From Bryobacterales bacterium (GTDB lineage: Bacteria > Acidobacteriota > Terriglobia > Bryobacterales > UBA6623): a DNA stretch of 64,000 nucleotides. Location of the stretch: the NCBI GenBank assembly GCA_963422375.2, contig CAXXKD010000001.1, positions 1-64,000 of the forward strand. The letters run 5' to 3'. Positions within the stretch are counted from its first letter, which is position 1. Each line of letters starts with the position of its first letter. Shown here piece after piece: positions 1 to 64,000 of the stretch. The notes below the pieces were generated by a model. That model ran no database searches, was not told the origin of the DNA, and was given only the letters and a program-made list of their open reading frames with translations. The position numbers and the translations under genes were made by a program.

Positions 1-1
1 T

Positions 2-1390
2 GCCGAGGCCCAGGTCCGGGCGCTCGAGACGGCCAGCGCGGCCAGGGCCGATGGCCGGAGGGAGCATCTCAAGCTGGTCGCGGCCGAGGACCGCGAACTG
101 CGGAGTCGCGAGGAGAGCGCCCGCGCGACGATCGCGAGGAGCGCGGCCGGCGGGGATGCGGAATCCGAGGGAGAGGCCGCGGCCCGCAGATCGTTCGAGG
201 ACCAACTGCGCGGGCTGGAGGCCCGAAGGGTAGGTCTGGACATCGACCTCGGCGGCGCCGCCGACGGCGACGCGGTCGCTGAGATCGACGCGCAATTGGC
301 GGGCGTCGAGGTCCGGATCGAGGAGCTCCGCAATCGAGACCTCGGGCCGCTCGCGGCCCGCCTGGACAGAGTGGCCGGCATGGAGCGCCTGGCCGGGACG
401 ATCGAAGAGAACTCGGTCGCGGCCGCGGCGCAGGATGCCGAGGCCCGGATCGCCGCGCTGAGCGAGGCCAACGCCGCGGCGTTCGAGGCGGCGATCCGGC
501 GGGGCGCGGATCCGGAGCGGCTCGCGCTGGCCCTCGGAGAGTACGCGTCCGAGGGGTCGCAGCGCTTCCGGGCGGCCTCCGACGAGGCCTTCGAGGGCCT
601 CAAGCGAGACCTCGCCGCCAAGCGGCACGCGCTGCTCGCGGCGGCCGAGGAGTTCCGGCGCCGGGCCCGGGCGGCCGCAGGCGACGAGCGGCGGAACCAG
701 CTCTTCGAGAACGCCGCTGCCGCCGCGGCCGCCGCGGAGAATCTCCGGACGCAGCTCGGCGACGCGCCCGGGCTGCGGGCCGCGAATCGGGATCGGATCG
801 AGCGGGAGGCGCGCGAGAGGCTGGTCGACGAGCGCTTCCGCCGCCGCCAGGCGATCCAGAGGGATCTGCTGGCGCTGTCCGAGTCGATGTCCCGGACGCT
901 CTCCGACGGGCTGGCCCGGGCCGTCGAGCAGGGCGGCAAGCTGAAGGACCACTTCAAGGAGATCGGCCGGACGCTGCTGAACATGGCGCTCCGGAAGCTG
1001 GTCATCGACAAGGCGACGAGCGCGCTCTCCGGGGCCCTGTCGGGGCTGTTCGGCGGCGGGGGCGGCGGGGCGGCGCCCGGCAAGGCCGGCGGCGGCCCCG
1101 TCGAGGCCGGGCGGATCTACCGCGTCGGCGAGAGCGGCGTGGAGCTGTTCCGGCCGGCGGCGGCCGGTTCCATCGTGCCGAACCACCGCCTGCGGCCGCT
1201 CGCCGGCGGGAGCGAGGCGCCCGCGGTCACGCTCAACATCCGCGTCGAGTCCACGGACGGCCCCGGCGTGGAGGCGGCGATCCGGCGCCTGCGGCCGCTG
1301 CTGGCGTCCGACGCGGCCGAGCTCGCGAAGGGCGCGGTGAGAACGGACCTGGCGCGGGCGTCGGGGCTCAGAGGGACGCTGCGTGCCTGA
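2..1390 (+). CDS. Tail tape measure protein, C-terminal part (5' truncated by the window)
   Basis: Frame is open from base 2. Ala/Glu/Arg-rich helical sequence ending in the typical TMP C-terminal motif GGPVEAGRIYRVGESGVELFRPAAAGSIVPN. Confidence 0.85.
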   Translation, partial: AEAQVRALETASAARADGRREHLKLVAAEDRELRSREESARATIARSAAGGDAESEGEAAARRSFEDQLRGLEARRVGLDIDLGGAADGDAVAEIDAQLAGVEVRIEELRNRDLGPLAARLDRVAGMERLAGTIEENSVAAAAQDAEARIAALSEANAAAFEAAIRRGADPERLALALGEYASEGSQRFRAASDEAFEGLKRDLAAKRHALLAAAEEFRRRARAAAGDERRNQLFENAAAAAAAAENLRTQLGDAPGLRAANRDRIEREARERLVDERFRRRQAIQRDLLALSESMSRTLSDGLARAVEQGGKLKDHFKEIGRTLLNMALRKLVIDKATSALSGALSGLFGGGGGGAAPGKAGGGPVEAGRIYRVGESGVELFRPAAAGSIVPNHRLRPLAGGSEAPAVTLNIRVESTDGPGVEAAIRRLRPLLASDAAELAKGAVRTDLARASGLRGTLRA

Positions 1391-2030
1391 GGTCCAGCAT
1401 GCAGACGCGCGCCAGCATACCGAGGTACTCTCGCGCCCGGGCGGTCACCGGGACGGCCGGGGAGAGGCGAAGGCTGGCGTCCTCGTGAAAGATCCGGAAG
1501 CTGAATTCCTCGGAGGAGTGGATCCTGGCGAGCGCCCGCGCCGCGTCGATGCCGTAGAGCACGCCATGGCGCGGGCTGGGGCCGAGCGTGCCGAAGAAAT
1601 GCAGCGTCTCGCGCGAGTCCTCGCCCCGCTTCCGGAAGACGAGCTGCAGCCTCGCGCCGGGTCGACTGAATCCCAGCGGCTCTTGCGGATCCGAGGCGAG
1701 ACGCCGCGACTCGGCGACCGCCTCTGCGCCGCTTGCTGCCGGCCCGTTGGAAAAGGTAATCGACAGGCTTGTGAATGCCTGGCTTATCAATACCCGGAGG
1801 GGAGTCGTGGCCGGCTTGGCGCAGGTAAACCTGACGCTAAACCTGGACTCGTGTCTATCGTCGACGGTCACGTGGGCGGCACGGCCCTTGCCCTTCTCCA
1901 CGACCGGGGCCCAGTCCACGAGCCGGTCGGGATCCAGCCGGCCGTACGGCTCGTGCTGGGCCGCGGCGAGCGCCGCCGCGAGGAACGCGAGGAAGAGGAG
2001 GGCGGGGATGCGAGCGAAAGGGCCGGTCAC
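1368..2030 (-). CDS. Hypothetical exported protein on the opposite strand within the tail operon (moron-like)
   Basis: Signal-peptide-like N-terminus (RIPALLFLAFLAAALAAAQ). Fills the gap between TMP and the next tail gene. TACACT -10-like hexamer at 2063-2068 on the minus strand. Confidence 0.6.
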   Translation of the reverse strand: MTGPFARIPALLFLAFLAAALAAAQHEPYGRLDPDRLVDWAPVVEKGKGRAAHVTVDDRHESRFSVRFTCAKPATTPLRVLISQAFTSLSITFSNGPAASGAEAVAESRRLASDPQEPLGFSRPGARLQLVFRKRGEDSRETLHFFGTLGPSPRHGVLYGIDAARALARIHSSEEFSFRIFHEDASLRLSPAVPVTARAREYLGMLARVCMLDLRHAASL

Positions 2031-2101
2031 GCGGTGCGAGGCGCCTCCGGGGCGCCGGACCCAGTGTACCGCGGGGGCGACGGGGGCGACGGGGGCGATT
2101 C

Positions 2102-2689
2102 GTGGCGCTGATCCCGTTCCCGGCGGGCGTGCCGGTGACGCGCTCGGACCTGGCCCTGGGGCATCCCGGCCAGATCGTGCTGCGCTCGCCCTACGGCGGC
2201 GGGACGCAGGTGCTCGGGCGCGGTCCCGGCATCTGGTCCGGACGGCTCGAGATCGGCCCGGCCGACCGCGCCTCGGTCGCGGACCGGCGCGCGGTCGAGG
2301 CCTTCCTGGCGCGGCTGCGGGGGGCCGGGAACACGTTCGAGGCGCCGTTGCACCGCCCCAGCGGCGGCTCGCTCGTCGCCGGGGCCGAGCTGTCGGTGCA
2401 GGCGGCGGGGATCTACGCGGGCGGCCTGCGCGTGTGGGCGGACGGCTCCTCCGAGGGCCTCGTCGCGGGCGACTACGTGCGCATCGGCGAGCGCCTGTAC
2501 CAGCTGGTCTCGGACCTGCGGGGCGGCCGCTGCGAGCTGGAGCCGCCGGCGACGCCCTCCGCGGGGCGGGGCATCGCCTGGGAGGGCGTCACCTGCCTGG
2601 CGCGCCGGACCGGGCCCGAGCGCGAGCCGTGGAGGCTGGATCCCGACTTCGCCGGGCCGTGGGCGATCGAATGGGAGGAGGCGGCGTGA
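2102..2689 (+). CDS. Putative distal tail protein
   Basis: First tail-tip position after TMP. The SPYGGGTQVL...W and FLARLRG patterns are typical of siphophage tail-tip proteins. GTGA overlap with the next gene. Confidence 0.6.
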   Translation: MALIPFPAGVPVTRSDLALGHPGQIVLRSPYGGGTQVLGRGPGIWSGRLEIGPADRASVADRRAVEAFLARLRGAGNTFEAPLHRPSGGSLVAGAELSVQAAGIYAGGLRVWADGSSEGLVAGDYVRIGERLYQLVSDLRGGRCELEPPATPSAGRGIAWEGVTCLARRTGPEREPWRLDPDFAGPWAIEWEEAA

Positions 2690-3279
2690 CGGCTGAAGCC
2701 CCCTGGGTGCAGAACCTCGTCGAGCTGGCCTACCCCGGGGGCGCGACGCGGCTGTGGACGGGCCGCGGCGAGCTGAGCTTCGCCCCGGACGACGGCGACG
2801 CCGGCGGCGACGCCCGCAAGGTAGCCTGGACCGGCGGGGCGGCCCTCGGCATCGGCGAGCACGAGCGCGTGTCGGGCCGCCCCGAGCGCCGCATGAGCCT
2901 CGCGCTCTCGGGCGTGCCGCGCGAGCGGCGGGCCCGGTTCATGCAGGATCCCGGCCCGATCGAGGTGACCGTGCGCTGGGTGTACAGCCCCGACCTCGGC
3001 GAGAGCTGGCACGAGGTGCCCGGGGCGCGGTACCGGGGCCGCCTGTCGGGCGGGTCGCTGCAGGACGGGACGCTCGCGGTCGAGCTGGAGACCCTGCTCG
3101 GCGACGTGGAGCGGGGCCGGCCGCGGCGCTGGTCGCACGAGGACCAGCAGCGGCGCTCCCCGGCCCGCGAGGTCGCGGCCGGGGACGGGGGCGCGAAGCG
3201 GACCGTGCCGGCCGACCTGGGCCTCGAGCACATGCGGGCGCTGGCCCGCCAGGGAGTGGAGACGGCGTGGCCGCCCTAG
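2686..3279 (+). CDS. Putative tail hub / minor tail protein
   Basis: GTG at 2686 with a GGAGGAG RBS (3' part of ORF 1588..3279). Contains RLWTGRGEL and RRWSHEDQQRR...DLGLE...WP motifs. Confidence 0.6.
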   Translation: MTAEAPWVQNLVELAYPGGATRLWTGRGELSFAPDDGDAGGDARKVAWTGGAALGIGEHERVSGRPERRMSLALSGVPRERRARFMQDPGPIEVTVRWVYSPDLGESWHEVPGARYRGRLSGGSLQDGTLAVELETLLGDVERGRPRRWSHEDQQRRSPAREVAAGDGGAKRTVPADLGLEHMRALARQGVETAWPP

Positions 3280-3734
3280 CCGGCCCAGCCGGGCGCGAGC
3301 GGGCGCGGCGGGTCCGCGACGCCCTCGAGTCCGAGGGCCTCGGGCCGTCCGCCTGGCGCGAGCGCGACTGCGTGACGCTGCTGCGAGCGGTCGTGCGGGC
3401 CCTGTCGGGCCGCGAGCCCTCGCTGGCCCTGCCGGCCTGGACCGACGGCCTCGGCGAGCGCGAGGCGATCCTGCGAGCTCCCCGCGAGCACGGCTCGCTG
3501 CGGGACGGCTGGGCCGCGGTGCTGGACGCCGAGCCGCTGCTGCGGCGCGTCCCGCGGGGATGCCTGCCGCGGCCGGGCATGATCGCCCTGGCGGCGGTCG
3601 TCCTCGGCCCCGGGGGCGAGCGCCTGGCGGGCGCCTCGCCGGGCGTGATCGGCCCGGGCTGCGAGTGCTGGGTCCGGACGCCGCGGGGCATCGAGCGGGC
3701 GCACCCGGTCACGGACCTGTGGGAGGTCCGCTGA
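3267..3734 (+). CDS. Putative NlpC/P60-like tail assembly protein
   Basis: GTG at 3267 with GGAG upstream. W-x-x-x-DC motif (AWRERDC). Lies between the hub and the central fibre, like lambda gpK. Confidence 0.55.
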
Positions 3735-3735
3735 G

Positions 3736-8928
<5,193 letters not shown>

Positions 8929-8935
8929 GAGCGAC

Positions 8936-10864
8936 ATGGATCCCGCCTACGTCATCAACGCCTTTCCCGAGCGGCGCGAGGCCGTCGCGTTCGAGCTCGA
9001 GCGCCACGGCGGCGCGGACCCGGCCGCGATCCGCTGGATCGGCGCCCCGCGCGGCAGCGCGGCCCGCGGCGAGCCGCTGTTCGCCTGGCCCCGCTGGCGC
9101 GAGGAGCGGACCGGGGCCCTGCTGACGTGGGGCGAGCTGGCCTGCTTCGCGGGGCACCTCGAGGCCTGGCGGCGCATCGCCGCCGGCGACGCGGGCGGGG
9201 GCTTCGTCTTCGAGGACGACGCCGCGCTGACGGCCCGCCTGGACGGGCTGCCGGCGGAGGCCTTCGCCGGCGCCGGCCTGGTGTACCTGCACTCGCAGTG
9301 GCGCTGCGAGCCCGAGCCGGGCCCGGGCCCCTGGTGCGCGGCGCCGTACACGTGGACGCTGACGGCCTACTGGCTCTCGCGGGAGGCCGCGGCCGGGCTG
9401 GCCGCGGCGGTCGATCCGGACCGGATCGTGCCGGCGGACGAGTACGTGCCGTGGCACTGCGGGACGTGGGACCCGGCCTTCAACCCGCGCGTGCGCGGCG
9501 AGCTGGGGCAGCAGCCGCCGGCGGGGATCGCGGCCCGCTGCCTGCGGGAGCGGCCGGCCGGGCCGTCCGGGCGCTGGGAATCGTCCACCGCGGCCGGCCT
9601 CTCCCCGCCGGCCTTCGACTTCGAGACGGTCGTCTTCGCCACCGAGCCGGCCCGGGCCGGGGAGGCGCTGGGGGCCCTGCGCGACCTCGGCTACCGCCCG
9701 CGGGTCCTCGGCGCGGGCGAGCCGGGCTGGGACGCCTCGGCGGAGGGCGGCATGCCCAAGCTGCGCTGGCTGCGGGAGGACCTCGCGGGATCCGACCCGC
9801 GGCGGCGCGTCGTGCTGGCGCTGGACGGCTACGACACGCTGCCGCTGGTCCCGGCCGCGGAGTTCTGGGCGCGCTTCGCCGGCATGGACTGCCCGGCGGC
9901 GATCTCCGGGGAGCGCGGGCTGTGGCCCCCGCGCAACGAGTGGGTGCCCGACCCGGAGCGCGCCTGGCAGGCGTACTGGGAGGACTGGCCGTGGCGCCGC
10001 GAGGGCGTCGCCGAGCGCTACCGGCACGCGTGCAGCGGCGCCTTCGCCGGGCACGCCGAGACGCTGGACTGGGTGCTGCAGGGCCTGCCGCCCGACGGCG
10101 ACGACCAGGCCTGGATGCAGGCCGCCGTGCTGGCCAACCCGCGCGCCTGGCGGGTCGACTCGGAGGCCTGGCTGTTCCAGTCGCTGGGCGGCGAGGAGGG
10201 CGCCGTCGAGCGGCGCGACGGCGCGGCCTTCAACGCGGCCACCGGCTGCTACCCGGCGATCCTGCACGCCAACGGCCCGCAGGCCTCGCTGGACCCGTTC
10301 CTGCCGGGCCCGCCGCCGGCGGCGCTCGAGCTGGACCCGGACGCCGGGCGCTGGCTGGAGCTGGCGCCGGGCGTCCTGGGCATGCCGTTCCTGTCGCGCG
10401 CGGCCTGCGCCGGGCTGCTCGAGAGAGCGGAGGCCAGCGACGCCTGGCAGCCGCTGGAGGGGGACGCCGTGCCGGGCGACGAGCTGCGCCTGCGCGCGCT
10501 GGACCCGGCGCTGCGGGCGTGGCTGGACGAGACCCTGCGCGCGGTCGTCGGTCCGGCGGTCGCGGCGCGCTGGCATCCCGCCGCCTGGAAGGACCCCTGC
10601 GACGCCTTCCTGATCCGCTACCGCCCGGACCGCCAGCCGTCGCTGCGGCTGCACGAGGACATCAGCTACCTGTCCTGCTCGATCCGCCTGCGGCGGGCCT
10701 GCGCGGGCGGGCAGCTGCGCTTCCCGCGCCAGAATTTCGACGACGGCGCGGCGGACGACGGCTGGCTGCTGCTGTGGCCGTCGCGGATCACGCACCCGCA
10801 CCGCGTGCTGCCGGTGCGGCGGGGGACGCGCGCCAGCCTGGTGGTGTGGACCCCGGAGAGCTGA
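8936..10864 (+). CDS. Three-domain collagen-modifying enzyme candidate: GT25 (COLGALT-like) + PLOD-type glycosyltransferase + PLOD-type lysyl hydroxylase (2OG-Fe(II))
   Basis: GT25 motifs: [44 protein letters not shown] motifs: [43 protein letters not shown]. Hydroxylase motifs: [48 protein letters not shown]. Confidence 0.88.
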
Positions 10865-10879
10865 GCGGGGAGCCGAGCG

Positions 10880-11722
10880 GTGCCCGCGTTTATCCGCTGG
10901 CGCGTCGAGGCCGCCGGGGGGACCGACTTCGGCGCGCCCCAGCCCGTGCTGGCGGGCCTGCCGGGCGGCCCCGGACAGCCCGGGCCCAAGGGCCTGCCCG
11001 GCCGGGCCGGACCGCCCGGAGCCCCCGGGCCGACCGGAGTCCCCGGGCGGGCGGGGCCGGCCGGGCTCCCCGGCCTCGAGGGGTTCCCGGGGCTGCCCGG
11101 CGCCGAGGGCGCCGGGGGCTCCCGGGGGGCCCGGGGGCTCCGGGGCCTGGACGGCGCGCCGGGCGCGAAGGGGGTTCCCGGCCGCCGGGGGGCGCCCGGA
11201 GCGCAGGGCGCGCGGGGGGATCCGGGGGGCCCGGGGGCGCAGGGGCGGCAGGGCTCTCCCGGCGCCCGGGGCCCGGCCGGCGCGCGCGCCGCGCGAGGCG
11301 AGGCCGGCAGGGGCGGCGCGGGCGGAGACCCCGGCGCGGGCGGAGACCCCGGCGCCCGGGGCGCCGGCGGCACCCCCGGAGACCGCGGCAGTCCCGGCTC
11401 CCGGGGAGACAGGGGCTCCCTGGGCGACAGGGGCCCCCCGGGCGCCGGAGGAGACGCCGGCGCCCCCGGAGACCGCGGCAGTCCCGGCTCCGGGGGAGAC
11501 GCCGGCGCCGCCGGAGGCATCGGTATCACCGGCTCGGACGGGGCCGGCGGGGCCGGCGGCGAGCCCGGGGGCGCCGGAGACCAGCCCAGCGGGCCGGACG
11601 GATGGTCCGGGCCGGCCGGACCGCCGGGAGACCCGGGCGGGAACGTCTACCTGCAGGCTTACGACGACGGGTACGGCGAGGGCTACTTCGACGGCGAGGA
11701 CGACTGCTACTCCGAGCAGTGA
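10880..11722 (+). CDS. Collagen-like protein A (280 aa; Arg/Asp-rich helix, acidic C-terminal tail)
   Basis: Long Gly-X-Y run; GGGGAG RBS; ends [24 protein letters not shown]. Confidence 0.9.
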
Positions 11723-11730
11723 CGCGAGCG

Positions 11731-12597
11731 ATGCCGACGACGACGTGGACGACGGAGGCCGCCGCCGTCGAGCGGGACGACCTGCGCGCGCGGGACTTCG
11801 GCCCGGCGCGAGCGGACTCCGCGCTGCACCCGCCCGGGCCGCCCGGGCCGCGCGGGGAGACGGGCCCGCCGGGGCCCCGGGGCCCGGACGGGCCTGCCGG
11901 GCGCCCGGGGCCGCCCGGGCCGCGCGGGGAGACGGGCCCGCCCGGCGCGTTCGCCCGCGCCGGCGCCCCGGGCGCTCCGGGCCCGGCCGGCCCCAAGGGC
12001 TCCGCGGGCCTGCCCGGACAGCCCGGAACCCCCGGCGCTCCGGGCGCCAAGGGCTGGCCCGGACGGCAGGGCCTGCCGGGAGCCGAGGGAGCCGGGGGCG
12101 CCAAGGGCCGCAAGGGCTACAGGGGCCCCGGGGGCCCCGGGGGCTCCAAGGGCTCCAGGGGCGCCAAGGGCGCCAAGGGCTACAGGGGCCCCGGGGGCCC
12201 CAAGGGCGTCGAGGGCCGGAAGGGCTCCGACGGCGCGCGGGGCGCCAAGGGATACAGGGGCGCCAAGGGGACCAAGGGGACCAAGGGCTCCAAGGGGACC
12301 AAGGGCCTCAGGTCCTTCCCCTTCCGCGGGCCCCGGGGCCCCAAGGGCTACAGGGGCAGCCCCGGCCCGGCCGGCGGGACCGGCCGCGGGGGCTACGCGG
12401 GCGCGCGGGGCCCGCGCGGGGCCCGCGGGCCGGCCGGCGAGCCGGGCCCGATCGGCCAGGTCTACCAGGAGCCGCTGCGCGGCGACCCCGGGCCGAAGGG
12501 GCGCAAGGGCGCCAAGGGCAGGCGCGGCCGGACGCTGGGCTACTCCTCCGGGTACGCGGCCGGGCATGCTGACGGATACGCGGATGCCGGCTGCTAG
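11731..12597 (+). CDS. Collagen-like protein B (288 aa; X-Lys-Gly rich)
   Basis: ATG at 11731 (3' part of ORF 9127..12597). GPP/GPR triplets then [15 protein letters not shown]; ends [19 protein letters not shown]. Confidence 0.9.
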
Positions 12598-13435
12598 CGG
12601 GGCGCTGTGGACGATCGTCGCGCGCGCCCCGGACGCCCGCTCCGTGCGGGCCGGGGGCTTCGGCGCGCCGCGGCTGTACGCCGGCCCCGTCGGCCCCGTC
12701 GGCGAGCGCGGACGCCCGGGACCGCCCGGCGGCGAGGGGCACCCCGGACCGCCCGGACCGCCCGGACCGCGGGGCCCGCGCGGGCCCCGCGGCCGGCAGC
12801 GGCGCGGCGAGCGCGGACGCCCCGGGGCCGTCGGCCAGCGGGGCGCGCCGGGCGACCCGGGACCGGCGGGCCGGGGCGGCGACCCCGCCCCCGACGGCGC
12901 GCAGGGCGACAGGGGCGCCCGGGGCCTGCCCGGGAGGCAGGGCGACCCCGGCCCCGGCGGCGCGCAGGGCGACAGGGGCGCCCGGGGCCTGCCCGGGAGG
13001 CAGGGCGACCCCGGCCTCGGCGGCGCGCAGGGCGACAGGGGCGCCAAGGGCGTCAAGGGCTCCAAGGGGCGCAAGGGCTACAGGGGCGTCAAGGGCGCCA
13101 AGGGCGCCAAGGGCGCCAAGGGCGCCAAGGGCTCCGACGGCGCGCGGGGCGCCAAGGGCCCCAAGGGGTACAAGGGCGCCAAGGGGTACAAGGGCGCCAA
13201 GGGCGCCAAGGGCGCCAGGGGCCGGAAGGGCCCCAAGGGGTACAAGGGCGCCAAGGGGTACAAGGGGTATAAGGGATACAAGGGGAGCAAGGGCGAGGCC
13301 GGCTACTATTCCGGCAGCCCGTTCAACCCCGAGGACTACCGGGGGGCGCCCGGGCCGCCCGGCTCCAAGGGCGCCAAGGGCGCTTCCGGAGGAGGACGCA
13401 ACTATGGCCGGACGACGCTACCGCATGCTCGCTGA
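12584..13435 (+). CDS. Collagen-like protein C (about 283 aa; very X-Lys-Gly rich; start could be 12566)
   Basis: Gly-X-Y run ending in GAK/GYK/GPK arrays. The 12584 start gives an MP... N-terminus like proteins A and B. Confidence 0.88.
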
Positions 13436-13667
13436 CGGCGACCCGGACAAGCTCTCGGCGGAGAGCTTCCGCGCTTTCGGCGAGCTGGCCGCGCGGCGCG
13501 GGAGGGCCCCCGTCACCCTCTGGGTGCTCGAGTCCGACGAGGAGCTCTCCGCCGAGGGCGCCCGCCCGCTGCGCCCGCTGCCGGACGGCACCTGGGAGGC
13601 TCCCGGCGGCCGCCGCTGGCGCCGCTTGACCGGGACCCCCGGCGGCGCGGAGGGCCCCCGCGCGTGA
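13404..13667 (+). CDS. Small hypothetical protein sharing a motif with the tail-fibre inter-collagen domain
   Basis: Strong GGAGGAGG RBS and GTGA coupling to the next gene. RPLRPLPDGTWEAPGGRRW resembles the fibre segment [19 protein letters not shown]. Confidence 0.65.
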   Translation: MAGRRYRMLADGDPDKLSAESFRAFGELAARRGRAPVTLWVLESDEELSAEGARPLRPLPDGTWEAPGGRRWRRLTGTPGGAEGPRA

Positions 13668-14218
13668 ACGGCCCCTGGAGCCTGGTGCCCGGCGCCGTCG
13701 ACGACTGCGCGGGCCTGCTGCGCGCGCTGCTCGACAGCACGGAGCTGCGCCCCGGCACCGTCAACGGCGACGGCTCCGTGCGCCCCGACATCCGCCGCTC
13801 CGCCGTCGGCTGGCCCGACCCCGCCCGCCACGCCGCCGAGCTCGCCCGCGTGCGCCGGGCCGTTCTCGCGGCCAACCGCGAGCTGTGGGGCTTCGATCTC
13901 GACGGCGGCGAGGAGTGGCAGCTCACGCACTACACCCATCTCGACGCGGGCGTCTACGAGCGGCACATGGACTGCTCGCTGGAGGGCGGGCGGCCGCGCT
14001 GCCGCAAGGTCTCCGTCTGCGTCAACCTGTCCGACCCGCGCGACTACGAGGGCGGCTCGCTGCGGCTGGGGGCCGTGGGCCAGCCCGACCGCGCGGCGCT
14101 GCGCCAGCGCGGCGCCGCGCTGGTCTTCCCCAGCTTCGTCGAGCATCGCGTCACGCCCTTGCTGGCCGGGGAGCGCTACTCCCTCGTCGCCTGGTTCTCC
14201 GGGCCGGCCTGGCGCTAG
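13664..14218 (+). CDS. 2OG-Fe(II) oxygenase (PKHD / prolyl-hydroxylase-like)
   Basis: HMD (HxD), RKVSVCVNLSDPRDYEGGSL, VFPSFVEHRVTP and GERYSLVAW motifs. Confidence 0.9.
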   Translation: MNGPWSLVPGAVDDCAGLLRALLDSTELRPGTVNGDGSVRPDIRRSAVGWPDPARHAAELARVRRAVLAANRELWGFDLDGGEEWQLTHYTHLDAGVYERHMDCSLEGGRPRCRKVSVCVNLSDPRDYEGGSLRLGAVGQPDRAALRQRGAALVFPSFVEHRVTPLLAGERYSLVAWFSGPAWR

Positions 14219-14240
14219 CCCGCGCCGCCGCGCCTACTGG

Positions 14241-14382
14241 TATAATGGAGAGATGCTGGCTCCGGCGTCAGCATCGTGATCTGGGCGCCGGGGCTGGCAG
14301 CTGCAGCAGCACCCGCTGCCACCCTCCCCTGGGTAGAGGGGCCGTGCACGGCCTAACTCCCCGAGGATAGGGGTGGCAGCGG
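14241..14382 (+). ncRNA. Candidate structured non-coding RNA downstream of an extended -10 (TGGTATAAT)
   Basis: TATAAT at 14241-14246. Hairpin 14252-14275. A 13-bp stem (14313-14325 with 14370-14382) encloses short hairpins. Confidence 0.4.
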
Positions 14383-14532
14383 ACCCTAGGCACGGTAGCG
14401 CGATCCGTGCGAGGGCCCTGAAGCCCCGCCGCACGGTACGCTGGGAGACGTCGAGCGGAACCCTTTGCGAGAGCGTTGCCGGGCGGGCCCGCGAGGGCCC
14501 GCCCTATTCGTATCGGGAGCGGGAGCGGGGCA

Positions 14533-14765
14533 TGGGAACGCGGACGCTGCACTTCCTGGCAGCCTTCGATCAGGTCTGCGACAGGGAGCTGCTTCCCATG
14601 AGGCAGGCCGAGGAATGTGGCGCCCGGAGAACAATCGACGAGGCGGCGGCAGTGGCGCTCGGTATCGCTCCCGATGCAATCGCGGACTGGAGAAGGCGTT
14701 TGGCGTTGGAGCCGACGATCACCAATGTGCGCGTCAGGGAACCCGGGAGCGAAGAGGCATCCTGA
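14533..14765 (+). pseudogene. Possible C-terminal remnant of a large DNA methyltransferase / type IIG R-M gene
   Basis: LAAFDQVCDRELLPM...RRTIDEAAAVALG...WRRRLALEPTI resembles such C-termini from memory. Sits at the edge of the R-M island. Confidence 0.35.
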
Positions 14766-14811
14766 GCATGGCCCTGAACGCGAAGCACACGGATTTCCAA
14801 GGGGCTTGAGC

Positions 14812-16908
14812 ATGTCTGTCGAATACTCGATGAGAATTTCCCGGCTTACCGTCGACAAGTTGGGGGTCAAGCTCTACGACAAGGTGTCCGCCGTCATCGC
14901 CGAACTCATCGCGAACGCCTACGATGCCGATGCCACACATGTGACGGTTCGAGCGCCGATGGGGCAGTTTCTGGCGACTCGAGCCGGAGGCACCGTGGCG
15001 GACAAGGGCTTCAGCATCGAAGTCGACGACGACGGCATCGGCATGACGCCTCAGCAGGTACAGGACTTCTTTCTCGTCGTCGGTTCCGAGCGGCGGAACG
15101 ACACCAGCCGAGGCGACCGTTCGCCCCGCTACAGACGTAAGGTCATGGGCCGCAAGGGCGTCGGAAAGCTGGCACCCTTCGGTATCTGCAAGACCATCGA
15201 GGTGATCAGTGCCGGCGGAGATTTCATCGACGGCGGGGGTGCGACCCCGGGCGCCACGGGCTACCTCACGTCCCACATCGTCCTCTACTACGATGGCATC
15301 ACGGCGCTCGATGATGAGCCCGACGAACGCTACAAGCCGGTCGTGGGCGACCGCGATGAGTCTTACTCCCCGAAGTCGGGGACTCGAATCATCCTGAAGG
15401 ACTTCAGCCACCGGAGGGTCCCCGAGCTCAATGTCCTCGGCCGCCAGCTCGCCCAACGCTTTGGTATCCCGTCGACGGACTGGAATGTCCAGCTTCTGGA
15501 CAACACGGAATCCACTCCGTCACCGGTGACGGTCGGCACCTTCGACATTCAGACGATGCCGAACACGAAGCTCACGTTTGGGCAGAATGGAACTGTACTC
15601 AACCCCGACGGTGCTCCTGCGATGGACCAGTCGGCCGGATTCGAACATGAGGGCATATTTCGCCCCATCACAGGCTGGATGGCGTACTCGAAGGCTCCCT
15701 ACAAGGACGAGCTCATGGCTGGGGTGAGAATCTACTGCCGCGGCAAGATCGCCGCCCAGACATCCATCTTCAACCAGCGGGCCGGCTTTACCGGCGAGCA
15801 CAACATCCGCTCCTATCTCGTCGGCGAGCTCCACGCCGACTGGCTCGACGAAGAAGAAGACCTCATCCAAACCGATCGACGGGACATCCTCTGGTCGGAC
15901 GAACTCGCTGCCGCCTTCCAAGCTTGGGGCCAGAGAATCGTCAAGAAGATCGGCACCCTGTCGCGGGAGCCCATGCGGAGAGCGACTTTGGATCTGTTCC
16001 TCGAGACGGGCGATGTCGACGCTCGCATCCAGAACGCCTATCCGACCGAAGAGCAACAAGACATTCGCAAAAGCGCGAAAGAGGTCGCCGAATCCTTCGG
16101 TCGCACGATCAGCCGAGGGGATGTCGAAGATGCCAGCGTCGTGAACGAACTGGTCGATCTGAGCATCACCCTCGCGCCCCACATCACGCTCAACGCCAAG
16201 ATGAAGGAAGCGGTCGCCAGCGCCGACACGCCGCTCTCTGTCCTAGCTTCGTTCCTGCGTACGGCGCGATTGGCCGAACTGTCCTCGTTCGGCAGAATCG
16301 CGGAAGACCGCCTCAAGGTCATCGACCGCCTCGAAATTCTGAAGGACGCCGACGACACCGACGAGAACGATCTTCAGCGGCTGATCACTGACGCTCCCTG
16401 GTTGATCAACCCTGAATGGGCGCCGGTGACCGAAAACCAAACCTTCGCGAGTTTGCGCCGGGAGTTCGAGAAGTACTACAACGACAAGACCGGCCAGTCC
16501 ATTTCGTTGTCCGATTTCCAGAAGACGGGCAAACGGCCGGACTTCGTCTTGTCCAATCAGGAAGGCACGGTGCAGATCATCGAGATCAAGAAGCCGGGCC
16601 ATAGACTGTCGAACCCGGAAATGGACAGGATCGTCACCTACTACGAGAACATGGAGGCGTTCCTTGACGACCCTGGGCATACCGCGTTTCGCATGCACTT
16701 GGCCGACTTCCATGTCACCGTGGTCTGCGACAGGCTCGGTTTGAGCGGTTCTCCGCGCGCCGCCTTTGATGGTTATCGTGACAAAGGCAGACTGACGCGC
16801 ATGGACTGGACGGCGTTTCTCCTGAAATCGGAACAAGTGCACCAGGATTTTCTCAGCGAGGCCCAGCGTCAGCGTGCCGCCGGACCAGCGGTTCCCGACG
16901 GCCATTGA
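14812..16908 (+). CDS. GHKL (MORC / HATPase_c_3-like) ATPase with C-terminal PD-(D/E)xK nuclease
   Basis: ELIANAYDADA, DDGIGM, GRKGVGKLA and SGT GHKL motifs; C-terminal RPDFVL...IIEIKK. Confidence 0.88.
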   Translation: MSVEYSMRISRLTVDKLGVKLYDKVSAVIAELIANAYDADATHVTVRAPMGQFLATRAGGTVADKGFSIEVDDDGIGMTPQQVQDFFLVVGSERRNDTSRGDRSPRYRRKVMGRKGVGKLAPFGICKTIEVISAGGDFIDGGGATPGATGYLTSHIVLYYDGITALDDEPDERYKPVVGDRDESYSPKSGTRIILKDFSHRRVPELNVLGRQLAQRFGIPSTDWNVQLLDNTESTPSPVTVGTFDIQTMPNTKLTFGQNGTVLNPDGAPAMDQSAGFEHEGIFRPITGWMAYSKAPYKDELMAGVRIYCRGKIAAQTSIFNQRAGFTGEHNIRSYLVGELHADWLDEEEDLIQTDRRDILWSDELAAAFQAWGQRIVKKIGTLSREPMRRATLDLFLETGDVDARIQNAYPTEEQQDIRKSAKEVAESFGRTISRGDVEDASVVNELVDLSITLAPHITLNAKMKEAVASADTPLSVLASFLRTARLAELSSFGRIAEDRLKVIDRLEILKDADDTDENDLQRLITDAPWLINPEWAPVTENQTFASLRREFEKYYNDKTGQSISLSDFQKTGKRPDFVLSNQEGTVQIIEIKKPGHRLSNPEMDRIVTYYENMEAFLDDPGHTAFRMHLADFHVTVVCDRLGLSGSPRAAFDGYRDKGRLTRMDWTAFLLKSEQVHQDFLSEAQRQRAAGPAVPDGH

Positions 16909-16913
16909 CGAAC

Positions 16914-18008
16914 ATGACTCCGACGGCGATCGACATCTTTGCCGGCGCTGGGGGCCTGACGGTTGGCCTCAAACGCGCGGGCTTCCGCGTTGTCGCTGCG
17001 GTGGAGATCGAGGCCCATTCATTCGCTACCTACAAGGCGAACCATCCTGAGGTGCGGTGCCTGAAGCAGGACATCGCCACGGTCTCCGGCGACGCTCTTT
17101 TCGAGCTCGCGGGAACAGACCGAATTGATCTACTGGCAGGTTGCCCGCCGTGCCAAGGCTTCACCAGCCTGACTGCAAAGTACAAGGGTAGGGAAGATCC
17201 TCGTAACGCACTCGTTCTCGAGATGGCCCGCCTCGCCGAGGAAATGCGGCCGCGGGCGATCATGATGGAGAATGTCCCCGGATTGGCACGAAAGGGCGGA
17301 TCGCTATACGGTCGAATGCAAGCGCGACTCCAGGCGCTCGATTACCGACTGACAGATAGGATACTGCAAGTCGCTGATTACGGTGTCCCGCAGTTTCGGC
17401 GACGATTTGTCCTACTCGGTGGTCAAGGCTTCGAGATCGCCCTCCCGGACGCGACTCATTCCGGTACGCCGACTGGTAACCTTACGCGTTGGCGCACGGT
17501 AGGTGACACGATCAAGAACATGCCTGAACCCCTCACCTTGGCGGAGGCCAAGGCAAGGGGAGAGGTCGAGCGGTCCGACTGGCATGTCGTTCGAAAACTG
17601 TCGCGCGAGAACATCGAACGCATTAAGGCGGCGAAGCCAGGTGAGACATGGGCGCACATTCCCGAGCATCTCCGGCCGGCCTGTCACCGTGACGGCTATG
17701 TCGGATTCACCAATGTATACGGGAGGATGGTTTGGGACCGACCGTCACCTACGATTACCGGCGGCTGCACCACTCTAAGCAAGGGCCGCTTTGGTCATCC
17801 GAATGCCGACCGGACGATCTCCGTACGGGAGGCCGCACTTCTCCAGACCTTTCCCCGAGACTACCGCCTTGACACACCGTTCATGGATTATGTGTGTAAC
17901 ATGATAGGCAACGCATTGCCGTGCGACTTTGCGGAAGCCCTCTCGCGGCGATGTCTAGACGAGCTTGGCAAACAGGCGAAAAGCATGTCCCCGACATTCT
18001 CCAGCTAG
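16914..18008 (+). CDS. C5-cytosine DNA methyltransferase
   Basis: IDIFAGAGG, GCPPCQGF, MENVPG, YGVPQFRRR, SVREAALLQTFP and IGNALP motifs. Confidence 0.95.
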   Translation: MTPTAIDIFAGAGGLTVGLKRAGFRVVAAVEIEAHSFATYKANHPEVRCLKQDIATVSGDALFELAGTDRIDLLAGCPPCQGFTSLTAKYKGREDPRNALVLEMARLAEEMRPRAIMMENVPGLARKGGSLYGRMQARLQALDYRLTDRILQVADYGVPQFRRRFVLLGGQGFEIALPDATHSGTPTGNLTRWRTVGDTIKNMPEPLTLAEAKARGEVERSDWHVVRKLSRENIERIKAAKPGETWAHIPEHLRPACHRDGYVGFTNVYGRMVWDRPSPTITGGCTTLSKGRFGHPNADRTISVREAALLQTFPRDYRLDTPFMDYVCNMIGNALPCDFAEALSRRCLDELGKQAKSMSPTFSS

Positions 18009-18083
18009 CGTAGGGGAGCCACCCGAAATTGCCTAAGGTCGGCGTGTTCGAGAGCGAATCCTTCGCCAATCCAACGGCTACGA

Positions 18084-18536
18084 TCAATTGATACATCGGC
18101 TAGTAGGCGTCTCGTTGGCAGCACCACCCGAGCCGAACAATTGGTCAGAGTGTCGGGGTACGGTCACAACCAATCTAGGTCCGGGCGGTCGGGAGGCTTC
18201 CGGCTTGCCGCCGACCTTGCCGAACATGACGTAGATCGCGGAGACGGACGGATCGCGCATGGACTCGAACACGCTGTTGCCCACCGCGTTCCATGTGTCG
18301 CGCTTGCTGTACTTGACCTCGACGCCGAAGCCGTTGACGCGGATGTCGGGAAAGGCGTGGCGGTGGTAGGTCGGTTCGACCGTCGCGTCGAGATCGGTGG
18401 CCGCGTTCTGCAACGCGGCCAGCACGCCCTGCTCGAACTGGTCCGGGCCGTGGCAGAGCGTGCTGGTACGGAGATTGAGCGTCAGGAACTGCGCTGCGCG
18501 GTCCAGTAGCGCCTCGAACTCAGTCGGCGTCAACAA
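18084..18536 (-). pseudogene. Type II restriction endonuclease (PD-(D/E)xK), probably 3' truncated
   Basis: FPDIRVNGFGVEVKY motif. Overlaps the upstream MTase. Sequence appears to lose protein-like character after FGKVGGKPEA. Confidence 0.6.
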
Positions 18537-19478
18537 CGTGCCCTCGGACGGCCTTGGCGATGTGCCACGCCAGCACTGGCGGCACGGCGTTGCCGATCTG
18601 CCGCTCCGTAGCGCGCATTCCGCGCACGAAATCGAAGTCGTCCGGGAACGACTGGAGCCGCGCCGCTTCGCGGAGAGAGATGCGCCTGTTTCGGCTGTAG
18701 TGCCATTGCACGTTGCCGTGGTGTTCGGCGCGGATCGTGGTCGCGGGCTTGTCGCCGGTCAGCCGCCTGGCGCCTTGCTCCGGGCTGCGCTTCGCCTTGC
18801 TCCATACGTGCGACGTGTCCTTGTCCGCGTCGGCGTCCTCCAAGTCCCTCAGGGCTTCCCGCGCCGACATGCGCCCGTCCAGTGGTTCCGGATGCGCGAA
18901 CGGCCTATCGCCCTTCACGCCTGCGATGAAGATGCGCTCGCGCATCTGCGGAACGCCGTAGTCCGCCGCGAGATAGAGCTTGTGCGACACCGTGTAGCCG
19001 GGCAGCGCGAAGTCCGCAAGCATCCGGCCGAAAAAGGGCTTGCCGTGCGACATGAGCAGGCCCTTGACGTTCTCGGCCACGTGCGCCGGATCGCGTCCAC
19101 CATCCGCCGGTACAGAATCGTGCGCTTGCCTTCGGCCGCGCTGCGCCGGCCGTTGACGGACACGTCCTGGCAAGGGAAGCCGCCGATCACCACGTCTGCG
19201 GACGCTGGCAACGTGTCGAGCACGTCGACGATGCTGCCGCGATGCAGGTGCCCGCCGCCCAGGTTGGCCGCGTAGGTGTCGCATGCCAGTCCGTCGATGT
19301 CGTTCGCCCACGCGATCTCGAACGGCAGCCGGTCATAGTAGCGTTTTCCGAACCGGAAGCCTCCGACAAAGCCCAAGTCCATGCCGCCGCAGCCGGAGAA
19401 CAGGGACACGACCTTGCGGCGCTCTACGGGCGCTCCAGCGCACGCCGCCGGGAGCGGGCGGATCGCAGGCTCTCTCAT
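18520..19478 (-). pseudogene. Frameshifted C5-cytosine DNA methyltransferase
   Basis: LFSGCGG and GGFPCQ are in one frame; AENVKG, YGVPQMRER and IGNAVPP are in another. The switch is near 19080, where the residues before ENV are missing. Confidence 0.88.
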
Positions 19479-19529
19479 GCAGCGACTGCGGCCTCTTCGT
19501 CCGGGAAAGCCTCGTCGAGCGGAGAGGGC

Positions 19530-19826
19530 CTAGGAGACCCTCTCCACCCGGTAGGTAGCGACGCCTTCCAGGTGCTTCCTCAACTGGGAGGCGTCGAGTT
19601 CGACCCCCCTCAGGTCAGGGGGGATGAGGAGCCGCAGCTCCGTATGAGTGGCCGCTAGGGCCGCCAGCCCTAGCGGCAGGACGCCCGCCGTGTTCCTGCC
19701 CCTCACGTCGTCCGGGCTGGCGTGAGGGATAACGGGCGTATCCGGACCGAGGCCGTAGTCCTCCACGAGTACCTCGACCAGCGCCGGATGCCGGGCGCGG
19801 GCCGGGGGGAGGGGGGCGAATTCCCC
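19530..19826 (-). CDS. Csx16-like small protein (putative cyclic-oligoadenylate-binding / ring nuclease family); start codon unclear
   Basis: The frame reads RHPALVEVL...VIPHASPDDVRGRNTAGVLPLGLAA...LIPPDLRGVELD...TYRVERV. This matches the Csx16 pattern as recalled (RH...H...G.LP..LAA...P.ELRG.EL...Y.V). Confidence 0.65.
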   Translation of the reverse strand, partial: GEFAPLPPARARHPALVEVLVEDYGLGPDTPVIPHASPDDVRGRNTAGVLPLGLAALAATHTELRLLIPPDLRGVELDASQLRKHLEGVATYRVERVS

Positions 19827-20477
19827 CTACAACGCCCTGCCCGCCCAGCGCACCTCGCCGACCACGCGGCTCTCCCGCGGCAGGGGCAGGGGCTCGAAGG
19901 CGCGGTTCTCGCTCTCCAGCAGCCACGCGCCGGCTGAACGGCGGGCCCGCTTGACGACCAGCAGCCCGTCGCCGGTGCGCACGACGAAGACCCTCCCGCT
20001 GGCCATCGCCCGCCGCTCGTGATCGACCAGGATCCAGCAGCCGTCCTCCAGCAGCGGCTCCATCGAGTCGCCGATCACCTCGATCACGCTGCAGCGGCCC
20101 GCGGCCACGCGGTGCCGCCGCAGCCAGCGGCGGGGGAAGGCCACGTGGCCGACCACCGGCTCGGACTCGACCTCCGCGCCGGCGCCCGCCGCCGCGCGGA
20201 CGTCGCGCAGGGGCACCAGGTCGGCCTCGCGCTCGCCCAGGAGGGCGGGCTGGAGCACGGCCGCGGGCGAGGGCTCGTCGGTGAGGCCGGCGAGGTAGTC
20301 GAGGGACACGCCCAGCGTGCGCGCGGCCTTAACTAGGCCGTCGAAGCGGAAGGTCCTGTGACCGGCTTCGACCCGCGAAATCATCGCATGGTCGTAGCGA
20401 TCCCCGAGGGCCGCGGCCAATTCGACTTGCTTCAATCCCGCCCGCTGCCTTGCGGCAGCTAGGCGTTTTCCTAGCAT
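19827..20477 (-). CDS. CI/LexA-like phage repressor (XRE HTH + S24 peptidase)
   Basis: N-terminal HTH, AAAGAG cleavage region, GDSMEP serine and VVKR lysine motifs. Confidence 0.95.
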   Translation of the reverse strand: MLGKRLAAARQRAGLKQVELAAALGDRYDHAMISRVEAGHRTFRFDGLVKAARTLGVSLDYLAGLTDEPSPAAVLQPALLGEREADLVPLRDVRAAAGAGAEVESEPVVGHVAFPRRWLRRHRVAAGRCSVIEVIGDSMEPLLEDGCWILVDHERRAMASGRVFVVRTGDGLLVVKRARRSAGAWLLESENRAFEPLPLPRESRVVGEVRWAGRAL

Positions 20478-20483
20478 TCATCC

Positions 20484-20555
20484 AGCCTAAGAAAAAAAAG
20501 TTCTTGACATGTGTCTCGGAGACACTTACATTGGGACATGTGTCTCGGAGACACT
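20484..20555. promoter_or_regulatory. Genetic switch: two 21-bp operator repeats, rightward promoter TTGACA-17-TACATT, leftward -10 TAGGCT
   Basis: GACATGTGTCTCGGAGACACT at 20506-20526 and 20535-20555, with a GTGTCT-cgg-AGACAC palindrome core. -35 at 20504-20509, -10 at 20527-20532. Confidence 0.88.
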
Positions 20556-20562
20556 CACACTG

Positions 20563-20793
20563 ATGAGACATCTCCACGTAAGGATCGCTGAGGTCGGCGT
20601 GAAGCACGTCGACGTGGCGGCCCAGCTTAAGCTCCACCCGTCGGCGTTCAGCGCGATCTTGAGCGGCCGCCGTCGCCCGCCCGACGGCTTCGAGGCACGC
20701 GTCTCGCAGGCCCTCGACCGCCTAGAGGCCGCCGAGAGGGCCGCTTCCGAGGCGCGGGCCCGCGTGCTCGCGGGGAAGGAGGGCGTCGCGTGA
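20563..20793 (+). CDS. Cro-like HTH protein
   Basis: Divergent from the repressor; HVDVAAQLKLHPSAFSAILSGRR HTH. Confidence 0.8.
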   Translation: MRHLHVRIAEVGVKHVDVAAQLKLHPSAFSAILSGRRRPPDGFEARVSQALDRLEAAERAASEARARVLAGKEGVA

Positions 20794-20896
20794 CGGCCGA
20801 CCTGCCGGGCCTGATGGCTTTCCTCCCGGAGGTGATGTCCCCGGGGGGAACGCGGGGCGGCTATCGGTTACGGCCGTCCCGCGACGGAGGCGCCCG

Positions 20897-21157
20897 GTGA
20901 CGCACCTGGAGATCGCCCTCGCGGCCCTCGCGGTGTCGCACTCGCTGACCGCCGCGATCGCGATCAGGGCCCTGCTGTCCAGCGAGGCCACTCGGCGAGA
21001 AGCGCGTAAACGGCGTCGAGATGCCCGCCGGCTGGCTCGGACCCGGGATTCTTCCGTGCTTCGCGCGATCGAATCGCTATCCGCTCGCCCCAGAAGCCGA
21101 AGATCGCGTCCCGCGCCTCCGTCGAAAGAGAGCCCTCTCGATGGAGCAGCTCGATGA
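20897..21157 (+). CDS. Small protein, N-terminal hydrophobic helix plus basic tail (paralog 1)
   Basis: GGAGG RBS. MTHLEIALAALAVSHSLTAAIAIRAL is similar to 21462..21737. Confidence 0.5.
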   Translation: MTHLEIALAALAVSHSLTAAIAIRALLSSEATRREARKRRRDARRLARTRDSSVLRAIESLSARPRSRRSRPAPPSKESPLDGAAR

Positions 21158-21248
21158 GGGCGGCGAGCGCGAACTCGGTGTCGGTCGGGGCGTACCCGTA
21201 CCGGTCGCATTCCCGGGCGATCTCGCGGACCGCCTCGACAGGCTGCAT
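20964..21248 (-). CDS. Small hypothetical protein antisense to the early operon
   Basis: AGGAGGAAAG RBS lies inside hairpin copy 2. TAGAAT -10 at 21331-21336 on the minus strand. Protein-like composition. Confidence 0.55.
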   Translation of the reverse strand: MQPVEAVREIARECDRYGYAPTDTEFALAALIELLHREGSLSTEARDAIFGFWGERIAIRSREARKNPGSEPAGGHLDAVYALLAEWPRWTAGP

Positions 21249-21461
21249 GACTTTCCTCCTGGAGGTGCTGTCTCCGGGAGGAACGCGGGGCGGCCGCTCT
21301 CAACGGCCGTCCCGCACCCGGATCGTTCCGATTCTAGCGCGAGGCCGCTCCGCCTCGCGCCCTTTCCCCCCGGCTGCCTGTCCCCCGGGGGGAACGCGGG
21401 GCGGCTATCGGTTACGGCCGTCCCGCACCCGGATCGCCCGCACCCGCGACGGAGGCGCCCG

Positions 21462-21737
21462 GTGACGCCCGTCGAGATCGCCCTCGCCCTGACGGCCTTG
21501 TCGCTCGCGCTGACCGCCGCGGCCGCGGTCCGGGCCCTGCAGGCCGGCTTCGCGGCGCGGCGGGACGAGCGCCGCTGCCGGCGCGCGCTGCGCCGGCGGT
21601 ACCGCGAGCGCCTGGCCCAGGCGACCCGCCGCATGCGCGAGTCCCCGGCCGGCCGCCGCGACGGAGGCTCCGCGGCCCGGCAGCGGGTCCGGGCGGCCCG
21701 GGCGGCGGCGGCGCGGGAGGAGGCGCCGCGATGCTGA
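21462..21737 (+). CDS. Small protein, N-terminal hydrophobic helix plus basic tail (paralog 2)
   Basis: GGAGG RBS; MTPVEIALALTALSLALTAAAAVRAL; overlaps the YqaJ start. Confidence 0.55.
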   Translation: MTPVEIALALTALSLALTAAAAVRALQAGFAARRDERRCRRALRRRYRERLAQATRRMRESPAGRRDGGSAARQRVRAARAAAAREEAPRC

Positions 21738-22642
21738 CTCCGGAGCAGGTCGCGGCCCGGCGCGCGGGGCTGGGCGGCAGCGACGCCGCGGCGGCCCTCG
21801 GCCTGTCGCCCTGGAAGACGCAGCTCGAGCTGTACTTCGAGAAGACCGGCCAGGCCCCCGAGGCCGCGCCCACCGAGGCCATGCAATGGGGCCTGCGCCT
21901 CGAGAGCGCCGTGGCCCGGGCCGCCGGCGAGCGCCTCGGGGCGCGCCTGCGGCGGCGGCGCGTCACCCTGGCCCGCCGCGAGCGCCCCTGGATGCTGGCC
22001 CACGTCGACCGCGAGGTGGTCGGGCGCAAGGCGCTCCTCGAGATCAAGACGGCCGCCCGCCGCGACGGCGCGTGGGGCGAGGAGGGCAGCGACCGCGTGC
22101 CCCGGCACTATCTGTGCCAGGCGGCCCACTACCTGGCGGTGAAGCGCTGGGAGACGTGCTGGCTGGCCGTGCTGTTCCTCGCCGAGCGGCGCCTGGCCCT
22201 GTACGAGATCCGCCGCGACGCCGACCTCGAGGCCGCCCTGGTCGCGGCCGAGAGCCGCTTCTGGCACCAGCACGTCCTCCAGCGCGTCCCCCCGGACCCG
22301 CGCGACGCCGCCGACGCCCGGAGGCGCTGGAAGGTCTCGCGCGACGGCGCGGCCGAGGCCGACGAGCGGACGCTCGAGAGCCTGCGGGACCTGCGTCGGA
22401 CGCGGGCCGAGCTGCGCTCGCTGGAGGCCCGCCGCGACGAGCTCGAGCGGGCCGCGATGCAGCGCATGGGCGAGGCCTCCGAGCTGGTGCATCCGGCCAC
22501 CGGGGAGACGCTGGCCACCTGGAAGGCCTCCGCCCGCCGCAGCGTGGACGTGAAGGCCCTGCGCCGCGAGCGGCCCGACGTGGCCGCCGAGTTCGAAGTC
22601 GCCGCGCCCGTGCGGCGGTTCCTGCTGAAGGAGACGACATGA
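21731..22642 (+). CDS. YqaJ-like viral recombinase / lambda-type exonuclease
   Basis: RRAGLGGSDAAAALGLSPWKT, WGLRLE, AHVDR, LEIKT and YLCQAAHYL motifs. Confidence 0.93.
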   Translation: MLTPEQVAARRAGLGGSDAAAALGLSPWKTQLELYFEKTGQAPEAAPTEAMQWGLRLESAVARAAGERLGARLRRRRVTLARRERPWMLAHVDREVVGRKALLEIKTAARRDGAWGEEGSDRVPRHYLCQAAHYLAVKRWETCWLAVLFLAERRLALYEIRRDADLEAALVAAESRFWHQHVLQRVPPDPRDAADARRRWKVSRDGAAEADERTLESLRDLRRTRAELRSLEARRDELERAAMQRMGEASELVHPATGETLATWKASARRSVDVKALRRERPDVAAEFEVAAPVRRFLLKETT

Positions 22643-23346
22643 GCGAGAGCGCGCTCGCGGCCGGGACGGCCGCCCCCGCCGACCCCCTGCGGTCCGGCTT
22701 CGAGGAGGCCCAGCGCGTGGCCTCCATGCTCACCCGCAGCTCGCTGGTGCCGGCCGCCTACCGCGCCCCGCCCGAGGCCGAGGCGGGCTCGCCCGCGGCG
22801 CGCCAGGCGGTGGCCAACTGCATGGTGGCCCTCGAGCTGGCCCGCCGCGCGGGGCTCTCCCCGCTCGCGGTGATGCAGAACGTGGACGTGATCGCCGGGC
22901 GCCCGAGCTGGCGCGCGACCTTCCTGATCGCGACCTGCAACGCCTGCGGGCGCTTCGAGCGCCTGCGCTTCCGCATGAGCGGCGAGGGCCCGTCGCGGGC
23001 CTGCGTCGCCTGGACCCGCGAGCGGCCCGGCGGGGAGGAGCTCGAGGGCCCCCCGGTCTCGATGGAGATGGCCGCGGCCGAGGGCTGGGTCGGCCGCCCC
23101 GGCTCCAAGTGGCGCACCATGCCCGAGCTGATGCTGCGCTACCGCGCCGCGGCCCTGTTCTCGCGGCTGTACGCGCCGGACCTGCTCATGGGCATGTCGT
23201 CCGGCGAGGAGGCGCTCGACGCCGCGCCGGAGCCGGAGCCGGAGCCGGCCGCCGGCGGCGTGTCCGGACTCAAGCACGCCCTGGCCGCGCCCGCCGCGCC
23301 CGCCGCGGACGGCCTGTTCGCCGGGACGAAGGAGGCGGCGCCGTGA
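22639..23346 (+). CDS. RecT/Redbeta-like ssDNA annealing protein
   Basis: ATGA-coupled to YqaJ; SSLVPAAY, NCMVAL, PLAVMQNVDVIAGRPSW and KWRTMPELMLRYRA motifs. Confidence 0.85.
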   Translation: MSESALAAGTAAPADPLRSGFEEAQRVASMLTRSSLVPAAYRAPPEAEAGSPAARQAVANCMVALELARRAGLSPLAVMQNVDVIAGRPSWRATFLIATCNACGRFERLRFRMSGEGPSRACVAWTRERPGGEELEGPPVSMEMAAAEGWVGRPGSKWRTMPELMLRYRAAALFSRLYAPDLLMGMSSGEEALDAAPEPEPEPAAGGVSGLKHALAAPAAPAADGLFAGTKEAAP

Positions 23347-23741
23347 AATGCAGGTCGAGAGAGCTCGCCAGCCTCGAGCCCGGCCAGGAGGTGACCCGCA
23401 TCCGCGTCCGGCGCGGGCGCTTCCTGGGCGTGTCGTCGCCACCCGGGCTGGCCCTGTTCGAGCCGCTCTACCCGTCCGGCCCCGGAGAGCCGGTCGAGGT
23501 CGAGGACCGCGAGCTGTTCGCGACGCACGGCCGGCCGGCCGAGGTCCTCGCGCCCGGCGACCACGCGCTGTGGATCGAGGACCTGCGCGTCGCGTGGGGC
23601 TTCTACCGGGGCGCGGCGCCGGGCGGCGCGGCCCTGTTCGAGCCCGACGACGACGAGCCCTGGCTGCAGGCCCGGGCCGGCGACGCGGTCGAGGTCGACC
23701 CGTCCAGCTTGTTCAGGTGTCCGGAGGGGCGGGCGTCATGA
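23343..23741 (+). CDS. Hypothetical phage protein with an internal duplication
   Basis: GTGA coupling; the pattern GxALFEP...VEV....LF occurs twice. Confidence 0.6.
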   Translation: MKCRSRELASLEPGQEVTRIRVRRGRFLGVSSPPGLALFEPLYPSGPGEPVEVEDRELFATHGRPAEVLAPGDHALWIEDLRVAWGFYRGAAPGGAALFEPDDDEPWLQARAGDAVEVDPSSLFRCPEGRAS

Positions 23742-23932
23742 AGCTCGAGCTCTGCGCGCCCGGCCGCAAGGTCCTCTTCCGGCCCGGCGACGGGCCGCCC
23801 CGCGCGGTCGAGATCCTGGACGCGCTGCGGCACGCGCGCACCACCGGCCCGCGGGTGCTGGTGGCCGACGCCGGCCGCAGGCGCTGGTGTTCCGAGGAGC
23901 GCCTGGAGCCGCTCCCGGGAGGCGGCTCGTGA
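23738..23932 (+). CDS. Small hypothetical phage protein
   Basis: GGAGG RBS; 4-bp overlaps at both ends. Confidence 0.55.
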   Translation: MKLELCAPGRKVLFRPGDGPPRAVEILDALRHARTTGPRVLVADAGRRRWCSEERLEPLPGGGS

Positions 23933-24165
23933 GGGGCCGCGAGCGCCGCGAGGCCGTGGCCGCGGCCGTGGCCCGCTACCGCGCCGCGGGCGTGCGCTGG
24001 AGCGACTGGGCCCGCGCGCACGGATTCAAGTACCAGGCCGTCCGGGACGTCGTCCGCGGCCGCAGCGCCTGCTCCCACGGCGAGGCCTTCCGCGTGGCGG
24101 TGGCCATGGGCGCGATCCCGGAGCCGCCGCCCGAGCTGCGGCACCTGAGCGGGGGGCGCCCGTGA
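23929..24165 (+). CDS. Phage DNA-binding protein, BcepMu gp16-like
   Basis: GVRWSDWARAHGF...VRDVVRGRSACSHGEAFRVAVAMG. Confidence 0.8.
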   Translation: MRGRERREAVAAAVARYRAAGVRWSDWARAHGFKYQAVRDVVRGRSACSHGEAFRVAVAMGAIPEPPPELRHLSGGRP

Positions 24166-24563
24166 CGGGCGCGAAGCGGCTGGCGCGGCAGCGCAAGCGC
24201 TACGCCCAAGACAAGGCGCTCGGGGTCTGCGTGCGGTGCGCCCGGATGGTGCCGCGCCTGGGGGACCCCCTCTGCCCCGAGTGCTTGCAGGGCCAGGCGC
24301 GGATATCGCGGCGCTCGAAGCGCAAGGCGCGGGCCGCCCTGGCGTCGAGCGGGCTGTGCGCCCGATGCGGAGCCCGCCCGGCCCGGCGCGGCGTCCTCCT
24401 GTGCGGCGAGTGCAGGGACAGGGAGACCGCGGAGAACAAGCGCCGCCGCGAGGCCCGCGCCGCGCAAGGCCTCTGCATCCAGTGCGGCGCGACCGCCGTC
24501 GCCGGCCGCTATCGCATGTGCCTGGCCTGCCGGCTAGCCGCGTCGGAGCGCAAGAGACGATGA
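24162..24563 (+). CDS. Protein with three tandem CxxC...CxxC zinc-finger repeats
   Basis: GVCVRC..LCPEC, GLCARC..LCGEC, GLCIQC..MCLAC. Confidence 0.75.
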   Translation: MTGAKRLARQRKRYAQDKALGVCVRCARMVPRLGDPLCPECLQGQARISRRSKRKARAALASSGLCARCGARPARRGVLLCGECRDRETAENKRRREARAAQGLCIQCGATAVAGRYRMCLACRLAASERKRR

Positions 24564-24841
24564 CCGTGCGCGCCTTCGTCGAGGGACCGTGGACCGCGGC
24601 CTGCCACGGAACGGGGAATTCGTCTTCGGCGGCGAGGCGGCCCTGTCGAACGAGACGCTGTCGCGCGCACTTCGCGCTAGAGTTCCGCGGGACGCCCCGC
24701 GACATGGCGATCGCGCGGGCGACCGACCGCGAGGGGGTACGCAGGTTCATCGGGCTCTTCATGCCCCTGACGGACTCGCGGGACGGGGGCTGGGATCTGC
24801 CCTGGCCGGACTGGGCCCCGCCCGCGGAGGAGGCGAAATGA
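24560..24841 (+). CDS. Hypothetical phage protein
   Basis: ATGA overlaps at both ends; no recognised motif. Confidence 0.4.
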   Translation: MTVRAFVEGPWTAACHGTGNSSSAARRPCRTRRCRAHFALEFRGTPRDMAIARATDREGVRRFIGLFMPLTDSRDGGWDLPWPDWAPPAEEAK

Positions 24842-25494
24842 CGGCGGCCCGGACGACGGCGGCCTGGACGGTGCGGTACCTGTCGCTCCAGTCCCTGCCC
24901 GGCGAAACCCAGGTCCACGAGGGCGAGCTGGGCGCCTACTTCGCCGAGAGCGCGGAAGAGGCCCTCGACGCCGCCGAGGCCGACGTCGCGGCGGCCAGCC
25001 CGCGCGACCGGCGCTGGTTCGAGCGCGAAGGCCGCGAGTGCGAGTGGTGCTGCTACTGCGGGTGCGCCTGCGGGTGCGCCGCCTGCGAAGCCTGCGACGC
25101 GAGCGCGGACTGCGAGTGCGTCTGCGAGTGCGGCAGGCATCGCGACGCGAGCGGCGAGCCGGTGGAGCTGCCGCGGGTGGACCTGTCCTGCTTCGGCGCC
25201 GGCGCCCTCGCCGGCGAGCGCCCGGGCGTCGCCGCCGGCTCGCGGCACGAGCTGAGGTGCATGCGGGGCGGCGACGGGATGCCGGTCCGGCCCGGCCGGA
25301 GCGTGACGCTCCTGCCGCTCGCGGCCCCGGCGCGCCTGCCGCTGTCGACCCCGCCCGGACCCGGCGAGACGGGCGTGACGGAGGAGCTCGGATCGCCGGG
25401 CTCGGGCGCCGCCCTGGTGCGCTGGGAGCGCTCCGGCGACCTCTGGTGCCCGGTCGCGGATCTCGCGGTCACCCGCAGCCGGAGGTGGGCGTGA
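24838..25494 (+). CDS. Hypothetical protein with a dense Cys cluster
   Basis: GGAGGAGG RBS; CEWCCYCGCACGCAACEACDASADCECVCECGRH. Confidence 0.6.
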   Translation: MTAARTTAAWTVRYLSLQSLPGETQVHEGELGAYFAESAEEALDAAEADVAAASPRDRRWFEREGRECEWCCYCGCACGCAACEACDASADCECVCECGRHRDASGEPVELPRVDLSCFGAGALAGERPGVAAGSRHELRCMRGGDGMPVRPGRSVTLLPLAAPARLPLSTPPGPGETGVTEELGSPGSGAALVRWERSGDLWCPVADLAVTRSRRWA

Positions 25495-26717
25495 CCGTGC
25501 GCGTGGACGAGATCCGCGTCGGGCCGCGGCACCGCCGCGAGCTGGGCGACGTCGAGGAGCTGGCGCGCTCGATCCGCGCGGTAGGCCTGCTGCAGCCGGT
25601 CGGCGTCCGGCGCTCCGGAGAGGGCTTCGAGCTCCTCTTCGGCGCCCGGCGCCTGGAGGCCTGCCGCCGGCTGGGCCGCGAGGAGATCGAGGCCTTGCTG
25701 GTGGACATCGAGCCGGACGCCGGCGAGCGGGCCGAGTGGGCCGAGTGGGAGGAGAACGAGATCCGCAAGGACCTCGCCCCGAGCGAGCGCGTCGCCCTCG
25801 CGGAGGCCCTGCGGTCGGAAAATATTCCGATCGCCGCCGTCCCGCGCCCGGACTCGGAAAATATTCCGAAGCCGACCGTCGCCGAGGCCGCGAAGAGGGC
25901 GGGCTTCGGCAACCAGCGCACCTTTCGCGACGCGCGCAAGGTCGGCGCGAACGGCACCGAGTCGCTGCGCCGGGCGATGGACGCGGGCCGGATCAGCGTG
26001 TCCGCGGCCGCCCGGCTGGCCGATCTCCCGCCCCAGCGGCAGGACGAGCTGGTCGCCGGCGAGCCCCGCGAGCGGCGCGAGGCCGTGCGCTCGCTGCGGG
26101 CGGGCCGGGGCGACCCGGAAAATATTCCGAGTCCCGGCGATCCGGAAAATATTCCGAGTCCGGGCATCCGCCCGCCGACGGCCTCCGAGCGGATCGGCTG
26201 GCTCGTGCGGGCGCTGGAGGCATTCGAGCGCGAAGCCCGCGACGCCGGCGTGACCGCGGCCCACCTGCGGGCGGCGGACGTCGCGCGGCGCGAGACGCTG
26301 CGACGGGCCCTGGCCTCGGCCTCCGGCCTGCTGGACCGGCTGGCCCGCGAGGCGAGCCCGGGCGCGGGAGCGCCTGCCTGGGAAGCCTACGCCGCGGCCT
26401 ACCTCGGGCGCTACGGCGTCCCGCCGGTGCGCAACGCGAGGGTCAACGCGCAGATGGCCCTGTTCGCGAGCCGCGTGCCGGGCGGGGACGCGCCGGCCGT
26501 GGCCGCCTTCTACGTCGGCCATCCCGGCGCCTGGTACGCCCGCGCCGGCCACGCGGTCGGGCAGCTCCTGGCCGACGCCGAGAAGCTGCACATGGAATGG
26601 CGGCGGGGGCGCCCCGTGACGGCCGCGGGGGCGGCCCGCGCCGAGCGCTCCGCGGCCAACGTGGAGAGCTCGCTGGGGGCTCTCGAGCTGCTGCGGGAGA
26701 GCGGGCATGTCCGGTAG
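25491..26717 (+). CDS. ParB N-terminal domain fused to a phage replication-initiator-like C-terminal domain
   Basis: LARSIRAVGLLQPV, LLFGARRLEA and EENEIRKDL (ParB); WEAYAAAYLGRYGVPPVRNARVN...LLADAEKL (phage replication-protein C-terminus as recalled). Confidence 0.8.
   Translation: MTVRVDEIRVGPRHRRELGDVEELARSIRAVGLLQPVGVRRSGEGFELLFGARRLEACRRLGREEIEALLVDIEPDAGERAEWAEWEENEIRKDLAPSERVALAEALRSENIPIAAVPRPDSENIPKPTVAEAAKRAGFGNQRTFRDARKVGANGTESLRRAMDAGRISVSAAARLADLPPQRQDELVAGEPRERREAVRSLRAGRGDPENIPSPGDPENIPSPGIRPPTASERIGWLVRALEAFEREARDAGVTAAHLRAADVARRETLRRALASASGLLDRLAREASPGAGAPAWEAYAAAYLGRYGVPPVRNARVNAQMALFASRVPGGDAPAVAAFYVGHPGAWYARAGHAVGQLLADAEKLHMEWRRGRPVTAAGAARAERSAANVESSLGALELLRESGHVR
25815..26157. 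repeat. Four 16-bp quasi-palindromic repeats (T/C)CGGAAAATATTCCGA; candidate origin iterons or parS-like sites
   Basis: Copies at 25815, 25854, 26115 and 26142; AT-rich islands within a very GC-rich gene. Confidence 0.85.
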
Positions 26718-27240
26718 CGACGCGCGCGCGATGCTCGGGGCGATCACCCTGACGGCCGAGCTGTGCGGGGCGGACCTGAGCGAGCGGGCCCGGGCGGCCA
26801 TGGTGCGGCGCCTGGAGCCGTTCGGCCGCGCGGCCGTGCTGGCCGCCCTCGACCGCGTGCAGGCGGAGCATCACGGCAGGCTGACCCTGGCGGCCGTGAT
26901 CGACCGCATCGAGGACGGGCGGCCGGGCCCGGAGGAGGCCTGGGCCGTCTGCTGGCGCGACGAGAGCGAGTCGGCCTGGCTGACCGCCGAGCAGATCCGG
27001 GCGGCCCGGGCGGCCGCCCCCCTGGCGCGGGCCGGCGACCCGGTCGGGGCCCGCATGGCCTTCCTCGAGGTCTACCGGCGCGAGACGCGGATCGCCCGCT
27101 CGGCCGGCCGCCCCGCGGAATGGCGTCTCGCCCCGGGCTCCGATCCGGAGCGCCTGCGAGAGGCCGTCCGCCTCGGCGCGGCCCGAGGCCTCGCGAGGGC
27201 GCTGCCGCCGGCCGCGAACGGGACGGATGTGGCCGCATGA
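26707..27240 (+). CDS. Putative helicase loader/inhibitor-like replication accessory protein
   Basis: Directly follows the initiator; TAELCG, LTLAAVIDRIEDGRPGPEEAWA and ARMAFLEVY motifs. Confidence 0.6.
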   Translation: MSGSDARAMLGAITLTAELCGADLSERARAAMVRRLEPFGRAAVLAALDRVQAEHHGRLTLAAVIDRIEDGRPGPEEAWAVCWRDESESAWLTAEQIRAARAAAPLARAGDPVGARMAFLEVYRRETRIARSAGRPAEWRLAPGSDPERLREAVRLGAARGLARALPPAANGTDVAA

Positions 27241-28505
27241 GGGCGAATCAGCTACAATCCCTGGCCGAGGTCGGGGACTTGGCGCGGCGCCGGTTGCAGA
27301 AGCAGGGGGAGCTCGTGAAATCCGGCGGCTTTTGGAAGGGCCGCTGGCGCGAGGACGTGCGTCTGGAGGGCGGCGGCATCGCCCGCAAGTGGTCGCCGCG
27401 AGTGATGGTCGCCCCGGCCGAGGGCCGCTTCGCCGTCACCAAGCGCGAGGCCCAGCGCATGTTCTGGGACACCTACCTGGCGAAGCTCGACGACAACAAT
27501 CTCGTGCCGCGCTCGATGGAGACGTTCGGTCACTTTTCAGCGGGTCACTACGACAGAGAGCGCCTCGCGCGCCTGCGGCGGCCCGCATCGCCCCGCCTCT
27601 GCCTCGCCCGGCTCCCGGAATGGTTCGCGCGGCTGCGCCTGCGGGACGTGACCAAGGCGGACGTGCAGCGGGCCTGCGACGAGCTGCTCGCGGCGGGCCT
27701 CGCCCCGGGCACCGCGCGCAACACGCGCGCGGCCGTCCACGCCCTGTTCGAGTTCGCGGCCGAGGAGGGCTTCCACGCCGGTCGCAACCCCGCCCGGGGG
27801 GTGCGGATCCCGCAGGGCGGGACCCGCGAGACGCGGGCCCTCTCCTACCCCGAGGCGCGGGCCCTGCTGGACGGCATGAAGCATCGCGCCGCCAAGGACA
27901 TCACGGCGTGCGCCCTGATGACGGGCTGCCGCATCTCCGAGATCGCCGGCCTCAAGTGGGGCCGCGTCAACCTCGGGAGCGCGTGGAAGTCGGACGGGGG
28001 GACGATCGTGCCGCCGCGCTCGGCGGCCGTCGTCGAGCAGTGGTGCCGGGGCGCCGGCGGGCCCCTCAAGACCGCTTCGAGCCAGCGGGTCGTGCCCCTG
28101 CCCGGACCGCTGGCCGCGATCCTCGGCAAGCGCCGCGACGAGGCTCCCGCGGACTCCGCCTACGTCTTCGCGGGCCCGCGGGGCCGGCCCTGGTCGATCG
28201 GCTCGCTGGCGCGCTGCTACCTCCAGCCCGCGGCGGCGGCCGCCGGCGTCGGACGGGTCCACTGGCACGCCTTGAGGCACACCCACGCCACGTGGCTCTT
28301 CCAGCTGGGCATGGCCGAGCCCGACCGCAAGGCGCAGCTGGGGCATGCCGCGCCCGGGGCGCACGCCGGGTACCTGCACTTGCGCCTCGAGGACCGCAGG
28401 GAGCCGCTGGAGAGGCTGGCCGCCTCGCTGTTCGGGCCGGATCCGGAACCCGAGCCCGAGCCGACCGCCGAGGATCTCGCGGCCCTGGAAGGGTACTTCG
28501 CGTGA
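27237..28505 (+). CDS. int: Tyrosine recombinase / phage integrase
   Basis: TGCRISEIAGLKW, LKT, HALRHTHATW, QLGH and catalytic Tyr region (GYLH). Confidence 0.95.
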   Translation: MRANQLQSLAEVGDLARRRLQKQGELVKSGGFWKGRWREDVRLEGGGIARKWSPRVMVAPAEGRFAVTKREAQRMFWDTYLAKLDDNNLVPRSMETFGHFSAGHYDRERLARLRRPASPRLCLARLPEWFARLRLRDVTKADVQRACDELLAAGLAPGTARNTRAAVHALFEFAAEEGFHAGRNPARGVRIPQGGTRETRALSYPEARALLDGMKHRAAKDITACALMTGCRISEIAGLKWGRVNLGSAWKSDGGTIVPPRSAAVVEQWCRGAGGPLKTASSQRVVPLPGPLAAILGKRRDEAPADSAYVFAGPRGRPWSIGSLARCYLQPAAAAAGVGRVHWHALRHTHATWLFQLGMAEPDRKAQLGHAAPGAHAGYLHLRLEDRREPLERLAASLFGPDPEPEPEPTAEDLAALEGYFA

Positions 28506-30163
28506 AGATTCTGTCCACGTTCGTTCCACGGATGGCCGTCGAGGCCGGCGCGGAGTGGGCTCGATACCGCCTCGGATTGCTGGCCGTAATCCGTTGCGGA
28601 AACGGTAGTTGCGCTTGTTTCGATTGTCCCTTCCCGCCTTCGCGGGCCGGGACCCGCCGGACCCGGCATGCTGTTCGGATCGAACTGCAGGCTCTGCGAG
28701 AAACGCTTCTTCAGCGAGGTCTGCAGGCTGTGGTAGCCCGTCGAGTCGGCTCCCTGGTAGAAGTTGAACCTCTGGAAGTCCTCCAGTCCCAACACCTCGC
28801 TGTACAGCTTCCCGCCCGTGTGCGGCAGGAGCCGGTTGTACGTCGGGTTGAAGATCAGATGCACGCCGCGGTTGCCCACGTAGCCCACATCGAGGACGGT
28901 CGAGTCGGAGATCTGTCGCTGCAGCCCCAGGGTGAACTGGGCGCTGTAGGGCGCCGCCCACTGTGGGTCCACCGAGTTGCCTCCGATCACGCTGCCCGCG
29001 GTCGCGGCCTTCTGCCTCACCTCGTTGGGGTCGCCGAACTGGATGCCCAGCGCCTGCACGGCCGGGCCCACCGCGTTCAGGTGCGAGGGCACGTCCGGGC
29101 CGTTCGTGATGACGTCGATCGGTCCCGCGAAAATGTTGTGGGGCATGAAAAGATGCCCGCGCCGCCGCGGACCACCGTCCGCCCGGAGTCGTCCAGCGTC
29201 CACGCGAATCCGAGCCTCGGCGAGAACATGTTGTAGATGACGTCCCAGAACCGGTGCGGGGGCCGGAAGAGGAGCTGCTTGCCCATCTCCGTGCGCAGCG
29301 TCGCCCCGGGCCGGCCGAACGGACCGTCCCGGTTGAAGATGTTGCCCTTGATGCCGTCGTTCTGGTTTGACCGCGGCACGGACGCGTAGTCCCAGCGCAG
29401 CCCGAGGTTGACCATGAGATCGGGCTTCAGCCGGATGTCGTCCTGCACGAATCCGCCGGCAAACCAGCGCCGCCAGGTGAACTTCTCCAAGGGGAAGACG
29501 TAGCGCGCGGCCGTGATCCGGCCAGACAGCAGGTCCGCCTGCGTCGCGTACTCGTAGATCGGGACTTCCTCGTTGATGCGCGTGCCGCTCATGTAGCGAA
29601 ACATGCCGCCGAACTTGATCACGTGGCGGCCCACGGTCTTGGACAGGTTCTGCTCGAGCGTCGAGGTGTGGCCGTCCTTGGCGAAGACCTCCGCGCCGCC
29701 GCCGGGCCCGCCGAAGCCCCGCAGGAACGGAATCTCGCCCGAGGCGTAGGCTCCGTCGAGCCGGTTGATCGCGTTGACGTTCGTGCACCAGCGGGTTTCC
29801 GACGTCAGCGATGGGCTGATGATGCGGGTCCAGGTGAACGCCCCGTTCTCCTGGATGCCGTCCCAGGTCCGCCAGTTGCCCAGCATCAGCCTCGGAATCT
29901 TCCGCAGCGGCCGGCTGCGGACGTACCGGAACGTCAGGAAGTTGTTGGAGTCGGCGTTGTGGTCGACCTTGACCACCGCGTGGTCGTCCTTGCGGTTCTC
30001 CGTGCCGACCCCTGCGAAGAAGGCGGTCGGCTGGATGCACGGGACGCCCGCCTCGAGATCCCCGCAGGACCTTTGCGTCGGGTCGAGATCCGGGCCGTCG
30101 GCCTCGGTCGGCGCGGGCCAGAGGTCCAGGTACGCCTTGGAGCCGGGGACGGCCGTTTGAATG

Positions 30164-31678
30164 GGGAATTATATATCTGAGTGCCGAGGCAACCGATTTT
30201 GCAAATTATCAGTCCATAAATTAATTTCATACTTCTTCCGGAGATCTGTTGACAATCGGTGGATTATTTTGATAGAATAGTTCCAATATATGAGGTCGTA
30301 TATGAAGCAGAAAGGTCCCGGGAAGTGGTTTCGTAAAGGCATCACTCTGATTGAAGTGATCGCCATGTTCCGCGATGACGAATCCGCGGAAAAGTGGTTC
30401 GCCTCCATGCGCTGGACCGACGGTCCGGTATGCCCCTTCTGCCGCGGCTCCAGCGTGCAGTCCGGCACGGCCCACCCTTCGATGCCGTACCGTTGCCGCG
30501 GCTGCGGCAGGCGCTTTTCCGTGCGCACCGGCAGCGTGATGGCCGACACCAAGCTCGGCTACCGCACCCGGGCCGTCGCCCTGTTCCTGCTGACCACCGG
30601 CATCAAGGGCGTCTCAAGTATGAAGCTGCACCGCGACCTGGGCATCAGCCAGAAGTCGGCCTGGCACCTGGCGCACCGCATCCGCGCGTGCCGGGAGCGG
30701 CATCAGGGCCTGTTCGCCGGCCCGGTGGAGGTGGACGAGACCTGCGTCGGCGGCAAGGAGCGCAACAAGCACGAGAGCAAGAAGGCCCGCGCCGGGCGCG
30801 GGCCCGTCGGCAAGACGCCCGTGGCGGGGGCGCGGGACCGCGCCACGAACGCAGTGGCCGCGCGGCCACTGCCGGGCACCGCCAAGGGCGACCTGCAGGG
30901 CTTCGTGCGCGGCCGGGTCGCGCCGGGCGCGCAGCTCCGCTCCGACGAGGCGGCGGCCTGCGCCGGCATGGCGGAGTTCCCGCACGAAGCCGTCAAGCAC
31001 TCCGGCGGCGAGTACGTGCGCGGGGCGGCGCATACGAACGGCATCGAGTCGTTTTGGTCCCTGTTCAAGCGCGGCCTGTACGGAACCTATCACCGGATGA
31101 GCGTCCGTCATCTCGGCCGCTACCTCACGGAGTTCGCGGGACGGTGCAACGACCGCGACTGCGACACGGCGGAACGGATGCGGCGCATGGCGCGGGGCCT
31201 GGTCGGCCGGACGCTGACCTACCGGCAGCTGACCGGCAAGGCCGCGGTCGCGGCCCGAGCGGCGCCCTCCGAGCCGAGCGCCGCAGCCCGCTGCCGACGC
31301 ACTCTTCACGCTCGGTGCGCTTCACGCTCGGTGCGAGGGGCGCGCCGGATCTGGAATCCCCCGGCGCGACCCGCGTCCGGCCCGGACCGTTCATGCAGGC
31401 CGTCGAGCGCCGGGGATCCGCTGTCTTCGGCCCTCGCAGGGCACGCAATCGGCTTGCAAAGGGTGCCCTCCACCGCCAACCGGATTCCACCGGGCATGCG
31501 AGGGCGCCTCTCTTATCCGTGCCTCGTCCATTCCGCTGGCAGGCTCGATTCAGATACGATCCCACCTTGCCGTGCCTACCGCGGCCGCATTCGAATGACC
31601 CGAGCCAGACGCCGACCTCCCTGCTCACAGCAGTTCTCGTCGGACATGGCGTTGTCGGCACTCAGATATATAATTCCC
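30164..31678 (+). mobile_element. IS1595-family insertion sequence
   Basis: 24-bp TIR GGGAATTATATATCTGAGTGCCGA at both ends; 8-bp TSD TTTGAATG at 30156-30163 and 31679-31686. Confidence 0.95.
30302..31258 (+). CDS. IS1595 transposase (stop codon apparently lost; ORF runs on to 31741)
   Basis: CPFC..CRGC zinc ribbon, VEVDET and HTNGIESFWSLFKRG. CGA at 31256 where the second copy has TGA. Confidence 0.85.
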
Positions 31679-33005
31679 TTTGAATGCGCTGCCTCATGCC
31701 GGAGGACCACACGTCCCCCGACAGCGGCGTCAGCCGGTTGAAGCGGTAACCCTCGAACACGCCGAAGAAGAAGGTCCTGTTCTGGGAGATTGGCCCGCCC
31801 AGCGAGGCGCCGTAGTGGTGGTACACCAGCGGCGACTTCTGCGCCACGATGTGGTTGCGGGCATGCAGGCCGCCCGACTGGTACATCTCGAACAGGCTGC
31901 CGTGGAAGTCGTTCGTGCCGCTCTTGCTGATGAGGTTGATGTTGCCGGCGATCGTGTTGCCGGTTTCCGCCGAGAAGATGTTCTTCGACGTCTCGACCTC
32001 GCGCACCGCCTCGATGCTGATGCCCTTGATGAAGTTGAAGTTCTGGTACAGGGCCAGTCCGGCGAACTCGGCGTCCGGCACGGAATCCACGGCGTCCACG
32101 GTCATCGTGAAGCCGCGCGGGGCCAGGCCGTTGATCGACATCTTCCAGCCGCCGTCCGTTATGGCCGCGCCGGTGCCCAGAGAAGAGGATGCCGGTGATG
32201 TCACGGTTGATCATCGGCAGTTCGTCCACCTGCGTCTCGTTCAGCGAGATGTCCTGTTCGGCGTTGACGGTGTTCATCAGCGGCGCCGCCCCGGTGACGG
32301 TAACCGTCTCCGTGGTTGCACCGATCTCCAAGGTGTAGTTCAGGTTGGCTCGCTGGCCGGTCGCAAGCTGCAACCCCTCGACCGTGGTGGCCTTGAATCC
32401 GTCGGCCGTGAGGACGACGGTGTAACTGCCCGGCGGAATGAAGGTGATCGCGAACTGGCCGTCCTCGCCGGAGGTCTTCGACATCTCCTGACCGGTGGAC
32501 TCGTTCGCAATGTTGACTTCAGTTCCGGGAATGACGGAGCCGCTCGGGTCGAGCACGAGGCCTTGGAGGGTGGCCGTCGTGACCTGCGCCTCCAAGCCCA
32601 CGTGCAAGCCCAGAGCCAGCAGGCAGAGCGCGCCTGCCCGGAGCAGGCGTGAGCCGGGTCGATGCATGCACATGGCGTTCTAACTCCTTTCTCTCGAGTT
32701 CGCCGCCGAAGGCGTCCCCGCGCTGACCGCGCCGCGCGGTCCCCAACGGCACCGCCTGTCGAATCACTCGTGCCTACGCAGAACCGGCGATTCGAGGTGC
32801 AGCTGTCGACTCGAGACGCCCTACAATCCGTCGAGCGAGCTGTCCTGCGAGTCTGGGCGCCGCTGCGCCCCCGCGGGAGCCGGCACGGCTTGACAGGCGG
32901 ACCGAGGTGTAGTCGAATTGTGGCGCCCTTCAGGGGCTTCGAGTGCCGCTTGCGACAGACGAATCCCTTCGGCGGGGCCGTCGAGAAAGGAAAACTGTGC
33001 AACGA

Positions 33006-36000
33006 ATGCAACCGAATCCAGCGCGCGCATGGGCTCTCAATGCGATTGTGCTGGGCCTAGCGTGCTTGGCGCTTCAGACGGGCGTCCAGGCCCAAGTCAC
33101 CACCGCGACCGTCTACGGTCGCGTGATCGATCCATCGGGGGCGGTCATCCCCGGTGCCAGCGTCGGAGCGTCCAACGAGGCCACCGGCGCCGAATACTCC
33201 ACCGTCTCCGGCAGCGGCGGGGAATTCACGATCGTGTTCCTGCCCGCCGGCACCTACTCGCTCGCCATCACGGCGGAGGGCTTCAAGTCCTATCTGGAAA
33301 CCGGCCTGACGCTCGCCTCGGGCCAGCGCCATAACCGGGACTACGGACTGGAGATCGGCGCGACCGCCGAAACCGTCACCGTCACTTCGGAGGCGCCCCT
33401 CATGAACACGGTGAACGCCGAGCAGGACATCGCGCTGAACCAGAACCAGGTAGCCGAGCTGCCGATGATCAATCGCGACATCACGGGCATCCTGACGCTC
33501 GGCACGGGCGCTTCTCTGACAGACGGAGGCTGGACGCTGTCCATCAACGGCCTCGCCCCCCGCGGCTTCACGATGACGGTCGACGCCGTCGATGCCGTGC
33601 CGGACGCCGAGTTCGCGGGCATGGCGCTGTACCAGAACTTCAACTTCATCAAGGGCATCAGCGTCGAGGCCGTCCAGGAGGTCGAGACCTCGAAGAACAT
33701 CTTCTCCGCCGAGGTTAGCCACACCATCGCGGGCAACGTCAACCTCATCAGCAAGAGCGGCACGAACGCCCTACACGGCAGCCTGTTCGAGATGTACCAG
33801 TCGGGCGGCCTGCACGCTAACAACTTCCTGGTCGGGACGAAGGCGCCGCTCGTGTACCACCAATACGGCGGCTCGATCGGCGGCCCGATCAAGAAGGACG
33901 AACTGTTCTACTTCGCGACCTTCGAGGGCTACCGCTTCGGCGGCAAGACGCCAGTGCCCGGCGACGTCTGGTCCAGCGGCATGCGCCAGAGGATCCTGCA
34001 GGCCCTTCCCGATGCGTCCACGTACATGAGTCTGTGGCCCGAGCCGACCGAGCCGGACGGGCCCGACCTCGACCCGAGCGACCCGGCCTGCGGGAGTCTG
34101 GAGCCGGGCGTCCGCTGCCTCTCGCCGACGACGTTCTGGGGCGGCCAGGGCGACGAGACGCGCAAGGACGACCATTTTGTCGGCAAGATCGACTGGAACG
34201 CGTCGAGCAGGGACTTCCTGACCTTCCGCTACGTCGGCGGCGTGCCCCTGCGCCGGATTCCGCGCACGATGATCGGCAACGGTCGGCAGTGGGACGGCAT
34301 CAACCAGAACGGCGCCTTCACGTGGACCAGGATCATCAGCCCCACGATGACCTCGGAGACGCGCTGGGGCACTAACGTGAACGCCATCAACCGCCTCGAC
34401 GTGGCCTTCGCCGCGAACAAGATCCCGTTCATCCGAGGCTTCGGCAACCCGTCCGAGCCAGGAGCCGAGGTCTTCGCCAAGGACGGGCACACCTCGACGC
34501 TGACCCAGAACTTCGCCAAGACGGTCGGCAAGCACTCCCTGAAATGGGGCGGCATGTACCGCTACATGAGCGGGACCCGCGTCAACGAGGAATCGCCCGT
34601 CTACACGTACGAGACGCAGGCGGACCTGCTCGCGAACCGCATCACCTCGGCCAGGTTCATCTTCTCGCTCGAGAAGTTTCTCTGGACGCGCTGGTTCCTG
34701 GGCGGCTTCTTCCAGGACGACATCCGGCTCACGCCCAAGTTCATGCTGAATCTGGGCGTGCGCTGGGACTACGCCTCCGTGGTGCGCTCCAACCAGGTGG
34801 ATGGGATCAGCGACAACGTCTTCAACCGCGACGGGCCGTTCGGGCAGCCGGGCGCTTCGCTCGATAACCTAGGCGCTCTTTTCCGCCCGGCGGACAGCGC
34901 CTGGGACGCCTACTACAGGATGTTTTCGCCGCGCCTCAGCTTCGCCTACACCCTGGACGACGAGGGCAAGACCGTCGTTCGCGGCGGAGCCGGGATCTTC
35001 TACATGCCGAACAACATGTTCTCCGGAGCGATCGAGATCCTGTCGAACGGCCCGGACGCTCCGGTCGAGCTGCGAGCCGACCTGAACACGGCCAAGGCGC
35101 TCGGGCTGAAATACGGCGACGCAAACGAGGTGGCGCTCGCCGGCGCCCAGGCGAGCGGGAACATTTCCGGCAGCTCGGTCGACCCGTACCGGGTGCCGCC
35201 GTACAGCCTGCAGTACTCGCTGGGCATCCAGCGGCAGCTCGACCGCTCGACCGTGTGGGAGATCGGGTACGTCGGCAACCGAGGCGTACGCACGATCTAC
35301 AGTCCCGACTGGAACCGCCTCGTTCCGAACACCGGAGCCCTCAAGCTCAGCCAAGTGCAAGGCCTCGCCGGCAACTTCGGTCAGAACTTCCGCTATTACC
35401 AGAACGCGGACTCTACCGGCTACCACAGCCTCCAGACGTCGCTGAAGAGACGCTTCGCAGACAGTTTCCAGTACAATCTCAACTACACGTACGGGTGGAA
35501 CTGGGCGCACTTCCGCGGCGACATGACGTGCTGCGGGCGCAGCGAGAATCCGCAGAACCAGTTCAACATGCCCAACAACAGGGGGCCCACTTCCTACCAC
35601 CTCCGCCATCGGTTTACGACCGACTTCTTCTGGGAACTCCCCGGAAAGAACATGCAGAGCGCCGCCAAGCACCTTGCCGGAGGGTGGACCGTGGGAGGTA
35701 TTTTCGAGGTGCGCTCGGGATTCACGATCCCGGTCAGCAGCAGCACGAGCACGAATCCGGGAGCCCGGCCGGACATTCTGACGACCCATGCGCAGGCCAT
35801 CGCGAGCAACTGGGGACCGAACCAGCGCCAGTACCTGAACCGCGATTCCTTTGCTCTGCCGCCAGTGGACGACAACGGCGTGAACATCCGGCCCGGGACG
35901 CTGTCGCGCAGAGCGCTGTACGGGCCCGGCTTCAAGAACATCGACTTCGTGCTGCAGAAGAACTTCTACGCCGCCGAGCAGCACCGCCTGCAGCTCCGCA

Positions 36001-36134
36001 TCGACTTCTATAACATGTTCAACACCGTCAACTTCACGCGGGTGAACCAGAACGCGCGCTCCGGTACGTTCGGGTTGCTCAACAGCGTGGCTCCGCCACG
36101 CCGCGTGCAGCTGATGCTCCGGTACTCGTTCTAG
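33006..36134 (+). CDS. TonB-dependent receptor with carboxypeptidase-regulatory N-terminal domain
   Basis: Signal peptide, GRVIDPSGAVIPGASV, SKSGTNALHGSLFE, NLGVRWDY and a C-terminal RRVQLMLRYSF. Confidence 0.95.
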   Translation: MQPNPARAWALNAIVLGLACLALQTGVQAQVTTATVYGRVIDPSGAVIPGASVGASNEATGAEYSTVSGSGGEFTIVFLPAGTYSLAITAEGFKSYLETGLTLASGQRHNRDYGLEIGATAETVTVTSEAPLMNTVNAEQDIALNQNQVAELPMINRDITGILTLGTGASLTDGGWTLSINGLAPRGFTMTVDAVDAVPDAEFAGMALYQNFNFIKGISVEAVQEVETSKNIFSAEVSHTIAGNVNLISKSGTNALHGSLFEMYQSGGLHANNFLVGTKAPLVYHQYGGSIGGPIKKDELFYFATFEGYRFGGKTPVPGDVWSSGMRQRILQALPDASTYMSLWPEPTEPDGPDLDPSDPACGSLEPGVRCLSPTTFWGGQGDETRKDDHFVGKIDWNASSRDFLTFRYVGGVPLRRIPRTMIGNGRQWDGINQNGAFTWTRIISPTMTSETRWGTNVNAINRLDVAFAANKIPFIRGFGNPSEPGAEVFAKDGHTSTLTQNFAKTVGKHSLKWGGMYRYMSGTRVNEESPVYTYETQADLLANRITSARFIFSLEKFLWTRWFLGGFFQDDIRLTPKFMLNLGVRWDYASVVRSNQVDGISDNVFNRDGPFGQPGASLDNLGALFRPADSAWDAYYRMFSPRLSFAYTLDDEGKTVVRGGAGIFYMPNNMFSGAIEILSNGPDAPVELRADLNTAKALGLKYGDANEVALAGAQASGNISGSSVDPYRVPPYSLQYSLGIQRQLDRSTVWEIGYVGNRGVRTIYSPDWNRLVPNTGALKLSQVQGLAGNFGQNFRYYQNADSTGYHSLQTSLKRRFADSFQYNLNYTYGWNWAHFRGDMTCCGRSENPQNQFNMPNNRGPTSYHLRHRFTTDFFWELPGKNMQSAAKHLAGGWTVGGIFEVRSGFTIPVSSSTSTNPGARPDILTTHAQAIASNWGPNQRQYLNRDSFALPPVDDNGVNIRPGTLSRRALYGPGFKNIDFVLQKNFYAAEQHRLQLRIDFYNMFNTVNFTRVNQNARSGTFGLLNSVAPPRRVQLMLRYSF

Positions 36135-36150
36135 CTGGCAGCGGTCGGCG

Positions 36151-36180
36151 AGCGGGGTCCGTCGCGAGGCGGGCCCCGCT
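36151..36180 (+). terminator. GC-rich hairpin downstream of the TBDR (no U-tract)
   Basis: AGCGGGGTCCGTC-GCGA-GGCGGGCCCCGCT. Confidence 0.45.
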
Positions 36181-36337
36181 ATGCCGCTCCCTAGTGCATG
36201 GAGCGGCGAACTCGTACTCCGAGCTGGAAGTCAGCGGCGAGGGTGTGCCGCTGGGCGTCCTGCGCATCGAGCGCGACGCGCCGGGCGGCTGGACCGATCG
36301 CAGCAAGCCGCCCGAATGGCGCTAGCTGCACCGCTGC

Positions 36338-36787
36338 GTGCGTGGCCTGCGGAATTGCCGGGACCTTGCCGCGCAGCTGGGCGGTGAAAGGCCGGTCTCT
36401 GTGATCGAACGGGAATGCAATGTGGCACTGCGCTGGCGGGCCGTGGATCTGGCCCAGCCGCTGGAATGGTTCCTGCGGACTAGCGCGAAGCTGCGGCCGG
36501 ACCACGAGCGAATCCTGCGCTGGTTCGGCTGGCGCTGGCGCATCGACGACTGGCACCGCGCGCTGAGAACGGGCTGCAAGGTGGAGCATCTGGGGCACCG
36601 CGTAGGTGGGCTTCGAACGGGCTGTGACGATCGGGCGGTGATCGCAATGCACCTGACGGCGATGACGCTGTTGTGCCGCGAGACGAAAGGACCATGTCTT
36701 AAGAGCCACTCCCGGCACCGATCGAATTGTCCCATCCGACGCGCCGTCCTCGTTAAGGATTCCCGCGAAACACAGCCCCCTTCGTGA
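36338..36787 (+). pseudogene. IS4-family (Tn5/IS50-like) transposase fragment
   Basis: PLEWFLRTS and RWRIDDWHRALRTGCKVE (degenerate YREK region). Confidence 0.7.
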
Positions 36788-37347
36788 TGCCGAACGCGCT
36801 AAACCGACGGATGGCTCAGCGGACCGAGATGGAGCGCGTCCGGGCGTTCCAATCCAGTGATTTGCGAAGTGAGCCGCTGAACCCGCGGAGCAACGCCGGA
36901 ATGTCGGGTCTTTCCCCGCTGATTGATTCTTTCCCACGCGCAAGCGAGCGAGATTGAACGGCACATGGTCAATCGGCGCGCGGAAGTGTTCCGAGACCGG
37001 TTCCCGCGCCGTCATCGACAGTTGCGGCCTGCCCGAACTTGCGTTCCTGCGTGTTCGATGGGCTCAATCCAGTCGTTCAGCGCTATCGACTGCAATCGAT
37101 GGTCCGCTACTATACCTTGCTACGCACGATTGGGAACTGGGCCGTTCCCGTTGGGCCCTCGCCCCGCCCGATGAAGGCGGCCGCCGCCCTCCGAGAGCCT
37201 CATTCTTCGAAGGGAGCGGCCCGTCGCTTGGCCGGCCGGTGCCGGAGCTTGACGGGCGCGGTGCCTAGCGGGTAGCTTGGTGTCGATTCGGAAGTGCGAG
37301 GAACGCAGGTGCGTCTCGGTGGCGCACTTGGCGCAGGGTGGAATGGA

Positions 37348-40300
37348 ATGAAATCTGGAATCTTTTTGGCTTGTCGGCTGGGTGTCGGTGTTCTGGCGCT
37401 CGCGAGCGCAGTGTGGGCGCAGGGAGTGTCCGGCAGCGCGTCGGTCGCGGGCACGGTCACGGACGAGTCCGGGGCGGTCATCCCCGGTGCCGACGTCCTC
37501 CTCATCAATGTCGAGCGCGGCTCGGAGCAGGCTCTCTCCACTAACGAGGCGGGCAACTACGCCTACCCCGATATCACGCCCGGGGCCTATACCGTGCGTG
37601 TCTCGAGCGACGGCTTCGCGACGCAGGAAGTGACGGACTTGGCGGTGCAGGTGGGCCAACGCGCCGTGGTCAACGTCGAGCTGGCGGTCGGGCAGGTCAC
37701 CAACGTGGTGACCGTCGAGGCGGCCGCCGTGCTGCTGGAGACCGAATCGAACGTCATCGGCACAGTAGTCGATTCCGAACGGGTCAACGAGCTGCCGCTA
37801 AACGGCCGCAACTTCCTGCAGCTCGCGCTGCTTGCGGGCGGCACCGCGCCCTCCGAGGGACGTGCGTCGTTCCAAGGGCAGATCGGCCACCAGGGCCGCT
37901 TTGTGGTTGTGGGCGGCGTCAAGGCGGCCAACAACAGCTACACCGTCAACGGGATCCAGATCCGGGGAGCGCGGGGCGGAGAGCTCGCTGTCAACCTCTC
38001 CCTGGCCAACGTCGACCAGTTCAAGGTCCAGTCGAGCTTTTTCATGCCCGACCAAGGGCCGAACCCTGCCATGGTCAACGTGACCACCAACGGTGGCGGG
38101 AACGAATTCCACGGCCAGGCCTTCGAGTTCGTCCGCAATACGGTCCTCGACGCGCGCAACTTCTTCGCTCCGGGCCCGGAGGAGCTCAAGCGCAACCAGT
38201 TCGGGTTCGCCGTCGGCGGGCCGATCGCGCGCAACAAGATGTGGTTCTACACGGGCTACGAAGGCATGCGCGAGAGGGTCGCGTTCTCGCGGGGCGTCTT
38301 CACTCCAACGCAGGCCATGTTCGGCGGCGACTTCACCGAGGACCCGTTCGTGATCCATGACCCCAACACCCTGAACGAGGCCGCAGGCACCCGGGATCGG
38401 TTTCCGAACCAGACCGTCCCCAAGAGCCGCTTCAACTCGGTTTCCGAGAACCTGCTGCAGTACTACCTGCCCGGCTCGAGCTTCAACGTGCGGCCCAGCA
38501 ACCTGTTCGTGCATCCCCGGAACACGGTCGACGACAACCAATTCAACGTCCGCGTCGACACGGACCTCACGCCGAATCAGAAGCTGTTCAGCCAGTACAT
38601 CCAGGCGGATGCCTCGGCAGTTCGCCCCGGGGCCTTCCCCCTGAGCGGGGCGTTCTACCCGAACGAGTTCGCGATGTGGATGCTCCAGCACACCTACACG
38701 CTCTCGCCCAAGTGGGTGAGTACCTTCCGCGTGGGCATCTCGCGCAACCAGGCGCTGTTCAGCAACGAGGCGCGCGAGGTCGGCGACATTCTCACCCCGC
38801 TTGGCATCACCGGCACGTTCGACACGCGCGGCGTCTTCTCGCAGGGGATCCAGGGATTCAGCGGGTTCGGGCGCTCCAACGGCGACCTCGGGAACATCGA
38901 CAACAACTACCAGCTAGATTTCGGCGTCAGCTACATTGCGGGCAACCACCAGTACCGCTTCGGGTCCAGCATCCGATACCGCAGGACCTGGCAGCAGAAC
39001 GCCAACGCGGGCGCCCACGGCAACCTGCGCTACAACCGGGTCTACTCGGCCCAGCTCACGCGGAACGCCGCCGGCAAGCTCGTGCCGAGCGGGGGGGACA
39101 GCGGCAACGCGTTCGTCGATTACCTGCTGGGGATGCCCGACAGGGGCAGCACGCGCGGCTTGCCGATGTTGCAGTACCGCCACACGCAGTACAACCCGTA
39201 CATCCAAGACACGTGGAAGGTCCGGCGGAACCTGACGGTGAACTGGGGCATGTCCTGGTTCAAGGACACGATTCCGAACCCCTACGGCCGGGCGGCCGAC
39301 TATCCGCATGGCTTCGACCCGGCCACTGGTCTCTTGGAATTCGCGGTCCTGGGGCAGGTCGATCCTCGCGTCATCCAGCCGGACAGCGACAATTTCGCGC
39401 CCCGGCTCGGTGTGGCGTGGCAGCTTGACGAAAAAACCGTCGTCCGCGCGGGCGCGGGCGCCTACTTCTCCGACATGCAGCTGATCGAGCTCCAGTTCTC
39501 CGCGGTAGGACCGCCGTTCACGAACAGCATCGACGTGATCAACACCGGCAAGCTGATGCCCGAGTTCGTCCCGGGAGTCAACATCTACCCGGTCGTGCCG
39601 CTGCCGCCGATCGACGAGAACTTCGCGCGCGACCTGCCCGGCGGCATCACGCCGTTCACGCTTCAGGAAGAGGGGCGCACCCCGTACGTCCAGCAGTGGA
39701 ACCTGTCGATCCAGCGGGAGCTGACCCCCGACGACCTGCTGGAGATCAGTTATCTGGGCAACAGCGGCCACCGTCAGCAGAACCGCTACGACAACAATCA
39801 GTGCCGAGTCGGATCGGACCTGTTCTGCGACCGGGCGACCCGGCCCTACCTGCGATACCGCTCGATCCTCCAGTCGGACTTCAACGCGAATTCGAGCTAC
39901 AACGCCCTTGTCGGCCGCTACCACCACAGCTTCTCGCACGGGGTCGACTTCCGCGCTGAGTACACCTTCGGCAAGGCGCTCTACGACGGATGGGAGCTAG
40001 GTGGTGCGACGAACAACCAGATCGCGAACCACCGCGCGCTCGACAAGGGTCCGACTTCGTTCAACATCAAGCACCGCGGCGTGATCAGCCTGCTCTGGCA
40101 ACTGCCTTTCGGGCGGGGACGGGCTATGGGGTCCGCCATGCCGAGGGGTCTCGATTACGCGGTAGGCGGGTGGCAGCTGACCACGATCGCGACCTTTTCC
40201 AGCGGTCTCCCGATCTTCATCACCGTTCCGAACCGTACCGGCAGCCCGTTCGTCGGGCATCGTCCCAACCGAATTTGCTCCGGCGAACTGCAAGGTGCCG

Positions 40301-40605
40301 ACCTGAGGAGCAGCCTGCAGTTCATCGACACCAAGTGCTTCGAGAACACCGAGCGCGGCTACTTCGGCAATTCGTCGCGCGCGCCCATCAGCGGGCCGGG
40401 ACGCAACGTCTTCGACATCGGGATCCAGAAGGAGTTCACCGTCTCGGAATCCACCTACGTGCAGCTCCGCGTGGAGATGTTCAACGCGTTCAACCACGCC
40501 CAGTTCCGCAATCCCAACGGGAGCGTCGCCAACCGGAACTTCGGGCTGGTCAGCTCGGCGCGCCCGCCTCGCTTGGTCCAGATGGGCCTGAAGCTCGTCT
40601 TCTAG
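37348..40605 (+). CDS. TonB-dependent receptor
   Basis: Signal peptide, LPLNGRNFLQLA, NEFHGQAFEFVRNTVLDARNFF and a C-terminal QMGLKLVF. Confidence 0.95.
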   Translation: MKSGIFLACRLGVGVLALASAVWAQGVSGSASVAGTVTDESGAVIPGADVLLINVERGSEQALSTNEAGNYAYPDITPGAYTVRVSSDGFATQEVTDLAVQVGQRAVVNVELAVGQVTNVVTVEAAAVLLETESNVIGTVVDSERVNELPLNGRNFLQLALLAGGTAPSEGRASFQGQIGHQGRFVVVGGVKAANNSYTVNGIQIRGARGGELAVNLSLANVDQFKVQSSFFMPDQGPNPAMVNVTTNGGGNEFHGQAFEFVRNTVLDARNFFAPGPEELKRNQFGFAVGGPIARNKMWFYTGYEGMRERVAFSRGVFTPTQAMFGGDFTEDPFVIHDPNTLNEAAGTRDRFPNQTVPKSRFNSVSENLLQYYLPGSSFNVRPSNLFVHPRNTVDDNQFNVRVDTDLTPNQKLFSQYIQADASAVRPGAFPLSGAFYPNEFAMWMLQHTYTLSPKWVSTFRVGISRNQALFSNEAREVGDILTPLGITGTFDTRGVFSQGIQGFSGFGRSNGDLGNIDNNYQLDFGVSYIAGNHQYRFGSSIRYRRTWQQNANAGAHGNLRYNRVYSAQLTRNAAGKLVPSGGDSGNAFVDYLLGMPDRGSTRGLPMLQYRHTQYNPYIQDTWKVRRNLTVNWGMSWFKDTIPNPYGRAADYPHGFDPATGLLEFAVLGQVDPRVIQPDSDNFAPRLGVAWQLDEKTVVRAGAGAYFSDMQLIELQFSAVGPPFTNSIDVINTGKLMPEFVPGVNIYPVVPLPPIDENFARDLPGGITPFTLQEEGRTPYVQQWNLSIQRELTPDDLLEISYLGNSGHRQQNRYDNNQCRVGSDLFCDRATRPYLRYRSILQSDFNANSSYNALVGRYHHSFSHGVDFRAEYTFGKALYDGWELGGATNNQIANHRALDKGPTSFNIKHRGVISLLWQLPFGRGRAMGSAMPRGLDYAVGGWQLTTIATFSSGLPIFITVPNRTGSPFVGHRPNRICSGELQGADLRSSLQFIDTKCFENTERGYFGNSSRAPISGPGRNVFDIGIQKEFTVSESTYVQLRVEMFNAFNHAQFRNPNGSVANRNFGLVSSARPPRLVQMGLKLVF

Positions 40606-40865
40606 GAGACGTGCGCCGGCCGGTTGCCGTCGGCGCAACCGGAGACACGGGTTATGAGCCGCCGCTGCCTCCCGGTCACGCGGCGGCTAGCACGTGGCGG
40701 ACGGCAAGGTCGGGCGGCCGGACGGTCCTCTTGTCTCGGGGCGGCTACTCCCAGAGTGGGTCGGCCCGGTTTCCGCGAGGGCGGCCCGATTCTCCGCGGT
40801 CCCGCGTCTCTCGGGCTGGCCTCGGGCCGGTCGAGAGGGTACGATTGTCGCGGAGGTCGATTCCC

Positions 40866-41891
40866 GTGATTCGTCGCACGTTCCTGGCGGCCGGCCTGGC
40901 TGCGCCGCTGGCCGCGTCTTCCACGCCCGGCCGAGCCGTCCGCATCGCGTTCCTCGGGGCCAGCCACTCGCACGGCGCCGGCAAGATCCGCGCGGCCTCG
41001 CGGTCGCGCGACTACGAGATCGCAGGCTTGTGGGACGACGACGCGAGCGTCCGCGCCAAGTACAAGGAGCAGGGAATCCGCATCGCGGATCCCGACCGGC
41101 TGCTCGGCGATTCCTCGATCGACGCCGTCGCGGTGGAAGGGCCGGTGGCGGACCACGCCCGTGACGGGTTGCGCACGGTCGAGGCCGGGAAGCACCTCCA
41201 CCTGGAGAAGCCGCCGGCGCTCGACGTGGAGTCGCTCCGGGACATTCTCGGCGTCGCGTCGCGCAAGGGGCTGGTGGTCCAGCAGGGGTACATGTGGCGC
41301 TACCACCCGGGCCTCAACCGCATGCTGGAAGCTGCGCGCCGGGGTTGGCTGGGCGAGATCCACTTGGTCCAGGCCGCGATGCACAAGACCTTGGGCGAGG
41401 ACGCGCGCCGGGACTGGGCGAGGTTTCGCGGAGGCCAGATGTTCGAGCTGGGCCCTCACGTCATCGACCCGCTCGTGCGCCTGCTGGGCCGGCCTAACCG
41501 CGTGACGCCGTACCTCAAGAAGCACGGGGACTTCGACGACACCCTGGCGGACAACACCGTGGCGGTGTTCGAGCATTCGGGCGCGCTGGGGCTTGTCACG
41601 GGAGCGGCGCTCGCGGCCAATGGCAGCAGCTACCGCAGCTTCGAGATCCACGGCACGAACGGCGTGGCCACTCTGCGGCCGATCGAGCCGCCGAGGCTGG
41701 TCCTTGATCTGGTCGAGGCGGCCGGGCCCTATCCCGAGGGTGCCCGGGAAGTCGGCCTGCCGCCCTACGAGCGGTATATTGGGGACCTTGCCGCCTTGGC
41801 TGCGGCAGTGCGCGGCGAGAAGCCGCTCCACGTTTCCTACGACGAGGACATTGTGGTGCAGGAGGCGCTGATCGCCGCGTCGGGGATGTGA
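40866..41891 (+). CDS. Gfo/Idh/MocA oxidoreductase with Tat-like signal
   Basis: RRTFL signal; AGKHLHLEKP; GGQMFELGPHVID. Confidence 0.9.
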   Translation: MIRRTFLAAGLAAPLAASSTPGRAVRIAFLGASHSHGAGKIRAASRSRDYEIAGLWDDDASVRAKYKEQGIRIADPDRLLGDSSIDAVAVEGPVADHARDGLRTVEAGKHLHLEKPPALDVESLRDILGVASRKGLVVQQGYMWRYHPGLNRMLEAARRGWLGEIHLVQAAMHKTLGEDARRDWARFRGGQMFELGPHVIDPLVRLLGRPNRVTPYLKKHGDFDDTLADNTVAVFEHSGALGLVTGAALAANGSSYRSFEIHGTNGVATLRPIEPPRLVLDLVEAAGPYPEGAREVGLPPYERYIGDLAALAAAVRGEKPLHVSYDEDIVVQEALIAASGM

Positions 41892-41941
41892 TGCGCTTCC
41901 GGGTGCCGAGTCATCGCGAAATGTTGATAGCGGGGAGACGA

Positions 41942-44518
41942 ATGAGAACCGGCAAGTCGCAGGCACGCGCCGGTCGAGTGCTCTCGGTCACGCTCGCTGG
42001 GCTCGCGGCCGCGGTCTTGCTCGCGGCCGCCGAGCTGCCGCCCGCGACGGACCGGCCCGTAGATTTCGAGTCCGAGGTTCGACCGCTCCTCGAGCAGCGG
42101 TGCCATGCCTGCCACGGCCCGGCTAGCTCGATGAACGGCCTGCGCCTGGACCGCCGGGCGGACGCGCTGGCCGGAGGTCACTCGGGACCCGCGGTCGTGC
42201 CTGGGGACTCAGGCAACAGCCGTCTGATCCACATGGTGGCGGGCTACCGGGTCAAGGTGCTCATGCCGCCGGCAGGCGACCCGCTGACCCCTTCCGAGAT
42301 CGGCGTCTTGCGGGCTTGGATCGACCAAGGAGCCGACTGGCCCGAGGACGCCGGCGAGACTGCCCAAGACGGTCCGGCGGGCTCCGGGGACGGCCACTGG
42401 GCCTTCCAGCAGATCCGACGGCCAGAGGTGCCCGCCGGTGCCAACCCGATCGACCATTTCGTTGGCGAGAGGCTGCGGAGGGAGGGACTCGAGCCGGCCC
42501 CGGCCGCGGACCGGTCGGCGCTGCTGACGCGGGTCTCGCTCGACCTGACGGGGCTGGTTCCCTCGGTCGAGGAGCGTAGGGCCTTCCTGCAGGACGAACG
42601 CCCCGGCGCCTACGAGCGGGTCGTCGACCGCCTGCTCTCCTCCGAGCATTTCGGCGAGAAGCAGGCCATGCACTGGCTCGACCAAGTTCGCTACGCGGAC
42701 TCGGACGGGTACGCCAAGGACTACACGCGGCCCCACGCGTGGCGCTACCGGCGCTGGGTGATCGACGCCATCAACCGCGGCATGAGCTTCGACCGCTTCT
42801 CGCTCGAGCAGATTGCCGGAGACCTGCTCCCCGACGCCACGCTCGAGCAGCGAGTCGCCACGGGCTTCCATCGGAACACGCTCCGGAACCGCGAGGGCGG
42901 CGTGAATCCGGCCCAGTACTTCTTCGAGGAGACGGTCGACCGCGCCAGCACATTCGGTACGGTCTGGCTCGGATTGACGGTCGGCTGCGCCCAGTGCCAC
43001 GACCACAAGTACGACCCCATCTCGCAGAGGGAGTTCTACGAGCTGTTCGCGTACTTCGACAACCTCGAGGAAGCGCACGTCTACGCGCCCGTGCCGGGCG
43101 AGATGGGCCCCTACCTGCGAACGGTCAACGAATACCGTCGCCAGCACCGGGAAATCTTGGACGAGTACAGCGTGCCCGAGGTCCAAGCCGCTTGGGAGCG
43201 CGACTGCCTCAAGGCGGGCGCGGACCCGGGCGTCTACTTGGACTGGGACCTAGCCTGGCAGGAGCTCGGCCTGAACACGGACGGCGGGCAGGAAATCGTC
43301 CTCATCCCGCCGGAGAAGCGCACGTGGCGTCAGGCCACGATGATCACCCATTACTTCCTGCGCGCCTACAGCCTTATCGTGGGAGGCGACAAGGCGAAGG
43401 AACTGGGCTTTCCCGAGGCGCTGAAGAAGATTCGGGAGCTGGACCGACGCTACCCTCAGCGGACCGAGGCGCGGGTTGTCCACGAGCGCCAGGATCCGCA
43501 GCCGACGTTCCTGCGCGTGAGGGGAAGCTGGGACCGCGAGGGCATCGAAGTCCGGCCGTCCACGCTGGACGCGCTGCCCGGGCTGGCGGACGCCGGCCCG
43601 ACGCGCCTGGACCTCGCGCGCTGGCTGTTCTCCGCCGGCAACCCTCTGACGGCCCGGGTAGCGGTCAACCGCATCTGGCAGGAATACTTCGGCCGGGGGC
43701 TGGTCGCGACCTCTGACGATTTCGGCGTGCAGGGCGAGAAGCCCAGCCACCCCGAGCTGCTGGACTGGCTGGCGGCGGAATTCCGCGATGCCGGATGGGA
43801 CGTCAAGCGCGTGCACCGGCTTGTCGTCACCTCGGAGACCTACAGGCAGGCGGCCTACCGCTCCGAGGAGGCCGCGGGCCGCGACCCCGCCAACGCCCTG
43901 CTAGCCCGCCAGACTCGCTTGCGCCTCCCGGCCGAGTTGATCTGGGACCGCGCGCTGGTCTCGTCGGGTCTCGTGCATCACGACGTCGGCGGCCCCGGGT
44001 TCCGGCCGGCGATGCCGGACGGCTCGACCGGTCTCAAGACGGGAGGCACGGACTGGGATCCGAGCTCGGGCAGGGAGCGCTTCAAGCGCGGCATGTACAT
44101 CCACTTCCAGCGGACGCAGCCGTATCCGTTCCTTGTGACTTTCGACTCGCCGGAATTCCGCGCGCCGGCTTGCCGGCGGGAGCGGTCCAACACGCCGCTG
44201 CAGGCGCTCAACCTCCTGAACGACCCGACGTTCGGCGAAGCGTGGCAGGCGTTCGCGGTGCGGGTGTTGGCTGAGGCGCCGGGCGGTGGCTTCGAGGGGC
44301 GCTTGCGCCGGGCCTACGAGCTCGCCCTGGGGCGCGAGCCGACGGCGAGCGAGACGGCTGGCTTTTCCGAGTACGTGGCCGAGCGGAGAGCGCAGGCCGA
44401 GGCCGCCGGGACCTCCGCCCTGCCCACGGTCGACGGGATGGACAAGGGCGCTCTGGCGGCTTGGACCGGCGTCGCTCGCATCCTGATGAACCTCGACGAA
44501 TTCGTGACCCGCCCATGA
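41942..44518 (+). CDS. Planctomycete-type cytochrome c / DUF1549-DUF1553 (PSD1) protein
   Basis: CHACH and CAQCHDHKYDP haem motifs; NPLTARVAVNRIWQ, PSHPELLDWLA and TPLQALNLLN. Confidence 0.93.
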   Translation: MRTGKSQARAGRVLSVTLAGLAAAVLLAAAELPPATDRPVDFESEVRPLLEQRCHACHGPASSMNGLRLDRRADALAGGHSGPAVVPGDSGNSRLIHMVAGYRVKVLMPPAGDPLTPSEIGVLRAWIDQGADWPEDAGETAQDGPAGSGDGHWAFQQIRRPEVPAGANPIDHFVGERLRREGLEPAPAADRSALLTRVSLDLTGLVPSVEERRAFLQDERPGAYERVVDRLLSSEHFGEKQAMHWLDQVRYADSDGYAKDYTRPHAWRYRRWVIDAINRGMSFDRFSLEQIAGDLLPDATLEQRVATGFHRNTLRNREGGVNPAQYFFEETVDRASTFGTVWLGLTVGCAQCHDHKYDPISQREFYELFAYFDNLEEAHVYAPVPGEMGPYLRTVNEYRRQHREILDEYSVPEVQAAWERDCLKAGADPGVYLDWDLAWQELGLNTDGGQEIVLIPPEKRTWRQATMITHYFLRAYSLIVGGDKAKELGFPEALKKIRELDRRYPQRTEARVVHERQDPQPTFLRVRGSWDREGIEVRPSTLDALPGLADAGPTRLDLARWLFSAGNPLTARVAVNRIWQEYFGRGLVATSDDFGVQGEKPSHPELLDWLAAEFRDAGWDVKRVHRLVVTSETYRQAAYRSEEAAGRDPANALLARQTRLRLPAELIWDRALVSSGLVHHDVGGPGFRPAMPDGSTGLKTGGTDWDPSSGRERFKRGMYIHFQRTQPYPFLVTFDSPEFRAPACRRERSNTPLQALNLLNDPTFGEAWQAFAVRVLAEAPGGGFEGRLRRAYELALGREPTASETAGFSEYVAERRAQAEAAGTSALPTVDGMDKGALAAWTGVARILMNLDEFVTRP

Positions 44519-45948
44519 CCTCGAAAGAGTTTCTGACCATCCAGTCGCGGCGCGACTTCCTCGACCGCACTCTCTACGGCCTCGGCACCGGGGTGCTGGC
44601 TCACTTGCTGGGCGCCGAGGGCCGGGCCGCGGTCTCGCGCCCCGACGCGCTGGCCCCGCTCGAGCCGCACTTCGCTCCCAAGGCCCGGAACGTCATCTTC
44701 CTGTTCCAAGGGGGCGCGCCGAGCCAGATCGACCTGTTCGACCCGAAGCCCAAACTGCACGAGTGGGACGGCAAGCCCCTGCCGGAGTCCTTGGTGAAGG
44801 ACATGCAGCTGGCCTTCATCAAGCCGACGGCCAAGGTGCTGGCGAGCCGTCGCCAGTTCCGGCCCGCCGGGCAGTCGGGCATCGAGCTCTCGGAATGGCT
44901 GCCGCACACCGCGGAGATTGCCGACGAGATCTGCCTTGTGCGCTCGATGCACGGCGAGGCGATCAACCATCACCCGGGCCAGTCGCTGCTGATGAGCGGG
45001 AGCCCGCTGCCCGGTCGTCCTACCATCGGCTCCTGGGTGACTTACGGACTGGGGAGCGAGTCGAGCGACCTGCCCGGCTTCGTGGTGCTCAAGACCGGGA
45101 GCTCGACCCAGGGCAGCACAGGCAACTGGACTAACGGCTTCCTTCCGTCGAACTACCAAGGCGTGCTGTTGCGCAGCCAGGGCGACCCCATCCTGCACCT
45201 CTCGAATCCGGAGGGCGTGTCGATGGCGATGCAGCAGCGGGACTTGGAGATGATCCGGGAACTGAACACCGCGCAGATCGAGCGGACCGGCGACGCGGAA
45301 ATCGCCTCCCGGATTGCCGCGTACGAGCTTGCGTTCCGGATGCAGGCCGCGGCGCCGGGCCTAATCGATATCTCCGACGAGACGGATTCGACCCGCGAGA
45401 TGTACGGGCTCGACGCCGAGGAGACGCGGGCGTACGGCACGACGTGCCTGCTGGCGAGGCGCATGGTCGAGCGCGGCGTGCGCTTCGTGCTCAACCAGCA
45501 CGCCCAATGGGATCATCACTCGAACCTGGAGAAGGGACTCAGCCAGAAGTGCCGCACCACCGACAAGCCGGTCGCGGCGCTCGTCAAGGACCTCAAGCAG
45601 CGGGGACTGCTGGACGAGACGCTCGTCGTGTGGGCCGGGGAGTTCGGGCGCACGGCCTTGGCGGAATGGCGCAACCCGTCCGATCCGGCGAGTATCGGCA
45701 GGGACCACCACGCCGACGGCTTCAGCGTGTGGGCGGCCGGCGGCGGCATCAAGGGCGGGCAGGTGGTCGGCAAGACCGACGAGCTCGGCCTCACGGTGGC
45801 CGAGGCCCCGGTGCATGTCCACGACCTCCAGGCCACGCTCCTGCATTGCCTCGGTCTCGACCACGAGCGCTTGACCTACCGGCATGCGGGCCGGGACTTC
45901 CGACTCACCGATGTAGGCGGGACGGTCGTGCGCCAGATGCTGGCATAG
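44515..45948 (+). CDS. DUF1501 domain protein (Tat)
   Basis: SRRDFL, FQGGAPSQIDLFDPKP, GEFGRT and GRDHH motifs. Confidence 0.93.
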   Translation: MTSKEFLTIQSRRDFLDRTLYGLGTGVLAHLLGAEGRAAVSRPDALAPLEPHFAPKARNVIFLFQGGAPSQIDLFDPKPKLHEWDGKPLPESLVKDMQLAFIKPTAKVLASRRQFRPAGQSGIELSEWLPHTAEIADEICLVRSMHGEAINHHPGQSLLMSGSPLPGRPTIGSWVTYGLGSESSDLPGFVVLKTGSSTQGSTGNWTNGFLPSNYQGVLLRSQGDPILHLSNPEGVSMAMQQRDLEMIRELNTAQIERTGDAEIASRIAAYELAFRMQAAAPGLIDISDETDSTREMYGLDAEETRAYGTTCLLARRMVERGVRFVLNQHAQWDHHSNLEKGLSQKCRTTDKPVAALVKDLKQRGLLDETLVVWAGEFGRTALAEWRNPSDPASIGRDHHADGFSVWAAGGGIKGGQVVGKTDELGLTVAEAPVHVHDLQATLLHCLGLDHERLTYRHAGRDFRLTDVGGTVVRQMLA

Positions 45949-46093
45949 CCGAGTGTCCGAGCCTCGAGATTCCGCGCTGCGACGGTAGCGCTGGCAGGAC
46001 AGTCGACGTGACCGGCCGTCCCTCCGCTCCTGTCGCATCCGGCGGCTGTCGCAGGCGGGGCGGAAGCCCTGCCGGGCCTATACTTGCGGTGTG

Positions 46094-47589
46094 ATGACCG
46101 GTACGCGTCGCGACTTCTTGGCCGGATTCGGCAGCCTCGCTTCCTTGGGCGCATGCCACTCGCTGCCGGGGCCGCGAGCGACAGCTAGGCCGAACTTCCT
46201 ATTCTTCTTCCCCGACCAGCACCGGTACGACTGGGTCCAGTGGAATCCGCAGGTCCCCGTCCCGACGCCTCATCTGGCCGCATTGCGAGACCGAGGCGTT
46301 TCCTTCCCGAATGCCGTGGTCGATTCGCCCGTGTGCGGTCCTTCGCGGGCGTGCCTCGCCTCCGGCAGCGCCTACGACCGCTGCGGTCTCGCGGACAACA
46401 GGGAGAACTTCCCGACGGATCGGCGCACCTACTACAGGGCGCTGCGGGACAGCGGCTACCACGTGATGGGATGCGGCAAGCTCGACCTGCACAAGGCCGA
46501 CTACTCGTGGGGGCTCGACGGACGGGGGAGCATGGAAGCGTGGGGCTTCTCCGACATGATCGACAACGGCGGCAAGGGTGGCGGAGCCAGCGCCTATCGC
46601 CGGAGTCCGGTCGGCCCGAAGGATCCGTACTACGCCTACCTAGACTCTCGGGAGCCCCCGCTCGGCCAGGCCTGGGCCAGCGAGCTCGAGCGACTGGGCG
46701 AAGTGAAGTGGAATACCTTCTTTTGGAGCGAGGAAGGCGAGGCGCTCCAGGACCTTCTCAGCCGGGAGCGGTGGTGGGGCGAGACGGAGCCCGTCTCGTT
46801 GCCCGACGAGGCGTACTGCGACAACTGGATCGCCCGTAACGGTCTCGAACTGCTCGCCCGGGCGCCAGACGACCGGCCGTGGCACCTCGTGCTCAACTTC
46901 GTCGGCCCGCATCCGCCGATGGATGTGACCCGGTCCATGGCGAGCCGATACCGGGGCCGGACCGAGTGATCGACGGATTCCGCCCGCCGAACGGCTACGA
47001 CGGGCCCGTCCCGGAGGAACAGCATATCCGCATTCGGCAGAACTACTCCGCGATGGTCGAGAATATTGATCGCTGGCTGGGCGCGTTCGTCGAGACGCTG
47101 AAGGACCGCGGCGACTACGACAACACCGTCATCGTGTACTCGAGCGACCACGGCGAGATGCTGGGAGACCGCGGTCTCTGGGGCAAGAGCCTCCCATTCC
47201 AGCCGTCGGCCGGCGTGCCACTCTGCATTGCGGGCCCGGGCATCCGGCAGGGCTTCGAGAGCGCCGCCATGGCCAGCCTCATCGACCTGACGGCGACATT
47301 CCTGGATTACGGCGAGGCGGGTCGACTCGAATACCAGGACGGCCAGTCCCTGCGGCCCTTGCTGGAAGCCGCTAGCGACGAGCACCGAGGCCATTCGAGC
47401 TCGTCGCTGAAGTTTCGCGGGAGTCTCTGGCGCTTCGTCCAGGACCGTCGCTACAAGCTCGTCGAGGGGTTCGGGCAAAGGAGCGTGCAGCTGTTCGACC
47501 GGGAGGCTGACCCGCACGAGCAGGAGGACGTTGCCGACGCCAAGCCGGGCGTGGTGGAGGATCTAGCGAAGCTGATGGCTCGCGCCTGA
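46094..47589 (+). pseudogene. Sulfatase split by a frameshift near 46966
   Basis: The N-part has RRDFL, DQHRYD, CGPSRA and GPHPP. The C-part (46966..47589) has SSDHGEMLGD and LFDREADPHE in another frame. Confidence 0.8.
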
Positions 47590-47705
47590 ATGGCGCTCCG
47601 ACCTGGACTTGTCGGCGGCTCATCTCGGGCAGAAGTCGATTGATGCGCAGCGCGACGCGCCCGGCGGCTGTCTCTAGGATTAGAATCTGAGGCTGGGAGC
47701 ATTGA

Positions 47706-49600
47706 ATGCAAGCTGGACGCTGTATTGCGGTGACTGTTTAGAGTGGATGCGGAAATGGCCCGGCGGGGTTGCCGACCTGATCTATTTGGACCCCCGATTA
47801 CCTCGAAGACTGATTACAGCATTCTATGGAGCAGGAGCAACGGTGCATCGGCAAGGGTGCATGCATTCTCCGACACTTGGGCTTGGGATCATGCGGCCCA
47901 ACAGAGAGTTGATTCCATCGGCAGGTCGATCAATCATCTGGCGCATAAGTCCATTGCCGGCTTGCACATAGCCTTGGGAGACTCCTCCTTGATTGCATAT
48001 TTCAGCTACTTGGTAGAGTGTCTTGCTGAAATGATTCGCATCCTCAAGACTGCTGGGACTATGTTCCTGCACTGCGATCCAACAGTGTGCCACTATTTGA
48101 AGGTCATCATGGACGATATCTACAGTGAAGAAGACATTCAGATCGAGATCGTATGGTGCCGTACTACAGCGCTTACTGACTCCAAGGAATTCGGATCGAG
48201 TACCAATAGAATCCTCTATAACTCTCGAAGCAAGTCCAGAACATGGAATCCGCAGTACCAACCCTATTGTCCGGACTACAAGGGGCGATTCCGATCCAAG
48301 GATAGGGAATCATATATCTGAGTGCAGACACAACGAATTCATCCGGATTTATAATCAACATAATAATTGCAACAATCTTCCGACTTCGTGTAGGTGATCA
48401 GTGGATTTCTGTGATAGAATGGTTGCAGTAAATGAGTCCATTAATGACGCAGATATTTCCCAGATAGTAGTTCCGAAAAGGCATCAAGTTGATCCACGTG
48501 ATCGACATGTTTCCCGATGACCAAGCCGCCGAAAAGTGCTTCGCCGCCATGCGCTGGCCGGACGGTTCCGCGCCACGAACCAAGTGGCCGCCCGGCCGCT
48601 GCAGGGCACGACCGAGGGCGACCTGCAGGGCTTCGTGCGCGTGCGGGTCGCGCCGGGCGCGCAGGTCCACTCTGACAAGGCGGCGGCCTATGCCGGCATG
48701 GACGAGTTCCCGCACGACGGCGTCAAGCACTCCGGAGGCGAGCACGTGCGCGGGGAAACGCATACCAACGGCATCGAATTCTTCCGGGCCCTGTTCAAGC
48801 GCGGCCTCTACGGAACCTATCCCCGGATGAGGGTCCGCCATCCGCGTCGCAACCTCGTGGAGTTCGCGGGACGGCGCAACGCCCGCAACTGCGACACGGC
48901 GGAACGGTTGCGGCGAATGGCGCCGGGCCTGGCCGCCGAGACGCTGAACTACCGGTAGCTGACCGGCAAGGCCGCGGTCGCGGCCTGAGTGGCAGTGGCG
49001 AAGCGGGGTCCCCGCGACCGACGCGGGAGCGGCCGCCGAGGTGTGTTGACCGCAGCGGACCGGAGCAGCGCACTGCGGCGGCACAGCCCAACCGAGCGCG
49101 GCAGCCCGCTGCGGGCGGACTCTGCGCACTAGGTGCGAAGCGCACTTCGGAGCCGGAATCCCTCGAGCGCGATCCGCGTCTGGCCCGGACAACTCGTGAA
49201 GGCAGTCGAGAGCAGGGGCTCCGAAGTCTTCGTCCCTCGGAGGGTCTGAAATCGGCTTGGAGGGGCGCCGCGCCACGCCAAACCGGGCTCCCCGGGGCGT
49301 GCCAGGCGGCCTCCCTAGTCCCCTACGCCGCGAAAACCGCTTGCCCGTGCGCTTCAGATGCAGGTCCACAGTCTAGCCCTACCTCGGCCGCACATGAGGA
49401 GTCCGAGCTAGACGCCGACCTCCCTGATCAGAGCAGTCCTAGCTTGATGGGGTGTCATCGTCACTCAGATATACAATTCCCCAAGGATACGGACGGGCGC
49501 CGTTGGGCGGACGGTGACCTGACCGCCAAGGGGCTGTCCGGAGGAGGTTACGAGTACCAGTACGGGGGAGTCTGATCGCTGTGGCGAGTACCAATTGATT
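47706..49600 (+). pseudogene. Adenine/N4-cytosine DNA methyltransferase pseudogene interrupted by IS1595
   Basis: LYCGDCL, DLIYLDP(P) frameshifted, FLHCDPT..HYLK. Resumes after the IS (GDLTAKGLSGGGYEY) and hits an in-frame stop. Confidence 0.8.
48305..49481 (+). mobile_element. IS1595-family element, internally deleted, degenerate copy
   Basis: TIRs similar to the first copy; 8-bp TSD CAAGGATA at 48297-48304 and 49482-49489. The transposase lacks its central part and has a premature stop. Confidence 0.92.
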
Positions 49601-50354
49601 CCAACGAGACGGATGCGGTAGACATCGGAATCGACGGACAAGGTCTCCTGCTAGCAGAATCGACGGGCGTAGTAAGTCACGCTAGGCCGCAATTGGTCCT
49701 TGATCAGGCCAAGTCCGGCAATTTCTTGCTCTCGCATCTCCGGGACTCTTGCAGGGGCGCTGACCACGAAGGGGCTGCCATGGGGCCCCAAATTACGCTT
49801 GACTCCATGCCCAAGTCTGCCGCTGGGCAAGACAATCGAACGACTGTTCCTTTCTAGGATCGCTTGATAGTGTTCACTCTCCGCGTTCGCCTGCGGTGCA
49901 GGATGCCGGCTAGGTGCCTGTCCGCGAGAACGGTGCGCCCCTCGGCGCTCCTCGGCGGAGCGGATCGTGCGCGCGGCCGTGATGACGGGTGCCTCGGGCC
50001 GAGGGAAGCGGAACACCGATCACTCGAGCCGAGCCTCGGCGAAGAAGGCGAAGAATACGAGGCGTGGCCGGTTGCGCTCCTCGGTCATCTATCGGTCGTG
50101 GCATCGGGGCTGGTGCCGCCTTATTCGATCCGGCGCCTTCGGTGGCAGGCGGCGCTCCGCATTTTGGAGCACCCTCGCTGAGGGTGCGACCGCGCCAACC
50201 GCGCGGACTGCAATCTGCGTTCGCACGGTGCGCTGACGGGCAGCTCCAAGAGCGGGTTGATTCGCGTGAGCGTCGCCCGGCCAATCCATGCGTCACCTCC
50301 ATGCGCGGTTGCCGCGCGACATTCGAGTACAATCATTCCGCAGGAGAATCCCAA

Positions 50355-51362
50355 GTGACACGTTGGATCGCACTCGCCATACTTTCAGTCGGACTCTGCG
50401 GAGCGCAGACGCTCAAGATTGTTGTCGCCGGCCAGAACGACGAAACCATCGCGGACTGGCAAACGGCGTCCGAGAACGTAGAGCTCGTCCGTGTGACCGC
50501 GGAAACCGCCAAGGGCGAGATCGCGGACGCGGATGCCTATATCGGCAACATCAATCCCGAGCTCGTGGAGGCCGGCAAGAAACTGCGCTGGGTGCAGACC
50601 CTCAGCGCGGGCGTGGAGCAGGTCCTCCACAAGTCCGGTTCGGAAGCGCTTGCCAAGAGCGACATCGTCCTCACCAACAACCAGATCGTGCAGGGGCCAG
50701 AGATCGCCGACCACGCCATGGCGCTGCTGCTGACCCTGACTCGGTTCATCCCGACCTACCTGGAGCGCCAGGCGGACGAGAACTGGCAGGGAAGGCCATA
50801 CACCTTGCTCGAGCTCAACGGGAAGAACGCCCTCGTAATCGGCATGGGCGGGATCGGCCTGCAGATTGCGATCCGCGCTTGGGCCCACGGCATGAACGTT
50901 GTCGGGGTGGACCCGGAAGACATCGCGTACTTGCCGTACGTGGATCGGATCGTCAAGCCGGACATGCTCGATCGCGTGATTGGCGACGCCGATGTGGTGT
51001 TCATGGCCGCTCCGCACACCCCTGCCAGCCACAGGATGATCGGGCCGAGCCAGTTCGAGGCCATGAAACAGGGATCGTACTTCATCGCTGTGAGCCGCGG
51101 CGGCACCTACGACCTCGGCTCTCTGGTCAAGGCGCTCGACTCGAAGAGGCTGGCCGGCGCGGGCGTCGACGTGACGGATCCCGAGCCCCTCCCCAAGGGC
51201 CACGCGCTCTGGAAGATGGAGAACGTCGTCATCACGCCGCACATCGCCGGCCGGTCCGACATGGACCGCGGGCGGATGCTTGGCATCGTGAAGTCCAACA
51301 TCCAGCGCTTCGCGGACGGCATGCCGCTGCTGAACGTGGTGGACAAGGAGAAGGGCTATTGA
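50355..51362 (+). CDS. D-2-hydroxyacid dehydrogenase family protein with signal peptide
   Basis: AGGAG RBS; GMGGIG, AVSRG, DVTDPEPLP and ITPHIAG motifs. Confidence 0.92.
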   Translation: MTRWIALAILSVGLCGAQTLKIVVAGQNDETIADWQTASENVELVRVTAETAKGEIADADAYIGNINPELVEAGKKLRWVQTLSAGVEQVLHKSGSEALAKSDIVLTNNQIVQGPEIADHAMALLLTLTRFIPTYLERQADENWQGRPYTLLELNGKNALVIGMGGIGLQIAIRAWAHGMNVVGVDPEDIAYLPYVDRIVKPDMLDRVIGDADVVFMAAPHTPASHRMIGPSQFEAMKQGSYFIAVSRGGTYDLGSLVKALDSKRLAGAGVDVTDPEPLPKGHALWKMENVVITPHIAGRSDMDRGRMLGIVKSNIQRFADGMPLLNVVDKEKGY

Positions 51363-51399
51363 GCCCGGCTGGCCTGGTTTGGGGGAGCAGGGAGGGGGC

Positions 51400-52809
51400 A
51401 TGCCCCGCAGACGGCTCTGGCTACCGGCGCTCGCGGCCCTTGCGGTCGGCTTGGCCTGCGGACCGGCGAACAGCTCGCAGCTCTCGCCCAACATCGTCCT
51501 GATCATCTCGGACGACCACGGCTGGCCCGACTACGGCTTCATGGGGCATCCCGTCGTCCGGACGCCGTTCTTGGACCGCTTGGCTTCCGAGTCGATGGTC
51601 TATACGCGGGGCTACGTGCCGGCCCCGGTTTGCCGTCCGAGCCTTGCGACGATCGCTACAGGCCTGTATCCGCACCAGCACCGGATTACCGGAAACGACC
51701 CGCCGGGCAAGCCCCGCGACCCCGCCAACCGGGCCGACATGGAGGAGGTCTTCGCGAGCAACCTGAACGTCATGGAGGTGCTCGCCCGTTCCGGCTACTC
51801 CAGCCATCAGTCGGGCAAGTGGTGGGAGGGGGATCCGGTAAATCACGGCTTTGACGAGGCCATGACCCACGGCGTCGTGTCGAACCGAGGCAGGCACGGT
51901 GACGACGGCCTCGCTATCGGCCGGGAAGGCATGGGGCCCGTATTCGAGTTCGCCCGGTCCAGACTCGGCCGGTCCGCGCCCCAATCTGACGTCTCGGCCG
52001 GCGAGGGCCCGTTTTTCGTCTGGTACGCTCCGTTTCTCCCTCACACCCCCCACAACCCCCCGGAACGGCTCTTGGAGAAGTACCTAGTGCCCGGTCGCGC
52101 CCCACGGGTGGCTCAATACTACGCGATGGTGGAGTGGCTCGACGAGACGGTCGGCCAGCTGCTGGACTTCTTGGACGGCAACTACGCGGATGGATCCGTG
52201 GAGCAGGATCCCGGTGTGTTGGAGAGACTGCGCAACACCGTCGTGCTGTACGTGGCCGACAACGGCTGGATCGCGGAGGGGAATCGCGAGGACCAGCCGA
52301 CGTCGCGGGCGAAGATGTCGCCCTACGACATGGGAGTGAGGACACCGATCATGATCCGCTGGCCGGGCCGGGTCGCTCCCAGCCGGGACGACCGGTCACT
52401 GGCCAGCAGCATAGACATCGTCCCGACAGTGCTTGAGGCCGCGGGCGTCGAGACGGTCGGTGATCTCCCCGGTATCAGCCTCTTGGACCGGGACGCGCTG
52501 TCTCGCCGGAAGCAAGTGTTTGGCTCGACGTTCGCGCACACGTCCGTGGATGTTCGGGATCCCGCTGCCAACGTGAGGTACCGGACAGTGGTCCGCGAAG
52601 ACGGGTGGAAGCTGGTGTTGCCCTGCCGAGCAAACAGGGACGTCACGCTACTAATCCGAGGCGACATCCCCGACTGGCTGCAGCTCGAGCCGGAACTGTA
52701 CAACGTGCTGGGTGATCCGCATGAGACCAACAACCTAGCCGCCGAGCGGCCCGAGCTAGTCGGCGAGCTGCGGGCTGCCTTGAACGAGTGGTGGGCGGTG
52801 CCTGACTAG
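51400..52809 (+). CDS. Sulfatase (lipoprotein-like signal)
   Basis: PNIVLIISDDHG, CRPSLATIATG, GKWW, PHTPH and DNG motifs. Confidence 0.92.
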   Translation: MPRRRLWLPALAALAVGLACGPANSSQLSPNIVLIISDDHGWPDYGFMGHPVVRTPFLDRLASESMVYTRGYVPAPVCRPSLATIATGLYPHQHRITGNDPPGKPRDPANRADMEEVFASNLNVMEVLARSGYSSHQSGKWWEGDPVNHGFDEAMTHGVVSNRGRHGDDGLAIGREGMGPVFEFARSRLGRSAPQSDVSAGEGPFFVWYAPFLPHTPHNPPERLLEKYLVPGRAPRVAQYYAMVEWLDETVGQLLDFLDGNYADGSVEQDPGVLERLRNTVVLYVADNGWIAEGNREDQPTSRAKMSPYDMGVRTPIMIRWPGRVAPSRDDRSLASSIDIVPTVLEAAGVETVGDLPGISLLDRDALSRRKQVFGSTFAHTSVDVRDPAANVRYRTVVREDGWKLVLPCRANRDVTLLIRGDIPDWLQLEPELYNVLGDPHETNNLAAERPELVGELRAALNEWWAVPD

Positions 52810-52856
52810 CCGTTGCGGAGGGCCGCCCCGGCTCCGCGGCGGAGCGTCGTGCCATC

Positions 52857-54530
52857 TCAGTTCGGATCGTTCCGGGTTTGGCGGATCACGACCGCCCGCC
52901 CGCCCGGCTCCGGGACGGACTGCGTGGCCCCGTCCGGCCAGCGCACCAGGATGCTCGAGCAGCGCTCACCGAATCCCAAGCCGAAGTGGAGGGCTGGGGA
53001 GCCGGTGGAGAGGTAGCTCCCGGCCTGGCCCCGGAACGCCGCCAGCTCGCGCCCCGCAGTCGTGCGGACCCGCACGATGGCGCCGATCGCGTCGCGGTTC
53101 GGGGGGGCCCCGTCCAGCCGCACGGTCAGGCTGTTCCCCGCCGATGAGACATTGCGAAGAACGACAGCCGCTCCGTCATTGACGTTGACGGCGACGTCGA
53201 TCCTTCCGTCGCCGTCGAGGTCGCCGAAGGCGGCACCTCGCCCGGGCACTGGCGCGCGAATTGCAGCGCCCCCGCGGCTGGATACGTCGAAGAAGCGCCC
53301 GAACAGGTTGCGGGCCAGCATCATCGGCTCCTTGTGCGACAGGGCGCGGTCGGAATCGCCGATGTCGTCCATGACGTGGCCTTGCACGACGAGCAGGTCG
53401 CGCCAGCCGTCGTTGTCAAAGTCCTCGAGGCCCATGCCCCACCCGGACCGGAGCTCGGAAAGGGCGGCGATCCCGCTCGCCTCCGAGGCCGGTTCGAACC
53501 GGCCTGCCGTGTTGCGATACAGCCAGTAGCCCTGCCGGCCGAGAGCGTTCACCAGCAAGTCCGGCTCGAGGTCGCCATTGTAGTCGCTCCAGACCGCTCC
53601 CATGCCGGCGTAATCGCGGCCCTCTGCGTCGAACGCCGCCCCCAGCCTGACTGCCACCTCGTCGAAGCGCCGCCCCCGGACATTTCGAAACATCTGCTGC
53701 GGGCGCGAGTCGTTCGCGACGAATATGTCAACCCAGCCGTCCGCGTCCTGGTCGTTCAGCGCCACACCGAGTCCCTTGCCGGGATGCGCTGTGAGGCCCG
53801 CGGCTTCGGAGACGTCATCGAAGCGTCCGTCGCCTAGGTTTCGATAGAGACCGTGAGTGACGGCTCTGAATTCCCGCGGATGGCAGTAGGACCGACGTTG
53901 TGGCAGGAACGGCCCGCACGGCTTGCTGCTCTCGGTGGTCCAGTCGAGGTAGCGGGCTACGAACAGGTCGAGGTAGCCGTCCTGGTCGTAGTCTAGGAAG
54001 GCCGCGCCGGCAGACCACCCCGGACCGTCGATGCCGGCCAAGCGGCCGAGGTCTCGGAAGGTGCCGTCGCCCTCGTTGCGGAAGAGAATGTCCTCCCCGA
54101 GATTCGAAACGAACAGGTCGGTGTCGCCGTCGGCGTCGAAGTCCGCCGCGGCAGTTCCCATGCCGTAGCCGCGACCTGCCACGCCCGCCTCCTGCGTGAC
54201 GTCCTCGAACTTCCAATCGCCGAGGTTGCGGTACAGGCGGTTCCAGTATTCGGGACGAGCCTTCGCGCGCACTCCCGCGTCCGGCGCGGCCGTTAGGTCC
54301 GAGCCGTTGACGAAATAGAGATCCAAGAGTCCGTCGCCGTCGAAGTCGAGCATCGCGACGCCGGCTCCCATCGCCTCGACGATGTGCTTCTGGCTGGTCT
54401 TGGAAGCGTAGTGCCGGAAGTCCACGCCCGCTTCGCGGGCGACGTCTTGAAACTCGATCGCGGACGCGACCCCGACTTGAAGCAAGAGGAGCGGCCACGT
54501 GCGTCGCAAGGCCGAGGCGGGGAAAGCCAC
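52857..54530 (-). CDS. CRTAC1-family FG-GAP / ASPIC-UnbV protein
   Basis: Repeated DFDGDGLLDLY-type motifs, GRGAAFGDLDGDG, NRDAIGA and LHFGLG. Confidence 0.92.
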   Translation of the reverse strand: MAFPASALRRTWPLLLLQVGVASAIEFQDVAREAGVDFRHYASKTSQKHIVEAMGAGVAMLDFDGDGLLDLYFVNGSDLTAAPDAGVRAKARPEYWNRLYRNLGDWKFEDVTQEAGVAGRGYGMGTAAADFDADGDTDLFVSNLGEDILFRNEGDGTFRDLGRLAGIDGPGWSAGAAFLDYDQDGYLDLFVARYLDWTTESSKPCGPFLPQRRSYCHPREFRAVTHGLYRNLGDGRFDDVSEAAGLTAHPGKGLGVALNDQDADGWVDIFVANDSRPQQMFRNVRGRRFDEVAVRLGAAFDAEGRDYAGMGAVWSDYNGDLEPDLLVNALGRQGYWLYRNTAGRFEPASEASGIAALSELRSGWGMGLEDFDNDGWRDLLVVQGHVMDDIGDSDRALSHKEPMMLARNLFGRFFDVSSRGGAAIRAPVPGRGAAFGDLDGDGRIDVAVNVNDGAAVVLRNVSSAGNSLTVRLDGAPPNRDAIGAIVRVRTTAGRELAAFRGQAGSYLSTGSPALHFGLGFGERCSSILVRWPDGATQSVPEPGGRAVVIRQTRNDPN

Positions 54531-54759
54531 TGGGAAACCGCCCGAATCCTCTCCGAGTGTAGCGAGGCGCCCGGACCTCCGGCGGCGCGCGCTTGTCTCG
54601 ACAGCGTTGCGTGTCGGGTGCTTGGTCGCACTCTGTACTCAGCGGTACTCAGCGCGGGCGACCCTGCTTTCCGAGAATGCCGCGGAATCAAGCATCGAGC
54701 CGGGGGCTACCAATGTGCTCGTCTCACGTAATCGTTAGCTGCGGAGTGGCCCTTGCCGG

Positions 54760-55815
54760 CTCGTTCTGCCGCGCCACCTTTCGGCGCTGGGACTGGACAT
54801 CGGTCCCCCGGCGAAAATCCTCAGTTGTGAGACACGTTCTAGAACCCCACTCGGACTCCTACGGCGAGATCATCGGCTCCCTGTCGGACCAGCGCGATGG
54901 GCGCACCAACGCCGATGACATCGCCGCCGCCGCTTGCGTCTTGGCCTGCTCCTTCGCGAGGAGCACATCCGTGCTCGAACTCGCTCGCTGCGGGGGGAGC
55001 GAGGCCGCCCGCTTCAACTGCCGGACCGGCTTCGGCGTGCGCGAGATTCCTGTATGACAGCCAGATCGGCAACCTACGCGACGGTTTGGATTCCGACCGC
55101 CAGAGCCCGCTGTTCTCGCTCTCCTCACGGGCCCTCCGCGACCGGTCGCCTTGAAGCCCTTAGAGCGCTTCGGAGACCGCCTGCGAGTGGCCCTTGCCGC
55201 CCCGTGCTGCTCGGTGACGACCTCTACTGCTGCCAGCCGATCTGCCGTGCGGCGCCCGACGCCGGGGCGGATTTCATGCTCGTCTGCAGGCCTCGCTCGC
55301 ACCGGCACCTGTACACAGGCTTGGCAAGCATGCCCGTCGAGTCGACCGGCTGGCTGTTTCGCGGCAACCTGAACGGCAAGGAATTCGTCGCACTGCACCG
55401 GTTTCGCTGGGCTAGGGGCCTGCCGGCGAGCACGGATGTCGGCGCTCCGCGCGGCACGTGGATCGAGTGCGTCATCGAGCGCAACGGCCGGGCCACCTCC
55501 ACCGGCAGTTTCTTCACAAGCTTGCGAGTGACCGCGAACAACGTAGAGGGCATCGCCAGGGCGGAACGCACAAGGTGGAAGATGGAATCCGACGGACTCC
55601 ATCGCTTGGCGCGCCTCGGCTGCGACTTCGACCATGCATTCGGCCACGGAGACGCGGGGCTAGCCGACTTGCTGGCGACGATCAACTGGTTCGCTGTCGC
55701 GCTGCGTCGCGTCTGGGACTGTCCCTGCGACCGGTGGCAGGGTTGCCGTGACAGGGTTGTCACGCGCTCGGCCCAGATCAGGGAGCTGGGGGACGCGCTG
55801 CACGTTGCATCCTGA
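54760..55815 (+). pseudogene. Degenerate transposase (ISNCY/ISAs1-like)
   Basis: LLGDDLYCCQP, RTRWKME and HAFGHG motifs; the 5' part is scrambled. Confidence 0.6.
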
Positions 55816-56046
55816 TAGATCCGTTGTGCCGAGCCGCGCCCCGTGCAGGATGGAAGAGCACGCTCCGGACGAGCCTCCGCCAGGCCATCTGAAGCGGCGC
55901 ACGCTGCCCACCGCACGCCTCTGCTGACGCGATGATCGCTCCGCTTCGTGACATTCCAGAATGGGAATCGCTGCCTGTTCTCCGACCCGATGGCGCATGC
56001 TGGTGCGGCAGCGCGGGCAGGTGCGAGCACAGGGAAGCTGCGCGAC

Positions 56047-56835
56047 GTGCATACGGACCGCTCGAAGGCTAGGGATCGGATTTCAGCCGGCGCTCTGGCT
56101 CTGCGCTTGCTGGTCGCGCTCCCGGCTGTCGGGGCGGCCGTGCCGGTGCGAGCGGGCGATGTGCGTGCAGCCGTGGCCGCAAACTTCCGCGAGGCTGCTA
56201 GCGAAGTCGGGGCGGCCTTCGAAGCGGCCACTCCGCACTCGGTCCGCTACAGCTTCGGATCGACGGGCCAGCTCTATGCTCAAATCGCGTTCGGCGCACC
56301 GTTCGACGTCTTCTTGGCAGCGGATGCCAGCAGGCCGGAGAATGCAATCGAGGAGGGCTTCGGCGTCGAAGGCACCCAGTTCACCTACGCAACGGGCAGG
56401 GTGGTGCTCTACAGCGCCGCCAGGGGGTTGGTTTCGGGCCCGGAGGCCCTCCACGAGGGCAGATTCTCGGCGCTGGCGATCGCGGAACCGACCGTCGCGC
56501 CGTACGGCGCCGCCGCGGTCGAGACCATGCGCAGGATAGGTGCCTATACCAGCGCGGAGGGGCGACTGGTCTTTGGTCTCAGCGTGGCGCAGGCATTCCA
56601 GTTCGTCCAGACCGGGAGCGCCGACCTCGGATTCGTGGCGCTGGCCCAGATTGCCCGCCGCACCGGGGGATCGCGCTGGATCGTCCCGTCCGACTTTCAC
56701 GAGCCGATCCGGCAGGACGCCGTCCTGCTCGAGCGGGGTGCACGGAACCCTGCGGCCCGAGCGTTCCTCGCGTTTCTCAAGGGCTCGGAAGCAGAGGCGA
56801 TCCTCGACAGTTTCGGCTACGGGCGGGAGGACTAG
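56047..56835 (+). CDS. modA: Molybdate ABC transporter substrate-binding protein (start uncertain)
   Basis: [34 protein letters not shown] and PIRQDAVLL. Confidence 0.93.
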
Positions 56836-56842
56836 CCCGCGC

Positions 56843-57529
56843 ATGACTGACGCCTCGTCCATCTGGCCGCCGGTGCTGCTGACGCTTCAGCTGGCCGCTG
56901 CTTCGACGGCCCTTCTGCTGCTTGTCGGCACGCCAGTCGCGTGGTGGCTCGCGCGCACGGGGACCCGCTGGAAGGAGGCCGTCGCGGCCGTCGTAGCCCT
57001 GCCCCTGGTGCTTCCGCCGACAGTTCTCGGCTTCTACCTGCTCCTCGCACTCGGCCCCGGCGGCCCCGGAGGCTGGCTGGCCGGCCTCGGTGGCAGTCGC
57101 TCCTTGGCGTTCTCGTTCGAGGGGATCCTGCTCGGATCGGTGATCTACTCGATGCCGTTCGTCGTGCAGCCGATACGGAACGCCTTCGAGGCTGTCGGGG
57201 ACCGTCCGCTCGAAGTTGCCGCGACCCTCGGCGCGACGCCTTGGGACGCGTTCTGGACGGTCGCCGTGCCTCTGGCACGCCCCGGTTTCGTTTCCGGGGC
57301 GGTGCTGGGATTCGCTCACACGATCGGGGAGTTCGGGGTGGTTCTGATGATCGGCGGCAACATACCGGGCGAGACCAAGGTGCTGTCCATCGCCGTCTAC
57401 GAGTACGTCGAGACGCTGCAGTGGCCGCTGGCCCACCTGCTTGCCGGAGGCATGCTCGTGTTCTCGTTCGCCGTCATCCTCGCGACAATGGTGCATCAGG
57501 GCCGAGCCGGCGGGAGGGGGTCCGCGTGA
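56843..57529 (+). CDS. modB: Molybdate ABC transporter permease
   Basis: [15 protein letters not shown] and [22 protein letters not shown]. Confidence 0.95.
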
Positions 57530-58662
57530 GCGGGGGCGGAGCGATCTGCGCCCGGCTCGCCGGTTCGCTGGGATCCTTCTCGCTCGACGTCGACTTCGAG
57601 GTGCCGGCCCGTGGCATCACGGCGCTCTTCGGCCCGTCCGGTTGCGGCAAGACCACCCTCCTCCGCTGCATCGCCGGCCTCAGCCGGCTAGCGGGGCGCC
57701 TCGCGGTCGGGGAGCAGGTCTGGCAGGACGATTCGGCGCGGATTTGCCGCAAGCCGCACGAGCGCCCGGTCGGGTACGTCTTTCAGGAAGCGAGCCTTTT
57801 CTCCCACCTGTCCGTTCGGCGGAATCTGCTCTACGGCGCCCGCCGCCGGTCCCGGTCCCGGCGTGACGAGGAACTGGCATTTGACCCCGTAGTCGCTCTG
57901 CTTGAGATCGGCAGCCTGCTTGGCCGCTTGCCGGCAGCGCTTTCCGGGGGCGAGCGCCAGCGAGTCGCCATCGGGCGGGCGCTGCTGTCCCGGCCGCGGT
58001 TGCTTCTGATGGACGAGCCGCTCTCCGGCTTGGACCAGGGAGCCAAGGAAGGCATTCTCCCCTACTTGGAGACGCTTCACGAGCGGCTCTCGATCCCGAT
58101 CCTCTACGTCAGCCACGACCTCCGGGAGGTGGCGCGGCTGGCGGACACGGTCATCGTGATGGCAGCCGGCAAGCGGGTCATCGACGGTCCGGTCGAGGAG
58201 ATACTCGAACGCTTGGACCTGGGACTCGCGGCGGGGCCCTTCGAGACGGGGGTAGTCCTGCGTGCGCGGGTTTCAGGCCAGGACTCTCGGTTCCGGATCA
58301 CCCGCTTGGACCTCGGCGGCCAGCCCGTCGTCATCCCTGCGGCCGACCTGCCGGTCGGGGAAGAGGTGCGGCTGAGAGTCCGGTCCCGCGATGTCGCGAT
58401 CGCGACGGCCCGGCCCGACTCGATCAGCGTCCGCAACGTCCTTCCTGGAAGGGTACTCGAGATCGTCGAAGACGCGGGGACTGCGTTTGCCGAAGTGCTG
58501 GTCGACATCGGTGCCGGGCGCGTGCGCGCCCGCATCACCCGCGACGCTTCGGCGGACCTCGGCCTGACTGTCGGGAAGGAGGTCTTCGCGCTGGTCAAGA
58601 GCATCTCGCTGGACCGCCCGGCGCTCGGAGCGCCTCGTCCCTCGCGCGGCGGGCCTCTCTAG
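57526..58662 (+). CDS. modC: Molybdate ABC transporter ATP-binding protein
   Basis: [23 protein letters not shown] and C-terminal TOBE/Mop domains. Confidence 0.95.
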
Positions 58663-59617
58663 CCTCGGCGGCAGTCCCTGTCCGTGCGGCTGGCCGCGCC
58701 GGTCCGGCATGATGTCGGCGGGTCGCAGGTGCGGTCTTGGTCCAGCTCGATGATGGTCGCCGCGGTGAGCCGCCCGTCCTGCTCCTGCAATCGCAGTGCT
58801 CGTTTCAGCAATGACGTGGGGAGACTGGGCGTGATGATCCGAGAAGTGGGATGCAACGGCGGTCTCTCAGTTCGATGGCCTTGCACTATGATTTCTCCGC
58901 AGTTTGGTATCGATCCCTAAAGTCGAAATGATGTTGAGAGTCCTCGCAGAGTAGATTAACCTATATACAATTCGTATCATCGGTCGAAAGGAACTAATTT
59001 CAGTGATGTGAAAAAACCAGGAATTTGTCGGAATATGAACGGGAATCCATACTGAATTATTGGGAATATGTGCTGAAAATCTGCGGATTCATCTTGAGAA
59101 ATAATGGACATGATTCCTATGGAGATCAAGAAATTCGACTCGCGGCCATCGCTAGACTGTTTGAGGGTACAAACACTTGCAGCGTGACTTGGATTCTGAG
59201 CGGAGATGCTGCCGGGCGATTTGGGAGAGAGCAATTCAAATCGAAACCCGTCTGCTTGTTAGATCTGCCGAATGAGCGGGATCGATGGAGATTCGTTGCG
59301 CGAGCTGTGCAGGATACCTTTGCGTTGGTCCGCGTTACTCGCGAGTGGAGTCCACCCGCAGGACCGCGCTTTCGGCGAATTGCTGGACCTAGCAGAACTC
59401 GCGGAACCTGCCGTGGCGGGCATGGGAGCTGGCTTCAGGCCTTCCGCCGGACGGACTCCTCCTGCGCAGACGGCCCGGTGGGTCGGGTCGCCTCCGCCGG
59501 GCCTCCAAGCAACCGCTTCGGTAACTTCTCGAACGGTCCGGGCTAGGGCCGCCCGTGCGTCCGAGCGCGTCCCGGCGTTGAGCCGTGGGATGCCGCGGCA
59601 GCTCCCGGAACTGCCGG

Positions 59618-60829
59618 TCAGGGGAGCGCCGCGCGATGCCTCTTCTCGTAGTGCTGCCGGAGCAGGTCCTTGCCGTAGTCGTTTCCATTCGGAGTGCGCA
59701 TCACGGCATGCACGTGCTGCCGCTGCGGCGTGCGGGGCAGCGAGCGCATGAAGACTGGCCTCTGGTGGTCGAATTCCACGAGGACAACCGGGCTGTGGAC
59801 GCGGTAGTAGAACACGTCCTCGTTACCGATACCCCCGATCCATGCGAAGTGGGTCCTGTCGAGATGCTCGCGAACTTCGTCCATCTTGACCCTCGCGTGG
59901 CCGTCGTCCATGTGACCTACGAAACTCTCGACGATGTCGAGCAGCATGTCGCGCTGCGAGGCGCTCAGATCGGTGGCCTGGATTCCGGCGTAGGCGAGAT
60001 CCGCATTGTCCTTGAAGGCCTGGGTCAGGGCGTCGTTGCCGTCCTTCGAGGTCTCCAAGACCGCCTTCTCGCGCTGGGCCGTGCTCAGGGACTGGGCCAG
60101 AGCGAGGCCCCGACGCTGCTCTTCCTGCATCACCGCGACCCCCTTGTACTTGCCACCCTCGGCGATTACCGGCTCCGAGCCGAGGAATGTCGGCGTCATG
60201 ACCACTTGGTCGCCGAGCACGAAGTAGTTGATGATCAGGTGATGCCCGTCGAGCTGCCAGCCCCAGGGCTGGTCCTCGGAGGGCTCGCCCATGACGGTCA
60301 AGTAGTAGAGCCATTCGTCCAGCTCCTCGAAGTTGGACGTGATCTCGCCGAGGCTGTAGTTCAGGCGCATGATATCGCGGCTCTGCCGGAACCCTCGCGC
60401 ACTGAGCCCTGCCTTCATCAAGGCCATCCCCGCGTCTCGCTGGCGCTCGTCCAGTTCCTGGAACGAGATGCCTTGGCGCGGGTAGCTGTGTTGGTTGGCC
60501 CACTTCCGCCATTCGTCGTCGTCGACCGGGAATCTCACGCGCTCGCGCTGCTCGCCCGCGAGAGAGTCTAGGAAGGCGCGCGCGGCATCGACGACCGGCT
60601 GCGTCGTGACGCCGCTGGCCTGTAGGGCGAACAGCCCGGGCTCCAGCTCGCCGCTGGCGCTGATCCCGACGAACGGACGAGCAAGGGCGCGCCGCTCCAT
60701 CGCCGCGAAGCGACCCCCTCCTGGCCCGCCCCGCTGGGACAGAGCGAACTCGACGAGCAGGCCCGCGCCCGCTAGGGCGACGAATCCCGACAGCAGCAGG
60801 ATCCGTCGGCTTGCGAATAGGGTTGTCAT
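59618..60829 (-). CDS. DUF3500 domain protein
   Basis: PWGWQLDGHHL, TPTFLGSEP, YYRVHSP..VEFDHQ and HVHAVMRTPNGNDYG. Confidence 0.88.
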   Translation of the reverse strand: MTTLFASRRILLLSGFVALAGAGLLVEFALSQRGGPGGGRFAAMERRALARPFVGISASGELEPGLFALQASGVTTQPVVDAARAFLDSLAGEQRERVRFPVDDDEWRKWANQHSYPRQGISFQELDERQRDAGMALMKAGLSARGFRQSRDIMRLNYSLGEITSNFEELDEWLYYLTVMGEPSEDQPWGWQLDGHHLIINYFVLGDQVVMTPTFLGSEPVIAEGGKYKGVAVMQEEQRRGLALAQSLSTAQREKAVLETSKDGNDALTQAFKDNADLAYAGIQATDLSASQRDMLLDIVESFVGHMDDGHARVKMDEVREHLDRTHFAWIGGIGNEDVFYYRVHSPVVLVEFDHQRPVFMRSLPRTPQRQHVHAVMRTPNGNDYGKDLLRQHYEKRHRAALP

Positions 60830-61599
60830 CGACTCTAACCGTAACCCACGGGGCGGGCTCCCTCAACTCCGAGAGGGCGCGTGGCGCATGCCGCGATCGC
60901 GGTGTGCGCGACGCGCGGGGCGAGTGAACCACGAGGATGCAATTGGCCATTGCGTTCGATGCGCCGGCCGAAGGCTGCGCTGGCGCAGGCGGCAGCCCAT
61001 TCGATTCAGCGGCGATCCGGCGACTTCCGTCCCCCGGCCATTGCTTCGAACCGGGACGTGGTCGGCCTTGGGTGCGGTTTCCCGTCCCTCGCTGCCTCGT
61101 GCGAGCGTCCCGCTCGAGCAGTGCGTACCGAGTCCGCGCCACCCGCCAAGGACGAGGCTCGGACGGCCGTCCGAGAGCGGCCATCGCGGCACCGTAGATC
61201 CCCGCCAAGAGGATGGCACGAAGTCCAAGCCGGTCTCGCGCACTGGCGACCCCGGTGACCTTCGTCCGCGCCTGGCCGGGGGCCTCGTACCCGAAGCGGC
61301 CGAAGTCGGCAAGAAACCCGCCTCTCTGCGGCAACGGCCCGGTCCGAAGGGGACTTCGTTCTCGGCCGGGCTGTAGGGAGCGCGCCGGACCTTCCACACG
61401 TGCCTTGAATCGGATGGCCCCCGTTGACCGCTTTTGTGGACGTCGCTCCAGTTGGACCGGACCGCGGGCGTAAGCCGACGGCCGAGGCCTGCGGAACGAG
61501 GCTTGGATGTGCTTACCGCTGCGATCATCGAATGACCGCTTCGCGGGTCGCTGCATTTCTCTAGTCCGAATCAGCCGGACCTCTATTCGGGATCGGACG

Positions 61600-62850
61600 C
61601 TGAGATTGGGAAGGTACCTTGCCCGTCACGCCGAGTCCCGTGTCCGCACGGTGCTCGAGGATACGCGCATCGTGGCACTCGTGGGGCCGTGGCAGTCCGG
61701 CTTGACCACCTTGGTGCGCCGGGTCCCGGTGGCGGGCAGACGGCCGTCCTTCAATCTGGACGACGAGCAGTTCAAGCGGTTCGCCCGAGACGACCCGGTC
61801 GGGTTCCTGCGCGGACGAGACGCGCCTGCGATTGACGAGGTCCGGAGGGCTCCGAATCTCTTCCGTGCGCTCAAGAAGGCAGTTGACGAGAATCCTCTCC
61901 CCGGGAGGCACCTAGTCGCCGGATCCGCAGACCTCTCTTCGGGTGCCGTCTCGCCCGACTCGCTCGCGGGCCGTGTGGAGGTTCTTGAACTCCTGCCGTT
62001 TTCCCGAGCGGAAGTCGCCGCCAAACGACGCCCGCGGTTCCTCGACCGTACGTTCGAGCGTGATCCCCCCAGCTTCGCGCCGACGAGCCCGACAGGCGCC
62101 GGCGTTGATCGAGTAGTCGCCGGCGGGATTCCCGAAGTCGTTTCGGGCGCCCTGCCGGAGCGGCGGTCGAGCTGGCTTCGCTCCTACGCCCAAGCGCTGG
62201 CCCTTCGCGAAATCGCCGACCTCGCCTCGGTCCGGAAGACGGACGGCCCGAGCCGGCTGGTCGGCCATGCGGCCCGATCCGCCGGCCAGTTGCTCAACCT
62301 CTCAGCGCTCGGGGCCGGTCTCGGGTTGGACGGCAAGCCCGTGGACCGGCTGCTCGGACAGATGCTCCTTGTCCGGCGAATCCCCGCTTGGCATCGCAAT
62401 GAGGCAAAGCGGCTTGTCAAGTCGTCGAAGCTGAGATTCCTGGATGCGGGGCTGCTGGCGGCTCTGCGTAGGGCAACCGCTGATGTAATCGCGAGGGACC
62501 GGCGGCGGATCGGCCCGCTCCTGGAGTGCTTCGTGCATTCCTAGCCGGCCAAGGCGGCCGCACTCTCGGATGACCTTGTATTGATCGGCCACTACCGCGA
62601 CAAGGATCAACCATTGGTTGATTTCGTCCTCGAGCGTTCGCCGAGGGAGATTGTCGGCATAGGGGTCAAGCAGTCAAGGCTGCCGCCACGGCGGGCCCGA
62701 AGGACTTCCAAGGCTTGGCACGGCTGGAGGCCGCTGCGGGCGGCCGTTTCGCTTGCGGCTTCGTGCTGCACGACGGCGACGGCATCCAGCAGGCGGCTGC
62801 GAAGCAGCTCGCGATGCCCGGCACGATGCTTTGGGAGGCGTAGCGGCACC
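61600..62850 (+). pseudogene. AAA+ ATPase (AAA_14/DUF4143) pseudogene
   Basis: Degenerate Walker A (GPWQSGLTT), IDEV, DSLAGR, KRLVKSSK. In-frame TAG at 62542, then HYRDKDQ..VDFVLE and a frameshift. Confidence 0.8.
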
Positions 62851-62869
62851 GGCTGGCCTGTCGGCGCGC

Positions 62870-62899
62870 TTGACAGCGCGAGACGGGAGGTGCTACGAT
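62870..62899 (+). promoter_or_regulatory. Sigma70-like promoter TTGACA-18-TACGAT (extended -10)
   Basis: Lies 35 bp upstream of the TBDR start. Confidence 0.5.
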
Positions 62900-62933
62900 G
62901 GCTGCGAATCTGTTATAACAGAGGGGGGTTGTT

Positions 62934-64000
62934 ATGACCAAACTATTTCGCGCTATTCGTCTCGGGGCCGTCGCGCTGTGCATGGTCGCGCTGGCCTCGG
63001 CGCAGCAGGGTACCGGAACGATCACCGGGCTCGTCACTGACCAGCAGGGGGCCGTGATCCCCGGGGCCCAGGTCGAGGTCCGCAACACGGGGACGAACGC
63101 GGTGTTCACGACGTCGTCGAACGAGAGCGGGCTGTACGTCGCTCCGGGCATGGCGGTCGGCGAATACGAGATCGGGGTCGAGTCGGAGGGCTTCCGGCGC
63201 AGCGTGCGCTCGGGTGTCACGCTGCAGGTCGGGCAGAACGCCGAGGTCAACGTGACCTTGGAGATCGGCCAGGTCACCGAAGTGGTGGAGGTGATCGGGG
63301 AGGCTCCCTTGGTCGATACCGGCGGGGCGACCATCGGCGAGGTGATCGAGCGCAAGCGCGTTTCCGACTTGCCGATCAACGGCCGTGGCGCGCTGGCGCT
63401 GACGATGCTGACCGCCGGCGTCATCTCGAACGCCGGGCCGACGAATTCAGGCTTCGGCGACCGCGGCATCCAGCTGTCCTCGATTTCGATCAACGGCAGC
63501 CCGAACTCGATGAACGCCCAGATGCTGGACGGCAACAACAACATCCTCAGCTACGTCGGCGAGGTGGGCGTGCCGATCGCCGTCGACTCGGTCGAGGAGT
63601 TCAAGGTGCAGAGCGGAACCATGTCGTCCGAGTACGGCTACACCGCTGGCGGGGCGATCAACCTAGTGACGCGCTCGGGAACCAACCAGATCCACGGCAC
63701 GGCATACGAGTTCCTGCGCAATGACAAGGTGGACGCGCGCAATGCCTTCGCTCGGAGGCGCCTGCCTCTTCGCTATAACCAGTACGGCGCGTCGGTTGGC
63801 GGCCCTGTCGTCAGGAACCGCACCTTCGGTTTCTTCAACTGGGAGGAATACCGCCTCGCTCGCAGCAGCCCGCGCATCCGCAACGTGCCGCACCCTGACT
63901 TTCTGGTTGGAAATTTCAGCGAGCTCCGCACAGCGAAGGGAGCTTCAGTGCCGATCTACGACCCCGACACGACCCGCCCGAACCCTGACGGCGGCGGACA
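62934..64000 (+). CDS. TonB-dependent receptor, 3' truncated by the window
   Basis: Signal peptide, GTITGLVTDQQGAVIPGA, LPINGRG and TRSGTNQIHGTAYEFLRN. Confidence 0.93.
   Translation, partial: MTKLFRAIRLGAVALCMVALASAQQGTGTITGLVTDQQGAVIPGAQVEVRNTGTNAVFTTSSNESGLYVAPGMAVGEYEIGVESEGFRRSVRSGVTLQVGQNAEVNVTLEIGQVTEVVEVIGEAPLVDTGGATIGEVIERKRVSDLPINGRGALALTMLTAGVISNAGPTNSGFGDRGIQLSSISINGSPNSMNAQMLDGNNNILSYVGEVGVPIAVDSVEEFKVQSGTMSSEYGYTAGGAINLVTRSGTNQIHGTAYEFLRNDKVDARNAFARRRLPLRYNQYGASVGGPVVRNRTFGFFNWEEYRLARSSPRIRNVPHPDFLVGNFSELRTAKGASVPIYDPDTTRPNPDGGG

Follow-up and report, generated by a model that had tools for sequence, protein, structure and literature searches.

A prophage tail gene that fuses COLGALT-like, PLOD-type glycosyltransferase and lysyl hydroxylase domains, a putative modifier of collagen lysines

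Glycosylation of collagen hydroxylysine has been described for animals and for mimivirus. The DNA analysed here, a 64,000-nt stretch of a Bryobacterales contig that we call the window, encodes a 642-aa protein in which a first-pass annotation had seen a COLGALT-like domain, an LH3-glycosyltransferase-like domain and a lysyl hydroxylase in a single chain. The locus raises the question of what such an enzyme would modify, and with which product.

Domain layout, prophage context and spread of the fusion

The ORF starts with ATG, has AGGAG 5 nt upstream and begins 7 nt after the stop codon of the preceding tail gene (Table 1). All of the GT25, PLOD-GT and hydroxylase motifs quoted in the first-pass annotation were found in it. 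Pfam placed Glyco_transf_25 at aa 52-101 (29.4 bits, cut-off 24), GT_PLOD at aa 249-449 (45.6 bits, cut-off 27) and 2OG-FeII_Oxy_3 at aa 578-639 (24.8 bits, slightly below the cut-off of 27). A PDB search with the single sequence retrieved LH3 (1e-21) and COLGALT1 (6e-5), and a 42-sequence profile retrieved LH3 (8e-47), the GT2 domain of COLGALT1 (7e-29), R699 (1e-28) and bacterial GT25 (4e-8). When profiles of the separate domains were used, the GT25 domain scored 156 bits with COLGALT1 versus 66 with bacterial GT25 and 65 with R655, the PLOD-GT domain 168 with LH3 and 160 with R699, and the hydroxylase domain 81 with LH3 and 72 with L230, the next being PiuC at 23.

We modeled the protein with AlphaFold2 (pLDDT 89). 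In this model, aa 1-228 aligned with COLGALT1 339-579 (9evj; Z 24.1, rmsd 2.3, 216 residues), aa 224-457 with the LH3 glycosyltransferase (6wfv; Z 29.0, rmsd 2.0, 216 residues) and aa 459-640 with the L230 hydroxylase (6ax7; Z 21.5, rmsd 2.2, 172 residues), compared with Z 15.8 for bacterial GT25 and 17.3 for algal P4H. Each domain thus aligned to its collagen enzyme, and profiles, GT25 tree and model alignments grouped the domains with collagen enzymes rather than with LPS GT25s or unrelated oxygenases, as the annotation had proposed. It had also noted a missing PLOD accessory domain, which agrees with a glycosyltransferase-to-hydroxylase linker of only about 18 aa. No NCBIfam family covers the three-domain fusion, Rfam gave zero matches within the window, and the host genome has no stand-alone copy of any of the three domains.

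Table 1. Features of the prophage within the window
Feature	Position	Strand	Basis or residues
Upstream tail module: end of tape measure protein; distal tail protein (2102-2689); tail protein (2671-3279)	296..3734	+	
Central tail fibre/host-specificity (J-like) protein, 1730 aa; about 104 collagen triplets at 7270-8427; probable substrate	3736..8928	+	
GT25 + PLOD-type GT + lysyl hydroxylase fusion, without accessory domain	8936..10864	+	Pfam, PDB search, AlphaFold2 model alignment
COLGALT1-GT2-like GT25 domain (aa 1-228)	8936..9619	+	G66, C70, E93-D94-D95, D168 kept; T141 at Trp495 column
PLOD/LH3-type GT domain (aa 224-457)	9605..10306	+	K275, D297/D300, E326, W330, D389-D390-Q391, H444, N446 kept; C366 at Asn165 column
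PLOD/L230-type Fe/2OG lysyl hydroxylase domain (aa 459-641)	10310..10858	+	H573, D575, H622, R632
Small collagen chain 1: span 230 aa, 2/2 Lys in GxKG, acidic second half, YxxGY-rich tail	10880..11722	+	
Small collagen chain 2: span 233 aa, 19/19 Lys in GxKG	11731..12597	+	
Small collagen chain 3: span 238 aa, 26/26 Lys in GxKG	12566..13435	+	
80-aa ORF, kept in 8 sister loci	13425..13667	+	
Stand-alone 2OG-Fe(II) oxygenase (PKHD/PiuC-like)	13664..14218	+	Best PDB matches
Remaining prophage in window: CI-like repressor, RecE/RecT, ParB-like gene, integrase (27237-28505)	19827..28505		

The fusion belongs to the tail genes of a prophage about 42 kb long, a context absent from the first-pass annotation; a tail protein with collagen triplets precedes it and three small collagen genes follow. 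Genes for portal, prohead protease and HK97 capsid lie at the opposite end of the contig, followed by tape measure, distal tail and the J-like protein; repressor, RecE/RecT and integrase genes lie downstream of the fusion, and the region common to other prophage copies stops at about 28676. The gene belongs to the late tail operon, not to a lysogeny moron. The host genome carries three copies of the gene, which encode identical proteins. Occurrence is patchy, with the gene in 10 of 77 genomes of the family and in 0 of 30 other genomes of the genus, and in two sister assemblies it is split or stop-bearing. Contigs from two public runs, which may be the source samples, are identical to the gene across 1737 and 1729 nt.

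The first relatives retrieved were 46 proteins with 36-100% identity. All have the same layout at E<=5e-72, so the fusion is real and not a chance assembly. Among 222 proteins, 109 are compact three-domain forms (cluster members included), 42 are longer and 71 have other or partial layouts. The compact form occurs in 11 of 50,697 annotated phage records, including S-CAM9, S-PRM1, S-8S53/55/56 and CRP-6, mostly labelled hypothetical. In S-CAM9, S-PRM1, S-8S53 and CRP-6 the enzyme gene comes after a gene for a tail fibre whose 55-99 collagen triplets are rich in GQKG/GPKG; in the fifth record examined, an 8-kb fragment, no collagen was seen beside the enzyme. An IMG/VR scan gave at least 541 confirmed relatives among 600 candidate stretches, 80 of which were retrieved for locus analysis. 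The compact fusion is widespread in phages, cultured S-CAM9, S-PRM1 and CRP-6 included.

In the GT25 tree, an 83/98 branch parts 8 of 9 bacterial GT25s from the phage fusions, which share their side with the giant-virus forms and three COLGALTs of animals. The prophage clade has 100/100 support in the PLOD-GT tree, and in the hydroxylase tree the phage domains form their own clade on one side of a 100/100 branch. L230-like rows make up a separate starred clade in the GT25 and hydroxylase trees, with the fusion outside. Animal PLODs are nested among giant-virus rows in two hydroxylase trees; a giant-virus origin of animal PLOD was not accepted, as giant-virus monophyly is not rejected (AU p 0.178) and the trees have neither an independent root nor non-animal eukaryotes.

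Collagens and lysines beside the enzyme gene

Every one of the 47 lysines in the three small collagens stands in Gly-X-Lys-Gly, as do 16 of the 40 in the J-like tail protein. Collagen lies in the retrieved flanks of 16 of 18 GTDB loci. Among the 101 loci with an unbroken fusion, 72 have a collagen, counted as a run of at least 10 triplets; the count is 30 of 34 when full 10-kb flanks are present, and 31 of 42 when loci are clustered at 70% identity. No collagen was seen in the retrieved DNA of the other 29 loci. Only one cluster of these has full flanks (L032-L035), and its records are 20-26% complete. The position of the gene among the phage's own collagen genes is the main support for the function considered here.

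Controls came from an IMG/VR scan for 25 in-register Gly codons (at least 135 stretches). After removal of 9 repeated-contig loci, 124 were left, of which 69 were flanked; 2 of the 69, chosen for collagen alone, carry the enzyme, and the other 67 served as flanked controls. The control scan also took in giant-virus and Gly-rich non-collagen repeats. The median frequency of lysine at the Y position was 0.247 beside the enzyme (72 loci) versus 0.009 in the 67 flanked controls. The gap was kept within high-GC loci (0.19 versus 0.04; 17 versus 17) and within low-GC loci (55 versus 50), and the two enzyme-bearing loci found by collagen alone have values of 0.57 and 0.24. Enzyme loci and the 67 flanked controls were alike in Y-Pro, Y-Thr and X-Pro. 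The p-values of such comparisons are too strong, because the loci are related.

Could these lysines be structural, forming salt bridges or a cationic surface, with the enzyme merely travelling with the tail module or persisting as a relic? Lysine followed by G-D/E makes up 72% of control Y-Lys in viral collagens (391/540); in the window, chain 1 is acidic in the places that are rich in Lys in chains 2 and 3, and the breakage of the fusion in two sister assemblies would suit a relic. However, the same KGD/KGE context accounts for only 25% of Y-Lys beside the enzyme (581/2362) and for 3 of 54 in the window. Lysines outside it have a median of 0.177 per triplet in the 72 enzyme loci versus 0.0 in 122 control loci, 55 of which are unflanked and so possibly enzyme-bearing. 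The best interchain pairing covers 13 of the 47 window lysines and is equalled by 9 of 60 shuffles; in L001, L004 and L008 the pairing exceeds most shuffles. Purifying selection on all three enzyme domains and an enzyme-tail linkage kept from siphoviruses to T4-like phages also argue against a passenger or relic. Judged from their sequence context, lysines beside the enzyme are mostly not of the salt-bridge KGD/KGE kind, and we regard the purely structural explanation as very improbable.

Another possibility is that the enzyme modifies host LPS or surface glycans, as in superinfection exclusion, or other virion proteins. LPS galactosyltransferases belong to GT25, phage glycosyltransferase genes close to tail genes have been interpreted as modifying the O-antigen (PMC7029224), one of the nine bacterial GT25s falls on the COLGALT side of the 83/98 split, which is not starred, and some loci have no nearby collagen. 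Against this stand the preference of the GT25 domain for COLGALT1 over bacterial GT25 in both bits and Z, the fusion of the glycosyltransferases to a PLOD-type hydroxylase, and the place of the gene in the late tail operon; such a target would moreover leave the selective Y-Lys enrichment in the adjacent collagens unexplained. We consider it improbable. Thr-linked glycosylation was also considered as a target and set aside, Y-Thr being the same as in controls. Modification of the phage's own collagen lysines accounts for the neighbourhood better, and the assignment of the fusion as a phage collagen lysine-modifying enzyme, akin to L230, LH3 and COLGALT, is well supported.

The three small collagens may have a further property. 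We compared chain lengths in 8 loci chosen as non-duplicate trios, excluding L002, L012, L014 and L020 (one or two genes) and L003 and L011 (broken). In these loci the small collagens have a common N-terminal W...F-x-x-P motif and slot-specific ends, and collagen spans are matched within the locus in 8 of 8, in the window (Table 1) and elsewhere from 126/125/123 to 267/284/258. The within-locus spread is 0.018 versus 0.22 when permuted (p 2e-5). Non-Gly identity is 7-16% among the window chains, which makes recent duplication unlikely there, and 25-49% in some other loci. Common indels or gene conversion might also keep lengths matched; the simplest reading, at which the spans hint, is a heterotrimer, which would be a natural prokaryotic example built from three genes.

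A stand-alone oxygenase gene lies downstream, and its homologue is present in 60 of the 101 enzyme loci versus 3 of the 67 control collagen loci. Its best PDB matches are PKHD/PiuC (E 2e-5) and 4iw3, a Pseudomonas prolyl hydroxylase (E 3e-4). A role as collagen P4H finds no support in Y-Pro content, which was not higher in loci with the gene (0.009 versus 0.014).

Catalytic residues, sugar donor and probable product

The residues essential in COLGALT1 are given as C412, E435, D437, W495, D522 and D570 (PMC12003778). In the fusion, C70, E93, D95 and D168 match C412, E435, D437 and D522, and the EDD metal motif of COLGALT-type GT25 enzymes is present as E93-D94-D95. Thr141 occupies the Trp495 column, with a Trp one place earlier; The column holds Trp in 40 of the clade's 42 members, in 30 of 31 long forms and in 16 of 33 marine ones. 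The RDP motif reads REE, and the Arg351 position is deleted across the whole 42-member clade. Ser217 falls in the presumed Asp570 column.

For the LH3 glycosyltransferase, E141, W145, N165, D190, D191 and Q192 are described as key residues, and sugar transfer by N165A was undetectable (PMC10342707). K89, DxxD, E141, W145, D190-D191-Q192 and HxN255 of LH3 correspond to K275, D297/D300, E326, W330, D389-D390-Q391 and H444/N446 of the fusion. At the column of Asn165, an acceptor-pocket residue, the fusion has C366. Most of its clade carry Cys there (32 of 42), and all 33 marine and all 31 long forms carry Asn.

The hydroxylase of L230 has the Fe triad H825, D827 and H877 and the 2OG-binding R887 (PMC9614988). 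The first-pass annotation had called the corresponding residues intact, and H573, D575, H622 and R632 proved invariant in 42 of 42 clade members. L230-type hydroxylases form a tail-to-tail dimer via Leu873 and an aromatic pocket (PMC5802723); in alignments judged by eye, I618 and W546/W551 of the fusion lie near these positions, and complex prediction did not decide for or against a hydroxylase-domain dimer (score 0.58, one control 0.49). We also estimated pN/pS in two small comparisons among relatives, the window copy not being among those compared. Between S-CAM9 and S-PRM1, the three domains gave 0.18/0.10/0.06; among five close prophage copies, the glycosyltransferase domains gave 0.54 and 0.38 and the hydroxylase 0.18. 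On these residue patterns, all three catalytic sites of the fusion look largely intact.

The donor of the first sugar was approached through galE, called at scores over 262.3 bits. A galE gene (312.8 bits) directly follows the fusion gene in L003, follows the oxygenase in L004, and lies 234 nt past the fusion gene in genome G035; in G034 and G035 the prophage galE is the sole over-cut-off galE of the genome. Its position beside the fusion in three sister prophages favours UDP-galactose as the likely donor there. Overall, galE is rare beside the enzyme (2 of 101 unbroken loci versus 1 of 67 controls), and none over the cut-off was found in the host, in 30 other genomes of the genus or in the window prophage. 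The GT25-like domain of L230 adds glucose (PMC9614988). Since the host has no over-cut-off galE, the first sugar of the window copy may be galactose or glucose.

A shorter product is a further reading, in which the hydroxylase works and one or both glycosyltransferase domains are lost or changed, leaving hydroxylysine or a single hexose as with L230. Several observations fit it: Thr141 in place of Trp495, REE in place of RDP, the missing Arg351 and Cys366 in place of Asn165; a host and prophage without canonical galE; the higher pN/pS of the glycosyltransferase domains in close prophage copies; and a middle domain that can decay, as in the L230 lineage. However, metal ligands and catalytic acids are kept in both glycosyltransferase domains, Cys at the Asn165 column also occurs in galE-carrying prophages, the Trp495 column varies in the marine clade too, and the branches of the window copy are similarly long in all three domains. 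We think a shortened product unlikely.

Our preferred reading, to which we give a probability of roughly 0.6, is that the fusion hydroxylates Gly-X-Lys-Gly lysines of the phage's own fibres and then adds two sugars. By analogy with LH3, COLGALT1 and L230, the C-terminal Fe/2OG domain would act in the cytoplasm during late expression, forming 5-hydroxylysine on unfolded chains. A first hexose would be transferred from a UDP-sugar by the inverting GT25 domain at the N terminus; this would be galactose if galE is present and possibly glucose in the window copy. Onto this hexose the middle domain, a retaining enzyme, would place glucose in alpha-1,2 linkage. Folding of the modified chains into triple-helical, glycosylated fibres would follow. 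For the virion, the glycan could serve in stiffening, protease shielding, adhesion or receptor binding; that it shields or stabilises long exposed fibres is our guess.

A wider version holds that tailed phages possess the complete animal collagen-lysine pathway in one 642-aa chain, placing Glc-Gal-hydroxylysine on their own fibres, with ABC heterotrimers in the prophage clade. A bacterium would then produce a glycosylated, heterotrimeric collagen resembling that of animals, and the viral gene pool would be a possible source of the PLOD and COLGALT domains; we find this tentative and rather doubtful. The first-pass annotation had described a compact all-in-one animal pathway. Its three domain assignments hold; that the product is exactly Glc-Gal-Hyl is less certain in view of the glucose added by L230, the changes at two residues needed in the human enzymes and a host without canonical galE.

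If the preferred reading is true, a common phage group, including cultured cyanophages and a roseophage with a gene labelled hypothetical, modifies its tail fibres in this way, and a new kind of virion post-translational modification would be at hand. Glycosyltransferases and oxygenases in phage host-recognition regions would gain an alternative reading. The fusion would also be of use in making glycosylated recombinant collagen, as a small catalyst in one chain that folds in bacteria.

Comparison with known collagen-modifying systems

A review regards phage collagens as short, and the majority of prokaryotic collagens as lacking modification (PMC8968730). Bacterial operons for collagen hydroxylation and sulfation have been predicted, with prokaryotic collagen-like proteins being hydroxylated and then decorated (PMC2938197); as described there, these operons contain a beta-hydroxylase, a phytanoyl-CoA hydroxylase and a sulfotransferase, with no PLOD or COLGALT homologue among them. 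Phages are also known to glycosylate their own virions (PMC11256854). LPS GT25 galactosyltransferases are stand-alone enzymes, whereas the GT25 domain here is fused and closer to COLGALT1, as its profile scores indicate. The virion glycosylation of mycobacteriophages reportedly involves other glycosyltransferases, without a PLOD or COLGALT homologue. Our literature search found no PLOD- or COLGALT-type enzyme in bacteriophages, though supplementary alignments could mention phage homologues.

Human LH3/PLOD3 (6fxk, 6wfv) has glycosyltransferase and hydroxylase catalytic sets like those of the fusion. Unlike LH3, the fusion has neither accessory domain nor signal peptide, carries an extra GT25 domain and a Cys at Asn165, and its hydroxylase belongs to its own phage clade. 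The GT2 domain of human COLGALT1/GLT25D1 (9evj) resembles the N-terminal domain in its RDP..T.GE..C, EDD and P.DE motifs. Unlike COLGALT1, the fusion lacks GT1, has Thr at Trp495 and, with its clade, misses the Arg351 position; it is covalently joined to the hydroxylase, whereas COLGALT1 forms a complex with LH3.

Among viral proteins, mimivirus R699 (9dyt) has a PLOD-type glucosyltransferase domain like that of the fusion (Z 28.2) and glucosylates Gal-Hyl (PMC9546862); it differs in being a stand-alone glycosyltransferase with an accessory domain and without GT25 or hydroxylase. In giant-virus proteins of about 900 aa (for example L244, L255, L285 and L297), all three domains score intact and stand in the fusion's order, but a 220-370 aa accessory-domain spacer is kept; no function is reported for them in the literature searched.

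The closest characterised protein is mimivirus L230 (895 aa; hydroxylase structures 6ax6/6ax7), which joins a GT25-like glycosyltransferase and a PLOD-type hydroxylase in one viral chain with the same domain order. It is about 250 aa longer than the fusion, owing to the accessory domain, and comes from a virus of an amoeba, not of a bacterium. The fusion is new only in part: the domain order was known from L230, and the compact phage form, with three apparently live sites and no accessory domain, is uncharacterised in the literature searched.

L230 acts on a viral collagen, and its N-terminal GLT25D1-like glycosyltransferase and C-terminal hydroxylase yield Glc-Hyl (PMC9614988). Five L230 orthologues (P0246, named as a Tupanvirus procollagen-lysine enzyme, and L320, L322, L323 and L329) scored 130-147 bits with the GT25 profile and 72-92 with the hydroxylase profile. 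With the middle PLOD-GT profile they reached at most 3.8 bits, versus 194 for the fusion and 149-181 for animal PLODs. We infer from these five orthologues, rather than from the sequence of L230 itself, that its middle domain is probably dead. A dead middle domain would fit both the one-sugar product of L230 and the existence of a separate R699 (PMC9546862, PMC12279948), so that the preferred reading of the fusion, if true, would explain why L230 adds a single sugar.

Small collagen trio and the genes downstream

The small collagen genes were found as three paralogues in the window (10880-13435) and at seven related loci (L001, L004, L005, L006, L008, L013 and L019). In this set of eight, the helix lengths agree among the three chains over a two-fold range, and the ends are specific to each gene slot. 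As judged from sequence, it is possible that the three genes encode a natural ABC heterotrimer.

Further, a second 2OG oxygenase lies downstream (see the table) and goes with the module, being found, among the matches listed, at 60 of the 101 loci with an unbroken fusion gene versus 3 of the 67 control loci picked for collagen alone. Proline content at the Y position of the collagens did not follow the presence of this oxygenase. The 80-aa ORF weakly matches (27 bits) the tail protein found in prophages of the L008 type. The cassette carries a BbrUII/HgiDII-like gene (below the cut-off) and a Dcm methyltransferase, and the content of its slot is not alike across the three prophage copies in the genome (G000).

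Features of the prophage and related loci
Feature	Position	Strand	Remark
Second 2OG oxygenase	window 13664-14218
80-aa ORF	window 13425-13667		kept in 8 sister loci
Restriction-modification-like cassette	window 14812-19500		occupies variable slot
Moron, signal-peptide-like start	window 1368-2030	- (opposite)	flanked by the genes for tape measure and distal tail proteins
galE, prophage-borne	L003:11866-12761		adjoins fusion gene
galE, prophage-borne	L004:14859-15800		near fusion gene, after the oxygenase
galE, prophage-borne	G035:C1:2534355-2535275		adjoins fusion gene
tRNA-Arg(CCT), ARAGORN	G000 C1:13115-13187		in prophage copy
tRNA-Arg(CCT), ARAGORN	G000 C2:1316990-1317062		in prophage copy
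tRNA-Arg(CCT), ARAGORN	G000 C3:488902-488974		in prophage copy

Fusion gene variants and galE

P0063, P0071, P0173 and L155 show other layouts: a doubled GT25, a methyltransferase fusion, a GT11/GT10 fusion, and a form that has the GT25 and hydroxylase domains but lacks the middle one. In the assemblies of L002 (G035) and L003 (G027:C3), the gene is broken by one internal stop or a two-frame split, which may reflect real decay or assembly error. In two host genomes, the prophage galE is the sole galE above the cut-off.

Prophage context

AGG accounts for 7 of 30 arginine codons in collagen chain 2, 7 of 33 in chain 3, and 0 of 64 in the fusion gene. The tRNA-Arg(CCT) prediction overlaps an ORF prediction and could be a false call. 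An opposite-strand moron occupies the same slot in L004, L006, L008 and L012, with three in tandem in L004. The prophage spans both ends of contig C3 (window 1-8380 and G000:C3:479729-494719) and likewise of C1, which suggests that both contigs are circular and were opened within the prophage repeat.

Follow-up and report, generated by a model that had tools for sequence, protein, structure and literature searches.

The question raised by this locus is whether three neighbouring collagen chains of a phage build one mixed triple helix or three separate ones. In the window, the whole 64,000-nt stretch of the Bryobacterales bacterium contig that was analysed, three adjacent collagen-like genes on the + strand encode chains A, B and C (280, 288 and 283 aa; Table 1), a match in size that the initial annotation had noticed when it proposed an ABC heterotrimer or three docked fibres. 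The genes belong to the tail module of a siphovirus-type prophage of ~43 kb; the upstream prophage genes are terminase, portal, major head, neck and tape-measure genes, and the window also holds a J-like fibre gene, a repressor and an integrase. The order, which runs from the tape-measure gene through the J-like gene and an enzyme gene to A, B and C, is a module kept in relatives, with J homologs ahead of it in 13 of 14 compared loci. The J-like protein matches phrog_31 (central tail fibre J), phrog_5616 and phrog_6320 as well as Pfam Collagen (E 7e-38), and by analogy with J of phage lambda we presume it to be homotrimeric. Thus the chain genes follow the central fibre gene in the tail module, as phage side tail fibre genes do; a distal globular receptor-binding domain of the side-tail-fibre kind was not found, and neither the isolated tails (12–25 aa) nor the isolated N-terminal modules matched any Pfam family. 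We give an even chance to the reading that A, B and C form one ABC heterotrimer, which the sequence comparisons below lead us to favour over three homotrimers of equal length.

Table 1 Coordinates of the collagen-like chains and neighbouring tail-module features
Feature	Length (aa)	Position in window	Strand	Parts and remarks
J-like central tail fibre/host-specificity protein	1730	3736..8928	+	Own collagen-like segments
Collagen-modifying enzyme (predicted)	642	8936..10864	+	GT25 (COLGALT-like), PLOD-type GT and 2OG/Fe(II) lysyl-hydroxylase domains
Chain A	280	10880..11722	+	GTG start; N-module 1–25, helix 26–255, Tyr/Gly-rich tail 256–280; single Cys in tail
Chain B	288	11731..12597	+	ATG start; N-module 1–35, helix 36–268, tail 269–288; tail ends in Cys
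Chain C	283	12584..13435	+	ATG start; N-module 1–33, helix 34–271, short tail 272–283; no Cys
Small conserved ORF	87	13404..13667	+	Between chain C and oxygenase
PKHD/PiuC-type 2OG-Fe(II) oxygenase	184	13664..14218	+	Candidate collagen prolyl hydroxylase

By their Pfam profile matches, all three chains belong to the collagen triple-helix repeat proteins (PF01391; E 4e-23, 3e-29 and 1e-30, or 81.3, 100.9 and 105.7 bits, for A, B and C, respectively, all above the 27.2-bit cut-off). The helices span 230, 233 and 238 residues with 76, 74 and 75 triplet positions, and consist of Gly-X-Y runs of 37 + 32 + 6 triplets in A, 13 + 39 + 15 + 6 in B and 13 + 9 + 46 + 6 in C. The helix of A is interrupted by one Gly-to-Ala substitution and one 2-residue break, and that of B by one Gly-to-Ala substitution and two breaks. 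The genes are closely spaced, with 8 nt between A and B and a 14-nt overlap that places the start of C within the end of B. An alternative upstream ATG of chain C at 12566 would extend it to 289 aa. The motifs that the initial annotation had described as shared were recovered in every chain: each begins with MP at the start given in Table 1 and carries one Trp (W7, W6 and W9 in A, B and C, respectively), followed by FG(A/P) ahead of the helix (TDFGAPQ, RDFGPAR and GGFGAPR); a W...F..P module of ~30 aa is common to all three. The contrast in composition that it had reported likewise holds, since the C-terminal half of A is Asp-rich and Lys-free (17 Asp, 0 Lys; whole-chain pI 4.9), whereas those of B and C are basic (14 Lys and 17 Arg, pI 11.2) and Lys-rich (26 Lys and 10 Arg, pI 11.3), respectively. 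The Y position is occupied by Lys 2, 19 and 26 times and by Pro 26, 16 and 15 times in A, B and C, respectively.

The main evidence for a mixed helix comes from related phages, whose loci were gathered with an alignment of the enzyme and a genome search; a single enzyme sequence as query matched no loci in genome contigs or viral contigs, and the sole locus in a phylum-wide sample of 400 genomes (L090) was already in the set. One chain each of the A, B and C type was present in 8 of 13 enzyme-carrying genomes or contigs. W and F are invariant in the ~30-aa N-modules of all three types, which are ancient, and the modules cluster by type (A clade support 96/94), with 3 label changes on their tree compared with 11.2 when labels were shuffled. 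The A/B/C triplet numbers in these eight loci are 76/74/75, 57/58/57, 42/41/41, 42/41/41, 88/90/83, 70/69/66, 50/47/45 and 86/85/85; helix length therefore ranges from 41 to 90 triplets across loci, and the range inside one locus is at most 7. The helix spans of A, B and C correlated with r = 0.99 (7 of the 8 loci), and in 200,000 permutations the observed length match was never equalled (p ≤ 5e-6, also with three discordant loci added). As far as the predicted helices tell, the loci thus encode distinct chains of matching helix length, as heterotrimeric collagens (types I, IV and IX; C1q) do. Five of the eight loci also have a C-proximal break at similar triplets of A/B/C (70/68/69, 51/50/50, 82/84/78, 63/62/61 and 45/42/41). 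In 10 sets, every A and B has exactly one tail Cys and no C has any; the tails of A and B are homologous, and C has no such tail. Since related phages keep one chain per type and the lengths change together, one mixed triple helix is a likely arrangement. L055, a distant marine phage contig, independently encodes a trio of paralogous chains (73, 78 and 79 aa) next to an enzyme of this type.

Two other causes of the matched lengths were rejected. Recent gene conversion, rejected for four loci, does not fit paralogs that are 66–70% identical in nucleotides in this genome, in G096 and in the viral contig, nor those of G071, in which the best A–B stretch reaches 73%; chain B of G096 has a tandem repeat of its own. 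Patches of 86–91% nucleotide identity were observed between the paralogs of G132 and G145. Fibre-length selection shared with the J-like protein was also rejected, because the correlation between J collagen length and chain length is loose (r 0.76 without one outlier and 0.16 with it); as J length does loosely track chain length, some general selection of fibre length may exist. The idea of a 0/1/2-residue stagger of the chains set by their linkers was rejected as well. The helix starts eight residues after the N-module F in C-type chains and nine after it in A-type chains in all sets, but B linkers vary (F+9 in 4 of 7 sets, otherwise +10, +13 or +16) and therefore form no clean stagger series.

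Lys–Asp complementarity, offered in the initial annotation as the rationale for assembly, turned out to be limited to this genome. Net helix charges here are +3, +35 and +35 for A, B and C, respectively. Helix A as a whole is not acidic, owing to 14 Arg in its N-terminal half, and the +35 on each of B and C would leave even an ABC helix strongly basic. Every chain shows the ordinary collagen pattern of K/R at Y and D/E at X. A crude charge-pair score was higher for ABC (19.5) than for AAA (9.5), BBB (−8.5) and CCC (−11) in this genome, the one locus in which in-register charge pairs beat shifted controls (p about 0.02); the register test was not significant in 6 of the 7 loci scored. In the six others the net helix charges are roughly balanced, and in 4 of the 7 a homotrimer scored at least as high as the best ABC register. 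Gauba and Hartgerink in 2007 and Fallas et al. in 2009 reportedly designed electrostatic ABC collagen peptides. The chains here resemble such peptides in the axial Lys–Asp geometry, with Asp at X of one chain and Lys at Y of the others, and in an in-register ABC score above those of all three homotrimers, but the Asp residues of A can offset just a small part of the +35 of B and of C. Charge complementarity was thus rejected as a general chain selector; relatives do not keep the pattern, which makes charge pairing an improbable main selector, and the loci do not conform to an electrostatically directed ABC heterotrimer. What stands of the heterotrimer proposal are the chain types, the co-varying lengths and breaks, and the Cys confined to A and B in relatives.

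The less probable but still considerable alternative is that the products form three homotrimers, A3, B3 and C3, either as separate fibres or as a lateral bundle docked via the shared N-terminal module, with equal lengths kept by side-by-side action on the same tail tip. Each chain has a complete N-module and helix, so each could fold alone, and in a 2022 review prokaryotic collagen-like proteins are described as homotrimers (PMC8968730). The usual neighbour of distant enzyme homologs is one long collagen-like gene, some loci (L090 and G034) have just two chains, and both the homotrimer charge scores and the loose tracking of J length, a hint of general fibre-length selection, are in line with this alternative. 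Breaks and Gly substitutions also lie at chain-specific positions: chain B of G096 has six 1-residue insertions, whereas its A and C chains have a single one each, and chain B in this genome has a break after triplet 53 with no counterpart in the other chains. Natural heterotrimers can likewise differ in break positions between chains, according to PMC11923368. Homotrimers would, however, need an unexplained constraint to hold the match within 7 triplets over the range from 41 to 90, and A, B and C match each other much more tightly than they match J. B3 and C3 in this genome, at about +35 per chain, have net unfavourable pair scores, and an odd single Cys per chain cannot all pair within A3 or B3. 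Moreover, the same head domain moves between types: a homologous N-terminal repeat domain (E 5e-28) is fused, without an internal start codon, to a type A chain in G071 and a type B chain in the viral contig, the only two chains that carry such a head, at the N-terminal end.

Mixed stoichiometry, meaning A2B or AB2 with a C homotrimer, or flexible assembly such as A/C trimers where B is missing, seems improbable. The homologous, single-Cys tails of A and B set these chains apart from C, some AAB-type combinations match ABC in charge score, and L090 lacks B but encodes an A and a C chain with 42 triplets each. The length and break position of C nevertheless follow those of A and B as closely as A and B follow each other, and one chain per type is the state of 8 of the 13 genomes. 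Variable copy number and unmatched lengths in relatives, which the initial annotation had named as grounds against its proposal, do occur in the remaining five, which have missing, broken or mismatched chains. G034 and L090 have two chains only, G065 has none, and G036 (38/50/42 and 45/43/13 triplets) and G119 (42/5/41) are discordant or frameshifted. A nonsense mutation, a stop-interrupted enzyme, and a deletion or frameshifts occur among G065, G036 and G119. In frameshifted genes of MAG relatives, Gly-X-Y runs were counted frame by frame, and the frameshifts may be assembly errors.

That the frames are not all real or functional, but chance open frames in G+C-rich repeats or decaying prophage remnants, is very improbable: although open frames alone are uninformative in DNA of roughly 80% G+C in which all six are open, and although the same genes of related prophages contain frameshifts and deletions, all three chains exceed the Pfam Collagen threshold, the genes are intact in all three prophage copies of this genome, and type-specific N- and C-terminal non-collagen segments, conserved between loci whose enzymes are 36–55% identical, speak for the collagen reading frame. 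In the copy on contig C2, chain C carries an insertion of 18 nt.

The enzyme encoded immediately before chain A matched Pfam GT_PLOD (6e-12), Glyco_transf_25 (9e-7) and 2OG-FeII_Oxy_3 (4.5e-5; 24.8 bits, under the 27-bit cut-off); in bits, the PLOD GT profile PF25342 scored 45.6 against a 27-bit cut-off and the GT25 profile PF01755 29.4 against a 24-bit cut-off, the latter match being limited to residues 52–101. A phmmer search of PDB returned human LH3 at 1e-21 over two stretches, which align its GT domain with residues 250–450 and its LH domain with residues 478–637; the GT25 domain of COLGALT1 aligns with residues 50–172 (about 6e-5 to 1e-4), and the mimivirus proteins R699 and L230 matched at 1.8e-4 and 3e-3, respectively. 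H573-x-D575, H620/H622, R632 and D297/D300 do not vary among 14 homologs. Assuming that the residue roles of LH3 apply to the H-x-D...H motif and the 2OG-binding Arg, we assign a PLOD/LH3-type LH domain, together with a PLOD GT domain with a D-x-x-D metal motif and a COLGALT-type GT25 catalytic domain, the latter a predicted galactosyltransferase. Downstream of the chains, the 184-aa oxygenase matched 2OG-FeII_Oxy_3 (4e-12), phrog_61 and PKHD-type hydroxylases in PDB (about 2e-5), and is present in 10 of 14 loci (once as a fragment; missing in L009, L010, L011 and L034). The 87-aa ORF had no Pfam or PHROG match, and tblastn found it in 7 of 14 loci (L009, L011, L025, L026 [partial], L032, L077 and L090).

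Among known systems, C1q consists of three near-equal paralogous collagen-like chains, encoded side by side, that form an ABC heterotrimeric stalk with an A–B interchain disulfide and with Y-position Lys that is hydroxylated and glycosylated. The phage locus shares with it the clustered paralogs, the matched helices, Cys in A and B only, and an adjoining predicted Lys hydroxylase/glycosyltransferase. C1q, however, is a vertebrate protein that selects its chains via large C-terminal gC1q heads, whereas the chains of this Acidobacteriota prophage, for which a heterotrimer is proposed from sequence, have tails of 12–25 aa and an N-module of ~30 aa. Mimivirus, with its lysyl hydroxylase/glucosyltransferase L230 and R699, is likewise a virus with collagen-like proteins and PLOD-type enzymes, but it is a giant virus of amoebae; in the bacteriophage described here GT25, PLOD-GT and LH domains are fused, and the putative substrates are three short, matched tail-module chains. 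Human LH3/PLOD3 and COLGALT1 have GT, LH and GT25 domains that align with the phage enzyme and share its conserved motifs, although these are two animal enzymes (complex 8zgc) rather than one polypeptide, overall similarity is low, and the activity and sugar specificity of the phage enzyme are predictions. Gly-X-Y rods with a small trimerisation or anchor module also occur in Scl1/Scl2, BclA, PRD1 P5 and collagen-like minor tail proteins; the chains have PHROG matches to collagen-like tail fibres, and Roseobacter phage CRP-6 carries a 99-triplet tail-fibre gene beside a 25%-identical enzyme homolog. The characterised bacterial and phage proteins of this kind are single-gene homotrimers (PMC8968730), in contrast to the three co-varying paralogs per locus and the Lys-modification enzyme seen here. 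The nearest published work, from 2010, predicts that collagen-like proteins are modified by bacterial dioxygenases encoded alongside them (PMC2938197). A full-text literature search returned no paper on three co-varying fibre lengths or on a fused COLGALT/LH3-like enzyme in Acidobacteriota phages, and both appear to be undescribed, a point that would hold even if the chains are homotrimers.

The ABC heterotrimer can be cast as a fuller model, which we hold tentatively and at slightly under even confidence: a compact phage heterotrimer in which N-modules select chains and register, one enzyme installs Glc-Gal-hydroxylysine and an A–B disulfide closes the far end. In the even-chance ABC reading itself, the chains likely combine 1:1:1 in one triple helix of about 65 nm, which would act as a glycosylated tail fibre and probably attach near the tail tip. 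Before folding, the enzyme would hydroxylate Y-position Lys and then add Gal and Glc in turn, and the PKHD-type oxygenase may hydroxylate Y-position Pro. The N-modules, one per type, would gather the three chains and set their register, after which the helix would zip along 74–76 triplets and bend at a shared hinge that lies six triplets from its end. With C contributing none, a single disulfide between A and B would lock the Tyr/Gly-rich tails of these two chains.

If this is true, the locus would encode the first natural collagen heterotrimer from outside the animals, and its tiny candidate selection module would make chain selection open to direct tests. Recombinant production of register-defined heterotrimeric collagen is still difficult according to a review, and the phage chains would offer a chassis for making such collagens in bacteria. 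It would also mean that animal-type Hyl-Gal-Glc machinery operates on phage tail fibres.

ORF listing, translation and Pfam searches confirmed the three adjacent collagen chains described in the initial annotation, with lengths of 280, 288 and 283 aa, and all three (A, B and C) passed the Pfam Collagen threshold. Each chain is composed of an N-terminal module of 25-35 residues with a single Trp and an F-G-(A/P) motif, 74-76 Gly-X-Y triplet positions, with one Gly replaced by Ala and one or two short interruptions per chain, and a short tail. Composition counts also agreed with an Asp-rich, Lys-free C-terminal half in A (17 Asp, 0 Lys) and Lys-rich halves in B (14 Lys) and C (26 Lys), with the nuance that the net charge of the whole helix is +3 in A, +35 in B and +35 in C. 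The Y position, the substrate position of lysyl hydroxylase, is occupied by Lys 2, 19 and 26 times in A, B and C, respectively. The first ~14.3 kb of the window are 74-82% G+C, compared with about 65% across most of the remainder. Between chain C, whose end it overlaps, and the adjoining oxygenase gene lies an 87-aa ORF without known family; it is kept in 7 of 14 loci compared and could encode a fibre-assembly helper.

Positions of the features discussed (window coordinates unless a contig or locus is named)
Feature	Position	Strand	Details
J-like fibre, region compared with chains A and B	about 7279-7731
Three-domain enzyme	8936-10864		642 aa; Pfam GT_PLOD and Glyco_transf_25 above threshold
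Chain A	10880-11722	+	GTG start, 280 aa; ORF listing and translation
Chain B	11731-12597	+	288 aa; ORF listing and translation
Chain C	12584-13435	+	283 aa; alternative ATG at 12566 gives 289 aa
87-aa ORF	13404-13667
PKHD/PiuC-type 2OG oxygenase	13664-14218		184 aa; Pfam and solved-structure matches
Low-G+C insert	14617-18008		59-65% G+C
IS1595-family transposase	30290-31741		element about 1.5 kb
Prophage copies in G000	1-28679 + G000:C3:479729-494719; C2:~1307800-1350163; C1 across its ends
Repeat-domain fusion, A-type (G071)	L031:11464-13143		ahead of N-module
Repeat-domain fusion, B-type (viral contig)	L076:4079-5629		ahead of N-module
Marine mini-collagens	L055:3161-3901

Of 76 other genomes in this family, 9 carry homologs of the three-domain enzyme (36-55% identical), as do two more acidobacterial MAGs and one viral contig, and none turned up in 324 genomes of the two sister families; hosts of the related loci are placed in Bryobacterales, Acidobacteriota. 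Among the 13 genomes or contigs examined, including the genome of the window (G000), eight carried one chain per type with matched helices: A/B/C triplet numbers were 76/74/75 in G000, 57/58/57 in G116, 42/41/41 in both G132 (four copies) and G145 (two copies), 88/90/83 in G096, 70/69/66 in G071, 50/47/45 in the viral contig L076 and 86/85/85 in the MAG locus L077. These trios represent at least six distinct length classes, and helix spans correlated with r = 0.99 in seven of the eight matched loci. None of 200,000 permutations that reassigned the B and C lengths to other loci matched as well as the real data, with or without three discordant loci, although the p value overstates independence because the phages are related. 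Conservation of the triplet in relatives, the check proposed initially, held in these eight; the other five deviated. G034 contains an A of 52 triplets and a 17-triplet B/C hybrid; L090 has no B, and its A and C (the latter frameshifted) both count 42 triplets; G036 has two copies (38/50/42 and 45/43/13), each with a frameshift in B and one with a stop codon inside the enzyme; G119 has 42/5/41 with A frameshifted; and G065 has lost the chains and has an in-frame TAG stop in the enzyme. Because all five genomes are MAGs, some of the frameshifts may stem from assembly errors. The four prophage copies of G132 (L028, L029, L030 and L086) have identical chain lengths save one triplet in one C, and the positions of basic GRKG/GKKG blocks in B and C are shuffled among them.

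Recent gene conversion was rejected as the source of the equal lengths in G000, G096, L076 and G071, since paralog helices are only 66-70% nucleotide-identical in G000, G096 and L076; the best A-B stretch in G071 reached 73%, and chain B of G096 was enlarged through its own tandem repeat. N-modules group by type (A clade support 96/94) and tails are type-specific, indicating that the triplication is older than the split between these phages. All A and B chains have exactly one Cys, near the C-terminus, and the C chains have none. In the complete trios, the first helix Gly lies at +8 from the invariant Phe in 8 of 8 C-type and at +9 in 8 of 8 A-type chains, a conserved one-residue offset in the N-module alignment, and varies in B-type chains (+9, +10, +13 and +16). 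A C-proximal break occurs at matching triplet indices in five loci (70/68/69, 51/50/50, 82/84/78, 63/62/61 and 45/42/41). The A-type chain in G071 and the B-type chain in L076 are each preceded by a fused repeat domain; the two domains are homologous (E 5e-28), and neither fusion has an internal start codon. The domain (~300 aa) has no Pfam match; its units (LYELDPDG...LRALPSGL...RLLVVD) look beta-propeller-like by eye.

The chain genes sit in a prophage: the same contig carries, upstream and across its ends, genes for the large terminase subunit, portal, major head, neck and tape measure, and the tape-measure end, an S24/HTH repressor, a ParB-like gene, an integrase and a J-like central fibre (1730 aa) with its own collagen segments lie within the window. 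The ~43-kb element is present three times in G000, once per contig, with 96-100% identity. Neither A nor B changes in length among the three copies, with one mismatch in A on contig C1, and one copy of C is extended by an 18-nt insertion. C1 ends in the collagen repeat of J and C3 in the tape-measure gene; these ends fall inside the repeated prophage, so the contig breaks may be assembly effects of it. The collagen part of J contains a 19-residue stretch set beside a 19-residue stretch of chain B, and likewise has a 10-residue stretch in common with chain A; this sequence sharing suggests past exchange of collagen cassettes between fibre genes. A low-G+C insert in the prophage codes for a 763-aa HATPase_c_3 protein and, after it, a C-5 cytosine DNA methylase; it may represent a moron or cargo of a defence type. 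The IS1595-family element (DDE_Tnp_IS1595 and zinc ribbon) occurs in dozens of copies, 87-98% identical, on all three contigs.

The solved-structure search matched human LH3 to both the GT and LH domains of the enzyme (E 1e-21), and COLGALT1 to residues 50-172; mimivirus R699 and L230 were matched as well. The score against Pfam 2OG-FeII_Oxy_3 was slightly under threshold. H573-x-D575, H620/H622, R632 and D297/D300 are invariant among 14 homologs. From these domain matches and residues, the 642-aa enzyme is predicted to perform all three steps to Glc-Gal-hydroxylysine, and the 184-aa oxygenase is a candidate prolyl hydroxylase. Some passages of Iyer et al. 2010 (PMC2938197) predict that bacterial dioxygenases modify co-encoded collagen-like proteins. 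Like mimivirus L230 and R699, the enzymes here are of the LH3/COLGALT1 kind. Full-text search, which covered journals other than subscription ones, found no paper that describes PLOD-type enzymes with phage tail fibres as substrates, or heterotrimeric collagens from phages or bacteria.

With 65 cluster representatives at E <= 1e-30 among 1.84 billion, the enzyme family is small. Collagen-like ORFs were present in the fetched DNA of 10 of 41 metagenome enzyme loci, nine with one large ORF and one with three small ones. Three chains of equal size also occur, independently, in the distant, phage-like marine contig L055 (37% G+C; enzyme 24-28% identical): tandem paralogs of 73, 78 and 79 aa with 15-17 triplets lie downstream of a 1056-aa fibre gene and upstream of genes for a P4H-like protein and a PLOD-like enzyme. 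Enzyme homologs of about 25% identity in the cultured marine phages CRP-6 (L096, MK613348.1) and Synechococcus phage S-CAM9 (L097) directly follow tail-fibre genes and bear the annotation 'hypothetical protein' or '2OG-Fe(II) oxygenase'; gp60 of Roseobacter phage CRP-6 has 99 uninterrupted Gly-X-Y triplets.

In every chain at every locus, Y is the place of K/R and X that of D/E. By a crude axial/lateral charge-pair score, the 1:1:1 heterotrimer (ABC) ranked above all homotrimers in G000, G132 and G096, whereas a homotrimer was equal or better in G116, G145, G071 and L076. The in-register score exceeded both shifted and rotated controls in G000 only (p about 0.01-0.02), and the shift control only in G132. 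Net helix charges are roughly balanced in the other six loci, and the earlier proposal of Lys-Asp complementarity does not extend beyond G000, where charge pairing would contribute locally at most.

We favor, with moderate confidence, a single triple helix of A, B and C, as the simplest explanation of three ancient paralogs that co-vary tightly and repeatedly; it is also supported by the alignment of the terminal break, the single Cys in A and B but not in C, the head domain that either A or B can carry, and tight gene packing. Three equal-length homotrimers, possibly bundled, are a serious if more doubtful rival: the internal breaks are chain-specific, the collagen length of J follows chain length to some degree (r 0.16 with L076 included, 0.76 when it is left out), and distant enzyme homologs usually neighbor a single long collagen-like gene, all of which count against a heterotrimer, as do the five deviating genomes and the charge results in the other loci. 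However, natural heterotrimers too can differ in interruptions between chains, according to part of PMC11923368. Mixed stoichiometries of A, B and C appear improbable. With the collagen rise of about 0.29 nm per residue, an ABC helix of 230 residues would be ~65 nm long, and the closest analogue of the A/B/C system in its working would be C1q.
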